Origin: an uncultured Oscillospiraceae bacterium | Lineage (GTDB): Bacteria > Bacillota > Clostridia > Christensenellales > Aristaeellaceae | Length of the DNA: 41,160 nt | NCBI GenBank assembly: GCA_964620835.1 | Contig: CAZUIA010000002.1 | Location: forward strand, 1-41,160 | Direction of reading: 5' to 3' | In this document: one piece after another, positions 1-41,160 of the stretch | Layout: each line of letters begins with the position of its first letter | How positions within the stretch are numbered: position 1 is the first letter of the stretch | The notes under the pieces: model-generated | The model's input: the letters and a program-made list of their open reading frames with translations, nothing else | The model's database searches: none | Told to the model about the DNA's origin: nothing | Position numbers and translations under genes: made by a program

Positions 1-292
1 CCATGCCGTAGACGAGGTAATCCTCGATTTTGTCCTTGAAGCGGATCTCGATGCCCGGCAGCACCACCATCCGGAGCGCCTCGCCCGCCTCCCTGGCCTG
101 GCGATAGCCCTCCAGGAACTGTTCGCGCGACGCCGCGTCCGTCCTCTCGCCGTGCAGATAGTGGTCGGTGATCACCGCCGCGCCATACCCGGCGGCATGA
201 AGCGCCGAAATCACCTCCCGGGCGGGAAGCCATCCGCAGCGGCTGCTTTCCTTGGTGTGCGCGTGCGCCTCCAGCAAAACCCGTTCGCTCAT
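1..292 (-). CDS. PHP-domain phosphoesterase, N-terminal fragment (the gene continues past the window start)
   Basis: I translated the minus strand from ATG 292-290: MSERVLLEAHAHTKESSRCGWLPAREVISALHAAGYGAAVITDHYLHGE...IEIRFKDKIEDYLVYGM. The HxH near the N terminus and the ITDH motif fit the PHP metal-binding pattern. The start overlaps the aldolase stop as ATGA (289-292). Confidence 0.6.
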   Translation of the reverse strand, partial: MSERVLLEAHAHTKESSRCGWLPAREVISALHAAGYGAAVITDHYLHGERTDAASREQFLEGYRQAREAGEALRMVVLPGIEIRFKDKIEDYLVYGM

Positions 293-1005
293 TGAAACAC
301 GTCCAGCAGGCACCTATTCGCGGACGGATCGCCCGGCATCGGCAGGCCGCGCGAGCGCATCACGCTTTCCAGATCCTGCACGTCTTTTTGCGGCAGGGGC
401 TTCAGGTTGCCCAGCAGCCTGGCCACCAGAACGGACTTTGCCGCGCTTTCCATCATCTCCAGCAGGTCGAGCGCCCGCAGCACGCCTTCGCCGCTCGTCA
501 TCAGCACGCCGTGGTTTTCCATCAAAAAACCGTTGGAGCGGGGCAGCGCCGCGTCAAACGCCTCGGCCAGCGCTTCGCTGCCGGGCTGGGCGTAGGGCAC
601 CATCACCATGGGGCCGACCTCGATGACGGGCTCGGGCAGGATGGCGCACGCCAACGCCTCGCCGCCGGCAATGGCAAAGCCCGTCAAAACAGGCGGATGC
701 GCGTGCACGACGCCCTTGAGGTCCGGCCGCTTTTCGTACACGCGCAGGTGGAAGGGCGATTCGCTGGTGGGCTTTCTGCCCTCGGGCGCAAACAGCGTTT
801 CCCCGCGCATGTTGACAAAGCAGATGTCATTTTCGCCGATATCGCGCTTGGGGACCTTGGTGGGCGTGATCAGCACCACCTCCTCGGCCGCGCGCACGGA
901 CAGGTTCCCGCCGTGGGAAGTGACGTAGCCAAGGGCCGCCAGCCTGTTGGAAGCGGCGGCCAGTTCCCGGATTTGTTCGGCATACTGCCGCTGAAGAGGA
1001 TGCAT
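289..1005 (-). CDS. Class II aldolase/adducin-family protein (FucA/AraD/MtnB-like)
   Basis: The 238-aa track ORF contains SHGGNLSVR, ITPTKVPK, SESPFHLRVYEKRPD and GVVHAHPP, which are typical class II aldolase motifs. The upstream gap of 26 nt places it in the same operon. Confidence 0.85.
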   Translation of the reverse strand: MHPLQRQYAEQIRELAAASNRLAALGYVTSHGGNLSVRAAEEVVLITPTKVPKRDIGENDICFVNMRGETLFAPEGRKPTSESPFHLRVYEKRPDLKGVVHAHPPVLTGFAIAGGEALACAILPEPVIEVGPMVMVPYAQPGSEALAEAFDAALPRSNGFLMENHGVLMTSGEGVLRALDLLEMMESAAKSVLVARLLGNLKPLPQKDVQDLESVMRSRGLPMPGDPSANRCLLDVFQ

Positions 1006-1031
1006 ACGGGTTCCTCCTTGTTTGTGTCCGC

Positions 1032-1397
1032 TTAGCCGTGCGTTGGAATGGCGGTCATAAAGGCCATGTGCGCCTGGGTGGTATCGCAGCGGCTGTACTG
1101 CACGAAAACGGGAACGCTCGCGTCCACCTTGACGGCGTAGGGCACGCCGCGCGGGACAACCTGCCCGCTGTCGGAAACCTGCCTGTCCATGCGCACGTGG
1201 TGCGTCCGCCGCGCGCCGCAGACGGCGTGAAAGCCCGCGATCGGCTCGCGGTCCTCAAAATAGAGGGTAAAATCGACGCGCGCGTCCTCATCCGATACGT
1301 TCAGGACGCAGACGGACTCGTGGCTGACATACGGCGCGTCCGTGCCCCCGGCGGGCCAATAGCAATCCGGAATAAACCAGGTCTTCTGTCCGCTCAT
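1032..1397 (-). CDS. Sensory rhodopsin transducer (ASRT)-family protein, 121 aa
   Basis: I trimmed the track ORF to ATG 1397 (MSGQKTWFIPD...). VSHESVCVLNVSDEDARVDFTLYFEDREP...ARRTHHVRM closely parallels Anabaena ASRT as I remember it (ISHETVCILNAGDEDAHVEITIYYSDKEP...ARRTKHVRF). The start overlaps the udk stop as ATGA (1394-1397). Confidence 0.8.
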   Translation of the reverse strand: MSGQKTWFIPDCYWPAGGTDAPYVSHESVCVLNVSDEDARVDFTLYFEDREPIAGFHAVCGARRTHHVRMDRQVSDSGQVVPRGVPYAVKVDASVPVFVQYSRCDTTQAHMAFMTAIPTHG

Positions 1398-2047
1398 TTC
1401 GTCCGCTCCATCCCATGGTTGATGTAAAACGCCAGGATGTCCACGATCCGCTGGTTTTTGCCGCCGCGGGTCACGATCACGTCGGCGTAATCGATGTAGT
1501 TTCGAATCCACCGTTCAAACATCGGCTTGACCGTCGCCAGGTACTGCTTGGCCACGCCGTCCACGCTGCGCTTTCTTTCCTGGATATCCCGCTGCACGCG
1601 CCGCAAAAGGCAGATGTCCGGATCAACGCTGATGTAAATTTTGAAATCCATCAGGTCGCGCACTCTGGGGTCGTAAAATACGTGAATGCCTTCGACGATG
1701 AGCACGTCCGCCGGCTCGATCCGCTCCTTCGTGTCCGCCCGGCAGTGGCGGGTAAAGTCGTATGCCTTTTTCAGCACCGTCTCCCCCGCGATCAGGCGGC
1801 GGATGTCCTCATGCAGCACATCATGCTCGAAGATGCCCGGCTCGTCATAGTTGAGCCTTTCCCTCTCCTCAAACGACAGATGCGGGTGGTCCCGGTAATA
1901 GGCGTCCTGGTTGAGCAAAATGGATTTTCCTTCGATCCGTCCGGACAGCTCCTCCGCCAGCGTCGTCTTGCCGCTGCCGCTCGCCCCGCAAATTCCAATG
2001 GTCAGCATCGCTCGTATGGCTCCTTTGGCATGGGACGCTTCGCGCAT
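1394..2047 (-). CDS. udk: Uridine/cytidine kinase
   Basis: It has the P-loop GICGASGSGKTT plus LNYDEPGIFEHD, VEGIHVFYDPRVRDLMDFKIY and RRVQRDIQERKRS. An AGAGGGGA SD sits about 9 nt upstream of ATG 2047. The internal ATG at 2008 is an alternative start. Confidence 0.9.
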   Translation of the reverse strand: MREASHAKGAIRAMLTIGICGASGSGKTTLAEELSGRIEGKSILLNQDAYYRDHPHLSFEERERLNYDEPGIFEHDVLHEDIRRLIAGETVLKKAYDFTRHCRADTKERIEPADVLIVEGIHVFYDPRVRDLMDFKIYISVDPDICLLRRVQRDIQERKRSVDGVAKQYLATVKPMFERWIRNYIDYADVIVTRGGKNQRIVDILAFYINHGMERTK

Positions 2048-2068
2048 GTCCCAAAATCCCCTCTTTTT

Positions 2069-2097
2069 AGCGTACCTCGTTTATAGCCGTTTGTCAA
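2069..2097 (-). promoter_or_regulatory. Candidate sigma-A promoter of the udk operon (TTGACA-17-TACGCT)
   Basis: The minus strand reads TTGACAaacggctataaacgaggTACGCT just upstream of the udk SD. The -35 is consensus and the -10 is weak. Confidence 0.3.
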
Positions 2098-2221
2098 TCG
2101 GCCGTTTCCTCAAGGCTTGCCGCCGCGCGTTTGTATAAATGGGAGCAAGAAAATGGCCGGCTGCATGGGACCGCCTTGCGGGGCACGGGCGAAATTCCCC
2201 GTTCGCCAAGACCCTTTCCGC

Positions 2222-2962
2222 TCACGCCCAAAAAAGGAGCCAGTAGCAAAGCGCCCAAAGCGCCGTGAAGGAGATGGGCCAATGCCGGTAAAACAGCATC
2301 GCGGCCCTCGTCCGCTTGCGAGGCTCGACGCGCTCGCGCCTTCGCTGCTTTCGCAGGCGAATCAGGCCCTCCGGGTAGGGATCCGGCACCAGGGGGTTCA
2401 GGTGCCAAGCGGTGTACGCCGCCTCGGCCAGGATGCACAAGAACAGCGCCAGCGTAAAGAGGGCAAAGGGAATGATCAGCACCATGGATTCGACCTTGCC
2501 CCGCGTAAGGGCTAGGCCGGACCCCTCGGGTCCGACGGAAAGCGAGGTGTCCGAAGGCGTGTGCAGGCCGATGGACAGCGTGACGGTGTCGCCCGGCGCG
2601 ATGCCGTCAAAGGGGAAATACGCCCGGCCTTCTTCCTTCTCCCACCGCGACTTGAACCCGTTTGACGGCCTGGCCGACAAGACCTTCGCCATGAACTCGG
2701 CTTCAGGCTGGTCCACCGAAACGACCAGCGGCGACCATTTGGGGCCGATGGGCTGGAAGCTGTCGTTTCGGATGCGATAGTTGGTGACGTAGTACTGCAA
2801 ATTCGACTCCGTCACCAGCAGGGTGGTCTTATCATACACCAAATGCGGCGCCGCTTTGGGGAGAACGGGAATGGTGCAGCCAAGCAGCACCCCCAGGGCC
2901 GTCAGGAGTTGGGCCAGCCGCACGGTCTTTTTCGTTTGCAAGGTAAAACACCCCTGCCTCAT
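2222..2962 (-). CDS. Hypothetical membrane protein (N-terminal signal/anchor plus C-terminal TM segments)
   Basis: The 246-aa ORF has hydrophobic stretches LAQLLTALGVLLGC, MVLIIPFALFTLALFLCILAEAA and FTALWALCYWLLFWA. I recognise no family. Its codon pattern resembles neighbouring genes. Confidence 0.55.
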   Translation of the reverse strand: MRQGCFTLQTKKTVRLAQLLTALGVLLGCTIPVLPKAAPHLVYDKTTLLVTESNLQYYVTNYRIRNDSFQPIGPKWSPLVVSVDQPEAEFMAKVLSARPSNGFKSRWEKEEGRAYFPFDGIAPGDTVTLSIGLHTPSDTSLSVGPEGSGLALTRGKVESMVLIIPFALFTLALFLCILAEAAYTAWHLNPLVPDPYPEGLIRLRKQRRRERVEPRKRTRAAMLFYRHWPISFTALWALCYWLLFWA

Positions 2963-3037
2963 CTTTTACGCCGATTATGGCATATCGGACAAACCGTGTC
3001 AAGAAAGGCGGGGCCTGTCCACCGCGTCCCCTACGCC

Positions 3038-3065
3038 TTGCGATCGGGCGGAAATATGCTATACT
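3038..3065 (+). promoter_or_regulatory. Candidate sigma-A promoter (TTGCGA-16-TGcTATACT, extended -10)
   Basis: The sequence reads TTGCGAtcgggcggaaataTGcTATACT, about 50 nt upstream of GTG 3117. Confidence 0.45.
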
Positions 3066-3116
3066 TTCCTTGACGAAAGGACGCAGAACGGACGCAAACG
3101 AAAGCGGGGATTGCGC

Positions 3117-3611
3117 GTGAAAAAGGGAACGGCCGGGCTTGTCTGCCTGGCGCTGCTGCTGTGCGCCATGACCGCCCTGGCGGATGCCAAAGGACAAGGG
3201 ACGGCCGCCGATTTTGAGGGAAAATGGGTTTCATTCGAACGATACGGCTTTTCGCTGTATGTTCCGCGCGAATGGAACGCCGAAGACCTGGGCAACGATA
3301 CCCATATCGTCGGCGACGCGGCCGGCGAGCGGCAGCTTTCGGTCGAGGTGCGCGCCAACGAAGGATATACGCTGGATTCCATCCGGGAGGAGCTTTCCAG
3401 GGCCGGCGGCTACAGCGGCCTTTGCCAGGCGCTGTACGGCGAAATCACCTGCATCGGCTATGCCTACGCCCCGGGCAACCTGCTCGGCGCGATCACGCTG
3501 TCCAAGGATGGCCGGACGGTTGTGCTGTTCAAGTTTTCTCCCCTGGACGCCGAAACGGAGGCGCTGGCCTATCAGGTGCTTTCGTCGCTCACGGCCATTG
3601 GCACGCCCTAG
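3117..3611 (+). CDS. Hypothetical secreted protein (signal peptide)
   Basis: I trimmed the track ORF to GTG 3117, which follows a GGGGA SD: VKKGTAGLVCLALLLCAMTALADAKGQ... This is a classic signal peptide. The upstream part of the track ORF overlaps the divergent gene and promoter. Confidence 0.6.
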   Translation: MKKGTAGLVCLALLLCAMTALADAKGQGTAADFEGKWVSFERYGFSLYVPREWNAEDLGNDTHIVGDAAGERQLSVEVRANEGYTLDSIREELSRAGGYSGLCQALYGEITCIGYAYAPGNLLGAITLSKDGRTVVLFKFSPLDAETEALAYQVLSSLTAIGTP

Positions 3612-3824
3612 CGGCCGGCCCTTTCCCCAGTGGCAAACGCCGGTTGCCGCCGTCAAGCGCGCTCGCGCCTTGCAAAAGCGGCGAGGGAAGGCATAAAGGC
3701 CGCCGGCTTGTTCGTATCCATGCTTGCCGGCATTTCAAGCGCGCCCTTGCCCAAGACTGCCCAGCCCGGCGCTTAAAAAGCGCGCGGGACCGTCCACGGC
3801 GCGGCGGGCCGAAAGGATGAGCCC

Positions 3825-4937
3825 GTGATCGAAAGGAACGCAGACGACGTCTCGATGCTCCGCCGGGTGGTGGTGGAGGAGCTGTCATGGCAGGCCTCGC
3901 TCCAGCTTCCAAACGGCGCGCTGCCCATGCACCCGCAGGGTCCGCCCGGCGGGGCGGCGCGGGTTTGCCCGTACTTTGCCTGCATTGCCGCGCTTTCGCT
4001 GCTGATACGGCCCGCGCGGTACGCCGGGCATGTTCGCCGCTACCTGATCTGGCATTTCGCCCATCTCAACGACGCCGGAAGCGACCATCACGGCGTGGAC
4101 GGCACCATCTACGATTACTGGGTGACGCAAAACGGGCGCGGCGAAATCACGGAGCGGGCGGTGACCAACCTCCTGGGCCGAAAGCAATACGACTCCACCG
4201 ATTCCTACGCGGCGCTTTTGCTGATTCTTTCGCGAGCGTACCTGGATGCCACGGGCGACGGCGCGTACCTGGCCTTTCGCCAGGACGCGCTCGTGCGGGC
4301 GTATACGGCGATGCTCGCCACCTTCAAAGACGGTCTCAGCTATGCCAAGCCGGGCTTTTTCACGCGCTACACGATGGACAACTGCGAGGTGTGGCAAGGG
4401 CTTTTAGCGGCGGAGGGCCTGTTTCATGCGCTGGCGCGCTTCGCGGGCAGCGGCGCGCTTGCCGCCCTTTCCAAAGAAAGCGCCGCGCGAAGGCAGGCCC
4501 TGGCCGGGGCCATCGAGCGAAGGCTCTGGAATGCCCGCGCCGGGCACTATGAGGTGGGCGTCAACGCCAAAGGGCGCGCCTCTCCCGCGTCCCTGGACCT
4601 GCGCCGGTATTACCCCGACGCCATGGCGCAGCTCTTCCCCATTCTGACGGGCGTTCTGCCGCCGGACAGCACGCGGGCGAAGATCCTGTACGCGACCTTC
4701 AACCGCCACTTTTCAGCGGGCGCCGCGCGCTGGGAGCGGATGGAGGGCGTGCCCGGCAGGGCGGTGGAATACGGCCTGGCGGCGCGGGTGGCCGTCCGCA
4801 TGGGCGATGCCGGGCGCGCGCTTTCCTTCCTTCGGGCGTATGAGCAAAATGTGCTGCGGAAAACCCCCTCAAGCGGTGTGAACGCCGAGCGCGCGCACGC
4901 GGCGCTGGCCGCGCGGGCACTGCTATCCTTCCCTTGA
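3825..4937 (+). CDS. Hypothetical protein, possibly an (alpha/alpha)-toroid / six-hairpin-like fold
   Basis: This is a 370-aa ORF with a GTG start after AAAGGA. Regularly spaced helical segments (YDSTDSYAALLLILSRAYL, DNCEVWQGLLAAEGLF) resemble glucoamylase/prenyltransferase-type toroids. The fold assignment is only an impression. Confidence 0.5.
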   Translation: MIERNADDVSMLRRVVVEELSWQASLQLPNGALPMHPQGPPGGAARVCPYFACIAALSLLIRPARYAGHVRRYLIWHFAHLNDAGSDHHGVDGTIYDYWVTQNGRGEITERAVTNLLGRKQYDSTDSYAALLLILSRAYLDATGDGAYLAFRQDALVRAYTAMLATFKDGLSYAKPGFFTRYTMDNCEVWQGLLAAEGLFHALARFAGSGALAALSKESAARRQALAGAIERRLWNARAGHYEVGVNAKGRASPASLDLRRYYPDAMAQLFPILTGVLPPDSTRAKILYATFNRHFSAGAARWERMEGVPGRAVEYGLAARVAVRMGDAGRALSFLRAYEQNVLRKTPSSGVNAERAHAALAARALLSFP

Positions 4938-5427
4938 TCCATAGAAAGCCGCGGATCAAGCCCCCTGCCGCCACCGGGGCGGCAAGAGGAAAGGAAAAAT
5001 CAATGCAGGTACCTGCCGTGGCACCCCCGGCGGCGCGCAAACGCGCCGTCCCCCAGCCTCCCCGGCCTTGCCGATGCGCCACGGGATACGCGCCCACCGC
5101 GCGCTGCCCGCCCGGACACCCGATTGCCGTCGAAATCGCCCGCATACCGCCGGGGTTGAAGGACTTTTTGCGCAGACCGCCGAAAAGAAAGGACGGGCCG
5201 TGCACGGCGCCCGTTCCCGTCTTTTCAGGCGGCGTAAGCTGCGGCGAAGCGTCGTCCGGCGCGAGGGTTGTCGGCATCCTTTCAGGCCCAAGACCGCGGG
5301 CATAAGGAGAGCGGCGCCATTTGCGCGGGCAGCCCTCACGCCGGGCGGCGGCTGGATCGCCGCTCGCCACCCGGCCCGCCACACTTCGGGCGCATGCCGC
5401 CCAACCAGTACACAACTCGGAGGAACT

Positions 5428-6855
5428 ATGAAAAAGACTAAAATCATCTGCACCCTGGGTCCCGCCAGCGCCGATGAAGCGACCATGGAGGCCCTGCTGA
5501 AAAGCGGCATGAACGTGGCCCGGTTAAACTTTTCGCACGGCACGCACCCGGCGCACAAGGAGATGATCGACCGCTTCCGCCGCGTCCGCGACCGGCTGGG
5601 CATTCCGGCCGCGGTCATGCTGGACACCAAGGGGCCGGAGATCCGCCTGAAAGACTTTGCAAACGGCGCCGTGAAGCTCTCGGCGGGCGAATCCTACACG
5701 CTGACGACGGAGGACGTGCTGGGCGATTCCAAGCGCGCCTCCATCACCTATAAAGACCTGCCCCGCCAGCTTTCGCCCGGCGACCGCCTGCTGATTGACG
5801 ACGGCCGCATCGCGCTGGAGGTGGTGGGCACCACCGAAACTGAAATGCACTGCCGCGTGCTCACCGGCGGTCAGCTTTCCAACCACAAGGGCGTCAACGT
5901 GCCCAAGGTACCGCTGGACATGCCGTACCTGAGCGAGCAGGACAAGAAGGACCTGCTCTTTGGCGTGGAAAACGACGTGGACTTCATCGCCGCCTCGTTC
6001 ACACGCCGGGCCGACGACGTGATCGCCATGCGCAAGTTCATCGACTATCACGGCGGGCACAGCATCCGGATCATCGCCAAGATCGAAAACCTGGAAGGCA
6101 TTGAAAACTTTGACGCCATCCTTCACCATGCCGACGGCATCATGGTCGCGCGCGGCGACATGGGCGTGGAGGTCGCGTACGAGCGCCTGCCGGGCATCCA
6201 GAAGCGCTTCATCCGCAAGTGCTATCAGTCCGGCAAGATGGTCATCACCGCCACGCAGATGCTGGAGTCGATGATCCAAAGCCCCACGCCGACGCGCGCG
6301 GAAATCACGGACGTCGCCAACGCGGTGTTTGACGGCACCTCGGCGGTGATGCTCTCGGGTGAAAGCGCGATGGGCGCCTATCCCGTGCTCACCGTGCAGG
6401 TGATGGCGCGCATCGCCGAGCAGGCCGAGCGCGACGCCTTTGCGATGCGGGCCTACAGCGGCTTTCAGTATGACCTGAACGGGGGCACGACCAACGCCAT
6501 CAGCGACGCCGCGTGCACCACGGCCCGCGACATCCATGCCAAGGCGATCATCGCGGTGACCAAATCCGGCCAGACGGCGCGCAGCATCTCCAAATACCGT
6601 CCGCTGGAGCCGATCGTCGCAGCGACGCCGGAAGTCAAAACCTTCCACCAGCTCTCGCTTTCCTGGGGCGTGCACCCGGTGCTGGCCCGCTACCAAAACA
6701 CCTCCGACGACCTGTTCCTGCACGCGATCGACTGCGCCAAGCAGCTGGACCTGGTGGAGGACGGCGATCTGGTCGTCATCGCGGCGGGCATTCCGCTGAA
6801 CACCTGCGGCAACACGAATACCTTGAAGGTGCAGACGGTCGGCGCGCGCAGCTAA
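5428..6855 (+). CDS. pyk: Pyruvate kinase (475 aa, no PEP-utiliser extension)
   Basis: A GGAGGAAC SD is followed by ATG 5428. Diagnostic motifs are MKKTKIICTLGPAS, MNVARLNFSHG, IAKIENLEGIENFD, MVARGDLGVE-type (MVARGDMGVEV) and ATQMLESM. The upstream part of the track ORF (5068-5427) is junk sequence. Confidence 0.95.
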   Translation: MKKTKIICTLGPASADEATMEALLKSGMNVARLNFSHGTHPAHKEMIDRFRRVRDRLGIPAAVMLDTKGPEIRLKDFANGAVKLSAGESYTLTTEDVLGDSKRASITYKDLPRQLSPGDRLLIDDGRIALEVVGTTETEMHCRVLTGGQLSNHKGVNVPKVPLDMPYLSEQDKKDLLFGVENDVDFIAASFTRRADDVIAMRKFIDYHGGHSIRIIAKIENLEGIENFDAILHHADGIMVARGDMGVEVAYERLPGIQKRFIRKCYQSGKMVITATQMLESMIQSPTPTRAEITDVANAVFDGTSAVMLSGESAMGAYPVLTVQVMARIAEQAERDAFAMRAYSGFQYDLNGGTTNAISDAACTTARDIHAKAIIAVTKSGQTARSISKYRPLEPIVAATPEVKTFHQLSLSWGVHPVLARYQNTSDDLFLHAIDCAKQLDLVEDGDLVVIAAGIPLNTCGNTNTLKVQTVGARS

Positions 6856-6970
6856 GGCGCGCTCCAAGCATGCGTGCGCCACAAGCGGCGGGCCGAAGGC
6901 CGCGCGCTCCCCCCCTCCCCCATGCGCGCGCTTTCGCGCCGCAGGGAAAGCCGTCTTTAGCGCCGTTCCA

Positions 6971-7017
6971 AACAAAAACGGGGCTTTCCGGCCGCCGCGC
7001 GCGGACGGAAAGCCCCG
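6971..7017. terminator. Intrinsic terminator between convergent pyk and the PG-binding gene (bidirectional)
   Basis: A 12-bp perfect stem CGGGGCTTTCCG (6979-6990) pairs with CGGAAAGCCCCG (7006-7017). An A5 run lies 5' on the plus strand, which reads as TTTTTGTTT 3' on the minus strand. Confidence 0.7.
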
Positions 7018-7091
7018 CTCATGTTCCCCCGTTTTGTATGCCGCCACCCCGTGGGCCGCGGCCCGCCTCGGCGGGCGGCCTCCGGCGCGCC

Positions 7092-8414
7092 TTACTGGAA
7101 CAGGTGAAAGCCCGCCGGGCTTCCCGAGCCCGTGCACCCTTCCTCGGAGCCGTACACCTGGCACTCCCGCGTGCCGCAGTAGACGCATGCCCTGGTATGC
7201 CAGGCGTTTGCGGCGTCCTGGACGCATGACCAATGGAGGCCGCAGGGAAGCGGTGTATGCACGCCGTCCATGCAGATATAGTGTCCCACCACGCCGCAGG
7301 CCGAGGGGGCATGGGTTTGCCCGTTGTTTTCCTGGCACTGCCTGTGGCCGCAGGCCATGATTGTCTGGTGGCGGGCCTCGTCGCCGGAAGCGATCCATTG
7401 GCTGCAGAACACGCAGATGTTGGCCGGCGGCGGCGCCGGCGTGGGCGTCGGCACAGGGCCGCCGGGATAGGGCACGGCATTGCCGCTCAAGAGCTTACCA
7501 AACGTCGCGCTGCCGGCGATGCCGTCCGGGAACAGGCCGTTGAAGGACTGGAAGGTGGCCACCGACCATTTGGTGCCCTGCCCAAAATAGTTCGTCGCCG
7601 GGCCGGAAAAATACCCGTACGCGGAAAGCAGCTGCTGCAGATACCCCACGTCCGGGCCGCTCAGGCCCTCGTACAGGGTGCGCGTAAACAGCGAGTGCGG
7701 CGTGGGCGAAGGATACAGCGGCACGCTGCCCGCCGGGATCGCCGCCGCGCTGTAGACCCGTGAAAGCGTGGCCGGTCCCGCGATGCCGTCCTCGGCCAGC
7801 CCGTTCACCTTCTGAAACCACGCGACGGCGTTTCGGGTGTTGGTGAGGTACTTGCCGCTGTACGCGTCAAAGTAATACCCCAAAAAGCCCAGGCGGTACT
7901 GCAGTTCCAGGACGTCCTGGCCGCTCATGCCGTAGGAAAGCGAGGTGCGTGGGGCCGGCGTTTCGCCGTAGACCACCGCCGCGCCGCCGGCCAGCGCGCG
8001 GATGGTCCGCGCGCCCGCGATGCCGTCGGCCTTCAGGCCGTTATTCTTTTGAAACGCGATCACCATGCCGCGCGTCTTGGAGCCGTATTCCCCGTCCACC
8101 TCCAGGGCATAGCCGTACTGGTTCAGCAGGTCCTGCAGGGTTTCGACGTCCTCGCCGGTGCAGCCCCGGTACAGCTCGCGCGTGATGGAGGTGCCCGTGT
8201 AGATCACCTTGGCCGTGGGGGCCGCCGTGGGCCGGGGCGTCACGGCGGCGGCCACTGCCACGGGCGCGGGCGGCTGCGTGGCCTGCGGCAGCGGGGTGGC
8301 CTGCTGTGAAACGACGATCCGCTCAGTTTGCAACGCCTCTTTTGTGTACGTGGCGCTCGTCGACACCGCGGCGCCGATCAACAGGGAAAGAAGCATTACC
8401 CGAAGCGTATCCAT
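7092..8414 (-). CDS. Secreted protein with three PG_binding_1 repeats and a Cys/His-rich C-terminal module
   Basis: It has the signal peptide MDTLRVMLLSLLIGAAVSTSA. Three repeats follow the pattern G.DV..LQ..L...GY.....G.[YF]G..T...V..FQ...GL..DGIAG..T. The last 112 aa contain 12 Cys and 8 His. An AAGAGGAGA SD precedes ATG 8414. Confidence 0.85.
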   Translation of the reverse strand: MDTLRVMLLSLLIGAAVSTSATYTKEALQTERIVVSQQATPLPQATQPPAPVAVAAAVTPRPTAAPTAKVIYTGTSITRELYRGCTGEDVETLQDLLNQYGYALEVDGEYGSKTRGMVIAFQKNNGLKADGIAGARTIRALAGGAAVVYGETPAPRTSLSYGMSGQDVLELQYRLGFLGYYFDAYSGKYLTNTRNAVAWFQKVNGLAEDGIAGPATLSRVYSAAAIPAGSVPLYPSPTPHSLFTRTLYEGLSGPDVGYLQQLLSAYGYFSGPATNYFGQGTKWSVATFQSFNGLFPDGIAGSATFGKLLSGNAVPYPGGPVPTPTPAPPPANICVFCSQWIASGDEARHQTIMACGHRQCQENNGQTHAPSACGVVGHYICMDGVHTPLPCGLHWSCVQDAANAWHTRACVYCGTRECQVYGSEEGCTGSGSPAGFHLFQ

Positions 8415-8510
8415 AGCATTCTCCTCTTGATCGATCGAACTGGCTTTCCCATGGACAACCCGGTCCTCTGCCTAAGGATATGCCGGACAAGGCGTATCCT
8501 TGCGCGCCCG

Positions 8511-9248
8511 TCAACTTTTCCGGCTGCGCAGCACCGCCTCGGCGGCCGTCAGGTCCTCCATGGTGTTGACCCCCATCGCCTCGACCGGGTCCCTCAGCGT
8601 GACGACCTCCTGCCTTACGCCCTCCTTCGCCAGCACGCGCACCACGCCGGTCAGGTAATATTCGCGCTTGGGGTTTTCGTTGTCCACCTGTTCAAGCCAC
8701 CTCCACATGCGTGCTCCGTCCAACACCTGGATGCCGACATTGACCTCGTCGATCAGTTTCTGCTCGGGCGTGCAGGCGCTGTCCTCCACCACGTCTAAAA
8801 GCCGCCCCGCCTCGTCCCTTACCAGGCGGCCGAAGGCCGGAATGGGCGAAAACCTGCCCGCCAGCATCGTGTTGCCCGCGCCCGTTTGAAGATGGTGGTC
8901 AAACATCGCCCGGTACGTTTCCCGCCGCAAAAACGGCATATCGCAGTAGCACACGAGCACCGGGCCGGGATAGTCCTGCACGAGAGGCCTGGCGCACAGC
9001 GTGGCCTTGGCGGTGCCGTTCAGCTCGCGCTGCTCGACATAGCGGTATCCGCCGCCGCAGGACTCGATGACCTTCTCCTTGAGGAACCCGACGACAACGG
9101 TGATGTCCTCGGGCCTAAGAAAGTCAAGGTTTTCTAAAACATAATGGATCAGCGGCTTTCCGTTCAAAAGGCGCAGGGCCTTGGGCAGGTCCATCGCCTC
9201 GCTTTGCAGCCGCGTGCCCTTCCCGGCAGCCAGCACGATCGCTTTCAT
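8511..9248 (-). CDS. Sugar-phosphate nucleotidyltransferase (GlmU N-terminal-domain-like, no acetyltransferase part)
   Basis: MKAIVLAAGKGTRL...LPKAL...GKPLI is the NTP_transferase signature. The protein is 245 aa. Confidence 0.85.
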   Translation of the reverse strand: MKAIVLAAGKGTRLQSEAMDLPKALRLLNGKPLIHYVLENLDFLRPEDITVVVGFLKEKVIESCGGGYRYVEQRELNGTAKATLCARPLVQDYPGPVLVCYCDMPFLRRETYRAMFDHHLQTGAGNTMLAGRFSPIPAFGRLVRDEAGRLLDVVEDSACTPEQKLIDEVNVGIQVLDGARMWRWLEQVDNENPKREYYLTGVVRVLAKEGVRQEVVTLRDPVEAMGVNTMEDLTAAEAVLRSRKS

Positions 9249-9268
9249 CCATTCATCCTTCCTTTCGT

Positions 9269-10081
9269 CTATGCATCCAGGTACGGGATCATGTCGCTCA
9301 GCCGGTCAAAGATGAGGTGGGGCTTGACGGGAGAGGCTTCCGCGTCCGAGCGCGTCGCCTCGCCGGACAGGACCAGGACCGCCGTCATGCCGAAATTCAC
9401 CCCGGTGGCGATGTCCGTGTACAGGCGGTCGCCGACCATCGCGCACGCCTCGGTCGGCGCGCTCAACAGGGACAGCGCGCCGTCCACAATGCCCCGGTAC
9501 GGCTTGCCGAGGATCACATCGGCCTTTCGGCCCGTGCTTGCCTCGATGAACGCCATGATCGCGCCGATGTCGGGGATGAATCCCGTCTCCGTGGGGCAGT
9601 TGAAATCCGGGTGGGTCGCCACGTACGGAAGGCCCGCGCGGACCAGGTCGCACGCCCTGGCCATGGTTTCATAGGTAAACCCCGTGTCAAAGCCCACCAG
9701 CACATAGTCGGGCCTTTCCGGGTCCACCGTGACGCCCATGGCCGCAAGCTCGCCCCGCAGCAGATCGTTGCCCAGCAGATACGCGCGCTTGCCGGGGAAG
9801 CGCTCAAGCACGTATTGCCCCGCCGCCTGGCCGGACGTGTACACGCGCAAAAAAGGGTCCGTGACGCCCAGCCGTTTCAGCTTTTCGACATAGGCGGCCG
9901 CATTTTTCGACGAATTGTTGGTCAAAAACAGCGCCTGCCGCCCGGTGCGCCGAAGGGCCTCCAGGAAGTCGAGCGAGCCGTCGATCAGGTTCTCGCCCAG
10001 GTAAAACGTTCCATCCATATCCAACAGAAAACAGCGGACAGCCTTCAGCCGGTCCGCAGCCGATTCAAGCAGCAACCGCAA
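9269..10081 (-). CDS. HAD-IIA family hydrolase (NagD-like sugar phosphatase)
   Basis: Motifs FLLDMDGTFYLG, LFLTNNSS and MVGDRLYTDI are the HAD motifs I, II and IV of subfamily IIA. Confidence 0.9.
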   Translation of the reverse strand: MRLLLESAADRLKAVRCFLLDMDGTFYLGENLIDGSLDFLEALRRTGRQALFLTNNSSKNAAAYVEKLKRLGVTDPFLRVYTSGQAAGQYVLERFPGKRAYLLGNDLLRGELAAMGVTVDPERPDYVLVGFDTGFTYETMARACDLVRAGLPYVATHPDFNCPTETGFIPDIGAIMAFIEASTGRKADVILGKPYRGIVDGALSLLSAPTEACAMVGDRLYTDIATGVNFGMTAVLVLSGEATRSDAEASPVKPHLIFDRLSDMIPYLDA

Positions 10082-10118
10082 AACTCCTTTCGGTCCGGCC
10101 CAGGCCGCGACTCAATTT

Positions 10119-10147
10119 ATCATACCAGAACACCCGAAAATTGACAA
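10119..10147 (-). promoter_or_regulatory. Candidate sigma-A promoter for the HAD/nucleotidyltransferase genes (TTGTCA-17-TGgTATGAT)
   Basis: The minus strand reads TTGTCAattttcgggtgttcTGgTATGAT. The -35 is the left arm of the 10141-10167 inverted repeat. Confidence 0.45.
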
Positions 10148-10167
10148 GCGCCGCGTTTGCTTGTCAA
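10141..10167. repeat. Perfect 9-bp inverted repeat TTGACAAGC-N9-GCTTGTCAA
   Basis: Read directly from the sequence. Each arm supplies the -35 hexamer of one of two back-to-back divergent promoters. Confidence 0.9.
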
Positions 10168-10189
10168 ATGCGCGCACGTCGTATACAAT
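10161..10189 (+). promoter_or_regulatory. Candidate sigma-A promoter for the beta-propeller gene (TTGTCA-17-TACAAT)
   Basis: The sequence TTGTCAaatgcgcgcacgtcgtaTACAAT lies about 30 nt upstream of the AAAGGGAGGGA SD and ATG 10221. Confidence 0.5.
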
Positions 10190-10220
10190 GGGAATAAGCG
10201 CGGCAAAGGGAGGGAAAAAT

Positions 10221-11852
10221 ATGGCAGCAAGGCGATGGGTCGCGGCAACGCTGGCCGTGCTGTGGATTTCGCTTTGTCCGGCCGCCGGGCTTGCCATCCC
10301 CCTGACGGGCGGAGCGTTCCGGCCCTTCGCGCGCCCGGACCCCACCCCCACCCCCGCGCCGACGGCCACGCCCGCTCCGCCTTCGCCGCCCGATGCGCTC
10401 ACCGTGGCGGAGGAAGCGATTCCCACGGGGTTTTCGCTGCGAAGCGACACCTTTGGCGCGCGAAGCACGAACCGGATCGCCATGCCGGCGCAGGGCGGGT
10501 ACGGCCAGGTGGACGGCGTGCTGACGTTTCGCGGCGGGCCGTGGCGGCAAAACGCGGCCTACGGCTACGCTACCGCGCCCGAGCGCAAGCTGGAAATCGT
10601 ATGGCAAAAAAGAATCGGCGCGCTGGACAACTGGAGCGGCGTCGGCTGGAACGGCCAGCCCGCGCTGGTGCGCTGGCCCCAATCCCTGAAGGACGTCATG
10701 AACCTGTACCCGGACAAGAAGGAAAAGGACGGCCTGGTCGAGGCGATCTACGCGACGCTGGACGGGCGCATTTACTTCCTGGACCTTGACGACGGCACGG
10801 CGACGCGCGACCCGATCGACGTGGGCTTTCCGATGAAGGGCAGCATCAGCGTGGACCCGCGCGGCGTGCCGCTGCTCTACAGCGGCCAGGGCATTTCGCG
10901 CCTGAGCGGCCGGTCTGGGAAGATCGGGCTGCGCATCTTCAGCCTGGTCACGGGCGAGCAGCTATACCTGATCAACGGCTTGGACCCGGACGCCCACCGA
11001 CGGCACGGCGCGTTTGACTCCGTCTGCCTGGTGGACGCGTCGAGCGACACGCTGATCTCCCCCGGGGAAAACGGCCTGGTCTACACGTACAAGCTGAACA
11101 CCCGGTTTGATCCTAAGACGGGCGAACTTTCCATCGACCCCGAAAAGGCCGGCTACCGCTACCGCAACAACCGCGGCCTCGGCATTGAAAACAGCATCGC
11201 GGTATACGGCCACTACGGCTATTTTACCGACAACGGCGGACTTTTGCAGTGCGTGGATCTCAACACGCTTCATCCCGTCTGGGCGGCGAACGTGACGGAT
11301 GACAGCGATTCCACCGTCGCCCTGGACGAAAGGCCCGACGGGAGCGTCTGGCTCTATACCGGGTGCGAGGTGGACCTGCAGAAAAACGGCGGCAAGGCGT
11401 ACATCCGCTGCTTTGACGCCCTGACCGGGCGGCTTCGCTGGGAATACGGCGAGGTGTGCACCTGGGACGACGCGCTCAACGGCGGCGTGCTCGGCTCCCC
11501 GCTGGTCGGCCAGGGGCCGGTCGACGGCCTGGTCTACTTCCACGTCGCGAAAACCCGCGAGGGCGGGGGCGCGCTGATCGCCTTTGACAAGCAGACCGGC
11601 GAGGTAGCCTGGCGGCAGGCGTTTCGGCGCTACGGCTGGAGTTCCCCGGTAGCGGTGTACGGCGCGCAGGGGGAGGCGCACTTGCTGCTGGGCGACTCGG
11701 GCGGCAATTTTCGGCTGATGGACGCCCGGACCGGCGAGGTGCTGGACCTGATCACGCTGACGGGAAACGTCGAGGGCTCCCCGGCCGTGTTTGGGGACAT
11801 GCTCGTCATCGGCACGCGCGGCGCCTACCTCTATGGGATTCGGATCCGGTAG
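10221..11852 (+). CDS. Secreted PQQ-like (BamB-type) beta-propeller repeat protein
   Basis: I trimmed the track ORF to ATG 10221, which follows a strong SD. It has the signal peptide MAARRWVAATLAVLWISLCPAAG and a Pro/Thr/Ala linker. Repeated motifs such as G.[IV]Y..D.dG.l..ld..TG...W (DGRIYFLDLDDGT, GGLLQCVDLNTLHPVW, IRCFDALTGRLRW, LIAFDKQTGEVAW, FRLMDARTGEV) are typical of PQQ-like propellers. Confidence 0.8.
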   Translation: MAARRWVAATLAVLWISLCPAAGLAIPLTGGAFRPFARPDPTPTPAPTATPAPPSPPDALTVAEEAIPTGFSLRSDTFGARSTNRIAMPAQGGYGQVDGVLTFRGGPWRQNAAYGYATAPERKLEIVWQKRIGALDNWSGVGWNGQPALVRWPQSLKDVMNLYPDKKEKDGLVEAIYATLDGRIYFLDLDDGTATRDPIDVGFPMKGSISVDPRGVPLLYSGQGISRLSGRSGKIGLRIFSLVTGEQLYLINGLDPDAHRRHGAFDSVCLVDASSDTLISPGENGLVYTYKLNTRFDPKTGELSIDPEKAGYRYRNNRGLGIENSIAVYGHYGYFTDNGGLLQCVDLNTLHPVWAANVTDDSDSTVALDERPDGSVWLYTGCEVDLQKNGGKAYIRCFDALTGRLRWEYGEVCTWDDALNGGVLGSPLVGQGPVDGLVYFHVAKTREGGGALIAFDKQTGEVAWRQAFRRYGWSSPVAVYGAQGEAHLLLGDSGGNFRLMDARTGEVLDLITLTGNVEGSPAVFGDMLVIGTRGAYLYGIRIR

Positions 11853-11935
11853 CAAAACGCGCGCTCCGAAACGGCCTTCATTCCTTATTCCCCGGCCCGG
11901 ACAAGCGCCGCTTCCGGGGCAAAGTTTCTTTCTCT

Positions 11936-11964
11936 TTGCACTTTTCTTCCGCCTGTGGTATACT
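11936..11964 (+). promoter_or_regulatory. Candidate sigma-A promoter of the yerC-pcrA-ligA-helicase operon (TTGCAC-17-TGgTATACT)
   Basis: The sequence TTGCACttttcttccgcctgTGgTATACT has an extended -10 and lies 32 nt upstream of ATG 11996. Confidence 0.55.
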
Positions 11965-11995
11965 CAAGGTGGGGTATTTCCCGCCGGAGGCAACC

Positions 11996-12298
11996 ATGTA
12001 TGAATCCAGGCTCGCGTCGGAGCAGGTGGATCTGCTCTGCGACGCGATTGTTGCCGTTGACAGCCGAGAGGACGCATACCGCCTGCTGGATGACCTGTGC
12101 ACGATCGCCGAGGTGCAGGCGCTTTCGCAGCGCATCCAGGTGGCCAGGATGCTGCGCGGCGGCGCGACCTATCAGGAAATCGTGCGCAAGACCGGCGCCA
12201 GCACGGCCACGATCAGCCGTGTAAACCGCTGCCTCCACTACGGCGCGGACGGCTATGTCAGAACCCTTTCAAAGCTCGACCATCAGGAGGGACGTTAA
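11996..12298 (+). CDS. yerC: YerC/YecD-family TrpR-like DNA-binding protein
   Basis: I trimmed the ORF to ATG 11996, which follows GGAGGC. The sequence MYESRL..VDLLCDAI....REDAYRLLDDLCTIAEVQALSQRIQVARML..G.TY.EI...TGASTATISRVNRCL.YG fits the family pattern. It occupies the conserved position upstream of pcrA-ligA, as in Bacillus. Confidence 0.85.
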   Translation: MYESRLASEQVDLLCDAIVAVDSREDAYRLLDDLCTIAEVQALSQRIQVARMLRGGATYQEIVRKTGASTATISRVNRCLHYGADGYVRTLSKLDHQEGR

Positions 12299-12299
12299 C

Positions 12300-14564
12300 A
12301 TGGATTGGAGTACGCTCAACCCCGAACAGCGCATGGCCGTCGAAACCACGGAAGGCCCTGTGCTTGTATTGGCGGGCGCGGGCTCCGGCAAAACGCGGGC
12401 GCTCACCTGCCGCGTTGCCCATCTGATGGAAAAGGGCGTTCCTGCGTCGCAGATCCTGGCCATCACCTTCACCAACAAGGCCGCCCGCGAAATGCGCGAG
12501 CGGATCGACCGCATGACGGGCGGCCGCGCCGGCGATGCGTGGGTCGCCACGTTCCATGCCTGCTGCGCCCGCATCCTTCGGCGCGATATCGAAAAGATCG
12601 GGTATGAGCGCGCCTTTTCCATCTACGACGACGACGACCAGATGAGCGTGCTCAAGGAACTGCTGAAAAAGCAGAACATTGACGATAAATTCCTTTCCCC
12701 GCGCGAGGTGAAATCCAAGATCTCCGACGCGAAAAACAGGCTGCTCAGCCCGGACGAGTGGTTTCAACAGTCTGCAAAGGATTACCGCTGCCAGATGATC
12801 ACGGACCTGTACCGCGAGTACGAGCAGCGGCTGAAGACCTCCAACGCGCTGGACTTTGACGATTTGCTCGTCAAAACGCTGGAGCTCTTGACCTCGCATC
12901 CGCCGGTGCTGGAAGCGTACCGCAGGCGCTTTCGGTACATCCACGTCGACGAATACCAGGACACCAACTACGCGCAGTATATGCTCATCCGCCTGCTCGC
13001 GGGCGAAGCGCGAAACGTCTGCGTGGTGGGCGACGACGACCAGTCGATCTACGGCTGGCGCGGCGCGGACATCCGCAACATCCTGGAGTTTGAGCAGGAT
13101 TTCCCCGACAGCAAGGTCATCAAGCTGGAAAGGAACTACCGCTCCACCGCCAACATCCTGGACGCGGCCAACAACATCATCGCCCACAACGAGGGGCGAA
13201 AGGAAAAAACCCTGTGGACCGAGGAGGGTGAAGGCCCGCCGATCAAGCTCTTCAGCGCCGGGGACGAGCGCGAGGAGGCGGCCTGGGTATGCGACCGCGT
13301 GCACCAGCTAAGCCAGAGCGGCTTGCCCTTTGGCGCCGTCGCGGTGCTGTACCGCACGCACGCGCAGTCCCGCGTGCTGGAGGAAATGCTGGTTCGGGCG
13401 AGCATCCCCTACCGCGTGTTCGGCGGCACGAGGTTCTATGATCGGCGCGAGGTGAAGGACGTCATCGCCTACCTGCGCACGCTGGTCAACCCGGACGACG
13501 ACGTATCGCTGCGGCGCATCATCAACACGCCTCGCCGCGCCATCGGCGACGCGACCATCGCCGAGCTCACCCGCAGCGCCGCCGAGCAGGAGACGACGCT
13601 TTTCACGGCCATGCTCGAACCGCCCCAGACGCTCGCGTCCCGAGCCCGAAAGAGCGTGGGGGATTTTTCCCTGCTCTTGACCCGCCTGATGGCGCTGAAG
13701 GACACGATGCCCCTTGGGGATTTCGTCGAAACGCTGATCGCGGAGACGAAGCTGGAGATGCAGTACCTCAAGGAGGATTCCGACGAGGCCCGCACGCGCG
13801 TGGAAAACATCCGCGAGTTCATCGGCGCGGTGCGCGAGTTCGAGCAAAAGGCCGAGGACAAGACGCTGGAGGCGTTTTTGGAAAACGTGGCCCTGGTGAC
13901 GGACCTGGACGGCATGCCGGAGGAGCAGCAGGCCGTGACGCTGATGACGCTGCACAGCGCCAAGGGGCTTGAGTTTGACACGGTGTTCCTCATCGGCCTG
14001 GAGCAGGGGCTGTTCCCGTCGCATATGGCGGCGCAGGAGGGCCGGCTGGAGGAGGAGCGCCGCCTTGCGTACGTGGGCATCACGCGCGCGCGGCGGCAGC
14101 TGTACCTGTCCTACGCCACGCAGCGCATGCTGTATAACCAGATGCAGCGAAACGCCGTTTCGCAGTTTCTCTCGGAGATCCCGCGCCGTCTGCTGGACGA
14201 TGAGTGGACCCAGCGCGTGCAGCCCATCGTCAACCCCGCCGTCCGCACGCGCGAGCAGATCGTGGCCCAGCGCACGGCGCAGTCCATCGCGCACGACTTC
14301 GCCGGCGGCCGATCCGGGACGTTGCACATTCCCGGGGTGCAGCAGGGCTTTTCGCCCTCGCTGGCCCGCAAGTTCGCCGACCAGGCGGCGCAGGTGGCGC
14401 TCTTTCAGCCGGGCGACCGTGTGCTGCACCGCAAGTTCGGCGAGGGCGACGTGCTGGAGATCAAGGGAAAGGGCGGCGACTGCCGCATCGTCATCGAGTT
14501 TGCGGCCTACGGCGTCAAGGAGTTTGCCGCGAGCATCGCCCCGATTGTGAAGGTGGAAGGGTAA
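12300..14564 (+). CDS. pcrA: ATP-dependent DNA helicase PcrA (UvrD family)
   Basis: I trimmed the ORF to ATG 12300, which follows CAGGAGGGA. Diagnostic motifs are LNPEQRMAV, AGAGSGKT, ITFTNKAAREM, HVDEYQDTN, GDDDQSIYGWRGA, LERNYRS, TLHSAKGLEFD and VGITRA. Confidence 0.95.
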   Translation: MDWSTLNPEQRMAVETTEGPVLVLAGAGSGKTRALTCRVAHLMEKGVPASQILAITFTNKAAREMRERIDRMTGGRAGDAWVATFHACCARILRRDIEKIGYERAFSIYDDDDQMSVLKELLKKQNIDDKFLSPREVKSKISDAKNRLLSPDEWFQQSAKDYRCQMITDLYREYEQRLKTSNALDFDDLLVKTLELLTSHPPVLEAYRRRFRYIHVDEYQDTNYAQYMLIRLLAGEARNVCVVGDDDQSIYGWRGADIRNILEFEQDFPDSKVIKLERNYRSTANILDAANNIIAHNEGRKEKTLWTEEGEGPPIKLFSAGDEREEAAWVCDRVHQLSQSGLPFGAVAVLYRTHAQSRVLEEMLVRASIPYRVFGGTRFYDRREVKDVIAYLRTLVNPDDDVSLRRIINTPRRAIGDATIAELTRSAAEQETTLFTAMLEPPQTLASRARKSVGDFSLLLTRLMALKDTMPLGDFVETLIAETKLEMQYLKEDSDEARTRVENIREFIGAVREFEQKAEDKTLEAFLENVALVTDLDGMPEEQQAVTLMTLHSAKGLEFDTVFLIGLEQGLFPSHMAAQEGRLEEERRLAYVGITRARRQLYLSYATQRMLYNQMQRNAVSQFLSEIPRRLLDDEWTQRVQPIVNPAVRTREQIVAQRTAQSIAHDFAGGRSGTLHIPGVQQGFSPSLARKFADQAAQVALFQPGDRVLHRKFGEGDVLEIKGKGGDCRIVIEFAAYGVKEFAASIAPIVKVEG

Positions 14565-14567
14565 TTC

Positions 14568-16544
14568 ATGGAACGAAATGCCCGCATGCGCGCGCTGGTC
14601 GATCGCCTCAACGAGACCGCGCGCGCCTATTATGTCAAGGACGCGCCCCTCATTTCCGACAGGGAATGGGACGCGATGTACGACGAGCTTTCGCGCCTGG
14701 AAGCGGAAACCGGGGTGCGCTTGGACGACAGCCCGACGCGGCGCGTCGGCGGGGAGCCGCTGCCGGGCTTTGCGCCCTACCGGCATGAAAAGCGCCTGTG
14801 GAGCATGGACAAGGCGCAGAGCGAAGCGGCGGTGCGCGACTGGGCCGCCCGGGCCGAAAAGCTCTACCGCGCGGCGGCCGGCGATCAGAGCCTGCCGCCC
14901 CTTTCCTATGTGGTGGAATACAAGTTCGACGGCCTGAACATCAGCCTGATCTACGAGGGCGGCACGCTTTCGCAGGCCGCCACGCGCGGCAACGGGCAGG
15001 TGGGCGAGGCGATCCTTCCGCAGGTGCGCACCATCCGTTCCGTGCCGCTTTCGATCCCGTTTACGGGGCATCTGACGGTGCAGGGCGAGGGCATCATGCG
15101 CCTGTCCGCGCTTGAGGCGTACAACCGCACGGCGGACGAGCCGCTCAAGAACGCGCGAAACGGCGCCGCGGGCGCGCTTCGAAACCTGGACCCGCGCGTG
15201 ACCGCGCGGCGAACCCTCGACGCGTTTTTCTACCATGTGAGCGCCATCGAGGGCAAAATGCTCGCAAACCAGGTGGAGGCGCTGGCGTTCCTCAAGGAAA
15301 ACGGCTTTCCAGTCAGCGATTTCGCGCGGCCTGCCGCGACCATCGGCGAGGCGATGGAGGCGGTCCGCGCAATCGAAGCGTCGCGCGCGTCGCTCGACTT
15401 TCTGATCGACGGCGCGGTGATCAAGGTGAACGACTTTGCCACGCGCGAGGCGCTCGGGTATACCGACAAGTTCCCGCGCTGGGCTGTGGCGTACAAGTTT
15501 GAAGCCGAGGAGACGACGACCAAGGTGCTCGACGTCACGTGGGAGCTTGGCCGTACCGGAAAGCTCACCCCGCTGGCGCACCTTGAGCCCGTGGAGCTTT
15601 CGGGCGTGACGGTCCGCCGTGCCACGCTGAACAACTGGGCTGACGTGCAGAAAAAGCGCGTAAAGATCGGCTGCCGCGTCTTTATCCGCCGCTCCAACGA
15701 CGTGATTCCCGAGATCCTCGGCCGGACGGACGAGCCGGAGCCGGATGAGCGCGACGTCACGATGCCGGAAACTTGCCCGGCCTGCGGGGCAAGGGTGGAG
15801 GCGCGTGGGGCGCACCTTTTCTGCACGGGCCGCGACTGCAAGCCGCGCCTGGTGGCGGAGCTTTCGCACTTTGCGGGCCGCGACGCGATGGATATCGAGA
15901 CCTTCAGCGACAAGACGGCGCAGCTTCTCTACGAGGAGCGCGGCGTCCGGGACCCGTCCGACCTGTTCGCGCTGACCAAAGAGGCGCTCGTCGGCCTGCC
16001 GGGCATGGGCGACAAAAAGGCACAGAACCTGCTTTCCGCGCTGGAAGCGGCCAAGAGCCGCCCGCTGGACGCGTTTTTGTTCGCCCTGGGCATTCCCGGC
16101 GTGGGCCGCAAGACCGCGCGGGATCTGGCGGGGCGCTTTGGCTCGCTCGACGCCCTGAAGCTGGCGGACGAGGAAGTGCTGCGCACGATCCCCGAGGTGG
16201 GCGGCGTCATCGCGCAGAGCATCGTGGAGTTTTTTCAGGACCCCGAGCAGACGGCCGTGATCGACCGCCTGCTGGAAAGGGGCGTTCGGCCCGCCGCGAT
16301 GGAGGCGGCCGAGGGCGGCCCGCTTCTTGGAAAGACCGTCGTCGTGACGGGCACGCTTTCGTCCATGACGCGGCAGGAGGCCGAGCAGGCGATCGAGCGC
16401 GCGGGCGGAAAGGCGGCGTCCAGCGTGTCGAAAAAGACCAGCTTTCTCGTCGCGGGCGAGGCCGCCGGGTCCAAGCGGGCAAAGGCGGAAGCCCTCGGCG
16501 TGCCGATCCTGGATGAGGAAGCGTTCCAAAAGCTCCTTCGCTAA
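14568..16544 (+). CDS. ligA: NAD-dependent DNA ligase
   Basis: It has the adenylation motif EYKFDGLNISL, a Cys4 zinc finger (CPACGARVE...HLFCTGRDC), HhH repeats (GIPGVGRKTA) and a C-terminal BRCT (GKTVVVTGTL...SKKTSFLVAGE). Confidence 0.97.
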   Translation: MERNARMRALVDRLNETARAYYVKDAPLISDREWDAMYDELSRLEAETGVRLDDSPTRRVGGEPLPGFAPYRHEKRLWSMDKAQSEAAVRDWAARAEKLYRAAAGDQSLPPLSYVVEYKFDGLNISLIYEGGTLSQAATRGNGQVGEAILPQVRTIRSVPLSIPFTGHLTVQGEGIMRLSALEAYNRTADEPLKNARNGAAGALRNLDPRVTARRTLDAFFYHVSAIEGKMLANQVEALAFLKENGFPVSDFARPAATIGEAMEAVRAIEASRASLDFLIDGAVIKVNDFATREALGYTDKFPRWAVAYKFEAEETTTKVLDVTWELGRTGKLTPLAHLEPVELSGVTVRRATLNNWADVQKKRVKIGCRVFIRRSNDVIPEILGRTDEPEPDERDVTMPETCPACGARVEARGAHLFCTGRDCKPRLVAELSHFAGRDAMDIETFSDKTAQLLYEERGVRDPSDLFALTKEALVGLPGMGDKKAQNLLSALEAAKSRPLDAFLFALGIPGVGRKTARDLAGRFGSLDALKLADEEVLRTIPEVGGVIAQSIVEFFQDPEQTAVIDRLLERGVRPAAMEAAEGGPLLGKTVVVTGTLSSMTRQEAEQAIERAGGKAASSVSKKTSFLVAGEAAGSKRAKAEALGVPILDEEAFQKLLR

Positions 16545-18844
16545 TGATGGACAAGGCGCTCGTGACCGCCTCGGTGCGGACGATCGTGGAATACGCGCTT
16601 TTGTCGGGCGATCTGCTGCCAGGCGCGCAGCTTGACCGCATGCGGGAAGGCATGCTGGGCCACCGGGCCAGGCAAAGGGAGATCCCCAACGCCCGCACGG
16701 AGGTGTGGGTCAAAGCACTCGTGGAGGACGAAGCTTTCGCGCTGGAGGTCGGCGGCCGCATCGACGCGCTGTACGAGCGGGACGGCCTTACCGTGGTGGA
16801 GGAAATCAAGCTTTCGCCGCCGGCGCCACCGGCGGAGGTCGCGCCGGTCCACCGCGCGCAGGCGGTTTGCTACGGGCACATGCTGGGCATTGATAAGGCG
16901 ATCCTTCGCGTCCTGTACGTGCGCGCAAGCGGCGCGGAGGTGGCTGTGTTTGAGGAGATTCTGACGGCCGACCAGCTCGCGGCGGAATTTGCCCGGCTTG
17001 TCGCGCCGTTTTGTTCGCGCGTTTCCCAGCGCCTTTCGTGGTGCGCGCTTCGCGACGAATCCATCCGCGTGCTGCCCTTCCCCTACGACGAATTCCGGCC
17101 CGGCCAGCGGGAGATGGCGGCGCAGGCGTATTACGCGGTCAAAAACAGGAAGCGCCTGTTTGCGCAGGCGCCCACCGGAACGGGAAAAACGGCCGCCGCG
17201 CTGTTTCCGGCGCTGAAGGCGCTCGGCGAGGGGTTCACCGGACAAATCTTTTATTTGACTGCCCGCACGACAGCGCAGCAAAGCGCGACGTCCGCTATAG
17301 AACGTATGCGAAAGCGCGGGCTTCGGCTACGCGCCCTGTGGCTGACGGCCAAAGAAAAAATATGCCCGTACGCCAAGGCGGAGGGCTTTCGTTGCGACGT
17401 CCTTGCCTGCCCCCGGGCCAAGGGCTTTTTTGACCGCCTGCCGGCCGCGCTTTTTGAGATGCGCTCGGAGGATCACTGGGCGCGCGAGGCGGTGGAGCGC
17501 GCCGCGGACGCACATACCCTGTGCCCGTTTGAGTTCGCCCTGTCGCTTTGCGAGGAAGCGGACGTGGTCGTGTGCGACTACAACTACGCGTTTGATCCCG
17601 GGGTACGCCTCAAGCGCATCTTTCAGTGGACCAGCAACGTCACGCTCCTGGTGGACGAGGCGCACAACCTGCCCGACCGCGCGCGGGAGATGCTCTCGGC
17701 AGCGCTTGACAGCCAGGCGCTTCGCGAGGTTCGCTGGGATATCGGCAAGCGGCTGTCCCGAAAATCCCCGCTGTACCGCGCGCTGACCGCGCTGATCGGT
17801 TGGATTGAGGCGCTGCCCGAAGGGGCGGACGGCGAAAAGCCGGCCGCCCTTTCGTCCCTGCTGGAGGACGCGATGGACGCGGCGATGCCGGCGACGCAGG
17901 ACCTGCCGCTTTTTGACCTGACGCGCGCGCTGTATGCCGCGCAGGCCGCGCTGGAGCGGTTTGACGAGCGCTATGCCGTGCTGGTAAAGCGCCAGGACAA
18001 GACCGCAAAAGCGATGCTTTTTTGCCTGGACCCCGCGCCGCACCTTACCGCAAGCACCCGAAAGCTGCGCGGCTGCGTCTTTCTTTCCGCCACGCTGACG
18101 CCGCTTTCCGCCTGGCGGGACGCCATCGGAGGCAAGGAGGCCGACGGCCTTCTGTCGCTGCCGTCCCCGTTTCCGTGGGAAAACCTGCTGGTCCTTCGGC
18201 AGCCGGTTTCCACCCGCTATGCCGCGCGCGACCGCACCGCCGCGGCCGTCGCGGACGCCATCCTCGCGATGGTGTCCGCGCGATCGGGCAATTACCTCGC
18301 CTGCTTCCCCTCCTACGCCTACCTGCGCCGCGTGCAAGAGGAGATGGAGGCGCGCGGAGGGGACGTTACGCTGCACGTGCAGCGAAGCGGCATGAAGGAG
18401 GAGGACCGAAGCGCCTATCTTGAAGCCTTTTCGCCCAGGGAAAGCGGCGCTCTGCTCGGCCTGGTGGTGCTGGGCGGCGTGTTTGGCGAGGGCGTGGATC
18501 TGCCGGGCGAGAGGCTTTCGGGCGTGGCGGTCGTCGGCGTGGGGCTGCCGCAGCTGTGCCCGGAGCGCGAGCTGCTGCGCGCCTATTACGGCCGCGCGCT
18601 CGGCGACGGCTTTGCGCACGCGTATCAGTATCCCGGCATGAACAAGGTGCTGCAGGCCGTGGGCCGCGTCATCCGCACGGAAACGGACAGAGGCGTGGCG
18701 CTTTTAATCGACGACCGGTTTTTGACGCGCGCGTACGCGGACCTGATGCCGCCCTGGTGGGGCGAGGCCGAAGCGGTGCAATCCGCACAAGAGATTCGTG
18801 AAAGGATGCAAGCGTTCTGGAAAAGCGGCCCTTCGACGCGGTAG
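16544..18844 (+). CDS. Fusion of an N-terminal PD-(D/E)XK (RecB/Cas4-like) nuclease domain to an XPD/DinG-type Fe-S superfamily-2 helicase
   Basis: The N-terminal ~170 aa show GRIDAL...VVEEIKL (D...ExK) and QAVCYGHML (QxxxY). The helicase part has Walker A AQAPTGTGKTAA and the DEAH box LLVDEAHNL. Four Cys (ICPY, FRCDV, LACP, TLCPFE) are spaced as in the XPD 4Fe-4S domain. The C terminus has GEGVDLPG and QAVGRVIR. ATG 16544 overlaps the ligA stop (TAATG). Confidence 0.85.
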   Translation: MMDKALVTASVRTIVEYALLSGDLLPGAQLDRMREGMLGHRARQREIPNARTEVWVKALVEDEAFALEVGGRIDALYERDGLTVVEEIKLSPPAPPAEVAPVHRAQAVCYGHMLGIDKAILRVLYVRASGAEVAVFEEILTADQLAAEFARLVAPFCSRVSQRLSWCALRDESIRVLPFPYDEFRPGQREMAAQAYYAVKNRKRLFAQAPTGTGKTAAALFPALKALGEGFTGQIFYLTARTTAQQSATSAIERMRKRGLRLRALWLTAKEKICPYAKAEGFRCDVLACPRAKGFFDRLPAALFEMRSEDHWAREAVERAADAHTLCPFEFALSLCEEADVVVCDYNYAFDPGVRLKRIFQWTSNVTLLVDEAHNLPDRAREMLSAALDSQALREVRWDIGKRLSRKSPLYRALTALIGWIEALPEGADGEKPAALSSLLEDAMDAAMPATQDLPLFDLTRALYAAQAALERFDERYAVLVKRQDKTAKAMLFCLDPAPHLTASTRKLRGCVFLSATLTPLSAWRDAIGGKEADGLLSLPSPFPWENLLVLRQPVSTRYAARDRTAAAVADAILAMVSARSGNYLACFPSYAYLRRVQEEMEARGGDVTLHVQRSGMKEEDRSAYLEAFSPRESGALLGLVVLGGVFGEGVDLPGERLSGVAVVGVGLPQLCPERELLRAYYGRALGDGFAHAYQYPGMNKVLQAVGRVIRTETDRGVALLIDDRFLTRAYADLMPPWWGEAEAVQSAQEIRERMQAFWKSGPSTR

Positions 18845-19181
18845 CTATGCCTGCCCACGGCGCCTCGGGCTTTCCGAGGGCATCCGATATGGCCGAAATC
18901 AAATGCCGCGCAGGCAATATGGCGACGCCCCTTTATGCCCGAATTATGGAAAGCTGTGCGGATGAGGTGAGCTGTGCGGCCGAGCAGGTATGGATAGAGA
19001 TGCGGGGGCAACGGAAAAAGACTCGGCCGGGATACCTCCGTATGGGCAGCCGCAAGGGCGTACGCATGCCATGCCCGCATCAACCCATGCGCCCTTGATG
19101 GATTCCTTTGGCCGGCCGTGCCCCGTTGCCCCTGGGTTGAAAAGAAGCCTGTGCGTCACCCATTCGCGAAAACGCATCGAA

Positions 19182-19667
19182 TCATTGCAACACGACTTCA
19201 GCGCCCCGCTGTTCCTTTACATGCAGCGAAGTCAGGTTCAGCCGCAAATAGGTTGCGCCCAGCTCTTCATATTCCTCCAAAACGCCGATTGCCTCAACCC
19301 ATGCGTTTTCCTCCGGACTTGCAATCCCGACATCCTCGCTCCACGTGACCTCAAAGCCCACGGTTCCGTCGTTTCCGCAGCATCCCGGCCCATATCGAAA
19401 CACAATGCGGACGGTTGAACCGGTCGGCTCATAGGGGAAGGACGCAAACATCCCCTCCAGCTTGATTGTTTTCCCGGCGTATTCCTTCGGGTTCAAGTAA
19501 ACGTCGTTCACTTGGGCGACAAACATCTTCTCCTTGATTTCCAGATCATATTCGTTGGCATCCGCGGCCAATTCCGCGACAGCCTCCGATTTGTATGGAT
19601 CCTGGCTGCATGCCGAAAGGGACAGGGCAAGCGACAGCAGCACGATCACAGACAACCATCTTTTCAT
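19182..19667 (-). CDS. Lipoprotein resembling the C-terminal domain of DUF1980/YcgQ (TIGR03943-type) proteins, with a GCC motif
   Basis: I trimmed the ORF to ATG 19667, which overlaps the znuB stop as ATGA. It has the lipobox LSLALSLSAC. The sequence YLNPKEYAGKTIKLEGMF......VRIVFRYGPGCCGNDGTVGFEV parallels B. subtilis YcgQ as I remember it (Y.NPEKYKGKTIEFTGFV...ARFGMTCCVADASVYG). Confidence 0.65.
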   Translation of the reverse strand: MKRWLSVIVLLSLALSLSACSQDPYKSEAVAELAADANEYDLEIKEKMFVAQVNDVYLNPKEYAGKTIKLEGMFASFPYEPTGSTVRIVFRYGPGCCGNDGTVGFEVTWSEDVGIASPEENAWVEAIGVLEEYEELGATYLRLNLTSLHVKEQRGAEVVLQ

Positions 19668-20491
19668 ACAATCCCCCTCTTTTTCAGGATACCGGCGCCG
19701 GAAAACAGCAAAAACGCCAGGAGGCTGACCCCCACAATGCTTGCCCCTGTGGGCAGCGCGGCCATATAGGAAATGACAAGCCCCGCAAAAAAGCAGACAA
19801 CGGACACGACGGCCGAACACAAAATGACCGAACGGAAGGTTTTGCATACCCGCATGCTGATCAGCGCCGGGAAAATGATCAGGCTGGAGATGAGCAGCGC
19901 GCCCATCATGCGCATACCGAGCACGATCGTCAGCGCGGTCAGCAAGGCGATCAGCATGGTATACGCGCCCGCGTTCGTGCCCGTGGCCTGCGCAAAATTC
20001 TCGTCAAAGGTCACGGCGAAGATCTTACTGTAAAAAAGGACGAACAGCACCAGCACGACAGCGCACAGCGCGATGCTCAGGTACACATCGTTTTTGCTCA
20101 TCGCCAGGATGCTGCCGAACATATAGTTGCACACATCGGTATTCATGCCGGTTGATATGGAGACGATGATGACGCCGATTGCCAACGAGCCTGTGGAAAT
20201 GAGGGCGATCGCGGCGTCCCCTTTGATTTTGCTGCTTTCCCGAATGCGCAGCAAGAGAAAAGCCGCAAGCATCACAACCGGGATGGAAACGGTAAGCGGA
20301 GAGAGGCCCAGCGCGGTCGCCAGGGCCATGGAGCCAAAGCCGACATGGGAAAGACCGTCGCCGATCATCGAGTATCTTTTCAGAACGAGGCTGACCCCCA
20401 GCAGCGCGGCGCAAAGGGATACCAGCAATCCGACAATCAGCGCCCTCGTCAGGAACGTGTAGGAGAACATTTCGATCAAGGTCTGGATCAT
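19664..20491 (-). CDS. znuB: Zinc/manganese ABC transporter permease (ABC-3 family)
   Basis: The 275-aa polytopic membrane protein has FLTRALIVGLLVSL, MIGDGLSHVGFG and other motifs typical of ZnuB/TroCD-type permeases. It overlaps znuC by 4 nt. Confidence 0.9.
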   Translation of the reverse strand: MIQTLIEMFSYTFLTRALIVGLLVSLCAALLGVSLVLKRYSMIGDGLSHVGFGSMALATALGLSPLTVSIPVVMLAAFLLLRIRESSKIKGDAAIALISTGSLAIGVIIVSISTGMNTDVCNYMFGSILAMSKNDVYLSIALCAVVLVLFVLFYSKIFAVTFDENFAQATGTNAGAYTMLIALLTALTIVLGMRMMGALLISSLIIFPALISMRVCKTFRSVILCSAVVSVVCFFAGLVISYMAALPTGASIVGVSLLAFLLFSGAGILKKRGIV

Positions 20492-21195
20492 TCGTGCCGC
20501 CCTCCCAGAAAGTACTTCCCCAGTTCGGTGTTGCGGTACGCTTCGGCGGAGCCGAAGAAAACCTGCTTGTTCTGCAGGTGCAGGATATGGCTGGCGTAGG
20601 AAACCGCGCTGTGAACGTCATGGGATACCATCACGACCGTGATGCCCATTTCACGGTTGATGCGGTCGATCAGCGCGTACAGCTCCTGCGTGACGACCGG
20701 GTCAAGCCCGGCCACCGGCTCATCCAGCAGCAGCAGCTTTTTCGTTGCGCACAGCGCCCTGGCCAGCAACACGCGCTGCTGCTGGCCGCCGGACAGCTCC
20801 CGATAGCAGCGGTTTCGCAAAACGGTAAGGCCCAGCTGTTCCATGTGGCTGAAGGCGGTTTGCCTGTCTTCCTTGGCATAGAACGGGCGGATGCCCCGGC
20901 TGTTGAGCCGGCCGGACAGAACCACCTCGTACACGCTGGCTGGAAAATCCTTTTGCGCGGCGGTTTGCTGGGGAAGATAGCCGATTTCATTGGGTGAAAG
21001 GCCGTCGCCCATCTCCACCGAACCCTGACAGGGCGCGATCAATCTCAGCAGTCCTTTCACCAGCGTGCTTTTCCCCGAGCCATTTTCACCGACAACGCAT
21101 AAATACATCCCGCTTTCGATGGTAAAGTTCAGCCCTTCCACCACGCAGTTTCCGTCATAGGCAAAAGCGGCATCCTTGTATGCAATCAACGCCAT
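20488..21195 (-). CDS. znuC: Zinc ABC transporter ATP-binding protein
   Basis: It has Walker A GENGSGKST, the signature LSGGQQQRVLLARAL, Walker B LLLLDEP and the YLPQ motif typical of ZnuC. A GAGGAGGA SD precedes ATG 21195. Confidence 0.9.
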   Translation of the reverse strand: MALIAYKDAAFAYDGNCVVEGLNFTIESGMYLCVVGENGSGKSTLVKGLLRLIAPCQGSVEMGDGLSPNEIGYLPQQTAAQKDFPASVYEVVLSGRLNSRGIRPFYAKEDRQTAFSHMEQLGLTVLRNRCYRELSGGQQQRVLLARALCATKKLLLLDEPVAGLDPVVTQELYALIDRINREMGITVVMVSHDVHSAVSYASHILHLQNKQVFFGSAEAYRNTELGKYFLGGRHE

Positions 21196-21260
21196 AGAAA
21201 GTGAATCCTCCTCAAAGGCAGCCCGCCAGCGTGCGGCGCGGCCGCTTGGTACACCCGCCT

Positions 21261-21289
21261 ACCATACTATATACCGTATGGATGCACAA
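21261..21289 (-). promoter_or_regulatory. Candidate internal promoter for znuCB-lipoprotein (TTGTGC-17-TATGGT) overlapped by the inverted repeat CCATAC-N8-GTATGG (21262-21281)
   Basis: The minus strand reads TTGTGCatccatacggtatatagTATGGT. The palindrome covers the spacer and the -10, the position expected for a repressor operator. Confidence 0.3.
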
Positions 21290-21308
21290 CGCTTTCGGGG
21301 TGTCTTTT

Positions 21309-21324
21309 AGATTTCTTTAGAAAT
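21309..21324. promoter_or_regulatory. Operator-like AT-rich motif AGATTTCTTTAGAAAT (core TTTCTTTAGAAA)
   Basis: It is 14/16 identical to AGATTCCTTTAGAAAC at 24514-24529. Its core is 11/12 identical to the perfect palindrome TTTCTTAAGAAA at 24537-24548. It sits between the SH3-protein stop and the znuC promoter. Confidence 0.4.
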
Positions 21325-21332
21325 GCCTCCGG

Positions 21333-21908
21333 TCACTCGGAAGCGAAAAGGCAATCCAGGCACCAGCACCATGTGCAAGGGGCAAGGCCCTGCGCCTGTG
21401 CGCTTGACAGCGTTGTCTGCCGCGCCCCCTGAGGCATGCGGTCGCATGACGGCGAGCTGTGGTAGATCCCGTCCGCCACCCAGGCGGGCGTTTCGTCCTT
21501 TGGCGGGCTGTGGGAGGACAGCTTTGACCCGCTCACTTTGGCAGTGGCCCGCTGCGCCGCCAGGCGCTTCTTTTCTTCCTCCAACGCCTCCAAATATGCT
21601 TCCTCGCCGATTTCATCCAGCAGGTCGCTGCGAATGAACCCCTGTTTGCCGGCGTACTCCACCTGGATCCAAAGGGTTCCGGCTTCGTCCTCTTCTTCGC
21701 CCAGCCATTTCATGACCGTGCCCGTGATCGGAACTTTGACGACGACCTTCGCCTTTGCGTTGGGGTGCTTTCTCACATTGACGCCCTTGATATTGGTCTG
21801 CCCATATCGGGCGGCGGACTCATCCTCTGTTTTATACGCGCTTGCCCCGGCAACGGATGCGGCGATGCACAGGCACAAAAACAGCAAGCATACCGCTTTA
21901 CACCGCAT
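21333..21908 (-). CDS. Secreted SH3b-domain protein with a C-terminal YH-x5-C...PCxxC (Ada-type zinc-motif-like) tail
   Basis: I prefer the start at ATG 21908 (AAAGGA SD 7 nt upstream); ATG 21926 is possible. It has the signal peptide MRCKAVCLLFLCLCIAASVAGASA and an SH3-like segment GVNVRKHPNAKAKVVVKVPITGTVMKWLGEEEDEAGTLWIQVEYAGKQGFIRSDLL. The tail reads YHSSPSCDRM...AQAQGLAPCTWCWCLDC. Confidence 0.7.
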   Translation of the reverse strand: MRCKAVCLLFLCLCIAASVAGASAYKTEDESAARYGQTNIKGVNVRKHPNAKAKVVVKVPITGTVMKWLGEEEDEAGTLWIQVEYAGKQGFIRSDLLDEIGEEAYLEALEEEKKRLAAQRATAKVSGSKLSSHSPPKDETPAWVADGIYHSSPSCDRMPQGARQTTLSSAQAQGLAPCTWCWCLDCLFASE

Positions 21909-21939
21909 TTTTCTATCCTTTCCCATAGCGCGCGGGAGA

Positions 21940-21964
21940 GGGCTGCCCCCGCGGGAGGCAGCCC
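21940..21964 (-). other. Intercistronic GC stem-loop (8-bp stem GGGCTGCC/GGCAGCCC, 9-nt loop) just after znuA
   Basis: Read directly from the sequence. No U-tract follows on the minus strand, so it looks more like an mRNA stabiliser or processing structure than a full terminator. Confidence 0.4.
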
Positions 21965-21995
21965 CTGCGCTATATCGGGTCGCTTTTGCTAATTG

Positions 21996-24050
21996 CTATT
22001 GCAGCGCCTGTTTGAGGCTTTCGACGTTGCGCCACATCAGCTCCAGGTAACCGGTTCCGCTTTCAAAGTCGCTTCTGGACACGTTGTGGACAGAGTGCAT
22101 TTCCAGCTTCGTCGCGTTCGTGCTCGCCGCGATCGTATCCGCGATTTTGCCGTTTGAAAACTCAATCGTGAACACGACGGGAAGGTTTTCCTCCTTGGTT
22201 TTGTCGATCAGAAACGCGATGGTGGCGGCGCTGGCCTCTGTGTCGGTCGAGCAGCCGGTGAAGGCCGCAAAATAGTCCAGACCGTAGTCTTTGGCCAGGT
22301 AGCGGAACGGAAAGCGGTCGCCAAACAGAATGGTCCTGCGGCTGGAGTCCTTCACGACAGCCTCAAACGCCAGATCCAGGGCGTCGAGCTCCACCAGGTA
22401 TGCCATTGCGTTCTCGCGGTAGGTCTGCGCGTTCGCCGGGTCAAGCGATGCCAGCGCCTCCGTCAGTTGCGCGACGATCAGCTTGGCGTTTTTCGGGGAA
22501 GTCCATACGTGCTCGTCCAGCTCCGCCTCGTGATCGTGATCATGGTCGTGGTCTTCCTCGTCATGGCTGTGGCTGTGCCCCAGCATGTCCTCGGCAATCG
22601 CTTCCCCGTCCATATCGGCCCGGAAGAAGGTCGGCCAGTTGTCCATCTCCTCCAGCAGCGCCGCAAAGCCGTCGTTGCCCATGTAGATATGGAAGTGGTG
22701 AAGGTCCTCCGTAGGCTGGATCATGTGATCGCTGAACTGGATGAACTTCGGCGCGCCGTTGGTCTCGCCGACCGCCTCAAACAGATACCGGACGCCTTTG
22801 CCGCCGCTTTCATACGTCAGAATCTCAAAGCCCCTGTACTCGTACGCCGCCTTTTGCACGGTATCGCCCATGTAATACGAAATGGTTTCGCCGTCAATCA
22901 CCACGCGGTCGTACTCGGTCTCATAGCCCGTCGTATAATACTGCTTGTATTCCTCGGCCGTTTTGCTGTCGTCCTGCTCGGCCTTTTCGACGAACACATG
23001 ATCCAGCGTGCCATCCAGAACATAGGGGTACCCGGACTGCCAATCGCCCTGCCAGTCGGCCAGCGTGGGGCGGTCCTGCACGTCGCTGTCCTCAAAGGTT
23101 TCGCTGTGGCTGTGGCCGTGATCATGGCCCACCATGGTTTCCCTGACCTGATCCGCGGTGGCGGACGCATCGAAATACATCGTGCTCCAGTTTTCTACGT
23201 TCATCAGCTCTTCCACGTTTTCGCCATACCGAAAATGCGTATGGGCTACGCCTTCCTCGCCGTGGTCATCCCCCGCTTCATTGCCGGTGCCATGGTCGTT
23301 AAAGAGCAGATAGGTCGGCATGTTCGGCGTGCCGTCCGCCAGCTTCAGGATATACCACGCGGAGGTTTCGGTGGGCTCAAAGCCGGCGTATGCGTACTGG
23401 GCCGTGATCCCGTTCAAGGTCACCTGTCCGTTGTGGACGGAGTAGGTGTCATAGTCCGACGCCCAGCGCGTCTTGTAGGTTTCGAGCATTTCCTCAACGG
23501 AAACCTCATTTTCCTCGGCCTTTGTTTTCACCCATTCGTCCAGGGTGCCATCCAGCAAATAGGGCATGCCGGTTTTCCAGTCGCCGTCAAAGTCGGTGAT
23601 GGGGCGATCCTTGGGGGGAAGCGCCTCCTCGGACTCCTCATGGTCATGGGAGTGCTCCATGCCTTCGACGATTTCCTCTTCCACCGTGTCCACCATGTCG
23701 ACCAGCGCGAGAATCTTCATATTCTCTGTGTCCATGGATTCAAGGATACGATCGACCCACACGTCCGATTCCCCGCCCACATGCAGGAATAGATCGCTGT
23801 TTTGAATGGCGATGATGTCTCGGGGGCTGGGTTCAAAGGAATGGCTTTCCGCGCCCGGGGACAGGAGCATCGTCAATTCCACGTTGTCTCCGGCGATCTG
23901 CCGAATGAAATCATACGGCGGGAAAATTGTCGTGACCACGCGCAGCTTCCCGTCCTCGGCCAAAGCTCCGGAAGTCTCCGTAATCAGGCCGCCCAGGAGC
24001 GTAGCGGTAAAAAGGCAGGCAATTGCTGCCAGTGCAAATATTCGTTTCAT
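21996..24050 (-). CDS. znuA: Zinc ABC transporter substrate-binding protein with two ZinT/YodA-like domains inserted in the His-rich loop (684 aa)
   Basis: The N lobe reads GKLRVVTTIFPPYDFIRQIAG...SPGAESHSFEPSP. The C lobe reads DEHVWTSPKNAKLI...FGDRFPFRYLAKDYGL...FTIEF. Between them lie two ZinT-like modules and three His-rich linkers. An ACGGAGGAA SD precedes ATG 24050. Confidence 0.9.
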   Translation of the reverse strand: MKRIFALAAIACLFTATLLGGLITETSGALAEDGKLRVVTTIFPPYDFIRQIAGDNVELTMLLSPGAESHSFEPSPRDIIAIQNSDLFLHVGGESDVWVDRILESMDTENMKILALVDMVDTVEEEIVEGMEHSHDHEESEEALPPKDRPITDFDGDWKTGMPYLLDGTLDEWVKTKAEENEVSVEEMLETYKTRWASDYDTYSVHNGQVTLNGITAQYAYAGFEPTETSAWYILKLADGTPNMPTYLLFNDHGTGNEAGDDHGEEGVAHTHFRYGENVEELMNVENWSTMYFDASATADQVRETMVGHDHGHSHSETFEDSDVQDRPTLADWQGDWQSGYPYVLDGTLDHVFVEKAEQDDSKTAEEYKQYYTTGYETEYDRVVIDGETISYYMGDTVQKAAYEYRGFEILTYESGGKGVRYLFEAVGETNGAPKFIQFSDHMIQPTEDLHHFHIYMGNDGFAALLEEMDNWPTFFRADMDGEAIAEDMLGHSHSHDEEDHDHDHDHEAELDEHVWTSPKNAKLIVAQLTEALASLDPANAQTYRENAMAYLVELDALDLAFEAVVKDSSRRTILFGDRFPFRYLAKDYGLDYFAAFTGCSTDTEASAATIAFLIDKTKEENLPVVFTIEFSNGKIADTIAASTNATKLEMHSVHNVSRSDFESGTGYLELMWRNVESLKQALQ

Positions 24051-24110
24051 GATCTGTATTCCTCCGTACTGTTTTGTGATGGCTTTGATTGCATGGGATG
24101 ACGGAGGCTC

Positions 24111-24413
24111 TCAAGGGTTCATGCGCACCTTGAGCGTAATCAGCGTCGGATGCCCGGCGAATCGGACGCCCCGCGCCGCACGTTTTGAAAACTGGCTGAA
24201 AAACAAGAAGGGAAGGGCTGTGAAAAGCATGACATACAGCTGGCGAAGCAGCGCCTGAAACGCCCACACGAAGCAGCAAACCGCGCATTCGGCCCTCTCC
24301 TGGGGATGCTCGTGATGATGAAGGGCGGGAACTGCCAGCACAAGCAGTGTCAGCGCGAGGAATACCACAAAAAGCACCCTGGCGGCTTGCCGCTCTTTTC
24401 GTGCGGTGCGCAT
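24111..24413 (-). CDS. Small membrane protein (100 aa) with an HHHEH...CxxCC motif; first gene of the zinc locus
   Basis: I trimmed the ORF to ATG 24413 (AAGGGGA SD 7 nt upstream): MRTARKERQAARVLFVVFLALTLLVLAVPALHHHEHPQERAECAVCCFVWAF...PTLITLKVRMNP. It has two hydrophobic segments flanking the His/Cys cluster. I recognise no family. Confidence 0.6.
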   Translation of the reverse strand: MRTARKERQAARVLFVVFLALTLLVLAVPALHHHEHPQERAECAVCCFVWAFQALLRQLYVMLFTALPFLFFSQFSKRAARGVRFAGHPTLITLKVRMNP

Positions 24414-24465
24414 TCGCTCATCCCCTTTCTTCAGTGTCTGTATGCCGGCCCTTTGCCTGGTGCAT

Positions 24466-24494
24466 ACAATACCACGCGAATTTTCCGAAAACAA
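24466..24494 (-). promoter_or_regulatory. Candidate sigma-A promoter of the zinc locus (TTGTTT-17-TGgTATTGT)
   Basis: The minus strand reads TTGTTTtcggaaaattcgcgTGgTATTGT, about 50 nt upstream of ATG 24413. Confidence 0.4.
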
Positions 24495-24513
24495 GCCGTC
24501 CGGCCGGTTCTTC

Positions 24514-24559
24514 AGATTCCTTTAGAAACGGGCCGGTTTCTTAAGAAATAAAAAGAAAC
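24514..24559. promoter_or_regulatory. Cluster of operator-like motifs: AGATTCCTTTAGAAAC (24514-24529), perfect 12-bp palindrome TTTCTTAAGAAA (24537-24548), extra half-site AGAAAC (24554-24559)
   Basis: Read directly from the sequence. The cluster lies between the two divergent promoters (zinc locus and response regulator). It is related to the motif at 21309-21324. Confidence 0.45.
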
Positions 24560-24569
24560 GCCGCATCCG

Positions 24570-24599
24570 GTGACAGGCCTTGGGGACGTGCGGTATAAT
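24570..24599 (+). promoter_or_regulatory. Candidate promoter of the two-component operon (GTGACA-18-TATAAT); geometry suggests a leaderless mRNA
   Basis: TATAAT ends 7 nt before the A of ATG 24607, and no SD lies between them. Confidence 0.4.
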
Positions 24600-24606
24600 A
24601 CGGCAT

Positions 24607-25302
24607 ATGGAAAAGAAGGCTGTAATCCTGGCTGTGGACGATGAGGCGGACATCCGGGAGGTGCTGCGGCTCCTGCTGGAAGCGGACGGATACGCGGTGT
24701 GCGAGGCGTCAAGCGGCGATGAGGCGCTCCGTAAGCTGACCGAGGATGTGAGCCTTGTCGTTTTGGATGTGGTGATGCCGGGGGAAAGCGGCTATGAGGT
24801 GTGCGAGCGACTGCGCGAGCGCAGCAACGTGCCGGTTCTCTTTTTGACCGCCAAATCACAGGAACAGGACAAGGTGCGGGGGCTTCAATGCGGGGGGGAT
24901 GATTACTTGACCAAGCCGTTTTCCGCCGCCGAGCTTGGCGCGCGCGTCGCAGCGCTGCTGCGGCGCTATCAGGTGTATCAGGGAAGCGCGGATGTGCAAA
25001 GCGGCCGTTTTGTCCGTCAATCGGTCTGTATTGATTTTGCGTCCGGCACGGTGGCGCGCAATGAAAAGCAAGTCCTATTGACCGACCTGGAATACCGCCT
25101 GCTCGCATACCTGGCCAAGCACGCGGGGGAAACGATCGACGCGCAGCGGCTGTATGAAGCCGTATGGGGTGAAACGTACTTGCTCAGCTCCGCCAGCACG
25201 ATCATGGTGCACATCCGCAACCTGCGAAAAAAGCTGGAGGACGATCCGCAACAGCCGGCGCTGATCAAAACCGTCTGGGGGAAAGGATACCGCATTGATT
25301 AA
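24607..25302 (+). CDS. OmpR-family response regulator
   Basis: The receiver domain shows MEKKAVILAVDDE, VVLDVVMPGESG and LTKPF. The winged-helix output shows LTDLEYRLLAYLAKH, IMVHIRNLRKKLE and IKTVWGKGYRI. The TTG at 24580 in the track has no SD. Confidence 0.9.
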   Translation: MEKKAVILAVDDEADIREVLRLLLEADGYAVCEASSGDEALRKLTEDVSLVVLDVVMPGESGYEVCERLRERSNVPVLFLTAKSQEQDKVRGLQCGGDDYLTKPFSAAELGARVAALLRRYQVYQGSADVQSGRFVRQSVCIDFASGTVARNEKQVLLTDLEYRLLAYLAKHAGETIDAQRLYEAVWGETYLLSSASTIMVHIRNLRKKLEDDPQQPALIKTVWGKGYRID

Positions 25303-26602
25303 AACCTACATCCGCAGCAAGCTAAGCCGCCAGTTATCCGCCGTGATCCTGGCCGCGTTTGTCTTTGCCGGCATATTGTATTTGACGCTGGCTTCCGTGA
25401 TCGAAACAACCGTTTGCACGTATTATGACGGGCATCCCGAAATCGTGCAGCGGATGGCTGCGGAAAAAGTGCGCGCATTGCAGGCTATGGCCGACAGGGA
25501 AGCCGTCGCTTCCACGGATAGGGCGGCGCTCTCCACGTGGGTGGGCAGGAATGCGCTGATGATTTTGCAAGTGTTTCGCAATGGCCGGCTGATCTTCGAT
25601 TCCACGCTGGAGACCTCCTCTGCGCTGCACTCGCATTTGCAGGATCATGCGCCCCTCGCGCACCAGGCTACCCAAACCATTGTCTTTGCCGACGGACCCG
25701 CGCAGGTATCCATTGCGGTATTCCCTGAACACGCGCTGGTGGATTTGCTGAGCAAGGGATTGCTGCTACTCTGTGTGTTTTTATTCCTGGGTGTCATCTT
25801 ATGGAGCGTCCGAAGGAAGATACAGTATTTGGTGAAGTTAGAGCAGGAGGTGCTGGCCATCGCCGGGGGGGACCTAGAGTTGCCGCTCACGCACAGGGGG
25901 ACGGATGAGCTGGCCATGCTGTCGGAATGTATCGACGAGATGCGTCAATCGATGATCGAGCGCATCCGTCAGGAGGAGTCCCGCCAGCAGGAGCGGTACG
26001 AGTGGGTCGCTTCCATGTCGCACGACCTGCGAACGCCGTTGACGGCGCTCACAGGCTATCTGGAGGTCATGGCGCGTGGGGGCTTGTCCAATCCAAGCCG
26101 GGCCTATCTCCAAAAATGCTTGGAGAAAGCCTTCCGGCTGAAGGAAATGACAGACATGCTTTTTGCCAGCTTTACCTCCAGCGCGCCGCTTCTCGAAACG
26201 CTTATTCCGATGCCTGCAAATGAACTGATGCGTGCATTCATTCAGGAAGGGCTGACATACCTGCGGGAAAAAGGGTATGAGACGGAAATCCGCGGCGCAA
26301 CAGAAAACCATGACATCATGATTCAAAAGGCCGCGCTGCACCGCGTCTTTGACAATGTCTTTCAAAACATCGCAAAATACGCGTCCCCCCATGCTCCGGT
26401 GACCGTTGCATGGAACATGGAAAGCGATTCGCGCTTTTCGATCTTGATTCACAGCGGATTGAGGGGGACGGCGCTGTCGCACGGCAGCGGATTTGGCTTG
26501 ACGATCTGCTCGAATCTCATCCAAAACATGGGAGGGGATTTTCGCGCCCGCGCTTTTGACGGGGTGTTCGAGTATCGGATTGAGTTGAAGGCGCGCGCAT
26601 AA
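25295..26602 (+). CDS. Sensor histidine kinase (two TM segments, HAMP, HisKA, HATPase_c)
   Basis: It uses a TTG start after GAAAGGA and overlaps the regulator stop by 8 nt. It has the H-box SMSHDLRTPLTAL, the N-box FDNVFQNIAKY and the G-box GSGFGLTICSNL. Confidence 0.9.
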   Translation: MIKTYIRSKLSRQLSAVILAAFVFAGILYLTLASVIETTVCTYYDGHPEIVQRMAAEKVRALQAMADREAVASTDRAALSTWVGRNALMILQVFRNGRLIFDSTLETSSALHSHLQDHAPLAHQATQTIVFADGPAQVSIAVFPEHALVDLLSKGLLLLCVFLFLGVILWSVRRKIQYLVKLEQEVLAIAGGDLELPLTHRGTDELAMLSECIDEMRQSMIERIRQEESRQQERYEWVASMSHDLRTPLTALTGYLEVMARGGLSNPSRAYLQKCLEKAFRLKEMTDMLFASFTSSAPLLETLIPMPANELMRAFIQEGLTYLREKGYETEIRGATENHDIMIQKAALHRVFDNVFQNIAKYASPHAPVTVAWNMESDSRFSILIHSGLRGTALSHGSGFGLTICSNLIQNMGGDFRARAFDGVFEYRIELKARA

Positions 26603-26642
26603 CCCCTTGCCGATATGGTCCCTATCGCGTTCTGCCGCCCCT

Positions 26643-26673
26643 TCATAACGCGCGGCCATGCGTGGCACACTAT
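26643..26673 (+). promoter_or_regulatory. Candidate forespore (sigma-G/F-type) promoter upstream of splB: TCATA-N18-CACACTAT
   Basis: It matches the remembered sigma-G consensus GHATR-N18-CAHWHTAH at all -10 positions and at 4/5 of the -35. It lies 19 nt upstream of ATG 26692. Confidence 0.35.
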
Positions 26674-26691
26674 GGGCCGGGGGCGGCAAGA

Positions 26692-27693
26692 ATGGATATG
26701 CGCTTTGATAGGGTCTATTACGAGCCGGATGCGCTTGGGTATGGTCTGGGGCAGATGCTCCGGGGCAAATACGCGGCCTTGCCTTGGGTAGCCATAGAGA
26801 ATCATAACCGTATACCGGAACTGACGGCGGCGGAAAACCGGGATTTCCCGAAACTGAAAAGGCACCTTATCGTCGCGGTGAGAAAGACACACCGGTATGT
26901 GCCAAACCATAAGGTTTCCGACTGGCTGGTCCCCTACACATCTTCCGGCTGCCGGGCCATGTGCCTGTATTGCTATCTGGTATGCAGTTACAACAAGTGC
27001 TCCTATTTTCGCCTGTTTGTCAACCGCGAGCAAATGCTGGGAAAGCTGCTTCAAAAGGACGCCGTCGCCGCCGTGCCGCAGACCTTTGAGATTGGCAGCA
27101 ACAGCGATCTGCTGCTGGAAAACACAATCACGGACAACTTGCGCTTTACAATCGAGCGTTTTGCGCGCGAAGGCCGGGGCAGGCTGACTTTTCCCACGAA
27201 ATTTGACAGGGTCGATCCGCTGCTGAACCTTGACCATAGAGGCAAGACAATCTTTCGCATGAGCGTGAACCCGCAGGAGATCATACGCCGCGTCGAACTG
27301 GGCACCTCGCCGCTGCGCGCACGGATTCGCGCGCTCAACGACGTGGCGGAAGCCGGATATCCGGTGGGCCTGTTGATCGCGCCCGTGATCCTGCTCCCGG
27401 ACTGGAAGTTCCTGTATGAAGAGCTGATAGAGCAGCTTTCGGATGAACTGAGCGAAAAGGTACTGCGCAGCGGCTTCATAGAGATCATCCTGATGACGTA
27501 CAGCTTCGTACAGAATATCATCAACTCGGAGGCATTTCCCAATGCCGTGCCGCTTTTTAACCGGGAAATCATGACCGGGCGCGGGCGCGGAAAATACTGC
27601 TACCGAAACGATATCCGCGCACAGGCCGAATCCTTTTTGCGAATGAAGATCGCGCGGCAGTTGGGCTCTATGCCGATCCTGTATATTTCATGA
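26692..27693 (+). CDS. splB: Spore photoproduct lyase (radical SAM)
   Basis: MDMRFDRVYYEPDALGYGLG is a typical SplB N terminus. The radical-SAM cluster is CRAMCLYCY, followed by EIGSNSDLL and the conserved C-terminal region. The GTG at 26662 in the track lies inside the candidate promoter. Confidence 0.9.
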   Translation: MDMRFDRVYYEPDALGYGLGQMLRGKYAALPWVAIENHNRIPELTAAENRDFPKLKRHLIVAVRKTHRYVPNHKVSDWLVPYTSSGCRAMCLYCYLVCSYNKCSYFRLFVNREQMLGKLLQKDAVAAVPQTFEIGSNSDLLLENTITDNLRFTIERFAREGRGRLTFPTKFDRVDPLLNLDHRGKTIFRMSVNPQEIIRRVELGTSPLRARIRALNDVAEAGYPVGLLIAPVILLPDWKFLYEELIEQLSDELSEKVLRSGFIEIILMTYSFVQNIINSEAFPNAVPLFNREIMTGRGRGKYCYRNDIRAQAESFLRMKIARQLGSMPILYIS

Positions 27694-27817
27694 CGGAAAA
27701 GGGAGATCCCTGCACAGGCTGCTTCAAAATCAGTTGGCCGGCCCTTTCAGCAAACGCACCTATCGTACAGCATTCAGTGATACCCCAGCTTCCAATCCAA
27801 AAAACGCATAAAAACGA

Positions 27818-27847
27818 TTGACAATTATATGCATATTATGGTATAAT
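27818..27847 (+). promoter_or_regulatory. Strong sigma-A promoter TTGACA-18-TGgTATAAT with the palindrome ATATGCATAT (27827-27836) in the spacer
   Basis: Read directly from the sequence. It lies 48 nt upstream of the marR-family ATG. The palindrome is a plausible MarR auto-operator. Confidence 0.6.
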
Positions 27848-27895
27848 GCCTTAAGTCTGATTTCGGACTAAATTGGGTGTGCAGGAGGTGCCCAA

Positions 27896-28342
27896 ATGGA
27901 TCACACGTCCAAAATGCGGCGGGTCATTGACACCTGGTATGACGACTGGTTCGCGATGGATCGCCTCTATTATGAATGGGCGCGCCGGCGCGGGATCACC
28001 GGGACGATCCTTTTTACGCTGTACGCCATTCATGCCATTGGAAAGGCCTGCACGCCGGGCCAGATTGTCGAAAAGCTGGCGCTTTCCAAGCAGACGGTCA
28101 ACTCCACGCTGGATACCCTGGAGGCCCGGGGCTTTATTTCCCGCCAGCGCGATACCGTGGACCAGCGCAGCCGCATTGTCAGCCTGACGGACGAAGGGCG
28201 CGCGTACGCGGAGGAGCTCCTCGGCGCGCTGGACGATGCCGAGCAAGGGGCTTTTTCCGCGCTCGGCAACGACCTGCAAACGATGATCGACCTGAACCGA
28301 AAGCTCGTACAGGCCATGCGCCGGGAGCTTTCGGTGCGATAG
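27896..28342 (+). CDS. MarR-family transcriptional regulator
   Basis: A CAGGAGGTG SD is followed by ATG 27896. The winged-HTH pattern is PGQIVEKLALSKQTVNSTLDTLEARGFISRQRDTVDQRSRIVSLTDEG. Confidence 0.9.
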   Translation: MDHTSKMRRVIDTWYDDWFAMDRLYYEWARRRGITGTILFTLYAIHAIGKACTPGQIVEKLALSKQTVNSTLDTLEARGFISRQRDTVDQRSRIVSLTDEGRAYAEELLGALDDAEQGAFSALGNDLQTMIDLNRKLVQAMRRELSVR

Positions 28343-28403
28343 GCAAGCCTCGGCCGGCCGCGCCCGTTTAGGCGGCTGTGTATATCCAAGCTGGAGGTGC
28401 TCT

Positions 28404-29960
28404 ATGCGTGCCCATGAGACCGACCGAAGCGTCATGATCATTCCGCTTTCAACCATTGTCGCGCTGTGCGCGCTGCTCGTGTGCTTTCCGGAACAGAGCC
28501 GCGCGGTGATCGAATCGGTGCGCCTGTGGATCACCCATACGTTCGGCTGGTATTATGTGGTGCTGGGGCTTGTGTTTCTGGGCGCGTCGCTGTATGTGGC
28601 GCTTACGCCGCGCGGAGCGATTCGGCTGGGAAGCCTTGCAAAGCCCCGATACGGCCATTTTACGTGGGGCGCGATGGTGTTTACCGCCACCATGGCGGCG
28701 GACATTCTCTTTTTCGCGCTGCATGAATGGGCGTTTTATTACCAGGCGCTGCCGCTGGATGTCGCGTCGCTTTCGGCGGGGGAACGCCACCTGTGGGCGT
28801 CCACGTACCCGATGTTTCACTGGGGCGCGATTCCCTGGTCGTTCTTCATCCTGCCCGCGGCCGCGTATGGCTACATGTTTTACGTCAAGGGCCGTTCGCG
28901 CCAGCGGCTGAGCGAGGCATGCCGGCCCATGATTGGCGCGCGCGCGGACGGCGGGCTTGGCAAGGCGATCGACCTGTTCAGCGTGTTTGGGCTGCTGGCG
29001 GGCACGGCGACCACCTTTTCGCTGGCCACGCCGCTGATGACGCTGGCGCTGAGCGAGGTGTTCGGCCTTCCGCAGTCCAAGGGCATGACGATTCTGGTGC
29101 TTCTGGTTATTGCGGTGGTCTACACGGTGGCGGTCGTGTTCAGCTTCAAGGGAATGGCGTACCTGGCAAAGCTGTCCATGATCGCGTACGCGGCCATGCT
29201 GTGCTTGTTTCTCCTGGGCGGCGACCTGATCTACACGATTGAAACGACCGTCACGGCGCTTGGCAACATGGCGACAAATTTCCTGCGCATGGCCACGTGG
29301 CTTGACCCGCTGCGGCTGACCGCGCAGGATGGCGGCATGGCCTTCCCGCAGAGCTGGACGGTATTTTACTGGGCCTATTGGATCGCCTGGTGCGTGGCCA
29401 CGCCCTTTTTCATCGGCCGCATCTCGGAAGGAAGGACGCTTCGGCAGGTGATTCTGGGCGGGTTTGGCGTGGGGTTGCTCGGCACGTTCACCTCGTTCAG
29501 CATCTTCGGCCACTATGGGCTGCACCTGGAGGTCGCGGGCCGCCTCAAGGTGGCGGAAAGGCTGGCGCACGGCGCGTCGCAAAGCGAGATCATCCTGGAG
29601 ATCTTCCGCACGCTGCCGCTGCCGGGCCTTTCGCTGGTGGTGCTGATCGTGGCGATGATCCTCTTTTACGCCTCCACATTTGACGCGCTGACCCTGGTGA
29701 TGGCCACGTATTCCTACAAAAACCTCGGGCCGAACGAAGACGCCGGCCGCGGGATGAAGGCGTTTTGGTCCATGCTCTTTGTGCTGCTGCCCATTGGGCT
29801 GCTTTTTTCCGAACAGGCGCTGCCCCAATTGCAGACCGTGGCCATCATCGCCGCGCTTCCCATCAGCGCCGTGCTGCTGGTGATCATCGCCGGGTTTTTT
29901 AAGGAATCTGGGCGGGATCTGCGCGAAAGGCGTTCCGTTGACGGGCACATCCGCGAGTAG
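28404..29960 (+). CDS. BCCT-family (betaine/carnitine/choline-type) transporter
   Basis: The signature WTVFYWAYWIAWCVATPFFIGRISEGRTLRQ matches the BCCT motif WT.FYWAWW..W.PFVG.FIARIS.GRTIR. The protein has about 12 TM segments. A GGAGGTG SD is present. Confidence 0.9.
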   Translation: MRAHETDRSVMIIPLSTIVALCALLVCFPEQSRAVIESVRLWITHTFGWYYVVLGLVFLGASLYVALTPRGAIRLGSLAKPRYGHFTWGAMVFTATMAADILFFALHEWAFYYQALPLDVASLSAGERHLWASTYPMFHWGAIPWSFFILPAAAYGYMFYVKGRSRQRLSEACRPMIGARADGGLGKAIDLFSVFGLLAGTATTFSLATPLMTLALSEVFGLPQSKGMTILVLLVIAVVYTVAVVFSFKGMAYLAKLSMIAYAAMLCLFLLGGDLIYTIETTVTALGNMATNFLRMATWLDPLRLTAQDGGMAFPQSWTVFYWAYWIAWCVATPFFIGRISEGRTLRQVILGGFGVGLLGTFTSFSIFGHYGLHLEVAGRLKVAERLAHGASQSEIILEIFRTLPLPGLSLVVLIVAMILFYASTFDALTLVMATYSYKNLGPNEDAGRGMKAFWSMLFVLLPIGLLFSEQALPQLQTVAIIAALPISAVLLVIIAGFFKESGRDLRERRSVDGHIRE

Positions 29961-30009
29961 CGAAGCGCCCTTTTGTCCGTCCATTCTCTGTCAAAAGGAG
30001 GGAATCCCC

Positions 30010-30918
30010 GTGGTATCCATGCACGGAAAAAAGCTGCGAACCCAATCCCGCCCAAGCGACGGGCGGGTGGCGCTGCTGTTCATCCTGCCGGCCATGATCC
30101 CGATGGTTGTTTTCTGGATCTACCCGATCCTCAGGTCGCTGATGATCAGCCTGACGGACTGGGACTACATCAGCCCTCAGTACAACTTTGTGGGCCTTGA
30201 AAACTACCTGGGTATTCTCGGAAGCCGCGCGTTTGGCCGCGCCTTGTCCAACACGCTCCTGTTCGCCGTGTACACGGTGCTCCCATCCATCGCGCTGGGC
30301 CTTTCGCTGGCGCTTTTGTTTCAGCAGCGCTTTTGTGGCAAAGCGTTTTACCGCGCCATGCTCTTTTCGCCTTGGGTGACGCCCACGGTCGCCATCTCCA
30401 TCGTGTGGATCTGGCTTTTCCAGCCGGACACGGGCATGCTCAACTACCTGCTCGGCCTTTTCGGCGTCGGCCCTTCCAAATGGCTTTCCAGCCGCGACAC
30501 GGCGCTGGTCTCGGTTTCCATCGTGACCGTCTGGAAAAGCCTCGGGTATGCGATGATCTTCTACCTCTCGGCGCTTGAAAAGGTGCCCAAGGAGCTGTAC
30601 GAGGCCGCGGAGATCGACCGCGCGAACGCGTGGAACAAGTTTCGGCACGTGACGTTCCCGGGCATTTCGCCGACGACGTTTTTCCTCCTGGTGATGATGA
30701 CGATCACGTCTTTGCAGGCGTATGACCAGATCCAGATTTTGACGCAGGGCGGCCCGGCGGGCGCGACGCGCACGCTTTTGTACCTGTATTACCAGTACGC
30801 GTTTGAAAACTACAACATGGGCGAGGCCACGGCCGTCGCGGCGGTGCTGATGTTTGTGACGATCATCCTGTCCGTGCTGCAATTTTGGGGGGCGAAAAAA
30901 TGGGTCAGCTATCAATAA
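30010..30918 (+). CDS. CUT1-type ABC transporter permease (UgpA/MalF-like)
   Basis: I prefer GTG 30010, 7 nt after AAAGGAGGGA; ATG 30019 is an alternative. The EAA loop is YEAAEIDRANAWNKFRHVTFPGISP. Confidence 0.85.
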   Translation: MVSMHGKKLRTQSRPSDGRVALLFILPAMIPMVVFWIYPILRSLMISLTDWDYISPQYNFVGLENYLGILGSRAFGRALSNTLLFAVYTVLPSIALGLSLALLFQQRFCGKAFYRAMLFSPWVTPTVAISIVWIWLFQPDTGMLNYLLGLFGVGPSKWLSSRDTALVSVSIVTVWKSLGYAMIFYLSALEKVPKELYEAAEIDRANAWNKFRHVTFPGISPTTFFLLVMMTITSLQAYDQIQILTQGGPAGATRTLLYLYYQYAFENYNMGEATAVAAVLMFVTIILSVLQFWGAKKWVSYQ

Positions 30919-31790
30919 GCCGCAAGGGAAGCACGCAAGGAGGGGCCGTCCGCCACGGCGGCCTTCGCGGAGCCAGGCAGATCGCGCTGCAGGCGCTGTT
31001 GATCCTGCTGACGTTTGCGATGGCGTTCCCATTTTTGTGGATGCTCTCCAGCGCGCTGAAAACAAACGAGGCGGTGCGCGAATTCCCGCCGCGCCTGTTT
31101 CCAAAGACCTGGGAGTGGGGAAACTTTGCCGCGGCCTACCGGGGCGCGCCCTTTGGCAAGTACATTTTCAATTCGCTTCTGACCGCGCTCGGCATTGTCG
31201 CCTTGCAGGTGCTCAACACCGCGATGATTGCCTATGCGCTCACGCAGCTTCGCTTTCGCGGCAAAAGCGCGCTGTTCACCGTGATCATGGCGACGAACAT
31301 GCTGCCGGCGGCCGCGACCTATGTGCCCGCGTACATCATCCTGGCGAGGATGGGCCTCCTAAATTCCTACACCGGCCTGATCGTTTCCAACTGCGTGTAC
31401 ATGTTCGGCATTTTCCTGATCCGCCAGGCGTTTTTGCAGGTGAACCGAAGCCTGGTCGAGGCCGCCTGGTCGGAGGGCGCGAGCCACTGGCACACGCTCT
31501 GGCACGTGCTGTTCCCGATCGCCAAGCCGTCGTTCGTGACCATGGGGCTTTTGTCGTTCGTCGCCAACTACAACAACTACATGTGGCCGTCGCTCATCAC
31601 CACGCGGCCTGAAAAATACCTGATTTCGCAGGGCCTTCGCCTGTACTTCATCGAAGGCGGTGCGTACGGCATCCGTTGGGCGTATGTCATGGCCGCGTCC
31701 GCGTTCACCGTCCTGCCGCTGATGATCCTGTTCTTTGTCTGCCAGAAGTGGTTCATCCAGGGCATTTCCGACACGGGCGTGAAGGGGTAA
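30900..31790 (+). CDS. CUT1-type ABC transporter permease (UgpE/MalG-like)
   Basis: The EAA loop is VEAAWSEGASHWHTLWHVLFPIAKP. The start at ATG 30900 overlaps the preceding gene; GTG 30885 is also possible. Confidence 0.85.
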   Translation: MGQLSISRKGSTQGGAVRHGGLRGARQIALQALLILLTFAMAFPFLWMLSSALKTNEAVREFPPRLFPKTWEWGNFAAAYRGAPFGKYIFNSLLTALGIVALQVLNTAMIAYALTQLRFRGKSALFTVIMATNMLPAAATYVPAYIILARMGLLNSYTGLIVSNCVYMFGIFLIRQAFLQVNRSLVEAAWSEGASHWHTLWHVLFPIAKPSFVTMGLLSFVANYNNYMWPSLITTRPEKYLISQGLRLYFIEGGAYGIRWAYVMAASAFTVLPLMILFFVCQKWFIQGISDTGVKG

Positions 31791-31881
31791 GCGCCTGTTC
31801 AGGCTGTCCCGCAGCGCGGCTTTCGGGAAGGCAACGCCTCCCGCGGCGGCAGCGCTCAAAATAGAAAAGGAGGAAACGGAT

Positions 31882-33165
31882 GTGAAAAGGCTACTATCGG
31901 TGTTGCTGGCGGTGGCCATGCTGCTGGGCCTTGGCGGCGTGGCAATGGCGGAAAAGGTGCAGGTCGAATTCTGGTACGGCCTGGGCGGACCGACCGGGGA
32001 ATTGATGCAGGCGCTGATCGCGGAGTTCAACGCGTCGCAGGACAAGTATGAGGTCATCGGCGTCACGCAGGGCAGCTACACGGAGACGTTCCAGAACATC
32101 CAGGCGCCCATCGCGGGGGGCAACCCGCCGGCGCTGGCGGTGCTGGAATACGGGCAGGTCAACAACCTGGCGCTCAAGGGCGTGCTGGAAAACGTGCAGC
32201 CCTACATCGACGCGAGCGAAGCCTACCAGCCCGAGGACGTGATCGAGGCGTTTTTGGAGCAGGGCCGCTACGGCGATAAGCTCTACGCGATGCCGCTGCA
32301 GGGCACGACGCAGGTGCTCTACTATGACAAGGCAGCCTTTGAGGCGGCGGGCATTGACGCCGAGGAAGCGCTGAACACCTGGGAAGGCCTTGTCGAGGCG
32401 GCGCGCAAGATCACCAGGAAGGACGAGAGCGGCAAAACGACCTATTACGGCTGGGAACCGATGTGGGGCTACTGGAATCTGATGGACATCGCGTACGCCA
32501 ACGGCGGAAAGCTGCTGTCAGACGACGGCACGCAGGTGCTCGTCAACAGCCCGGAGTGGGTGGAGGCGTGGGACATGATCCGCAAGGCCATCCACGAGGA
32601 GGGCATCATGCGCGTGCACTCCACCGGACAGGGCTGGGAATACTGGTACGCGACGATCGACGATGTGATGCAGGGCCGGGCGGCGGGCTACACCGGCTCG
32701 GCCGGCGACCAGGGCGACCTCGACTTCAGCCGCATTGCCGCGCACATTCAGCCGGGCATGGGCGGAAACCCGGGGGCCGCGGTCGTGGAAGCGACGCAGC
32801 TGGTCATCCTCGCGGGCGCGCCGGCAGAGGCCAAGCAGGGCGCGTTTGACTTTGTCACCTTCCTGACCAACGCGAAAAACACCGCGCGCTGGTCCATGTC
32901 CACGGGCTATATCGCGGTGCGCAACTCTGCCCAGGAGGATCCGGACTTCAAGGCGTACGCGGAGGAGAACCCGCAGGTTCTCGTGCCGCTCAAGCAGGCG
33001 TCCGAGATCGGCATCCCGACCATCCTGGATCCTACCGGCAACGCGATCTTTGACGCGCTGCGCATCGCCACGGACCTGGTGGAGGTCGAGGGCGTCCCGG
33101 CGCAGGATGCGCTGGATGAGGCGTGGGAAATTGCGCAGGAGGCGCTGGACAAGGCGCTGAGGTAA
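31882..33165 (+). CDS. ABC transporter extracellular solute-binding protein (family 1)
   Basis: An AAAAGGAGGAAA SD is followed by GTG 31882. It has the signal peptide MKRLLSVLLAVAMLLGLGGVAMA and the motifs VEFWYGLGG...FNASQDKYEV and LYAMPLQGTTQVLYYDK, typical of SBP_bac_1. Confidence 0.85.
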   Translation: MKRLLSVLLAVAMLLGLGGVAMAEKVQVEFWYGLGGPTGELMQALIAEFNASQDKYEVIGVTQGSYTETFQNIQAPIAGGNPPALAVLEYGQVNNLALKGVLENVQPYIDASEAYQPEDVIEAFLEQGRYGDKLYAMPLQGTTQVLYYDKAAFEAAGIDAEEALNTWEGLVEAARKITRKDESGKTTYYGWEPMWGYWNLMDIAYANGGKLLSDDGTQVLVNSPEWVEAWDMIRKAIHEEGIMRVHSTGQGWEYWYATIDDVMQGRAAGYTGSAGDQGDLDFSRIAAHIQPGMGGNPGAAVVEATQLVILAGAPAEAKQGAFDFVTFLTNAKNTARWSMSTGYIAVRNSAQEDPDFKAYAEENPQVLVPLKQASEIGIPTILDPTGNAIFDALRIATDLVEVEGVPAQDALDEAWEIAQEALDKALR

Positions 33166-33183
33166 GCGGACGGAAGCGCAAAA

Positions 33184-33245
33184 GGCGCGGCGGCGAATGG
33201 ATGTGAATTGCAAGCAGAAATGCGCCGCCGCGTCGTTTCTTTTCC
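33184..33245 (+). terminator. Probable terminator of the BCCT/ABC operon (10-12 bp GC stem, large 27-nt loop, T-rich tail)
   Basis: CGCGGCGGCG (33186-33195) pairs with CGCCGCCGCG (33223-33232) and is followed by tcgTTTCTTTTcc. Confidence 0.45.
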
Positions 33246-33401
33246 GTGCCGTGTCGTCGCTTTTCGCTTTGGGTGCATCGGTATTTGACGCGCAGGTATT
33301 TTCCATCTGTGGATTCTACCGCAGCTTCAAAATCTATACAGAATTGGGAAAACGGTCTCCATGGTTTATCTCGACCATTGCTGCCGCTGCAGGGCTAACC
33401 C

Positions 33402-33442
33402 AAAGGGCCTGCCGCCCGTTCTGCACAGGCTGCAGGCCCTTT
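33402..33442. terminator. Stem-loop AAAGGGCCTGC-N19-GCAGGCCCTTT, candidate terminator for the sigma/anti-sigma operon
   Basis: An 11-bp perfect stem is read directly from the sequence. It lies 113 nt downstream of the anti-sigma stop on the minus strand, where it is followed by GGGTT (a weak U-tract). Confidence 0.4.
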
Positions 33443-33554
33443 GCGCTGCCCGATCCAAAGCATTGCCTAACTTTTCGGGGTCACTCCCGCTTTGTGCGGC
33501 AACCCCTTCTTCCCCTGTAGCGTATCGCCCGATCCGTTCAGGTTGCCGCGCGGA

Positions 33555-34559
33555 TCATTCCTGCAGCAGGGCGTCCTGAAACTCGGCAAAGAATTCCGGG
33601 CAGGTCCACGCGCCGCAGCCGATTAGGGTCTCATCCTGCACCATGAGCTGCAGGGACAGGCCGTTTTCCAGGTATACCGTCAGCGCCTGGCTGCCCTCGG
33701 GCGTCCCGTCGCCCTGCACGGCGAATTCGGAAATGCAGTAAATCAGCTCGTTGGCGCGGCTTTTGTCCTTGATCACGCCCGCGCCGGACAGCTCCAGCAT
33801 CTCCACCTGGCCGTATACGCCGAACGTGTCCTCAAACATTTCCGTGCCCACCAGCGTTTCGGACGCGTAGCCCACGCGCTGGAAAACCCGAAGCGCGCCG
33901 TCCACCTCGGCCAGGCACGCGGTCTTGGACGACAGGCCCTTGATCGAGTAGATCTTCGCGCCCACCTGGGCGATGTTGGATACCGCGCCGACGGGCTTTT
34001 TCAGCGAGGGCTCCTCGGTAAACTCCTGCACCTCATAGATGACCGAGTCCACCAGCGAGGAGGAAGCGGCGACCGGGGTGTTGAGCATCCGGTAATACCG
34101 CCCGTTGATGCCGATAATCGGGGGGTTTGCGCCCTGGCCCGCCCAAAGGGGCGTGTACGTCGGCGCGACACCCTGCGCGCCCAGCGACCCAGCGCCCAGA
34201 ACCGTCTCCCCTCCCGGCATCCCCGCCACGAGCGGCGGCCCGCCGTGCAGGATCCCGAGCCCAATCATCAGCGCCAGCACCAGCGCCATGCCCATGGCGG
34301 GCGTAAGGCGCGAAAATGCGGGGCGAGCGGAAGGCCGAAAAACAGGTGTCAGCGCGGCACGCTTGCGATCGGCCGCTACGAGAATCCGGTGGCGCAGCGC
34401 GGAGGTCGCGCGCAGGCCTCCCAGCATTTCGCCGGCGATTTGCGGCAGCTTTTCGACAGCCTGCACCTTAAAGAGGATGCGCGATCGCATCGCTCCGTCC
34501 GTTTTGAGGCCGCTGAGCATTTCGTCCGCTGTCGGCCGGAGCGTTTCCACGTCGATCAC
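33555..34559 (-). CDS. Putative anti-sigma factor / membrane-anchored regulator co-translated with the ECF sigma
   Basis: The GTG start overlaps the sigma stop (GTGA). It has one central TM segment (LTPAMGMALVLALMIGLGIL). The N terminus carries a duplicated 19-aa motif. There is no HxxxCxxC zinc-finger anti-sigma motif. The assignment rests on position only. Confidence 0.55.
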   Translation of the reverse strand: MIDVETLRPTADEMLSGLKTDGAMRSRILFKVQAVEKLPQIAGEMLGGLRATSALRHRILVAADRKRAALTPVFRPSARPAFSRLTPAMGMALVLALMIGLGILHGGPPLVAGMPGGETVLGAGSLGAQGVAPTYTPLWAGQGANPPIIGINGRYYRMLNTPVAASSSLVDSVIYEVQEFTEEPSLKKPVGAVSNIAQVGAKIYSIKGLSSKTACLAEVDGALRVFQRVGYASETLVGTEMFEDTFGVYGQVEMLELSGAGVIKDKSRANELIYCISEFAVQGDGTPEGSQALTVYLENGLSLQLMVQDETLIGCGAWTCPEFFAEFQDALLQE

Positions 34560-35086
34560 TGATTCTCACCTCCCTTCAGCATGGTTTCCAGCTTCTTTCT
34601 TGCGCGGGAGAGCCGGCTGGAGATGGTCCCCTCGGGCAGGTCCAGCATGACGGCGATCTCCGCGATGCCAAACCCTTGGTAATAGTGGAGCAGAATGACT
34701 TCTTTAAACGATGGGGACAATTTGGAGACAGCCTCCATCAAGTCCGCCTTTTCGGTTCGAAAATCGATGTCGTCGGGTGCGGGAATGCAGTCAAACGGGG
34801 AACCGAGCACCACGCGCTTGACCCAGGCGGCCCGCCACAAATCCCTGCAGCGGTTGAGCGCCACCTTCAAAAGCCAGGCCTTTTCATGCCCGGGCTGAAT
34901 GTCCGGCGCACGGGTCAAGAGCCGCAAAAACACGTCCTGGCAAACATCTTCGGCCTTCTGGCGGTCTCCGAGATAGAAGTACGAAACCCGAAGAACGTCG
35001 TCTGCGTATTGGCTGTATAGCCTTTCAAAGAGTTCGCTCGCCTCGGGCGCGTTGGGCATCCCGGCTACACCGCCTTTGCTTGCCAT
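34556..35086 (-). CDS. ECF-type RNA polymerase sigma-70 family factor
   Basis: Region 2 reads YLGDRQKAEDVCQDVFLRL and WLLKVALNRCRDLWR. Region 4 reads VILLHYYQGFGIAEIAVMLDLPEGTISSRLSRARKKL. ATG 35086 lacks a clear SD, so ATG 35059 is an alternative start. Confidence 0.9.
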   Translation of the reverse strand: MASKGGVAGMPNAPEASELFERLYSQYADDVLRVSYFYLGDRQKAEDVCQDVFLRLLTRAPDIQPGHEKAWLLKVALNRCRDLWRAAWVKRVVLGSPFDCIPAPDDIDFRTEKADLMEAVSKLSPSFKEVILLHYYQGFGIAEIAVMLDLPEGTISSRLSRARKKLETMLKGGENQ

Positions 35087-35215
35087 TATTGAAACGCGTA
35101 AGCCTTTCCGTTTCTTGCATCTTTTGGAAAAGAATCTTCGCTTCGGGCATAGGAACGCTTTCTTCAGCAGTTTGAGTCAAAACGGGCGCGATTATCCGCA
35201 CCCTGTCTTCAATTA

Positions 35216-35241
35216 AACGGACCAAACCGCGGTTGCGTTCC
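35216..35241 (-). promoter_or_regulatory. Candidate ECF-type (autoregulated) promoter GGAAC-N17-CGTT
   Basis: The minus strand reads tgGGAACgcaaccgcggtttggtcCGTTtaa, about 130 nt upstream of the sigma-factor ATG. It matches the generic ECF AAC/CGT architecture. Confidence 0.35.
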
Positions 35242-35313
35242 CACTGAAATGTTATTGTATACAATTTTTGAGAAAAACGCAAGGCGTGCAAAAACTGTCC
35301 CGTTTTGACATAG

Positions 35314-35320
35314 TTCGACA
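35314..35320. promoter_or_regulatory. Spo0A-box sequence TTCGACA (complement TGTCGAA)
   Basis: It is an exact match to the 0A-box heptamer TGTCGAA. It is embedded in TTGACATAGTTCGACAT, 12 nt upstream of the -35 of the Spo0E-like gene promoter. Confidence 0.4.
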
Positions 35321-35331
35321 TTCTTTCCCCC

Positions 35332-35360
35332 TTGCACAAATTTATAAGGTTCTGTATGAT
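35332..35360 (+). promoter_or_regulatory. Candidate sigma-A promoter of the Spo0E-like gene (TTGCAC-17-TATGAT)
   Basis: The sequence TTGCACaaatttataaggttctgTATGAT lies 31 nt upstream of ATG 35392. Confidence 0.5.
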
Positions 35361-35391
35361 ACTGTAGAGAAAGAGAAAACGGAGGGGAAAC

Positions 35392-35565
35392 ATGACAAAC
35401 CTTGACGCGCGCATGGAGGAACTGCGGAAACAGATGGAGGAGTTGTATATGCTTGGCGATAAAGAAGCGGCGTTGCAGATCAGTCAGCGGCTCGACAAGC
35501 TCATCATTTTGGCACAGCGCGAAAACGCCCCCGCCGAAAGATCGATCCTTCCGCGATCCACATGA
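35392..35565 (+). CDS. Spo0E-family sporulation regulatory aspartyl-phosphate phosphatase (57 aa; absent from the ORF track because it is under 60 aa)
   Basis: My own translation is MTNLDARMEELRKQMEELYMLGDKEAALQISQRLDKLIILAQRENAPAERSILPRST. The signature SQ.LD.LI of Spo0E-like proteins is present (SQRLDKLI). A strong GGAGGGGA SD lies 6 nt upstream, and the stop TGA is at 35563-35565. Confidence 0.7.
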   Translation: MTNLDARMEELRKQMEELYMLGDKEAALQISQRLDKLIILAQRENAPAERSILPRST

Positions 35566-35696
35566 AACGCCGCCACCTCGCCAAGCGACCTCATCCGGTG
35601 CGCGTACCCAGTTGGTAAGATCCGTTATATGTTACAAGATATGGAACGCAACGCAATAAATACACCATATTTGTGAAGAAAATATTACAAAAGCGC

Positions 35697-35725
35697 TTGA
35701 CATTCGACATATTCAGTCCTATAAT
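35697..35725 (+). promoter_or_regulatory. Consensus sigma-A promoter TTGACA-17-TATAAT with a Spo0A box (TTCGACA, 35703-35709) abutting the -35
   Basis: The sequence TTGACAttcgacatattcagtccTATAAT is read directly. It lies 33 nt upstream of ATG 35759. Confidence 0.7.
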
Positions 35726-35758
35726 GGCCTTAACCCAACTGAGGGAGGGCTTATTCTT

Positions 35759-37570
35759 ATGATGAAACGCATCTGTGTGTGTATGGTGGCACTGGCCATC
35801 CTGTTGGCCGCTCTGACGCCCTTTGCGGTTGCGGAACAGACACGGGTGACGCGCTGCGATCTTCGCCTGCGCAAGGAAGCCAACAGCAAATCGGATACGC
35901 TCGTCGTCGTGCCGGGCGGCGCAGAGCTGCCCATTTTGGGAAGAAGCGGCGGATGGAGCAAGACGACCTATCTGGGCCATACGGGCTATGTGAGCACCGA
36001 CTACCTGATGGACCTCACCAGAAGCGGCTATTACCCGCTGAAGGAAGGCGACGAAAACCCATACGTCAAGGAGCTGCAGGACCGGCTCATTACGCTGGGC
36101 TATATGACCGGCAGCCCGGACGGTAAGTTTGGCAAGAGCACGCTCGATGCCGTGATCAGCTTTCAGAAGACAAACAATATGAAGGCCGACGGCATTGCCG
36201 GCGGCGAAACGCAGCGTATCCTCTTTGGCGACACGGCCAAGGCCGCGACCGGGCAGACGGTGGACGCGGCGCCCTCGGCCTCTTCGCCCACAACGAATGC
36301 GACGGCCGCGCCGACAGCCGTCCCTTCCAGCCAGACCCTCCGCCTGGGGGACCGCGGCGAGGACGTCAAATCGCTGCAGGCGCGCCTGATTGAGCTTGGC
36401 TACCTGTCCGGCAAGGCGGACGGCATCTTTGGCGCGGATACCGAAAAGGCGGTCGTCGCGTTCCAGAAGCTCTCCAGCCTGACCGCGGACGGCAAGGCCG
36501 GCAAGGTAACGCAGAACCTGCTGTATTCAAACGGCGCCAAGACCGCGCAGGGAACGACGGCTCCCGCCGAAAAGCCGTCCGATACAGCCACCGCATCCTA
36601 TACGACCCTCAAGGCCGGCATGACCAACAACGAGGTCAAGAAGCTTCAGGAGCGCCTGATCGCGCTGAAGTATTTGGATACGAAGGCGACCGGCTATTAC
36701 GGATCGGCGACCAAGGCGGCGGTGGAAAAATTCCAGGCCTTGCATAACCTGAAGGTCGACGGCATCGCCGGGGCCGGCACGCAGCAGCAGCTTTTCGCCA
36801 GCAGCGCCAAGGCCAACGGCGCAAGCTCCACCAGCGGATCGGAATCGATGCAAAAGTACGACACGCTCAAGTATGGCATGAAGTCCAGCGCCGTGACGAC
36901 CATGCAGAAGAAGCTCAAGAGCCTTGGCTATCTGTCCGCCAGCGCGACCGGATACTTCGGCACCGAGACACAGAAGGCGGTTGTCCAGTTCCAAAAGGCG
37001 CACAAGCTTGCGGCGGACGGCGTCGCGGGCAGCGCAACGCTCAGCAAGCTGTACAGCGAAAGCGCCGCGGCGGCGGGTTCGTCCGGCGGTTCTTCCCAAA
37101 GCAATGCCCCCGGCAAGATCAGCGGCCCCTCCGCTTCGTCCGTCAAGCTGCTGCACTGGTTCAACCAGGTAAAGCCGTCGCTCAAAAACGGCAGCATCCT
37201 GCAGGTGTACGACCCGGCCACCGGCTACGGCTGGAAGCTTCGCGCGATGTCCCTGGGCAGGCACTGCGACTCCGAGCCGCTGACGGCGGAGGACACGCTG
37301 TACATGAACGCGGCGTTTGGCAATGTGACCACCTGGACCCCGAAGGTCGTCTGGGTGCAGCTCCCCTCCGGCAGCTGGTCGTTTGCCACGATGCACAATG
37401 TGGCGCACCTGTCGGGCGGAATCGCCAACAACAACTTTGACGGCCACCTGTGCGTTCACTTCCTGCGCGACATGGACGAGGTCTCCAAGAACGACCCGAA
37501 CTACGGCGTCCAGCATCAGAAGGCCATCCGCGAGGGCTGGAAGAAGCTAACCGGCCAGGTCATCAACTGA
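35759..37570 (+). CDS. Secreted protein: SH3b domain, five PG_binding_1 repeats and a ~150-aa C-terminal domain of unknown function
   Basis: It has the signal peptide MMKRICVCMVALAILLAALTPFAVA and an SH3-like segment LRLRKEANSKSDTLVVVPGGAELPILGRSGGWSKTTYLGHTGYVSTDYL. Five repeats follow the pattern V..LQ..L..LGY....[AP]DG.[FY]G..T..AV..FQ....L.[AV]DG.AG..T. A GAGGGAGGG SD is present. Confidence 0.85.
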   Translation: MMKRICVCMVALAILLAALTPFAVAEQTRVTRCDLRLRKEANSKSDTLVVVPGGAELPILGRSGGWSKTTYLGHTGYVSTDYLMDLTRSGYYPLKEGDENPYVKELQDRLITLGYMTGSPDGKFGKSTLDAVISFQKTNNMKADGIAGGETQRILFGDTAKAATGQTVDAAPSASSPTTNATAAPTAVPSSQTLRLGDRGEDVKSLQARLIELGYLSGKADGIFGADTEKAVVAFQKLSSLTADGKAGKVTQNLLYSNGAKTAQGTTAPAEKPSDTATASYTTLKAGMTNNEVKKLQERLIALKYLDTKATGYYGSATKAAVEKFQALHNLKVDGIAGAGTQQQLFASSAKANGASSTSGSESMQKYDTLKYGMKSSAVTTMQKKLKSLGYLSASATGYFGTETQKAVVQFQKAHKLAADGVAGSATLSKLYSESAAAAGSSGGSSQSNAPGKISGPSASSVKLLHWFNQVKPSLKNGSILQVYDPATGYGWKLRAMSLGRHCDSEPLTAEDTLYMNAAFGNVTTWTPKVVWVQLPSGSWSFATMHNVAHLSGGIANNNFDGHLCVHFLRDMDEVSKNDPNYGVQHQKAIREGWKKLTGQVIN

Positions 37571-37612
37571 TTGAATCCCAATGGGATACCACCCCCTCAT
37601 CATAAAGTTCCG

Positions 37613-37650
37613 AAGCCAGGCCGGGAGAAATTCCGGCCTGGCTTTGTTTT
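37613..37650 (+). terminator. Rho-independent terminator
   Basis: A 12-bp perfect stem AAGCCAGGCCGG (37613-37624) pairs with CCGGCCTGGCTT (37633-37644) and is followed by TGTTTT. Confidence 0.8.
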
Positions 37651-37694
37651 GGAAAAGGGTGCGCTTGCAATGGCCTGCCGCGGCGAAATCCCCG

Positions 37695-38108
37695 TCACAG
37701 GATCATGACAAGCGTTCCCACCGCAATCAGCGCGGCGCCAAGGATGGACTTAACGGTATACTGCTCGTGCAAAAACGCGTATGCCAGAATCAGCGTGATG
37801 ACCACGCTGAGCTTGTCGACCGGCACGACCTTGGACACCTCGCCCAGCTGCAGCGCCTTGTAGTAGCACAGCCAGGAAGCGCCCGTGGCGATGCCGGACA
37901 GAACCAGAAAGAGCCAGCTTCGCCTGCTGATTTCGGCAAGGCCGCCCTGCGCGTTCGTCAGGAACACCATCCCCCACGACATCACGACCACCACGACCGT
38001 ACGAATGGCCGTAGCCAGGCTGGAATGCACACCGCTGATGCCGATCTTCGCCAGGATGGAGGTCGCGGCGGCAAAGAGGGACGATAACACCGCAAAGAAG
38101 AACCACAT
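37695..38108 (-). CDS. Single-EamA-domain (half-size DMT superfamily) membrane transporter
   Basis: The 137-aa protein has 4-5 TM segments. The segments LAKIGISGV, ATAIRTVVV, SGIATGASWLCYYKALQLGEVSKVVPVDKLSVV and LGAALIAVG are typical of the EamA repeat. Confidence 0.8.
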   Translation of the reverse strand: MWFFFAVLSSLFAAATSILAKIGISGVHSSLATAIRTVVVVVMSWGMVFLTNAQGGLAEISRRSWLFLVLSGIATGASWLCYYKALQLGEVSKVVPVDKLSVVITLILAYAFLHEQYTVKSILGAALIAVGTLVMIL

Positions 38109-38155
38109 ACCGCTTCCATCTCCGTTTCAATCTGTCCTTTATACTATGGAAATAC

Positions 38156-38191
38156 GGAAAAAAGAGAGCCGCCCTTTGCCGGGCGGCTCTC
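38156..38191 (-). terminator. Rho-independent terminator of the sugar ABC operon
   Basis: The minus strand reads GAGAGCCGCCCggcaaaGGGCGGCTCTCTTTTTTCC. It has an 11-bp perfect stem, a 6-nt loop and a T6 tail. Confidence 0.85.
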
Positions 38192-38207
38192 CTCCCCTAC
38201 CCCTCGA

Positions 38208-39266
38208 TCAATCGTACACGAGACGGGCGATGTCGGGATCTTCGATGTTGGCGGCGGTGTACCACTGCGCGCCGGTGTCCACGTCCGCGACTTCCTCGCC
38301 CTGCGCGGCCTTGACGGCCAGCTCAACGGCTAGGTAGCCGATGCGGTACGGGTCCTGCGTGACGGAGCCCACAAACCAGCCCTGGCGGATCGCGTTCTTC
38401 TGCGCGGCGCCCGCGTCAAAGCCCGCCACGAGCACGTCCGCAAAGCGCGCGCCCTCGGCGAATTCCGAGCCGTCCGCCGTGGCGGCCAGCAGGCCGTTCA
38501 CCGTGCCTTCGTTGGAGCAGAAGATCGCCAGCAGGTTGTCCATGTTCAGCAAAGCGTTCGCAGCGTTGACCACGTCGGTCGTGTTCGTCGTGGCGGATAC
38601 CTCGACGTGGATCACGATCGTCGCGCCGTCCGCCGGAGCGGCCCACAGGTCATGGCCCTTCACGGCCACGGTGCCCACCTCGCCCGCCAGCTCCTTCATC
38701 TTGTTGACGAAGCCGGTGGTGCGGCCGGTGACGGATTCGCTCGTCGCGTCCTGCGACAGCACGCTGATGACGACAGGCTTGTCCGCCGTGGCGGCGGCCA
38801 GCTTGTCCTTGAAGCCCTCCAGCTTGAACAGCTCCTCCGCGGCCAGCGCGGCGGCATTTTGGTTGTTCGTGGAGGCGGTGGCCCGAATGGCCCCCTCGGG
38901 CGCGTTCGGGACGCCGGAGTCAAAGCCGATGACCGGGATGTTCTTCTCGACGCACTCCTGCAGCTCGGCCATGACCGAGTCGGTCGACAGCGCGGCCAGC
39001 GCCAGCGCGGCGGGGCCCTTGGCCATTTCGGCCTTCAGCGCCTCAACCTGTAGCGCGATGTCCGACTCGCTGGGCGGGCCGTAGTAGAACATGTCCACGC
39101 CGTATGCTTTCGCGGCGTCCTCGCAGCCCAGGCGGACGGTTTGCCAGAATTGATGCTGCTCGCCCTTGGAGATGACGGAGACATACATCGGCTTTTCCGC
39201 GGACGCAACTGCGACGCAGGAAAGCACGAGCACCAACGCCAGCGCGAGAGAGAAAAATTTCCTCAT
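38208..39266 (-). CDS. Sugar ABC transporter substrate-binding protein (ribose/galactose-type periplasmic-binding fold)
   Basis: It has the signal peptide MRKFFSLALALVLVLSCVAVASA. The motifs YVSVISKGEQHQFWQTVRLGCEDAAKAYGV, IPVIGFDSG and VAGFDAG fit the Peripla_BP pattern. A GGGAGGT SD is present. Confidence 0.85.
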   Translation of the reverse strand: MRKFFSLALALVLVLSCVAVASAEKPMYVSVISKGEQHQFWQTVRLGCEDAAKAYGVDMFYYGPPSESDIALQVEALKAEMAKGPAALALAALSTDSVMAELQECVEKNIPVIGFDSGVPNAPEGAIRATASTNNQNAAALAAEELFKLEGFKDKLAAATADKPVVISVLSQDATSESVTGRTTGFVNKMKELAGEVGTVAVKGHDLWAAPADGATIVIHVEVSATTNTTDVVNAANALLNMDNLLAIFCSNEGTVNGLLAATADGSEFAEGARFADVLVAGFDAGAAQKNAIRQGWFVGSVTQDPYRIGYLAVELAVKAAQGEEVADVDTGAQWYTAANIEDPDIARLVYD

Positions 39267-39317
39267 GGTTGTACCTCCCGTAGTTGATATATTTTAAGCG
39301 CCTGCGCGCCTAAAACC

Positions 39318-40328
39318 CTATTTAGACGGCTTGCCGGGCATCCTGACCCGGGTGGCGGCCCGGTTTCTGGCGTTATCCAGCAGCACCGCGCCGATGACGA
39401 CAAACCCGGTGACAAACGTCTGCCAGTGCGCCTGCAGGCCCAGGGACGCAAGGCCCGTCTTGAGCGTGGACATGATGAACACGCCGATGAGCGTGCCGAC
39501 CATCGTGCCCGCGCCGCCCGCCATGGACGTGCCGCCGATGACGACGCCCGCGATGGCGTTGAGCTCCTGGCCGTTGCCGGTGCCGGGGATGGCGGTCGTA
39601 TAGGTCGCCGCGTAAAAGATGCCCGCCAACCCGCTGAACAGGCCGCACACCGTGTAGGCGAGGATCTTCCACCGGTCCGCCTTCACGCCCGAAAGGCGGG
39701 CCGCCTCCTCGTTGGAGCCGATGGCGAACGCGTAGCGGCCAAAGCGCGTCTTGTTCAGCAAAAACGCGGCCAGGAGAAACACCGCCGCCAGGTACACCGC
39801 GCCGATGGGGAACTGGCCCGTCCGAAAGAACACGCTCTTGAACCACTCATTCTCCGAGCCGACCGTCGGGTAGCGCTGGGTCTGCACCTTCGATACGATC
39901 GACCCAAACCCCTGCGAGACCAGCATCGTGCCCAGGGTGGCGATGAACGGCGGAAGCTTGAGCTTGGCGACCATCAGCCCGTTGAGCAGGCCGAACAAAA
40001 GCCCCACCAGCGGCACCACGCAAAGCGAAAGCCACAGCGGCCAGTGCCAGGCGCTGAACGCCACGCCGCCGATCACCGAGGCGCACATCATCACCGTGCC
40101 GATCGACAGATCAATGCCGCCCGTGATGATGATGAACGTCACGCCAAAGGCCATGAATCCGATGAAATAAGACGATTCAAGGATCGTTTTCAGCGTATAG
40201 GTCGAAAAGAAGTTTTTGCCAAAGATCGAGAAAAAGAGATACAGGATCACCAGCGCCGCCGGGGCGAGCAGCTTTTGCATGTCAAACCGCTTGCGCTCGA
40301 CAAGGGTTTGGGGCGTTCCGTTTTCCAT
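39318..40328 (-). CDS. Sugar ABC transporter permease (RbsC/BPD_transp_2 family)
   Basis: I trimmed the ORF to ATG 40328, which follows ATAGGAGGAG. The motifs IIITGGIDLSIGTVM, RYAFAIGSNEEAARLSGV and GGTSMAGGAGTMVGTLIG are typical of RbsC-like permeases. Confidence 0.85.
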   Translation of the reverse strand: MENGTPQTLVERKRFDMQKLLAPAALVILYLFFSIFGKNFFSTYTLKTILESSYFIGFMAFGVTFIIITGGIDLSIGTVMMCASVIGGVAFSAWHWPLWLSLCVVPLVGLLFGLLNGLMVAKLKLPPFIATLGTMLVSQGFGSIVSKVQTQRYPTVGSENEWFKSVFFRTGQFPIGAVYLAAVFLLAAFLLNKTRFGRYAFAIGSNEEAARLSGVKADRWKILAYTVCGLFSGLAGIFYAATYTTAIPGTGNGQELNAIAGVVIGGTSMAGGAGTMVGTLIGVFIMSTLKTGLASLGLQAHWQTFVTGFVVIGAVLLDNARNRAATRVRMPGKPSK

Positions 40329-40366
40329 CGTACTCCTCCTATGCGTGCGGCGTGATGCGCGCCTTG

Positions 40367-41160
40367 CTATGCGCGCGGCGCGGCCAGCGCCATGATCCTT
40401 TCCTGCGTGGCTTCCTCGATCGGCATTTCGCCCGTCTTTTCGCCCTCGCACATGACGAGGATGCGGTCGCTCATGCGAAGCAGCTCGGGCATTTCCGAGG
40501 AAATCATGATGATGGACTTGCCCGCCTTGGCAAGCTGGTTCATCAGCTTATAGATCTCATTCTTGGCACCCACGTCGATGCCGCGCGTCGGCTCGTCGAA
40601 AATGAGGATGTCGCAGTTTCGCACCAACCACCTGGCGAGCACCACCTTTTGCTGGTTGCCGCCGGACAGGCTCAGCACCCGGGTGTCGACCGTCGGGGTC
40701 TTGATGTTGATCCGCTCGCGGTATTCATGCGCCACCTGGCGTACCTTCCGGTCGTCCACGGTCAGGGCGCCGGAAAATTCTTCAAGGCTCGCCAGCGCCA
40801 CGTTGTTGGCCACCGACAGCGAAAGGCACAGGCCGAACTGCTTTCGGTCCTCCGACAGGTAGCCGATGCCCGCCGCGACCGCGTCGCTCGGGCTTTTGAT
40901 CAGCGCCCTTCGGCCGTTTACGTAGATTTCGCCGCCGTCGCGCCTGTCCGCGCCGCAGATGAGCCGGGCCATCTCGGTCCTGCCCGCGCCCATGAGCCCT
41001 GCGACGCCGAGGATCTCCCCTTTGTGAAGGACGAACGACACGCCCTTCACGTCGCGGGACCTGAGATCCTTTACCTCCATCATAATAGGCGCCCCGGCCG
41101 GCACGGCGCTTTTTTCCTTGGGCTGCTCATAGATCACGCGGCCAACCATCATGCGGATGA
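40367..41160 (-). CDS. Sugar ABC transporter ATP-binding protein (RbsA/MglA type), C-terminal second NBD only; the gene continues past the window end
   Basis: It has Walker A GLMGAGRTE, the signature LSGGNQQKVVLARWL and Walker B ILIFDEPTRGIDVGAK. The reading frame stays open upstream of the track Met (..IRMMVGR is the usual inter-NBD linker). Confidence 0.85.
   Translation of the reverse strand, partial: IRMMVGRVIYEQPKEKSAVPAGAPIMMEVKDLRSRDVKGVSFVLHKGEILGVAGLMGAGRTEMARLICGADRRDGGEIYVNGRRALIKSPSDAVAAGIGYLSEDRKQFGLCLSLSVANNVALASLEEFSGALTVDDRKVRQVAHEYRERINIKTPTVDTRVLSLSGGNQQKVVLARWLVRNCDILIFDEPTRGIDVGAKNEIYKLMNQLAKAGKSIIMISSEMPELLRMSDRILVMCEGEKTGEMPIEEATQERIMALAAPRA

Follow-up and report, generated by a model that had tools for sequence, protein, structure and literature searches.

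ZnuABC-type importers are regarded as three-part systems, to which soluble helpers (ZinT, AztD or the Pht proteins, for example) are occasionally added. The locus analysed here, which lies within a 41,160-nucleotide stretch of DNA (referred to as the window), raises the question of what is built around such an importer when znuA, znuC and znuB stand in one row with three further genes (p1, p3 and p6), whose products were described in the initial annotation as uncharacterised accessory proteins of an expanded zinc-acquisition locus. The ORF listing of the window contains six minus-strand ORFs at the coordinates of that annotation, in the order p1, znuA, p3, znuC, znuB and p6 (24413 to 19182; Table 1), and their annotated start codons agree with the ribosome-binding sites read in the sequence. 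Domains were assigned with the Pfam and NCBIfam profile libraries at their curated cut-offs, and the annotated domains were found with the exception of an "Ada-like" tail on p3. With gene content and domain identities established directly in this way, the locus looks like a real zinc-uptake cluster of a familiar transporter type, joined by extra, undescribed helper-like genes.

Table 1. Features of the locus and its flanks, in order of position within the window.
Feature	Coordinates	Strand	Description
p6, lipoprotein	19182..19667	(-)	DUF1980 C-terminal domain; predicted OB fold; invariant GPGCCGxD loop; lipobox LSAC
ZnuB, ABC-3 permease	19664..20491	(-)	PF00950, 199.6 bits; 76% identical to ZnuB of L014
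ZnuC, ABC ATPase	20488..21195	(-)	ABC_tran PF00005, 91.2 bits; 69% identical to ZnuC of L014
Putative second promoter (znuC-znuB-p6)	21261..21320	(-)	CTAAAGAAATCTAAAAGA (21320-21303), 13 nt, TTGTGC, 17 nt, TATGGT (21266-21261)
p3	21333..21908	(-)	Signal peptide, SH3b domain, long helix, Cys/His tail YHSxxxC...SAQAQGLxxCxxCWCLDCLF
G+C-rich hairpin	21940..21965	(-)	After znuA; 11-bp stem, without U tract; MFE -37.9 kcal/mol, z -1.97
ZnuA-family zinc-binding protein, 684 aa	21996..24050	(-)	Two ZinT modules in His-rich loop (Pfam, NCBIfam)
p1, 100 aa	24111..24413	(-)	Two predicted membrane helices; HHHEH...CAVCC loop predicted outward; C-terminal TLITLKVRMNP
Putative promoter of p1-znuA(-p3)	24466..24525	(-)	CTAAAGGAATCTGAAGAA (24525-24508), 13 nt, TTGTTT, 17 nt, TATTGT (24471-24466)
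Upstream half-site	24536..24547	(-)	TTCTTAAGAAAC; intergenic region shared by regulator gene and p1
OmpR/PhoB-family response regulator	24607..25302	(+)	Divergent from p1; Response_reg 104.7 bits, Trans_reg_C 88.4
Sensor histidine kinase	25295..26602	(+)	HAMP, HisKA, HATPase_c (Pfam)

Three traits of a ZnuABC-type (cluster A-I / ABC-3) importer are present, namely a PF01297 protein, adjoining permease and ATPase genes, and a His-rich loop. The signal peptide of ZnuA lacks a convincing lipobox, and the PF01297 match of the protein (249 bits; cut-off 29) is split into residues of about 1-136 and 494-682. Two ZinT stretches (PF09223, 297.6 bits in total), at about 23612-23121 and 23105-22575, fall between the ZnuA halves, so the two modules reported in the initial annotation are inserted in the ZnuA loop rather than appended. 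Module 1 retains DH...HTH, module 2 aligns with the ZinT of E. coli and Salmonella, DH...HFH included, and His-rich stretches (EHSHDHEE, GHDHGHSHSE and GHSHSHDEEDHDHDHDHE) lie beside the modules. At the ZnuA metal site, H204 of AdcA is replaced by R and E279 by H, with three His still available. The two-ZinT-in-loop architecture was found in only three representative clusters among 1.84 billion representatives. When metagenomes were scanned with the alignment of two-ZinT ZnuA proteins, no further two-ZinT loci came up; the scan did enlarge the census by loci with one ZinT or none. A metatranscriptome from an anaerobic digester contains RNA from znuA, as a single 220-nt contig within the gene.

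Across relatives, the order p1-ZnuA-ZnuC-ZnuB-p6 is directly observed in 41 loci, which correspond to 24 ZnuA clusters at 90% identity and represent as many separate lineages within Bacillota, Spirochaetota and Synergistota. Treponema primitia (L084), Synergistaceae (L086 and L087), Dehalobacterium (L085) and Anaerotignum (L002) are among the hosts. Both p1 and p6 are there in 15 of the 18 clusters with enough flanking sequence. Taken singly, p1 homologues are small ORFs directly 5' of znuA in 21 of 23 lineages with upstream sequence (loci L106 and L110 are without a detectable p1), and a p6 homologue lies 3' of ZnuB in 17 of the 18 lineages for which that flank is available (locus L008 is without p6). 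As a negative control, 28 ZnuA-ZnuC-ZnuB loci of the Streptococcus/Enterococcus/Granulicatella type were examined and neither helper was found in any. A 4-nt overlap between ZnuB and p6 occurs in the window and in L084, L085 and L088. The two occupy one reading frame in L104 and in P0101; the P0101 product is truncated, on a contig of 1.2 kb, and is counted only as support for L104. The expectation that znuABC and the accessory genes are conserved together is thus borne out for p1 and p6, over 24 lineages; p3 recurs beside a two-ZinT ZnuA but is rare, lineage-specific and outside the core. In relatives without p3, znuA abuts znuC. Locus L081 shares with the window a kinase and regulator, p1, a two-ZinT ZnuA of 688 aa (54% identical) and p3, at 40-64% protein identity, with its znuCB-p6 half not adjacent to these genes. 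Because the two halves are apart in L081, p1 and p3 may be partners of ZnuA rather than of the permease.

No relatives of p1 were found in Pfam, NCBIfam or the PDB, and a word-index search returned the window's own protein only; its homologues came via synteny and a small HMM. The family loop reads H-x-C-x-G-x-x-C-x-x-C, with one His and the CxxC invariant and an additional Cys in most members, and would form a candidate zinc site of the one-His, three-Cys type through which p1 may handle zinc. The C-terminal LKVR(L/M)N tail, predicted to be cytoplasmic, is likewise conserved across the family. p6 matches DUF1980_C (PF21537; 47.7 bits, cut-off 25.9), which together with its lipobox upholds its annotation as a DUF1980-C-terminal-like lipoprotein. 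Against the full-length TIGR03943 model it scores 39 bits where 88.8 are required, matching profile positions 103-212 only, and its N-terminus is a lipoprotein signal that replaces the DUF1980 N-terminal membrane domain. An AF2 model (pLDDT 86) led to OB-fold matches in a fold search, the nearest solved structures being OB folds of a generic kind. Relatives of p6 are called YcgQ-family in some sources; no functional study was found in the literature on DUF1980 (TIGR03943, YcgQ, COG3689, UPF0703), and DUF1980-type proteins go unmentioned in the ZepA and COG0523 papers.

The conserved order and the ZnuB-p6 fusion show association, not metal binding. p1 and p6 might on this evidence be true partners of the transporter that carry no zinc, serving as assembly, docking or gating subunits with structural or redox-active Cys; p6 could, for example, position ZnuA on ZnuB, and p1 could restrain import as a small membrane protein with a regulatory role. 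Such roles would suit an OB-fold protein without His, the more so as PA4066, an OB protein from a Zur-regulated operon, is reported to show no evident zinc binding (PMC11481552), and the C-terminal tail of p1, cytoplasmic by prediction and strictly conserved, resembles a docking peptide more than a metal site. They sit less easily with the p1 loop, whose invariant His and CxxC, with the extra Cys of most members, make up a classic zinc-ligand set predicted to lie outside the membrane, or with the GPGCCGxD loop of p6, which is invariant across phyla. Overall, a purely non-carrying role for the two proteins seems rather unlikely, and p1 and p6 are treated below as subunits that would pass or sense zinc.

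The initial annotation had described a single six-gene locus with short gaps or overlaps. The 4-nt overlaps of znuC with znuB and of znuB with p6 were found; the remaining gaps, of 60 nt (p1-znuA), 87 nt (znuA-p3) and 137 nt (p3-znuC), are not all short. The second of these contains a strong G+C hairpin, which might stop transcription ahead of p3, and the third a promoter-like site. The sequence 3' of p6 was also examined for a terminator, and no convincing structure was found there. One promoter layout, consisting of an 18-nt tandem repeat, 13 nt, TTGnnn, 17 nt and TAnnnT, is observed in identical form three times, 5' of p1, 5' of znuC and 5' of the L081 p1, the tandem repeats having an 11-nt periodicity and a fixed distance from the three promoters. 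Across 41 kb and 9.8 kb the repeat is confined to these three sites; the two matches in the 41 kb compare with 0.05 expected, an estimate that is partly circular because the three sites counted are also those from which the operator pattern had been built, whereas the equal 13-nt and 17-nt spacings are independent. Footprinting of the p3-znuC gap is uninformative, L082 and L083 being too close (89% mean column identity). Further upstream, the exact 12-mer of the half-site occurs once in the window and once in L081, where it lies 5' of p1; the other 141 loci are without it. In place of a single operon, the repeated layout indicates that the locus probably comprises two co-regulated transcription units with the same operator, p1-znuA(-p3) and znuC-znuB-p6.

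The genes divergent from p1 encode a two-component system. In the kinase, two predicted membrane helices flank an extracytoplasmic segment of ~130 aa with the sequence LHSHLQDH in it. The protein is 42% identical to the L081 kinase, sensor segment included; its Pfam scores are 46.4 for HisKA, 27.9 for HAMP and 24.2 for HATPase_c, the last just below the cut-off of 26.4. The response regulator is 64% identical to the L081 regulator in the same position. Neither protein matches an NCBIfam equivalog, the best for the kinase being a VanS-like model (80 bits against a cut-off of 400). Neither tblastn nor an iterative HMM search detected a Fur-family gene in the 41-kb window, in agreement with the earlier remark that no Zur gene is visible there. 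In 13 related loci, by contrast, a Fur-family (Zur-like) gene is observed directly 5', heading the operon, and matches no NCBIfam equivalog; palindromes resembling TGAAAATnATTTTCA lie 5' of this gene in 7 of the 13, with paired copies in five Lachnospiraceae-type loci. The window contains three chance-level matches to this clostridial box elsewhere and none in the locus. A Bacillus-type Zur box, TCGTAATnATTACGA, was also tried with up to three mismatches and gave nothing relevant in the window or in related loci. The adjacent two-component system appears, from this arrangement, to replace the absent Zur here.

p3 was annotated as a secreted SH3b protein, and SH3_3 (PF08239) is indeed matched with 33.3 bits against a cut-off of 27. 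p3 recurs directly 3' of the two-ZinT ZnuA in L081, which is the only other such ZnuA with readable context. It follows a two-ZinT ZnuA in L081, L082 and the window. The structure model is confident for the SH3 domain over residues 34-100 and of low confidence for the tail. The likening of that tail to Ada was not sustained, as the tails from the window and L081 have no Pfam match at E<=10 and no Ada chain is among their PDB matches at E<=10. Neither result points to an Ada N-terminal zinc-binding domain, and one PDB sequence match, to a urea transporter (E 0.36), is a chance match. Relatives of p3 number only three among 5.8 billion proteins, with the tail motif invariant among them, and a metagenome scan with the p3 alignment gave 380 pattern matches, none of which was confirmed. 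The window carries further secreted SH3b and PG-binding proteins.

Judged from this distribution, p3 is a rare, lineage-specific addition rather than a member of the conserved core. It could even be a passenger, that is, an ordinary wall-binding secreted protein that is unrelated to metal uptake and whose gene has ended up between znuA and znuC, as its absence from all other relatives, the hairpin on one side and separate promoter on the other, the tiny family and the other SH3b and PG-binding proteins of the window would allow. This is made quite improbable by L081, in which p3, at only 40% identity, holds the same place 3' of the two-ZinT ZnuA though znuCB is elsewhere, and by the C-terminal CWCLDCLF, whose eight residues, three of them Cys, are invariant in the three full-length sequences aligned.

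That the locus imports another metal or metal chelate (Mn, Fe, Co or Ni), the regulators of the relatives being of the Fur, Mur or Nur type, is very improbable: the unlikeness of TGAAAATnATTTTCA to the Bacillus Zur box, the scan that gave no Bacillus-type site 5' of these operons, the lack of an equivalog for the Fur-family regulators and the remodelled metal site of ZnuA would all accommodate it, but three His are left at that site, the ZinT modules retain their His ligands and are flanked by long His/Asp/Glu-rich stretches, and in NCBIfam the highest similarities are those to zinc systems (AdcA, ZinT and AztABC).

Taken together, the preferred reading, with a probability of roughly 0.6, is that of a zinc importer built on the five-gene core, in which Zur has been replaced by a two-component system, ZnuA carries two ZinT modules and p3 has been added. 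We infer an inducing signal upon which the phosphorylated regulator would bind the 18-nt tandem repeat, centred about 40 nt 5' of the -35 hexamer, and activate the two promoters, of p1-znuA-p3 and of znuC-znuB-p6. p3 would use its SH3b domain to attach to the cell wall and would hold zinc in its Cys/His tail, whilst the ZinT modules and His-rich stretches would gather zinc and supply the ZnuA site, and ZnuA would dock to ZnuB2C2. On the outer face, p6 would sit beside ZnuB and p1 would display a site of the one-His, three-Cys type on the surface of the membrane; both would be transporter-associated subunits that may pass zinc on from protein to protein or sense it. Extracellular thiol ligands are plausible because the hosts are strict anaerobes. 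A bolder version, doubtful and put forward tentatively, would make p1 and the DUF1980_C lipoprotein obligatory importer subunits forming a thiol-based extracytoplasmic zinc relay confined to strict anaerobes, here extended by the wall-bound p3 and the tandem-ZinT ZnuA, and activated by a two-component system as a new kind of zinc-uptake regulator instead of by Zur derepression.

Two extra proteins, a membrane micro-protein without a family model and a DUF1980_C protein, thus accompany an importer across three phyla of anaerobes. If p1 and p6 take part in transport, this would give DUF1980 its first functional context and metal homeostasis a new small-protein family, and would hint at how anaerobes of the gut, the termite gut and digesters gain zinc via extracellular thiol ligands. 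The exchange of Zur for a two-component system with two matching promoters would, if true, be an unusual form of zinc-uptake control.

Among known systems, AdcABC/ZnuABC, including AdcA of Streptococcus pneumoniae (PDB 7jj9), share the same binding-protein, permease and ATPase families and the His-rich loop. AdcA is the closest solved structure to ZnuA and likewise joins ZinT to a ZnuA domain, but it has ZinT once and at the C-terminus, whereas here it occurs twice and inside the ZnuA loop. ZnuA differs from AdcA in two metal ligands, and the AdcA model NF033605 gives 362 bits, below its cut-off of 700. In comparison with these systems the window adds two or three conserved genes and is without a Zur/Fur-family gene. 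The DUF1980/TIGR03943 (YcgQ-type) putative permease subunits share with p6 the C-terminal domain and not the N-terminal membrane domain. YcgQ is normally paired with a predicted permease; the neighbour of p6 is instead an ABC-3 permease.

Extra periplasmic proteins are also encoded in the Zur-regulated ABC operons PA4063-PA4066 and ZrgABCDE (PMC11481552, PMC8561739). The PA4063-PA4066 transporter is a MacB-type exporter, and the OB fold of PA4066 (4hsp), which has no sequence relationship with p6, is among the p6 fold matches at rank 50 with a TM of about 0.4, no better than generic OB folds. In streptococci, the surface zinc scavenger PhtD feeds AdcAII (PMC3842936), and in this pair, as with free ZinT and ZnuA, the gene of a surface metal-binding protein adjoins that of a binding protein. 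The p3-znuA pair parallels these by analogy only, as p3 is without the histidine triad of the Pht proteins (no HxxHxH in its sequence), has mostly Cys as candidate ligands and is predicted to attach via SH3b. AztABCD of Paracoccus denitrificans is a zinc importer with a periplasmic metallochaperone, AztD (PMC6689063). In NCBIfam, ZnuC and ZnuB match AztA and AztB best, and AztC is among the matches for ZnuA, all below their equivalog cut-offs (167 against 220, 156.5 against 280 and 148.8 against 350, respectively). AztD is a β-propeller with no counterpart gene in the locus, whereas p6 is an OB-fold lipoprotein and p1 a membrane micro-protein; the likeness lies in the plan, in which the operon of a ZnuABC-type importer also encodes an extracytoplasmic accessory protein that serves the binding protein.

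The association of p1, a small two-helix membrane protein, and p6, a DUF1980 C-terminal domain lipoprotein, with the ZnuABC importer is well supported (probability of about 0.8). HMMs for the two proteins, run over 142 fetched loci and the window, gave matches in 41 loci, equal to 24 ZnuA clusters at 90% identity. Upstream sequence is available for 23 clusters, of which 21 have p1; of the 18 with sequence past ZnuB, 17 have p6, and both occur together in 15 of 18 evaluable clusters. In this census p6 is absent from L008 and p1 is undetected in L106 and L110, the last of which has the variant core order ZnuA, p6, ZnuC, ZnuB (7908–11080). Neither gene is present in 28 Streptococcus/Enterococcus/Granulicatella-type loci with ZnuA, ZnuC and ZnuB. 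Co-conservation of the accessory genes with znuABC, which the initial annotation suggested as a check, thus holds for p1 and p6 but not for the secreted protein p3, which has three relatives only.

The six ORFs and their domains, described earlier from the sequence, are borne out by the ORF list, Pfam and NCBIfam, with the same coordinates. The genes were said to be separated by short gaps or overlaps; the coordinates give 4-nt overlaps for znuC/znuB and znuB/p6, but the remaining intergenic gaps are 60, 87 and 137 nt, and the 87-nt gap (znuA-p3) contains a strong hairpin that lacks a U tract.

Genes of the window locus, and paired palindromes upstream of Fur-headed loci in relatives
Feature	Location	Strand	Remarks
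p1	24413-24111	-	100 aa; no family (Pfam, NCBIfam)
ZnuA, two ZinT	24050-21996	-	684 aa (Pfam, NCBIfam)
p3	21908-21333	-	SH3_3 domain (Pfam, NCBIfam)
ZnuC	21195-20488	-	ordinary (Pfam, NCBIfam)
ZnuB	20491-19664	-	ordinary (Pfam, NCBIfam)
p6	19667-19182	-	lipoprotein (LSAC), DUF1980 C-terminal domain (Pfam, NCBIfam)
Paired palindromes near TGAAAATnATTTTCA	L005 1-100; L006 120-200; L007 9050-9140; L008 235-300; L029 1230-1310		

A search with p6 returned 503 relatives; all 120 listed matches contain PF21537, alone in 119 and together with ABC-3 in one (P0101), and many of those listed come from termite-gut Treponema and Clostridia. Among the 80 loci from a ZnuA scan with one genome per species, the order znuA, znuC, znuB, DUF1980_C is found in all Clostridial relatives with a long enough contig, except L008, and znuC directly adjoins znuA. 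Four contexts picked from distant p6 relatives (Treponema primitia, Dehalobacterium, Synergistaceae and another Firmicute) have the same order, with ZnuB and p6 overlapping again. In one fetched locus (L104, 6889–8274) ZnuB and p6 lie within one stop-to-stop reading frame, in which the lipoprotein signal of p6 would serve as an additional membrane helix; P0101 resembles this joint product but is truncated. Across the alignment the GPGCCGxD loop of p6 is invariant and the C-terminal RGxExVxQ is conserved. The AlphaFold model is a confident OB fold (pLDDT 86, domain >94). Its structural matches are of a generic kind (SSB, AspRS), and PA4066, encoded in a Zur-regulated operon of Pseudomonas, ranks 50th among them.

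A word-index search with p1 matched only the window's own protein. The syntenic locus L081, from an Oscillospiraceae metagenome bin, has at the p1 position a 94-aa protein with membrane helix, His residues, CxxC and C-terminus in common with p1, and an HMM built from such sequences matches small ORFs directly 5' of znuA in Clostridial loci, as well as in Treponema, Dehalobacterium and other contexts, where one ORF was uncalled. Members have in common a basic N-terminal region and first membrane helix, then a His/Cys loop (H-x-C-x-G-x-x-C-x-x-C; HHHEH...CAVCC in the window), a second hydrophobic stretch and a basic tail that closes with (S/T)LVxLKVR(L/M)N(N/P). From the positive-inside rule, the loop is predicted to lie outside and the conserved tail in the cytoplasm. 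No member matches Pfam, neither Pfam nor NCBIfam has a model of the family, and its profile has no PDB match. p1 is a genuine gene, and the family to which it belongs is as yet unmodelled.

In 13 loci p1 or ZnuA is immediately preceded by a Fur-family gene, and this linkage is the best indirect argument for counting p1 and p6 among the genes of a metal-limitation response. These regulators are not Fur or PerR equivalogs according to NCBIfam, and are read as Zur-like because of their genomic position. Upstream DNA was read for seven Fur-headed loci (L003, L004, L005–L008 and L029). The Lachnospiraceae-type loci L005–L008 and L029 have two palindromes near TGAAAATnATTTTCA flanking the sigma-70-like promoter of the Fur-family gene, the first in the operon, and L003 and L004 have a single related palindrome apiece. 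Bacillus Fur, Zur and PerR boxes differ from this type of box at half-site positions three and four.

The window has no Fur-family gene within 41 kb, in agreement with the initial annotation, which saw no Zur gene, and the locus contains no Zur-like palindrome box. Instead, a histidine kinase and a regulator of the OmpR type are encoded divergently from p1. L081 contains the same block of kinase, regulator and then divergent p1, a 688-aa two-ZinT ZnuA and p3 (identities of 42%, 64%, 35%, 54% and 42% respectively); znuC, znuB and p6 are not next to it, and beyond p3 come two convergent genes (6729–8967, minus strand; 358 and 382 aa) without a Pfam family.

The intergenic regions of the window and L081 contain one copy each of TTCTTAAGAAAC, a sequence absent from the remaining 141 loci. 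Both regions also have, 5' of p1, a tandem repeat of 18 nt with a period of 11 nt, C(T/C)AAAG(A/G)AA(C/T)CTnAA(A/G)(A/G)A, and a second window copy is in the gap before znuC. The two window copies, against 0.05 expected from shuffles, are partly circular as evidence because the pattern was derived from the same three sites; independent evidence is the identical spacing at all three, which are followed after exactly 13 nt by TTGnnn, 17 nt and TAnnnT. Our reading is of two putative promoters, before p1 and before znuC, both under the adjacent regulator, so that the six genes would fall into a pair of co-regulated units, p1-znuA(-p3) and znuC-znuB-p6; the hairpin behind znuA may end the first of them ahead of p3. 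The single six-gene locus described earlier therefore stands as a group of neighbouring genes, but probably not as one unit. A near-consensus promoter (GTGACA-18-TATAAT; 24570–24607, plus strand) ends 7 nt 5' of the regulator ATG (24607), so that the regulator mRNA may have little or no leader.

All relatives of p3, three among 5.8 billion proteins and no more in a metagenome scan, lie 3' of a two-ZinT ZnuA wherever context exists. The structure model is confident for the SH3b domain and a long helix, and not for the tail, whose sequence YHSxxxC...SAQAQGLxxCxxCWCLDCLF is invariant among relatives; the label 'Ada-like', once attached to it, failed its test. The window encodes two more secreted proteins with PG_binding_1 repeats (7092–8414, minus strand; 35759–37570, plus strand), one also with SH3_3, so p3-like wall-binding modules are common in this genome.

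Taken together, we favour the model of a zinc importer with transporter-associated helpers. p6 would sit next to ZnuB at the outer face, as suggested by translational coupling, fusions and constant adjacency, and p1 would offer its His/Cys site at the membrane surface, with the conserved tail in the cytoplasm. p3 would be an outer collector bound to the wall and specific to the tandem-ZinT lineage, and the two-component system may act as an activator that replaces Zur. Direct zinc handling is less certain than the link between the importer and p1 and p6, and its chances are put at slightly under even.

The block at 19000–28000, which holds the znu genes, those of the two-component system and one for a spore photoproduct lyase, has a G+C content of 0.54–0.58, below its flanks (0.64–0.68 at 14–19 kb; 0.60–0.65 beyond 28 kb), and may have been acquired horizontally. 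On one side the locus has PcrA/UvrD, LigA and a DinG-like helicase as neighbours, on the other the lyase. Matches to the window sequence come from metagenomes of sludge, wastewater and anaerobic digesters and from one apparent isolate run, and one metatranscriptome contig lies inside znuA. In one sequencing run (X3) a contig of depth 33 joins 19926 to 20333, omitting 406 nt within znuB, and depth reaches 260 across the ATPase signature region (20646–20839), a pattern that probably reflects cross-mapping from other ABC genes.

The ZnuA domain of the window protein is in two halves (residues about 1–136 and 494–682) with two ZinT stretches between them, and ZinT is thus inserted in the His-rich loop, whereas in AdcA it is appended. 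Only three clusters with two inserted modules (P0126, P0127, P0129) are found among 1.84 billion representative proteins, and some 18 of the 150 top matches have a length that fits a one-ZinT form, inserted or appended. The same library holds giant ZinT-like proteins (P0130, 1873 aa, nine matched stretches; P0144, 1106 aa, four). Module 2 is canonical, with 61% identity to a free ZinT, and can be aligned with the ZinT of E. coli and Salmonella; module 1, though divergent, retains DH...HTH. Unlike many one-ZinT relatives, which are lipoproteins, the ZnuA of the window and L081 has an A-x-A type signal peptide and no convincing lipobox (N-terminal coding region at 24050–23950, minus strand, in the window and 3838–3930 in L081). 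Compared with AdcA (7jj9), His204 is replaced by Arg and Glu279 by His; at residues about 579 and 655, the third His ligand is Arg in an invariant FGDRFPFRY and the Glu ligand is His in SVHNV, so the metal site is rebuilt in this clade. Since no paper in the library searched gives a zinc link or function for DUF1980, TIGR03943, YcgQ, COG3689 or UPF0703, and p1 has no model, the accessory genes are rated as undescribed. The importer type is already known; its conserved accessory genes are what is new, and to these the window organism adds an unusual regulation and architecture.

Follow-up and report, generated by a model that had tools for sequence, protein, structure and literature searches.

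Two ZinT domains nested between the lobes of a cluster A-I metal-binding protein in an uncultured Oscillospiraceae bacterium

Introduction

In E. coli and Salmonella, zinc is acquired jointly by the SBP ZnuA and the free periplasmic protein ZinT (YodA), which are separate polypeptides and must meet in the periplasm. Free-standing ZinT has a His-rich tail at its N-terminus. Its metal ligands are numbered His167, His176 and His178 (PMC9175090). AdcA of Streptococcus pneumoniae and S. pyogenes (PDB 7JJ9; NF033605) is a cluster A-I zinc SBP covalently fused with a ZinT-like lipocalin domain that bears a His3 site. It has a single C-terminal ZinT domain, attached by an 11-residue linker, and it retains the His-rich loop at the SBP cleft (PMC7858048). 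AdcA is a lipoprotein that serves an ABC importer of the AdcCB/ZnuBC type, and the site in its core is formed by His63, His140, His204 and Glu279. Only the ZnuA-like domain of AdcA is essential for import, the ZinT-like domain being auxiliary, and a zinc relay has been proposed with the His-rich loop at the interface of the two domains (PMC7858048). How ZinT or a His-rich loop hands zinc over to ZnuA or AdcA is still debated in the field; in Gram-negative species, ZinT has not been seen to interact directly with its partner in vivo (PMC7858048). The third system, Bacillus subtilis YcdH (ZnuA; PDB 2O1E), has a His-rich loop but no ZinT insert, with the canonical third His in a TQH motif and a Glu at the fourth position.

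Here we describe an SBP encoded in a 41,160-nucleotide stretch of DNA (the window) from an uncultured Oscillospiraceae bacterium (contig CAZUIA010000002.1). AdcA is its best match in the PDB over the whole length of the protein (4.7e-87), but where AdcA has one ZinT domain beside the SBP fold, the window SBP has two inside it, in place of the His-rich loop. Relative to the E. coli and Salmonella system, it brings the same two families together in one chain, with two copies of ZinT. We propose, with a probability of about 0.7, that it is the extracytoplasmic receptor of an importer of the ZnuABC/AdcABC type, most probably for zinc, with the ZinT modules acting as tethered antennae.

Results

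Two ZinT domains lie between the lobes of the SBP

The SBP gene and the parts of its product are as follows.

21996..24050, minus strand: complete SBP ORF (684 aa and a stop codon); metal-binding protein of cluster A-I in which two ZinT domains are nested
23958..24050, minus strand: N-terminal signal/anchor, aa 1-31; MKR, a hydrophobic core and ALA|ED, with no lipobox (as read from the sequence); low pLDDT at aa 22-30
23661..23957, minus strand: ZnuA N lobe, aa 32-130; ligand His70 in AESHSF; Pfam ZnuA profile positions 1-96
23613..23660, minus strand: His-rich linker 1, aa 131-146; MEHSHDHEESEEALPP; pLDDT below 50 at aa 135-142
23130..23612, minus strand: ZinT module 1, aa 147-307; diverged type; triad His252/His270/His272; Pfam ZinT
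23100..23129, minus strand: His-rich linker 2, aa 308-317; GHDHGHSHSE; pLDDT below 50 at aa 310-317
22581..23099, minus strand: ZinT module 2, aa 318-490; canonical type; triad His442/His452/His454; Pfam ZinT
22527..22580, minus strand: His-rich linker 3, aa 491-508; GHSHSHDEEDHDHDHDHE; pLDDT below 50 at aa 492-507
21999..22526, minus strand: ZnuA C lobe, aa 509-684; His514 in DEHVW, G-D-R-F (Asp578, Arg579), MHSVHN (His652, His655); Pfam ZnuA

The start codon is preceded by GGAGG, 8 nt upstream of the ATG. A first-pass annotation of this DNA had assigned a 684-aa product to the minus strand at 21996-24050, and translation of the ORF returns the protein that it quoted, including all of its motifs and the three His-rich linkers; the landmarks used below are AESHSF (aa 67-72), FNDHG (250-254), AHTHF (269-273), FSDHM (439-443), HHFHI (451-455) and DEHVW (512-516). 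The interval 22578-23612, to which the nested insert had been assigned, converts exactly to aa 147-491. We ruled out an assembly or frameshift artefact because four independent contigs, each from a different sample, encode a protein (P0001) that differs at 2 residues, because there are 20 further double-ZinT homologues, and because GC3 is uniform over the lobes and inserts of the gene, as is GC. Nor did we find slippage-prone DNA repeats as a source of the His-rich linkers: there is nothing substantial beyond a short (TCGTGA)n repeat, a hexamer in 3.8 copies at 22528-22550, within the region that codes for linker 3.

Scanned whole against Pfam, the protein matches ZinT (PF09223; 4.2e-89) in two stretches and ZnuA (PF01297; 6.6e-74, 249 bits against a cut-off of 29) in two more, the latter split between the N lobe (aa 38-138) and the C lobe (aa 512-682) and covering positions 1-96 and 98-263 of the 263 in the profile. 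When the pieces are scanned separately, the N piece likewise takes up profile positions 1-96 and the C piece 98-263; the two adjoin in the profile, which places the insert at one break point. The lobes enclose both ZinT domains, and the chain ends in the C lobe. Each ZinT domain is also recovered on its own, with 2.3e-20 (73.7 bits against a cut-off of 27; aa 147-309, profile positions 16-181) for aa 134-317 and 7.1e-71 (238 bits against the same cut-off; aa 318-492) for aa 318-508. The profile-HMM comparison that had been suggested as a check thus sets the ZnuA and ZinT boundaries, places significant ZinT matches within aa 147-491, and upholds the proposal of two ZinT-like modules nested in the His-rich loop of a ZnuA protein.

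The fused lobes match over their full length both YcdH (4e-46, about 32% identity), which is the closest solved core, and AdcA (6e-44). YcdH has its His-rich loop at the same position as the insert, and in the fused-lobe alignment linker 3 runs over the His-rich loops of both proteins. The three His-rich linkers had been described as bracketing the modules, and all three are present, but linker 3 alone appears to be left over from the SBP loop; linkers 1 and 2 stand where free ZinT has its N-terminal His-rich tail. The N lobe closes with a VEEEIVEGM motif that is invariant in the clade.

The predicted structure retains one SBP core

The AF2 model of the SBP has a mean pLDDT of 87.8, with values below 50 only at the three linkers and the signal peptide; as modelled, the domains are confidently folded and the linkers are disordered. 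It includes a helix at aa 538-567, corresponding to the long lobe-joining helix expected of cluster A-I. Foldseek matched the model to ZinT structures with TM scores of 0.88-0.91 (rmsd about 1.2 Å), the match to 1oej (TM 0.91, rmsd 1.3 Å, 46% identity) being to module 2. Module 1 has the same order of strands and helices as the lipocalin-like ZinT fold, with high pLDDT. Whole SBPs, namely AztC (5w57) and MntC (3ujp), were matched with TM scores of 0.81-0.84 by alignments that span the insert, so in the model the two lobes appear to reassemble into one core. The pTM is only 0.55, and the model therefore does not predict how the ZinT domains are placed relative to the cleft. The first annotators had asked whether an AlphaFold model would still show the lobes forming a canonical His3 site: the lobes superpose on whole SBPs, but the third His is absent by alignment.

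Alignments point to a non-canonical core metal site

The protein was at first taken for an ordinary cluster-A protein, a description that fits its fold and profile (ZnuA 6.6e-74) but not its predicted metal site. At the position of AdcA His204 the whole clade has an invariant G-D-R-F (Asp578/Arg579 in the window SBP), and at the position of AdcA Glu279 the window SBP has His655, as is usual in the clade. Among 295 aligned sequences, His70 is kept in 294, His514 in 295, Asp578 in 292 and His655 in 246. Some members of the clade, including that of Faecalibacterium prausnitzii, have Asp/Gln rather than His/His in the region of the fourth ligand. From these alignments we predict a core site made of His70, His514, Asp578 and His655, with His652 nearby, the third and fourth ligands being the less direct assignments. 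The third position depends on where gaps are placed: HMMER puts AdcA His204 on Arg579, and an alignment made via AztC puts it on Asp578. Because the third His is absent and its counterpart falls on either residue, the alignments leave zinc as the probable, rather than the established, substrate of the core.

This site raises the possibility that the core carries another metal (Mn, Fe or a broad range), that the ZinT modules recruit Ni, Co or Cd, and that "zinc" is carried over from annotation. A carboxylate as third ligand (Asp578) would recall the Mn/Fe-type proteins PsaA, MntC and YfeA, in which this ligand is Glu, and the Asp/Gln found at the fourth position in part of the clade points the same way. 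Every NCBIfam zinc equivalog also scores below its cut-off for the window SBP, with 77.9 bits against 268 for ZnuA (NF007091), 362 against 700 for AdcA (NF033605), and 263 against 300 for ZinT (NF007639), whose units are here domains of a larger protein. The ZinT-like domain of AdcA binds Co and Ni too (PMC7858048). Nevertheless, it is zinc systems that characteristically have ZinT domains and His-rich stretches, and among sequence matches the zinc proteins YcdH, AdcA, Synechocystis ZnuA and AztC score best and rank ahead of Mn/Fe proteins. Three His and one Asp, as predicted for the core, also make up the zinc sites of AztC and TroA, and the fourth position is His in most of the clade. We therefore regard a metal other than zinc as unlikely, and prefer the reading of the SBP as a zinc receptor.

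The SBP gene heads an operon with ABC transporter genes

The genes flanking the SBP gene are as follows.

24580..26602, plus strand: OmpR-type response regulator and histidine kinase, divergent; syntenic with the SBP in three relatives
24111..24413, minus strand: 100-aa membrane protein, upstream of the SBP; HHHEH...CxVCC and C-terminal LKVRMNP; also near nested-ZinT SBPs in other genomes
21333..21908, minus strand: secreted SH3_3 protein of 191 aa whose C-terminus is Cys-rich (YHSxxxC...CxWCWCLDC), between the SBP and ATPase genes
20488..21195, minus strand: ZnuC-like ABC transporter ATPase (Pfam ABC_tran 1.1e-25)
19664..20491, minus strand: ZnuB-like ABC-3 permease (Pfam ABC-3 8.6e-59); 4-nt overlap between its start and the stop of the ATPase gene
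19182..19667, minus strand: 161-aa DUF1980_C/TIGR03943-like lipoprotein with a GPGCCG motif; last gene of the cluster

An ATPase gene followed by an ABC-3 permease gene lies downstream of the SBP gene on the same strand, an arrangement also found in the relative L087 and in F. prausnitzii (L005). The 100-aa upstream protein has no Pfam or NCBIfam match, only DUF2946 below threshold. A weak search of the window by tblastn gave no Fur-family (Zur) homologue, and no Zur or AdcR gene or box was found near the SBP. The MarR gene at 27896-28342 was considered as an AdcR-like regulator and rejected, no AdcR-like His cluster being seen when its sequence was read. A riboswitch or other structured RNA upstream of the operon was looked for with Rfam, which gave no match anywhere in the window. 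A 28-nt imperfect inverted repeat is present at 24505-24560.

Orthologous response regulator and kinase genes (66% and 43% identity) lie divergently beside the SBP gene in the window and in the relatives L086, L088 and L089, the sensor domain of the kinase contains an invariant LHxH motif, and in L086, L088 and L089 neither an ABC-3 permease nor an ATPase gene is next to the SBP. These observations would suit an SBP that, outside the cell, chiefly senses or co-senses zinc on behalf of the two-component system, or buffers or stores zinc, instead of being a delivery receptor. Such a role seems to us distinctly improbable: the SBP gene comes first in an operon that includes ZnuC- and ZnuB-like genes in the window, in L087 and in F. 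prausnitzii, the core lobes in the model retain in full the cluster A-I fold that serves for docking, and a two-component system that regulates the operon is a simpler account of its adjacency.

Both ZinT modules keep their metal ligands

In a residue-level alignment with the E. coli and Salmonella proteins, the His triads of both modules fall on the ZinT ligand histidines. Module 2, which had been noted to resemble E. coli ZinT closely, does so at about 46% identity, with all three ligand histidines (His442, His452 and His454) kept, a phmmer match of 1e-50 against the PDB, and the 1oej superposition described above (TM 0.91). Module 1 had been called a diverged copy that keeps its ligands; its identity is 25% with E. 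coli ZinT and 30% with module 2, its PDB match is 7e-13, and His252, His270 and His272 align to the triad. Its ligand loop has an extra acidic/His insertion (GNEAGDDHGEEG) that is conserved in modules of this type. All 23 multi-ZinT homologues keep the ZinT triad in each of their modules, and the triad of module 1 is kept in 21 of the 21 double-ZinT proteins. The modules do not come from a recent tandem duplication of ZinT, a candidate that we ruled out: they are 30% identical, and each is nearer to modules of other proteins than to its neighbor.

The low identity of module 1 and its weaker PDB match might suggest a decayed duplicate that has lost metal binding and serves as a mere spacer, but we give this very little credence, for its His triad is intact in the window SBP and throughout the double-ZinT proteins, its ligand loop has the conserved extra insertion, which contains His, its pLDDT is high throughout, and modules of its type are the sole ZinT domain of single-insert proteins such as P0051, P0108 and P0109.

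The N-terminus has no lipobox

The first-pass annotation had called the receptor lipoprotein-like. We found no support for this in the window SBP: judged by eye, its N-terminus has no L-x-[GA]-C lipobox, the lone Cys falls within the hydrophobic core, at position 12, and the region ends, as read from the sequence, in A-L-A|E, a site of the kind recognised by signal peptidase I. Among the close double-ZinT relatives P0002-P0010, five of nine (P0002, P0003, P0004, P0006 and P0007) have no Cys in the N-terminal stretch; the other four do carry Cys, but the lipobox motif is absent. AdcA, in contrast, is lipidated.

A model for zinc capture and hand-over

In the receptor that we propose, the two alpha/beta lobes would fold together into a cluster A-I core that holds the predicted transport-competent site and has as its docking partners the downstream-encoded ABC-3 permease and ATPase. 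A surface loop, which in ZnuA and AdcA is short and His-rich, begins beside the cleft and ends two residues before the ligand His514; its place is taken by two complete lipocalin-like ZinT domains, which each have a His3 site of their own and are connected by the three disordered linkers of His, Asp and Glu. With lower affinity and more rapid exchange, modules and linkers may trap scarce Zn2+, raising its local concentration, and may then pass it intramolecularly to the core site. We infer such a hand-over by analogy: a similar role is thought to be played by free ZinT with the ZnuA loop and by the C-terminal ZinT domain of AdcA. Nested SBPs would be natural single-chain constructs for studying the intramolecular transfer of zinc, its stoichiometry and its reach.

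Nested ZinT domains are widespread in a clade of SBPs

The nested layout is not unique to the window SBP, and the sequence databases hold many examples, which they annotate automatically as ZnuA/ZinT/ZnuA. The nested-ZinT SBPs belong to a large clade, with at least 591 species genomes, that also has plain members. Among the 120 best database homologues, 97 have one nested ZinT copy, 21 have two and 2 have three, so single-ZinT versions are far commoner than double ones. Plain members of the clade have a variable loop, acidic (poly-Glu) or His-rich, at exactly the insertion spot. We found no description of a ZinT domain nested in an SBP loop in the literature searched, and no solved structure with this layout in the PDB. 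The earlier suggestion that double nesting is not a described architecture consequently holds for those two sources, but not in the sense of rarity, since the layout is widespread in sequence databases.

Single-ZinT nested SBPs of the GDRFPF clade occur, for example, in F. prausnitzii UT1, Treponema saccharophilum DSM 2985, Ruminococcus flavefaciens and [Clostridium] colinum. They share with the window SBP the insertion point, the flanking motifs (VEEEIVEGM ... DEHVW) and operon partners that include the small upstream membrane protein. They differ in having one module, and many of them are true lipoproteins; in the window SBP a second module, of a different type, is placed upstream of the canonical one.

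That 0 to 3 copies of ZinT stand where the loop would be speaks for an identical function of the two. A broader reading, which we offer tentatively and think rather less probable than not, treats the cleft-side loop as a "cassette slot" and joins it with a zinc circuit that lacks Zur and a non-lipidated, multi-site receptor to make a long-reach zinc scavenger. The slot would take poly-Glu, poly-His or one to three ZinT modules as interchangeable metal-capture elements, and the modules would belong to several ancient types whose order has been permuted between lineages. The parts of the circuit, previously unrecognised, would be the metal-sensing two-component system, the small HxH/CxxC membrane protein, the Cys-rich SH3 wall protein and the DUF1980_C lipoprotein.

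The clade has an unusual core motif, GDRF together with HxxHN, that marks a set of cluster A-I proteins. Hosts of the family are abundant anaerobes of the gut, rumen and termite gut, including F. prausnitzii, Ruminococcus and Treponema, and the family therefore bears on competition for zinc among commensals.

ZinT domains nested in a ZnuA-type protein

The ORF at 21996-24050 (minus strand), with a GGAGG 8 nt 5' of its ATG, encodes the 684-aa protein quoted in the first-pass annotation. Pfam matches to ZinT (PF09223, 4.2e-89) and ZnuA (PF01297, 6.6e-74) each fall in two stretches of the whole protein, and scanning four pieces of it separately gave this layout:

Domain layout of the 684-aa protein
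aa 38-138: N lobe, ZnuA profile positions 1-96
aa 131-146: His-rich linker 1
aa 147-309: ZinT module 1, ZinT match 2.3e-20
aa 308-317: His-rich linker 2
aa 318-492: ZinT module 2, ZinT match 7.1e-71
aa 491-508: His-rich linker 3
aa 512-682: C lobe, ZnuA profile positions 98-263

Since the C lobe resumes the profile where the N lobe leaves it, there is one single break in ZnuA. The interval 22578-23612, where two tandem ZinT/YodA-like domains had been proposed, is exactly aa 147-491, and the two ZinT matches uphold that proposal; the motifs quoted for it and the three linkers are all found in the protein, and 14 of its 29 His residues lie in the linkers. Module 2 is, as had been proposed, close to E. 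coli ZinT (~46% identical to the E. coli and Salmonella proteins, without significant gaps, and with SDH and HFH aligned). The view of module 1 as a diverged copy that keeps the ligand positions also holds: it shares 25% identity with E. coli ZinT, the two modules are 30% identical to each other, it aligns over the full domain with Salmonella ZinT (7e-13), and its NDH and HTH fall on the ZinT ligand histidines, with an additional 8-residue acidic/His segment between the first and second ligand.

To place the insertion, we joined both lobes via linker remnants and searched this construct against the PDB, where it aligned end to end with Bacillus subtilis YcdH (4e-46) and Streptococcus pneumoniae AdcA (6e-44). 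In these alignments the His-rich remnant overlies the His-rich loops of both proteins and directly precedes the D-x-H-x-W motif that bears the second ligand. The ZinT modules therefore sit at the ZnuA His-rich loop, the position originally named. Residues 120-136 of AdcA, which form this loop, are found where its ZnuA-like domain meets its ZinT-like domain, and a zinc relay has been proposed for the loop (PMC7858048).

An AF2 model was built from a 62-sequence alignment whose first row, the homologue P0001, differs from the window protein at two residues, both in linker 1. The model has a pTM of 0.55 and averages 87.8 in pLDDT, which falls below 50 only at the signal-peptide end (aa 22-30) and in the three linkers (aa 135-142, 310-317 and 492-507). 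Foldseek matched the model to ZinT structures in the PDB (TM 0.88-0.91, rmsd ~1.2 A) and to the whole metal-binding proteins (SBPs) AztC (5w57) and MntC (3ujp) at TM 0.81-0.84, with alignments across 656 columns, so the two lobes are predicted to re-form one core around the 345-residue insert. Because pTM is low, the model does not predict where the ZinT modules lie with respect to the cleft.

Sequence inspection found no lipobox in the protein or in the N-termini of close double-ZinT relatives, so its description as lipoprotein-like is unsupported. Its only N-terminal Cys (position 12) lies within the hydrophobic stretch, C-terminal to which is an A-L-A|E-D site. Close double-ZinT relatives have N-terminal stretches ending in AYA, AFA or ALA, and 5 of the 9 closest have no Cys in the displayed stretch. 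L-x-G/A-C lipoboxes occur in many single-insert relatives.

Distribution and relationship to known families

Searching 5.8 billion proteins turned up 813 matches at E <= 1e-10. ZinT lies between the lobes in every one of the best 120, as one copy in 97, two in 21 and three in 2; the sources of these proteins are labelled Oscillospiraceae, Ruminococcus, Clostridia, Synergistaceae, Treponema, Spirochaetaceae, [Clostridium] colinum and Lactovum. The clade defined by the motif GDRFPFRY, scanned in one genome per GTDB species, has matches in at least 591 species genomes; among the best 76 of these, 49 have no ZinT, 24 have one (for example Faecalibacterium prausnitzii UT1, Treponema saccharophilum DSM 2985 and Ruminococcus flavefaciens) and 2 have two. 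In the plain members, the loop segment between the invariant flanks VEEEIVEGM and (E)YDEHVW is mostly poly-Glu, sometimes His/Asp-rich. Searched exhaustively with HMMER, the C lobe matched 797 representatives (50% identity clusters) at E <= 1e-30, and most of the top 150 are ~300-340 aa long, with a minority of ~480-545 or 683-699 aa.

The suggestion that a nested double ZinT had not been described thus stands in part. We found no description of ZinT nested in a ZnuA-type protein in the full-text literature searched, which leaves most subscription journals outside its coverage, but the architecture is common in sequence databases. No PDB entry has this layout; the best whole-protein match is AdcA (7JJ9), in which ZinT is C-terminal. 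The window protein passes Pfam ZnuA and ZinT but scores below the curated equivalog cut-offs for AdcA (362 vs 700), ZinT (263 vs 300), AztC and ZnuA. Whereas AdcA is defined by its C-terminal ZinT, the window protein lacks that domain order; it would work in the manner of AdcA without being an AdcA, and its architecture is a variant on the known ZnuA/ZinT theme, new to the literature searched.

The original observation is confirmed and its main interpretation supported. We consider it probable (about 0.7) that the protein is a ZnuABC/AdcABC-type zinc receptor whose core is fed intramolecularly: the two loop modules would act as metal capture units, they and the three poly-His/acidic arms would supply the core site within the same chain, and the core would hand the metal to the permease. 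AdcA and the ZnuA + ZinT pair follow the same logic, with a different topology and fewer ZinT copies.

The core metal site

The core had been called that of an ordinary cluster-A protein, which the comparison of 295 non-identical cores with the AdcA ligands (PMC7858048) contradicts:

Core positions equivalent to the AdcA ligands
AdcA His63: His70, in 294/295 cores
AdcA His140: His514, in 295/295 cores
AdcA His204: invariant G-D-R-F, with Asp578 in 292/295 and Arg579 in 291/295
AdcA Glu279: His655, with His in 246/295 and Gln in 46/295

HMMER places His204 of AdcA and its YcdH counterpart on Arg579, and the equivalent AztC His on Asp578; from gapless anchoring on the preceding beta-strand we infer Asp578 as the third-ligand equivalent. 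The likeliest core site would thus comprise three His and one Asp, the third and fourth ligand loops having exchanged a carboxylate for one imidazole. As to whether the lobes still form the canonical His3 site, the model predicts their reassembly, but the core alignment is non-canonical.

GDRFPFRY (aa 576-583, window ~22302-22325) replaces the third-ligand His motif clade-wide, and L-H-x-x-H-N (aa 651-656, window ~22083-22100) stands at the position of the AdcA Glu ligand. Besides His655, a further His, His652, is present in 217/295 cores; a minority of the clade, including F. prausnitzii, has D-x-x-Q in place of these residues. A PDB search found no clade member with a solved structure.

Because the core is non-canonical, and because some members, F. 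prausnitzii among them, have Asp/Gln in the fourth region, its specificity could differ from or be broader than zinc, which we regard as unlikely.

Genomic neighbourhood

The window is chromosomal DNA (~62% GC) of a spore-forming member of the Clostridia, carrying PcrA, LigA and spore photoproduct lyase; matching contigs are metagenome-derived. Around the SBP gene we found:

19182-19667, minus: DUF1980_C/TIGR03943-like lipoprotein, last in operon
downstream of SBP, minus: ABC-3 permease, 4-nt overlap with ATPase gene
downstream of SBP, minus: ABC ATPase
21333-21908, minus: secreted SH3_3 protein, inside operon, downstream of SBP
24111-24413, minus: 100-aa membrane protein with HHHEH and CxVCC motifs, upstream of SBP
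24580-26602, plus: OmpR-type response regulator and histidine kinase, divergent from the 100-aa membrane protein

The comparison covered F. prausnitzii (locus L005) and five relatives from the double-ZinT subclade. Five of these have the small membrane protein family directly 5' of the SBP, and three have the orthologous two-component system (66% and 43% identity to the L086 regulator and kinase); DUF1980_C occurs in three, and ZnuC + ZnuB and the SH3 protein in two each.

Homologues at the relatives' loci
Small membrane protein: L005 5576-5941, L087 4647-4940, L088 3513-3803, L089 4612-4896, L085 5604-5930
Two-component pair: L086 3760-5773, L088 1324-3319, L089 2344-4351
SH3_3 protein: L085 8345-9019, L089 7137-7847
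DUF1980_C lipoprotein: L087 8612-9100, L088 6034-6495, L005 9058-9630

The conserved two-component system raises the alternative that the SBP has a sensing or buffering role tied to it, which seems improbable to us. The pair lies divergently beside the double-ZinT SBP in three relatives as well as in the window, and may serve as a metal-sensing regulator in place of Zur; no Fur-family gene was found within the window. Two motifs, DS..TSS.LH.H and F.DG.A.V...FPE, are invariant in the extracytoplasmic domain of the kinase. An imperfect inverted repeat of 28 nt (24505-24560, 75% complementary, including the palindrome TTTCTTAAGAAA), located between the small ORF and the two-component genes, could be an operator.

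The small membrane proteins (95-121 aa), which adjoin nested-ZinT SBPs upstream from Oscillospiraceae to F. prausnitzii, have two TMs, one at the N-terminus and one after a metal-like HxH...CxxC motif, and share the C-terminal sequence L-K-(V/T)-(R/K)-(L/M)-(N/S)-(P/D); they match no Pfam or NCBIfam family, with only a sub-threshold hit to DUF2946 (E ~2). The Cys/His-rich C-terminus conserved in the SH3_3 proteins, (V/I)YHSxxxC...(T/S)L(S/A)SAQAQG...C.(W/Y)CWCLDCL, looks like a zinc-binding motif. The DUF1980_C lipoprotein, with a conserved YGPGCCG (ACCQQG in F. prausnitzii), accompanies nested-ZinT SBPs even where ABC genes are absent.

Evolution of the insert

The ZinT His triad is kept in all but two of 143 modules from the 120 homologues, including both modules of 21/21 double proteins and all three of 2/2 triple proteins; an inert module 1 is very improbable.

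On a neighbour-joining core-lobe tree (295 sequences from biased sampling, without support values), ZinT presence/absence needs at least 30 changes, against ~100 with shuffled labels, and the multi-copy state 9. Module 2 shares 60-65% identity with the one module carried by the nearest single-insert proteins, and the closest relative of module 1, at 44%, is the one module of other single-insert proteins; the types of module are old and are combined in different ways. Lineages carry the modules in permuted orders, A-B versus B-A in the homologues P0026 and P0032 (m1 of the former matches m2 of the latter at 64%, and m2 matches m1 at 61%), and C-B versus H-B-C in P0047 and P0041 (m1 matches m3, and m2 matches m2), which suggests recombination or shuffling of modules inside the loop, not simple tandem duplication. 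Therefore, the loop acts as a slot in which ZinT modules are repeatedly acquired, lost and reordered.

At locus L025 (Anaerocolumna sp.), a tblastn match extends over 2766 nt (6001-8766), and the sole GDRFPF ORF found there is a 361-aa plain SBP; the locus may hold a pair of neighbouring paralogues or a longer gene with several modules.
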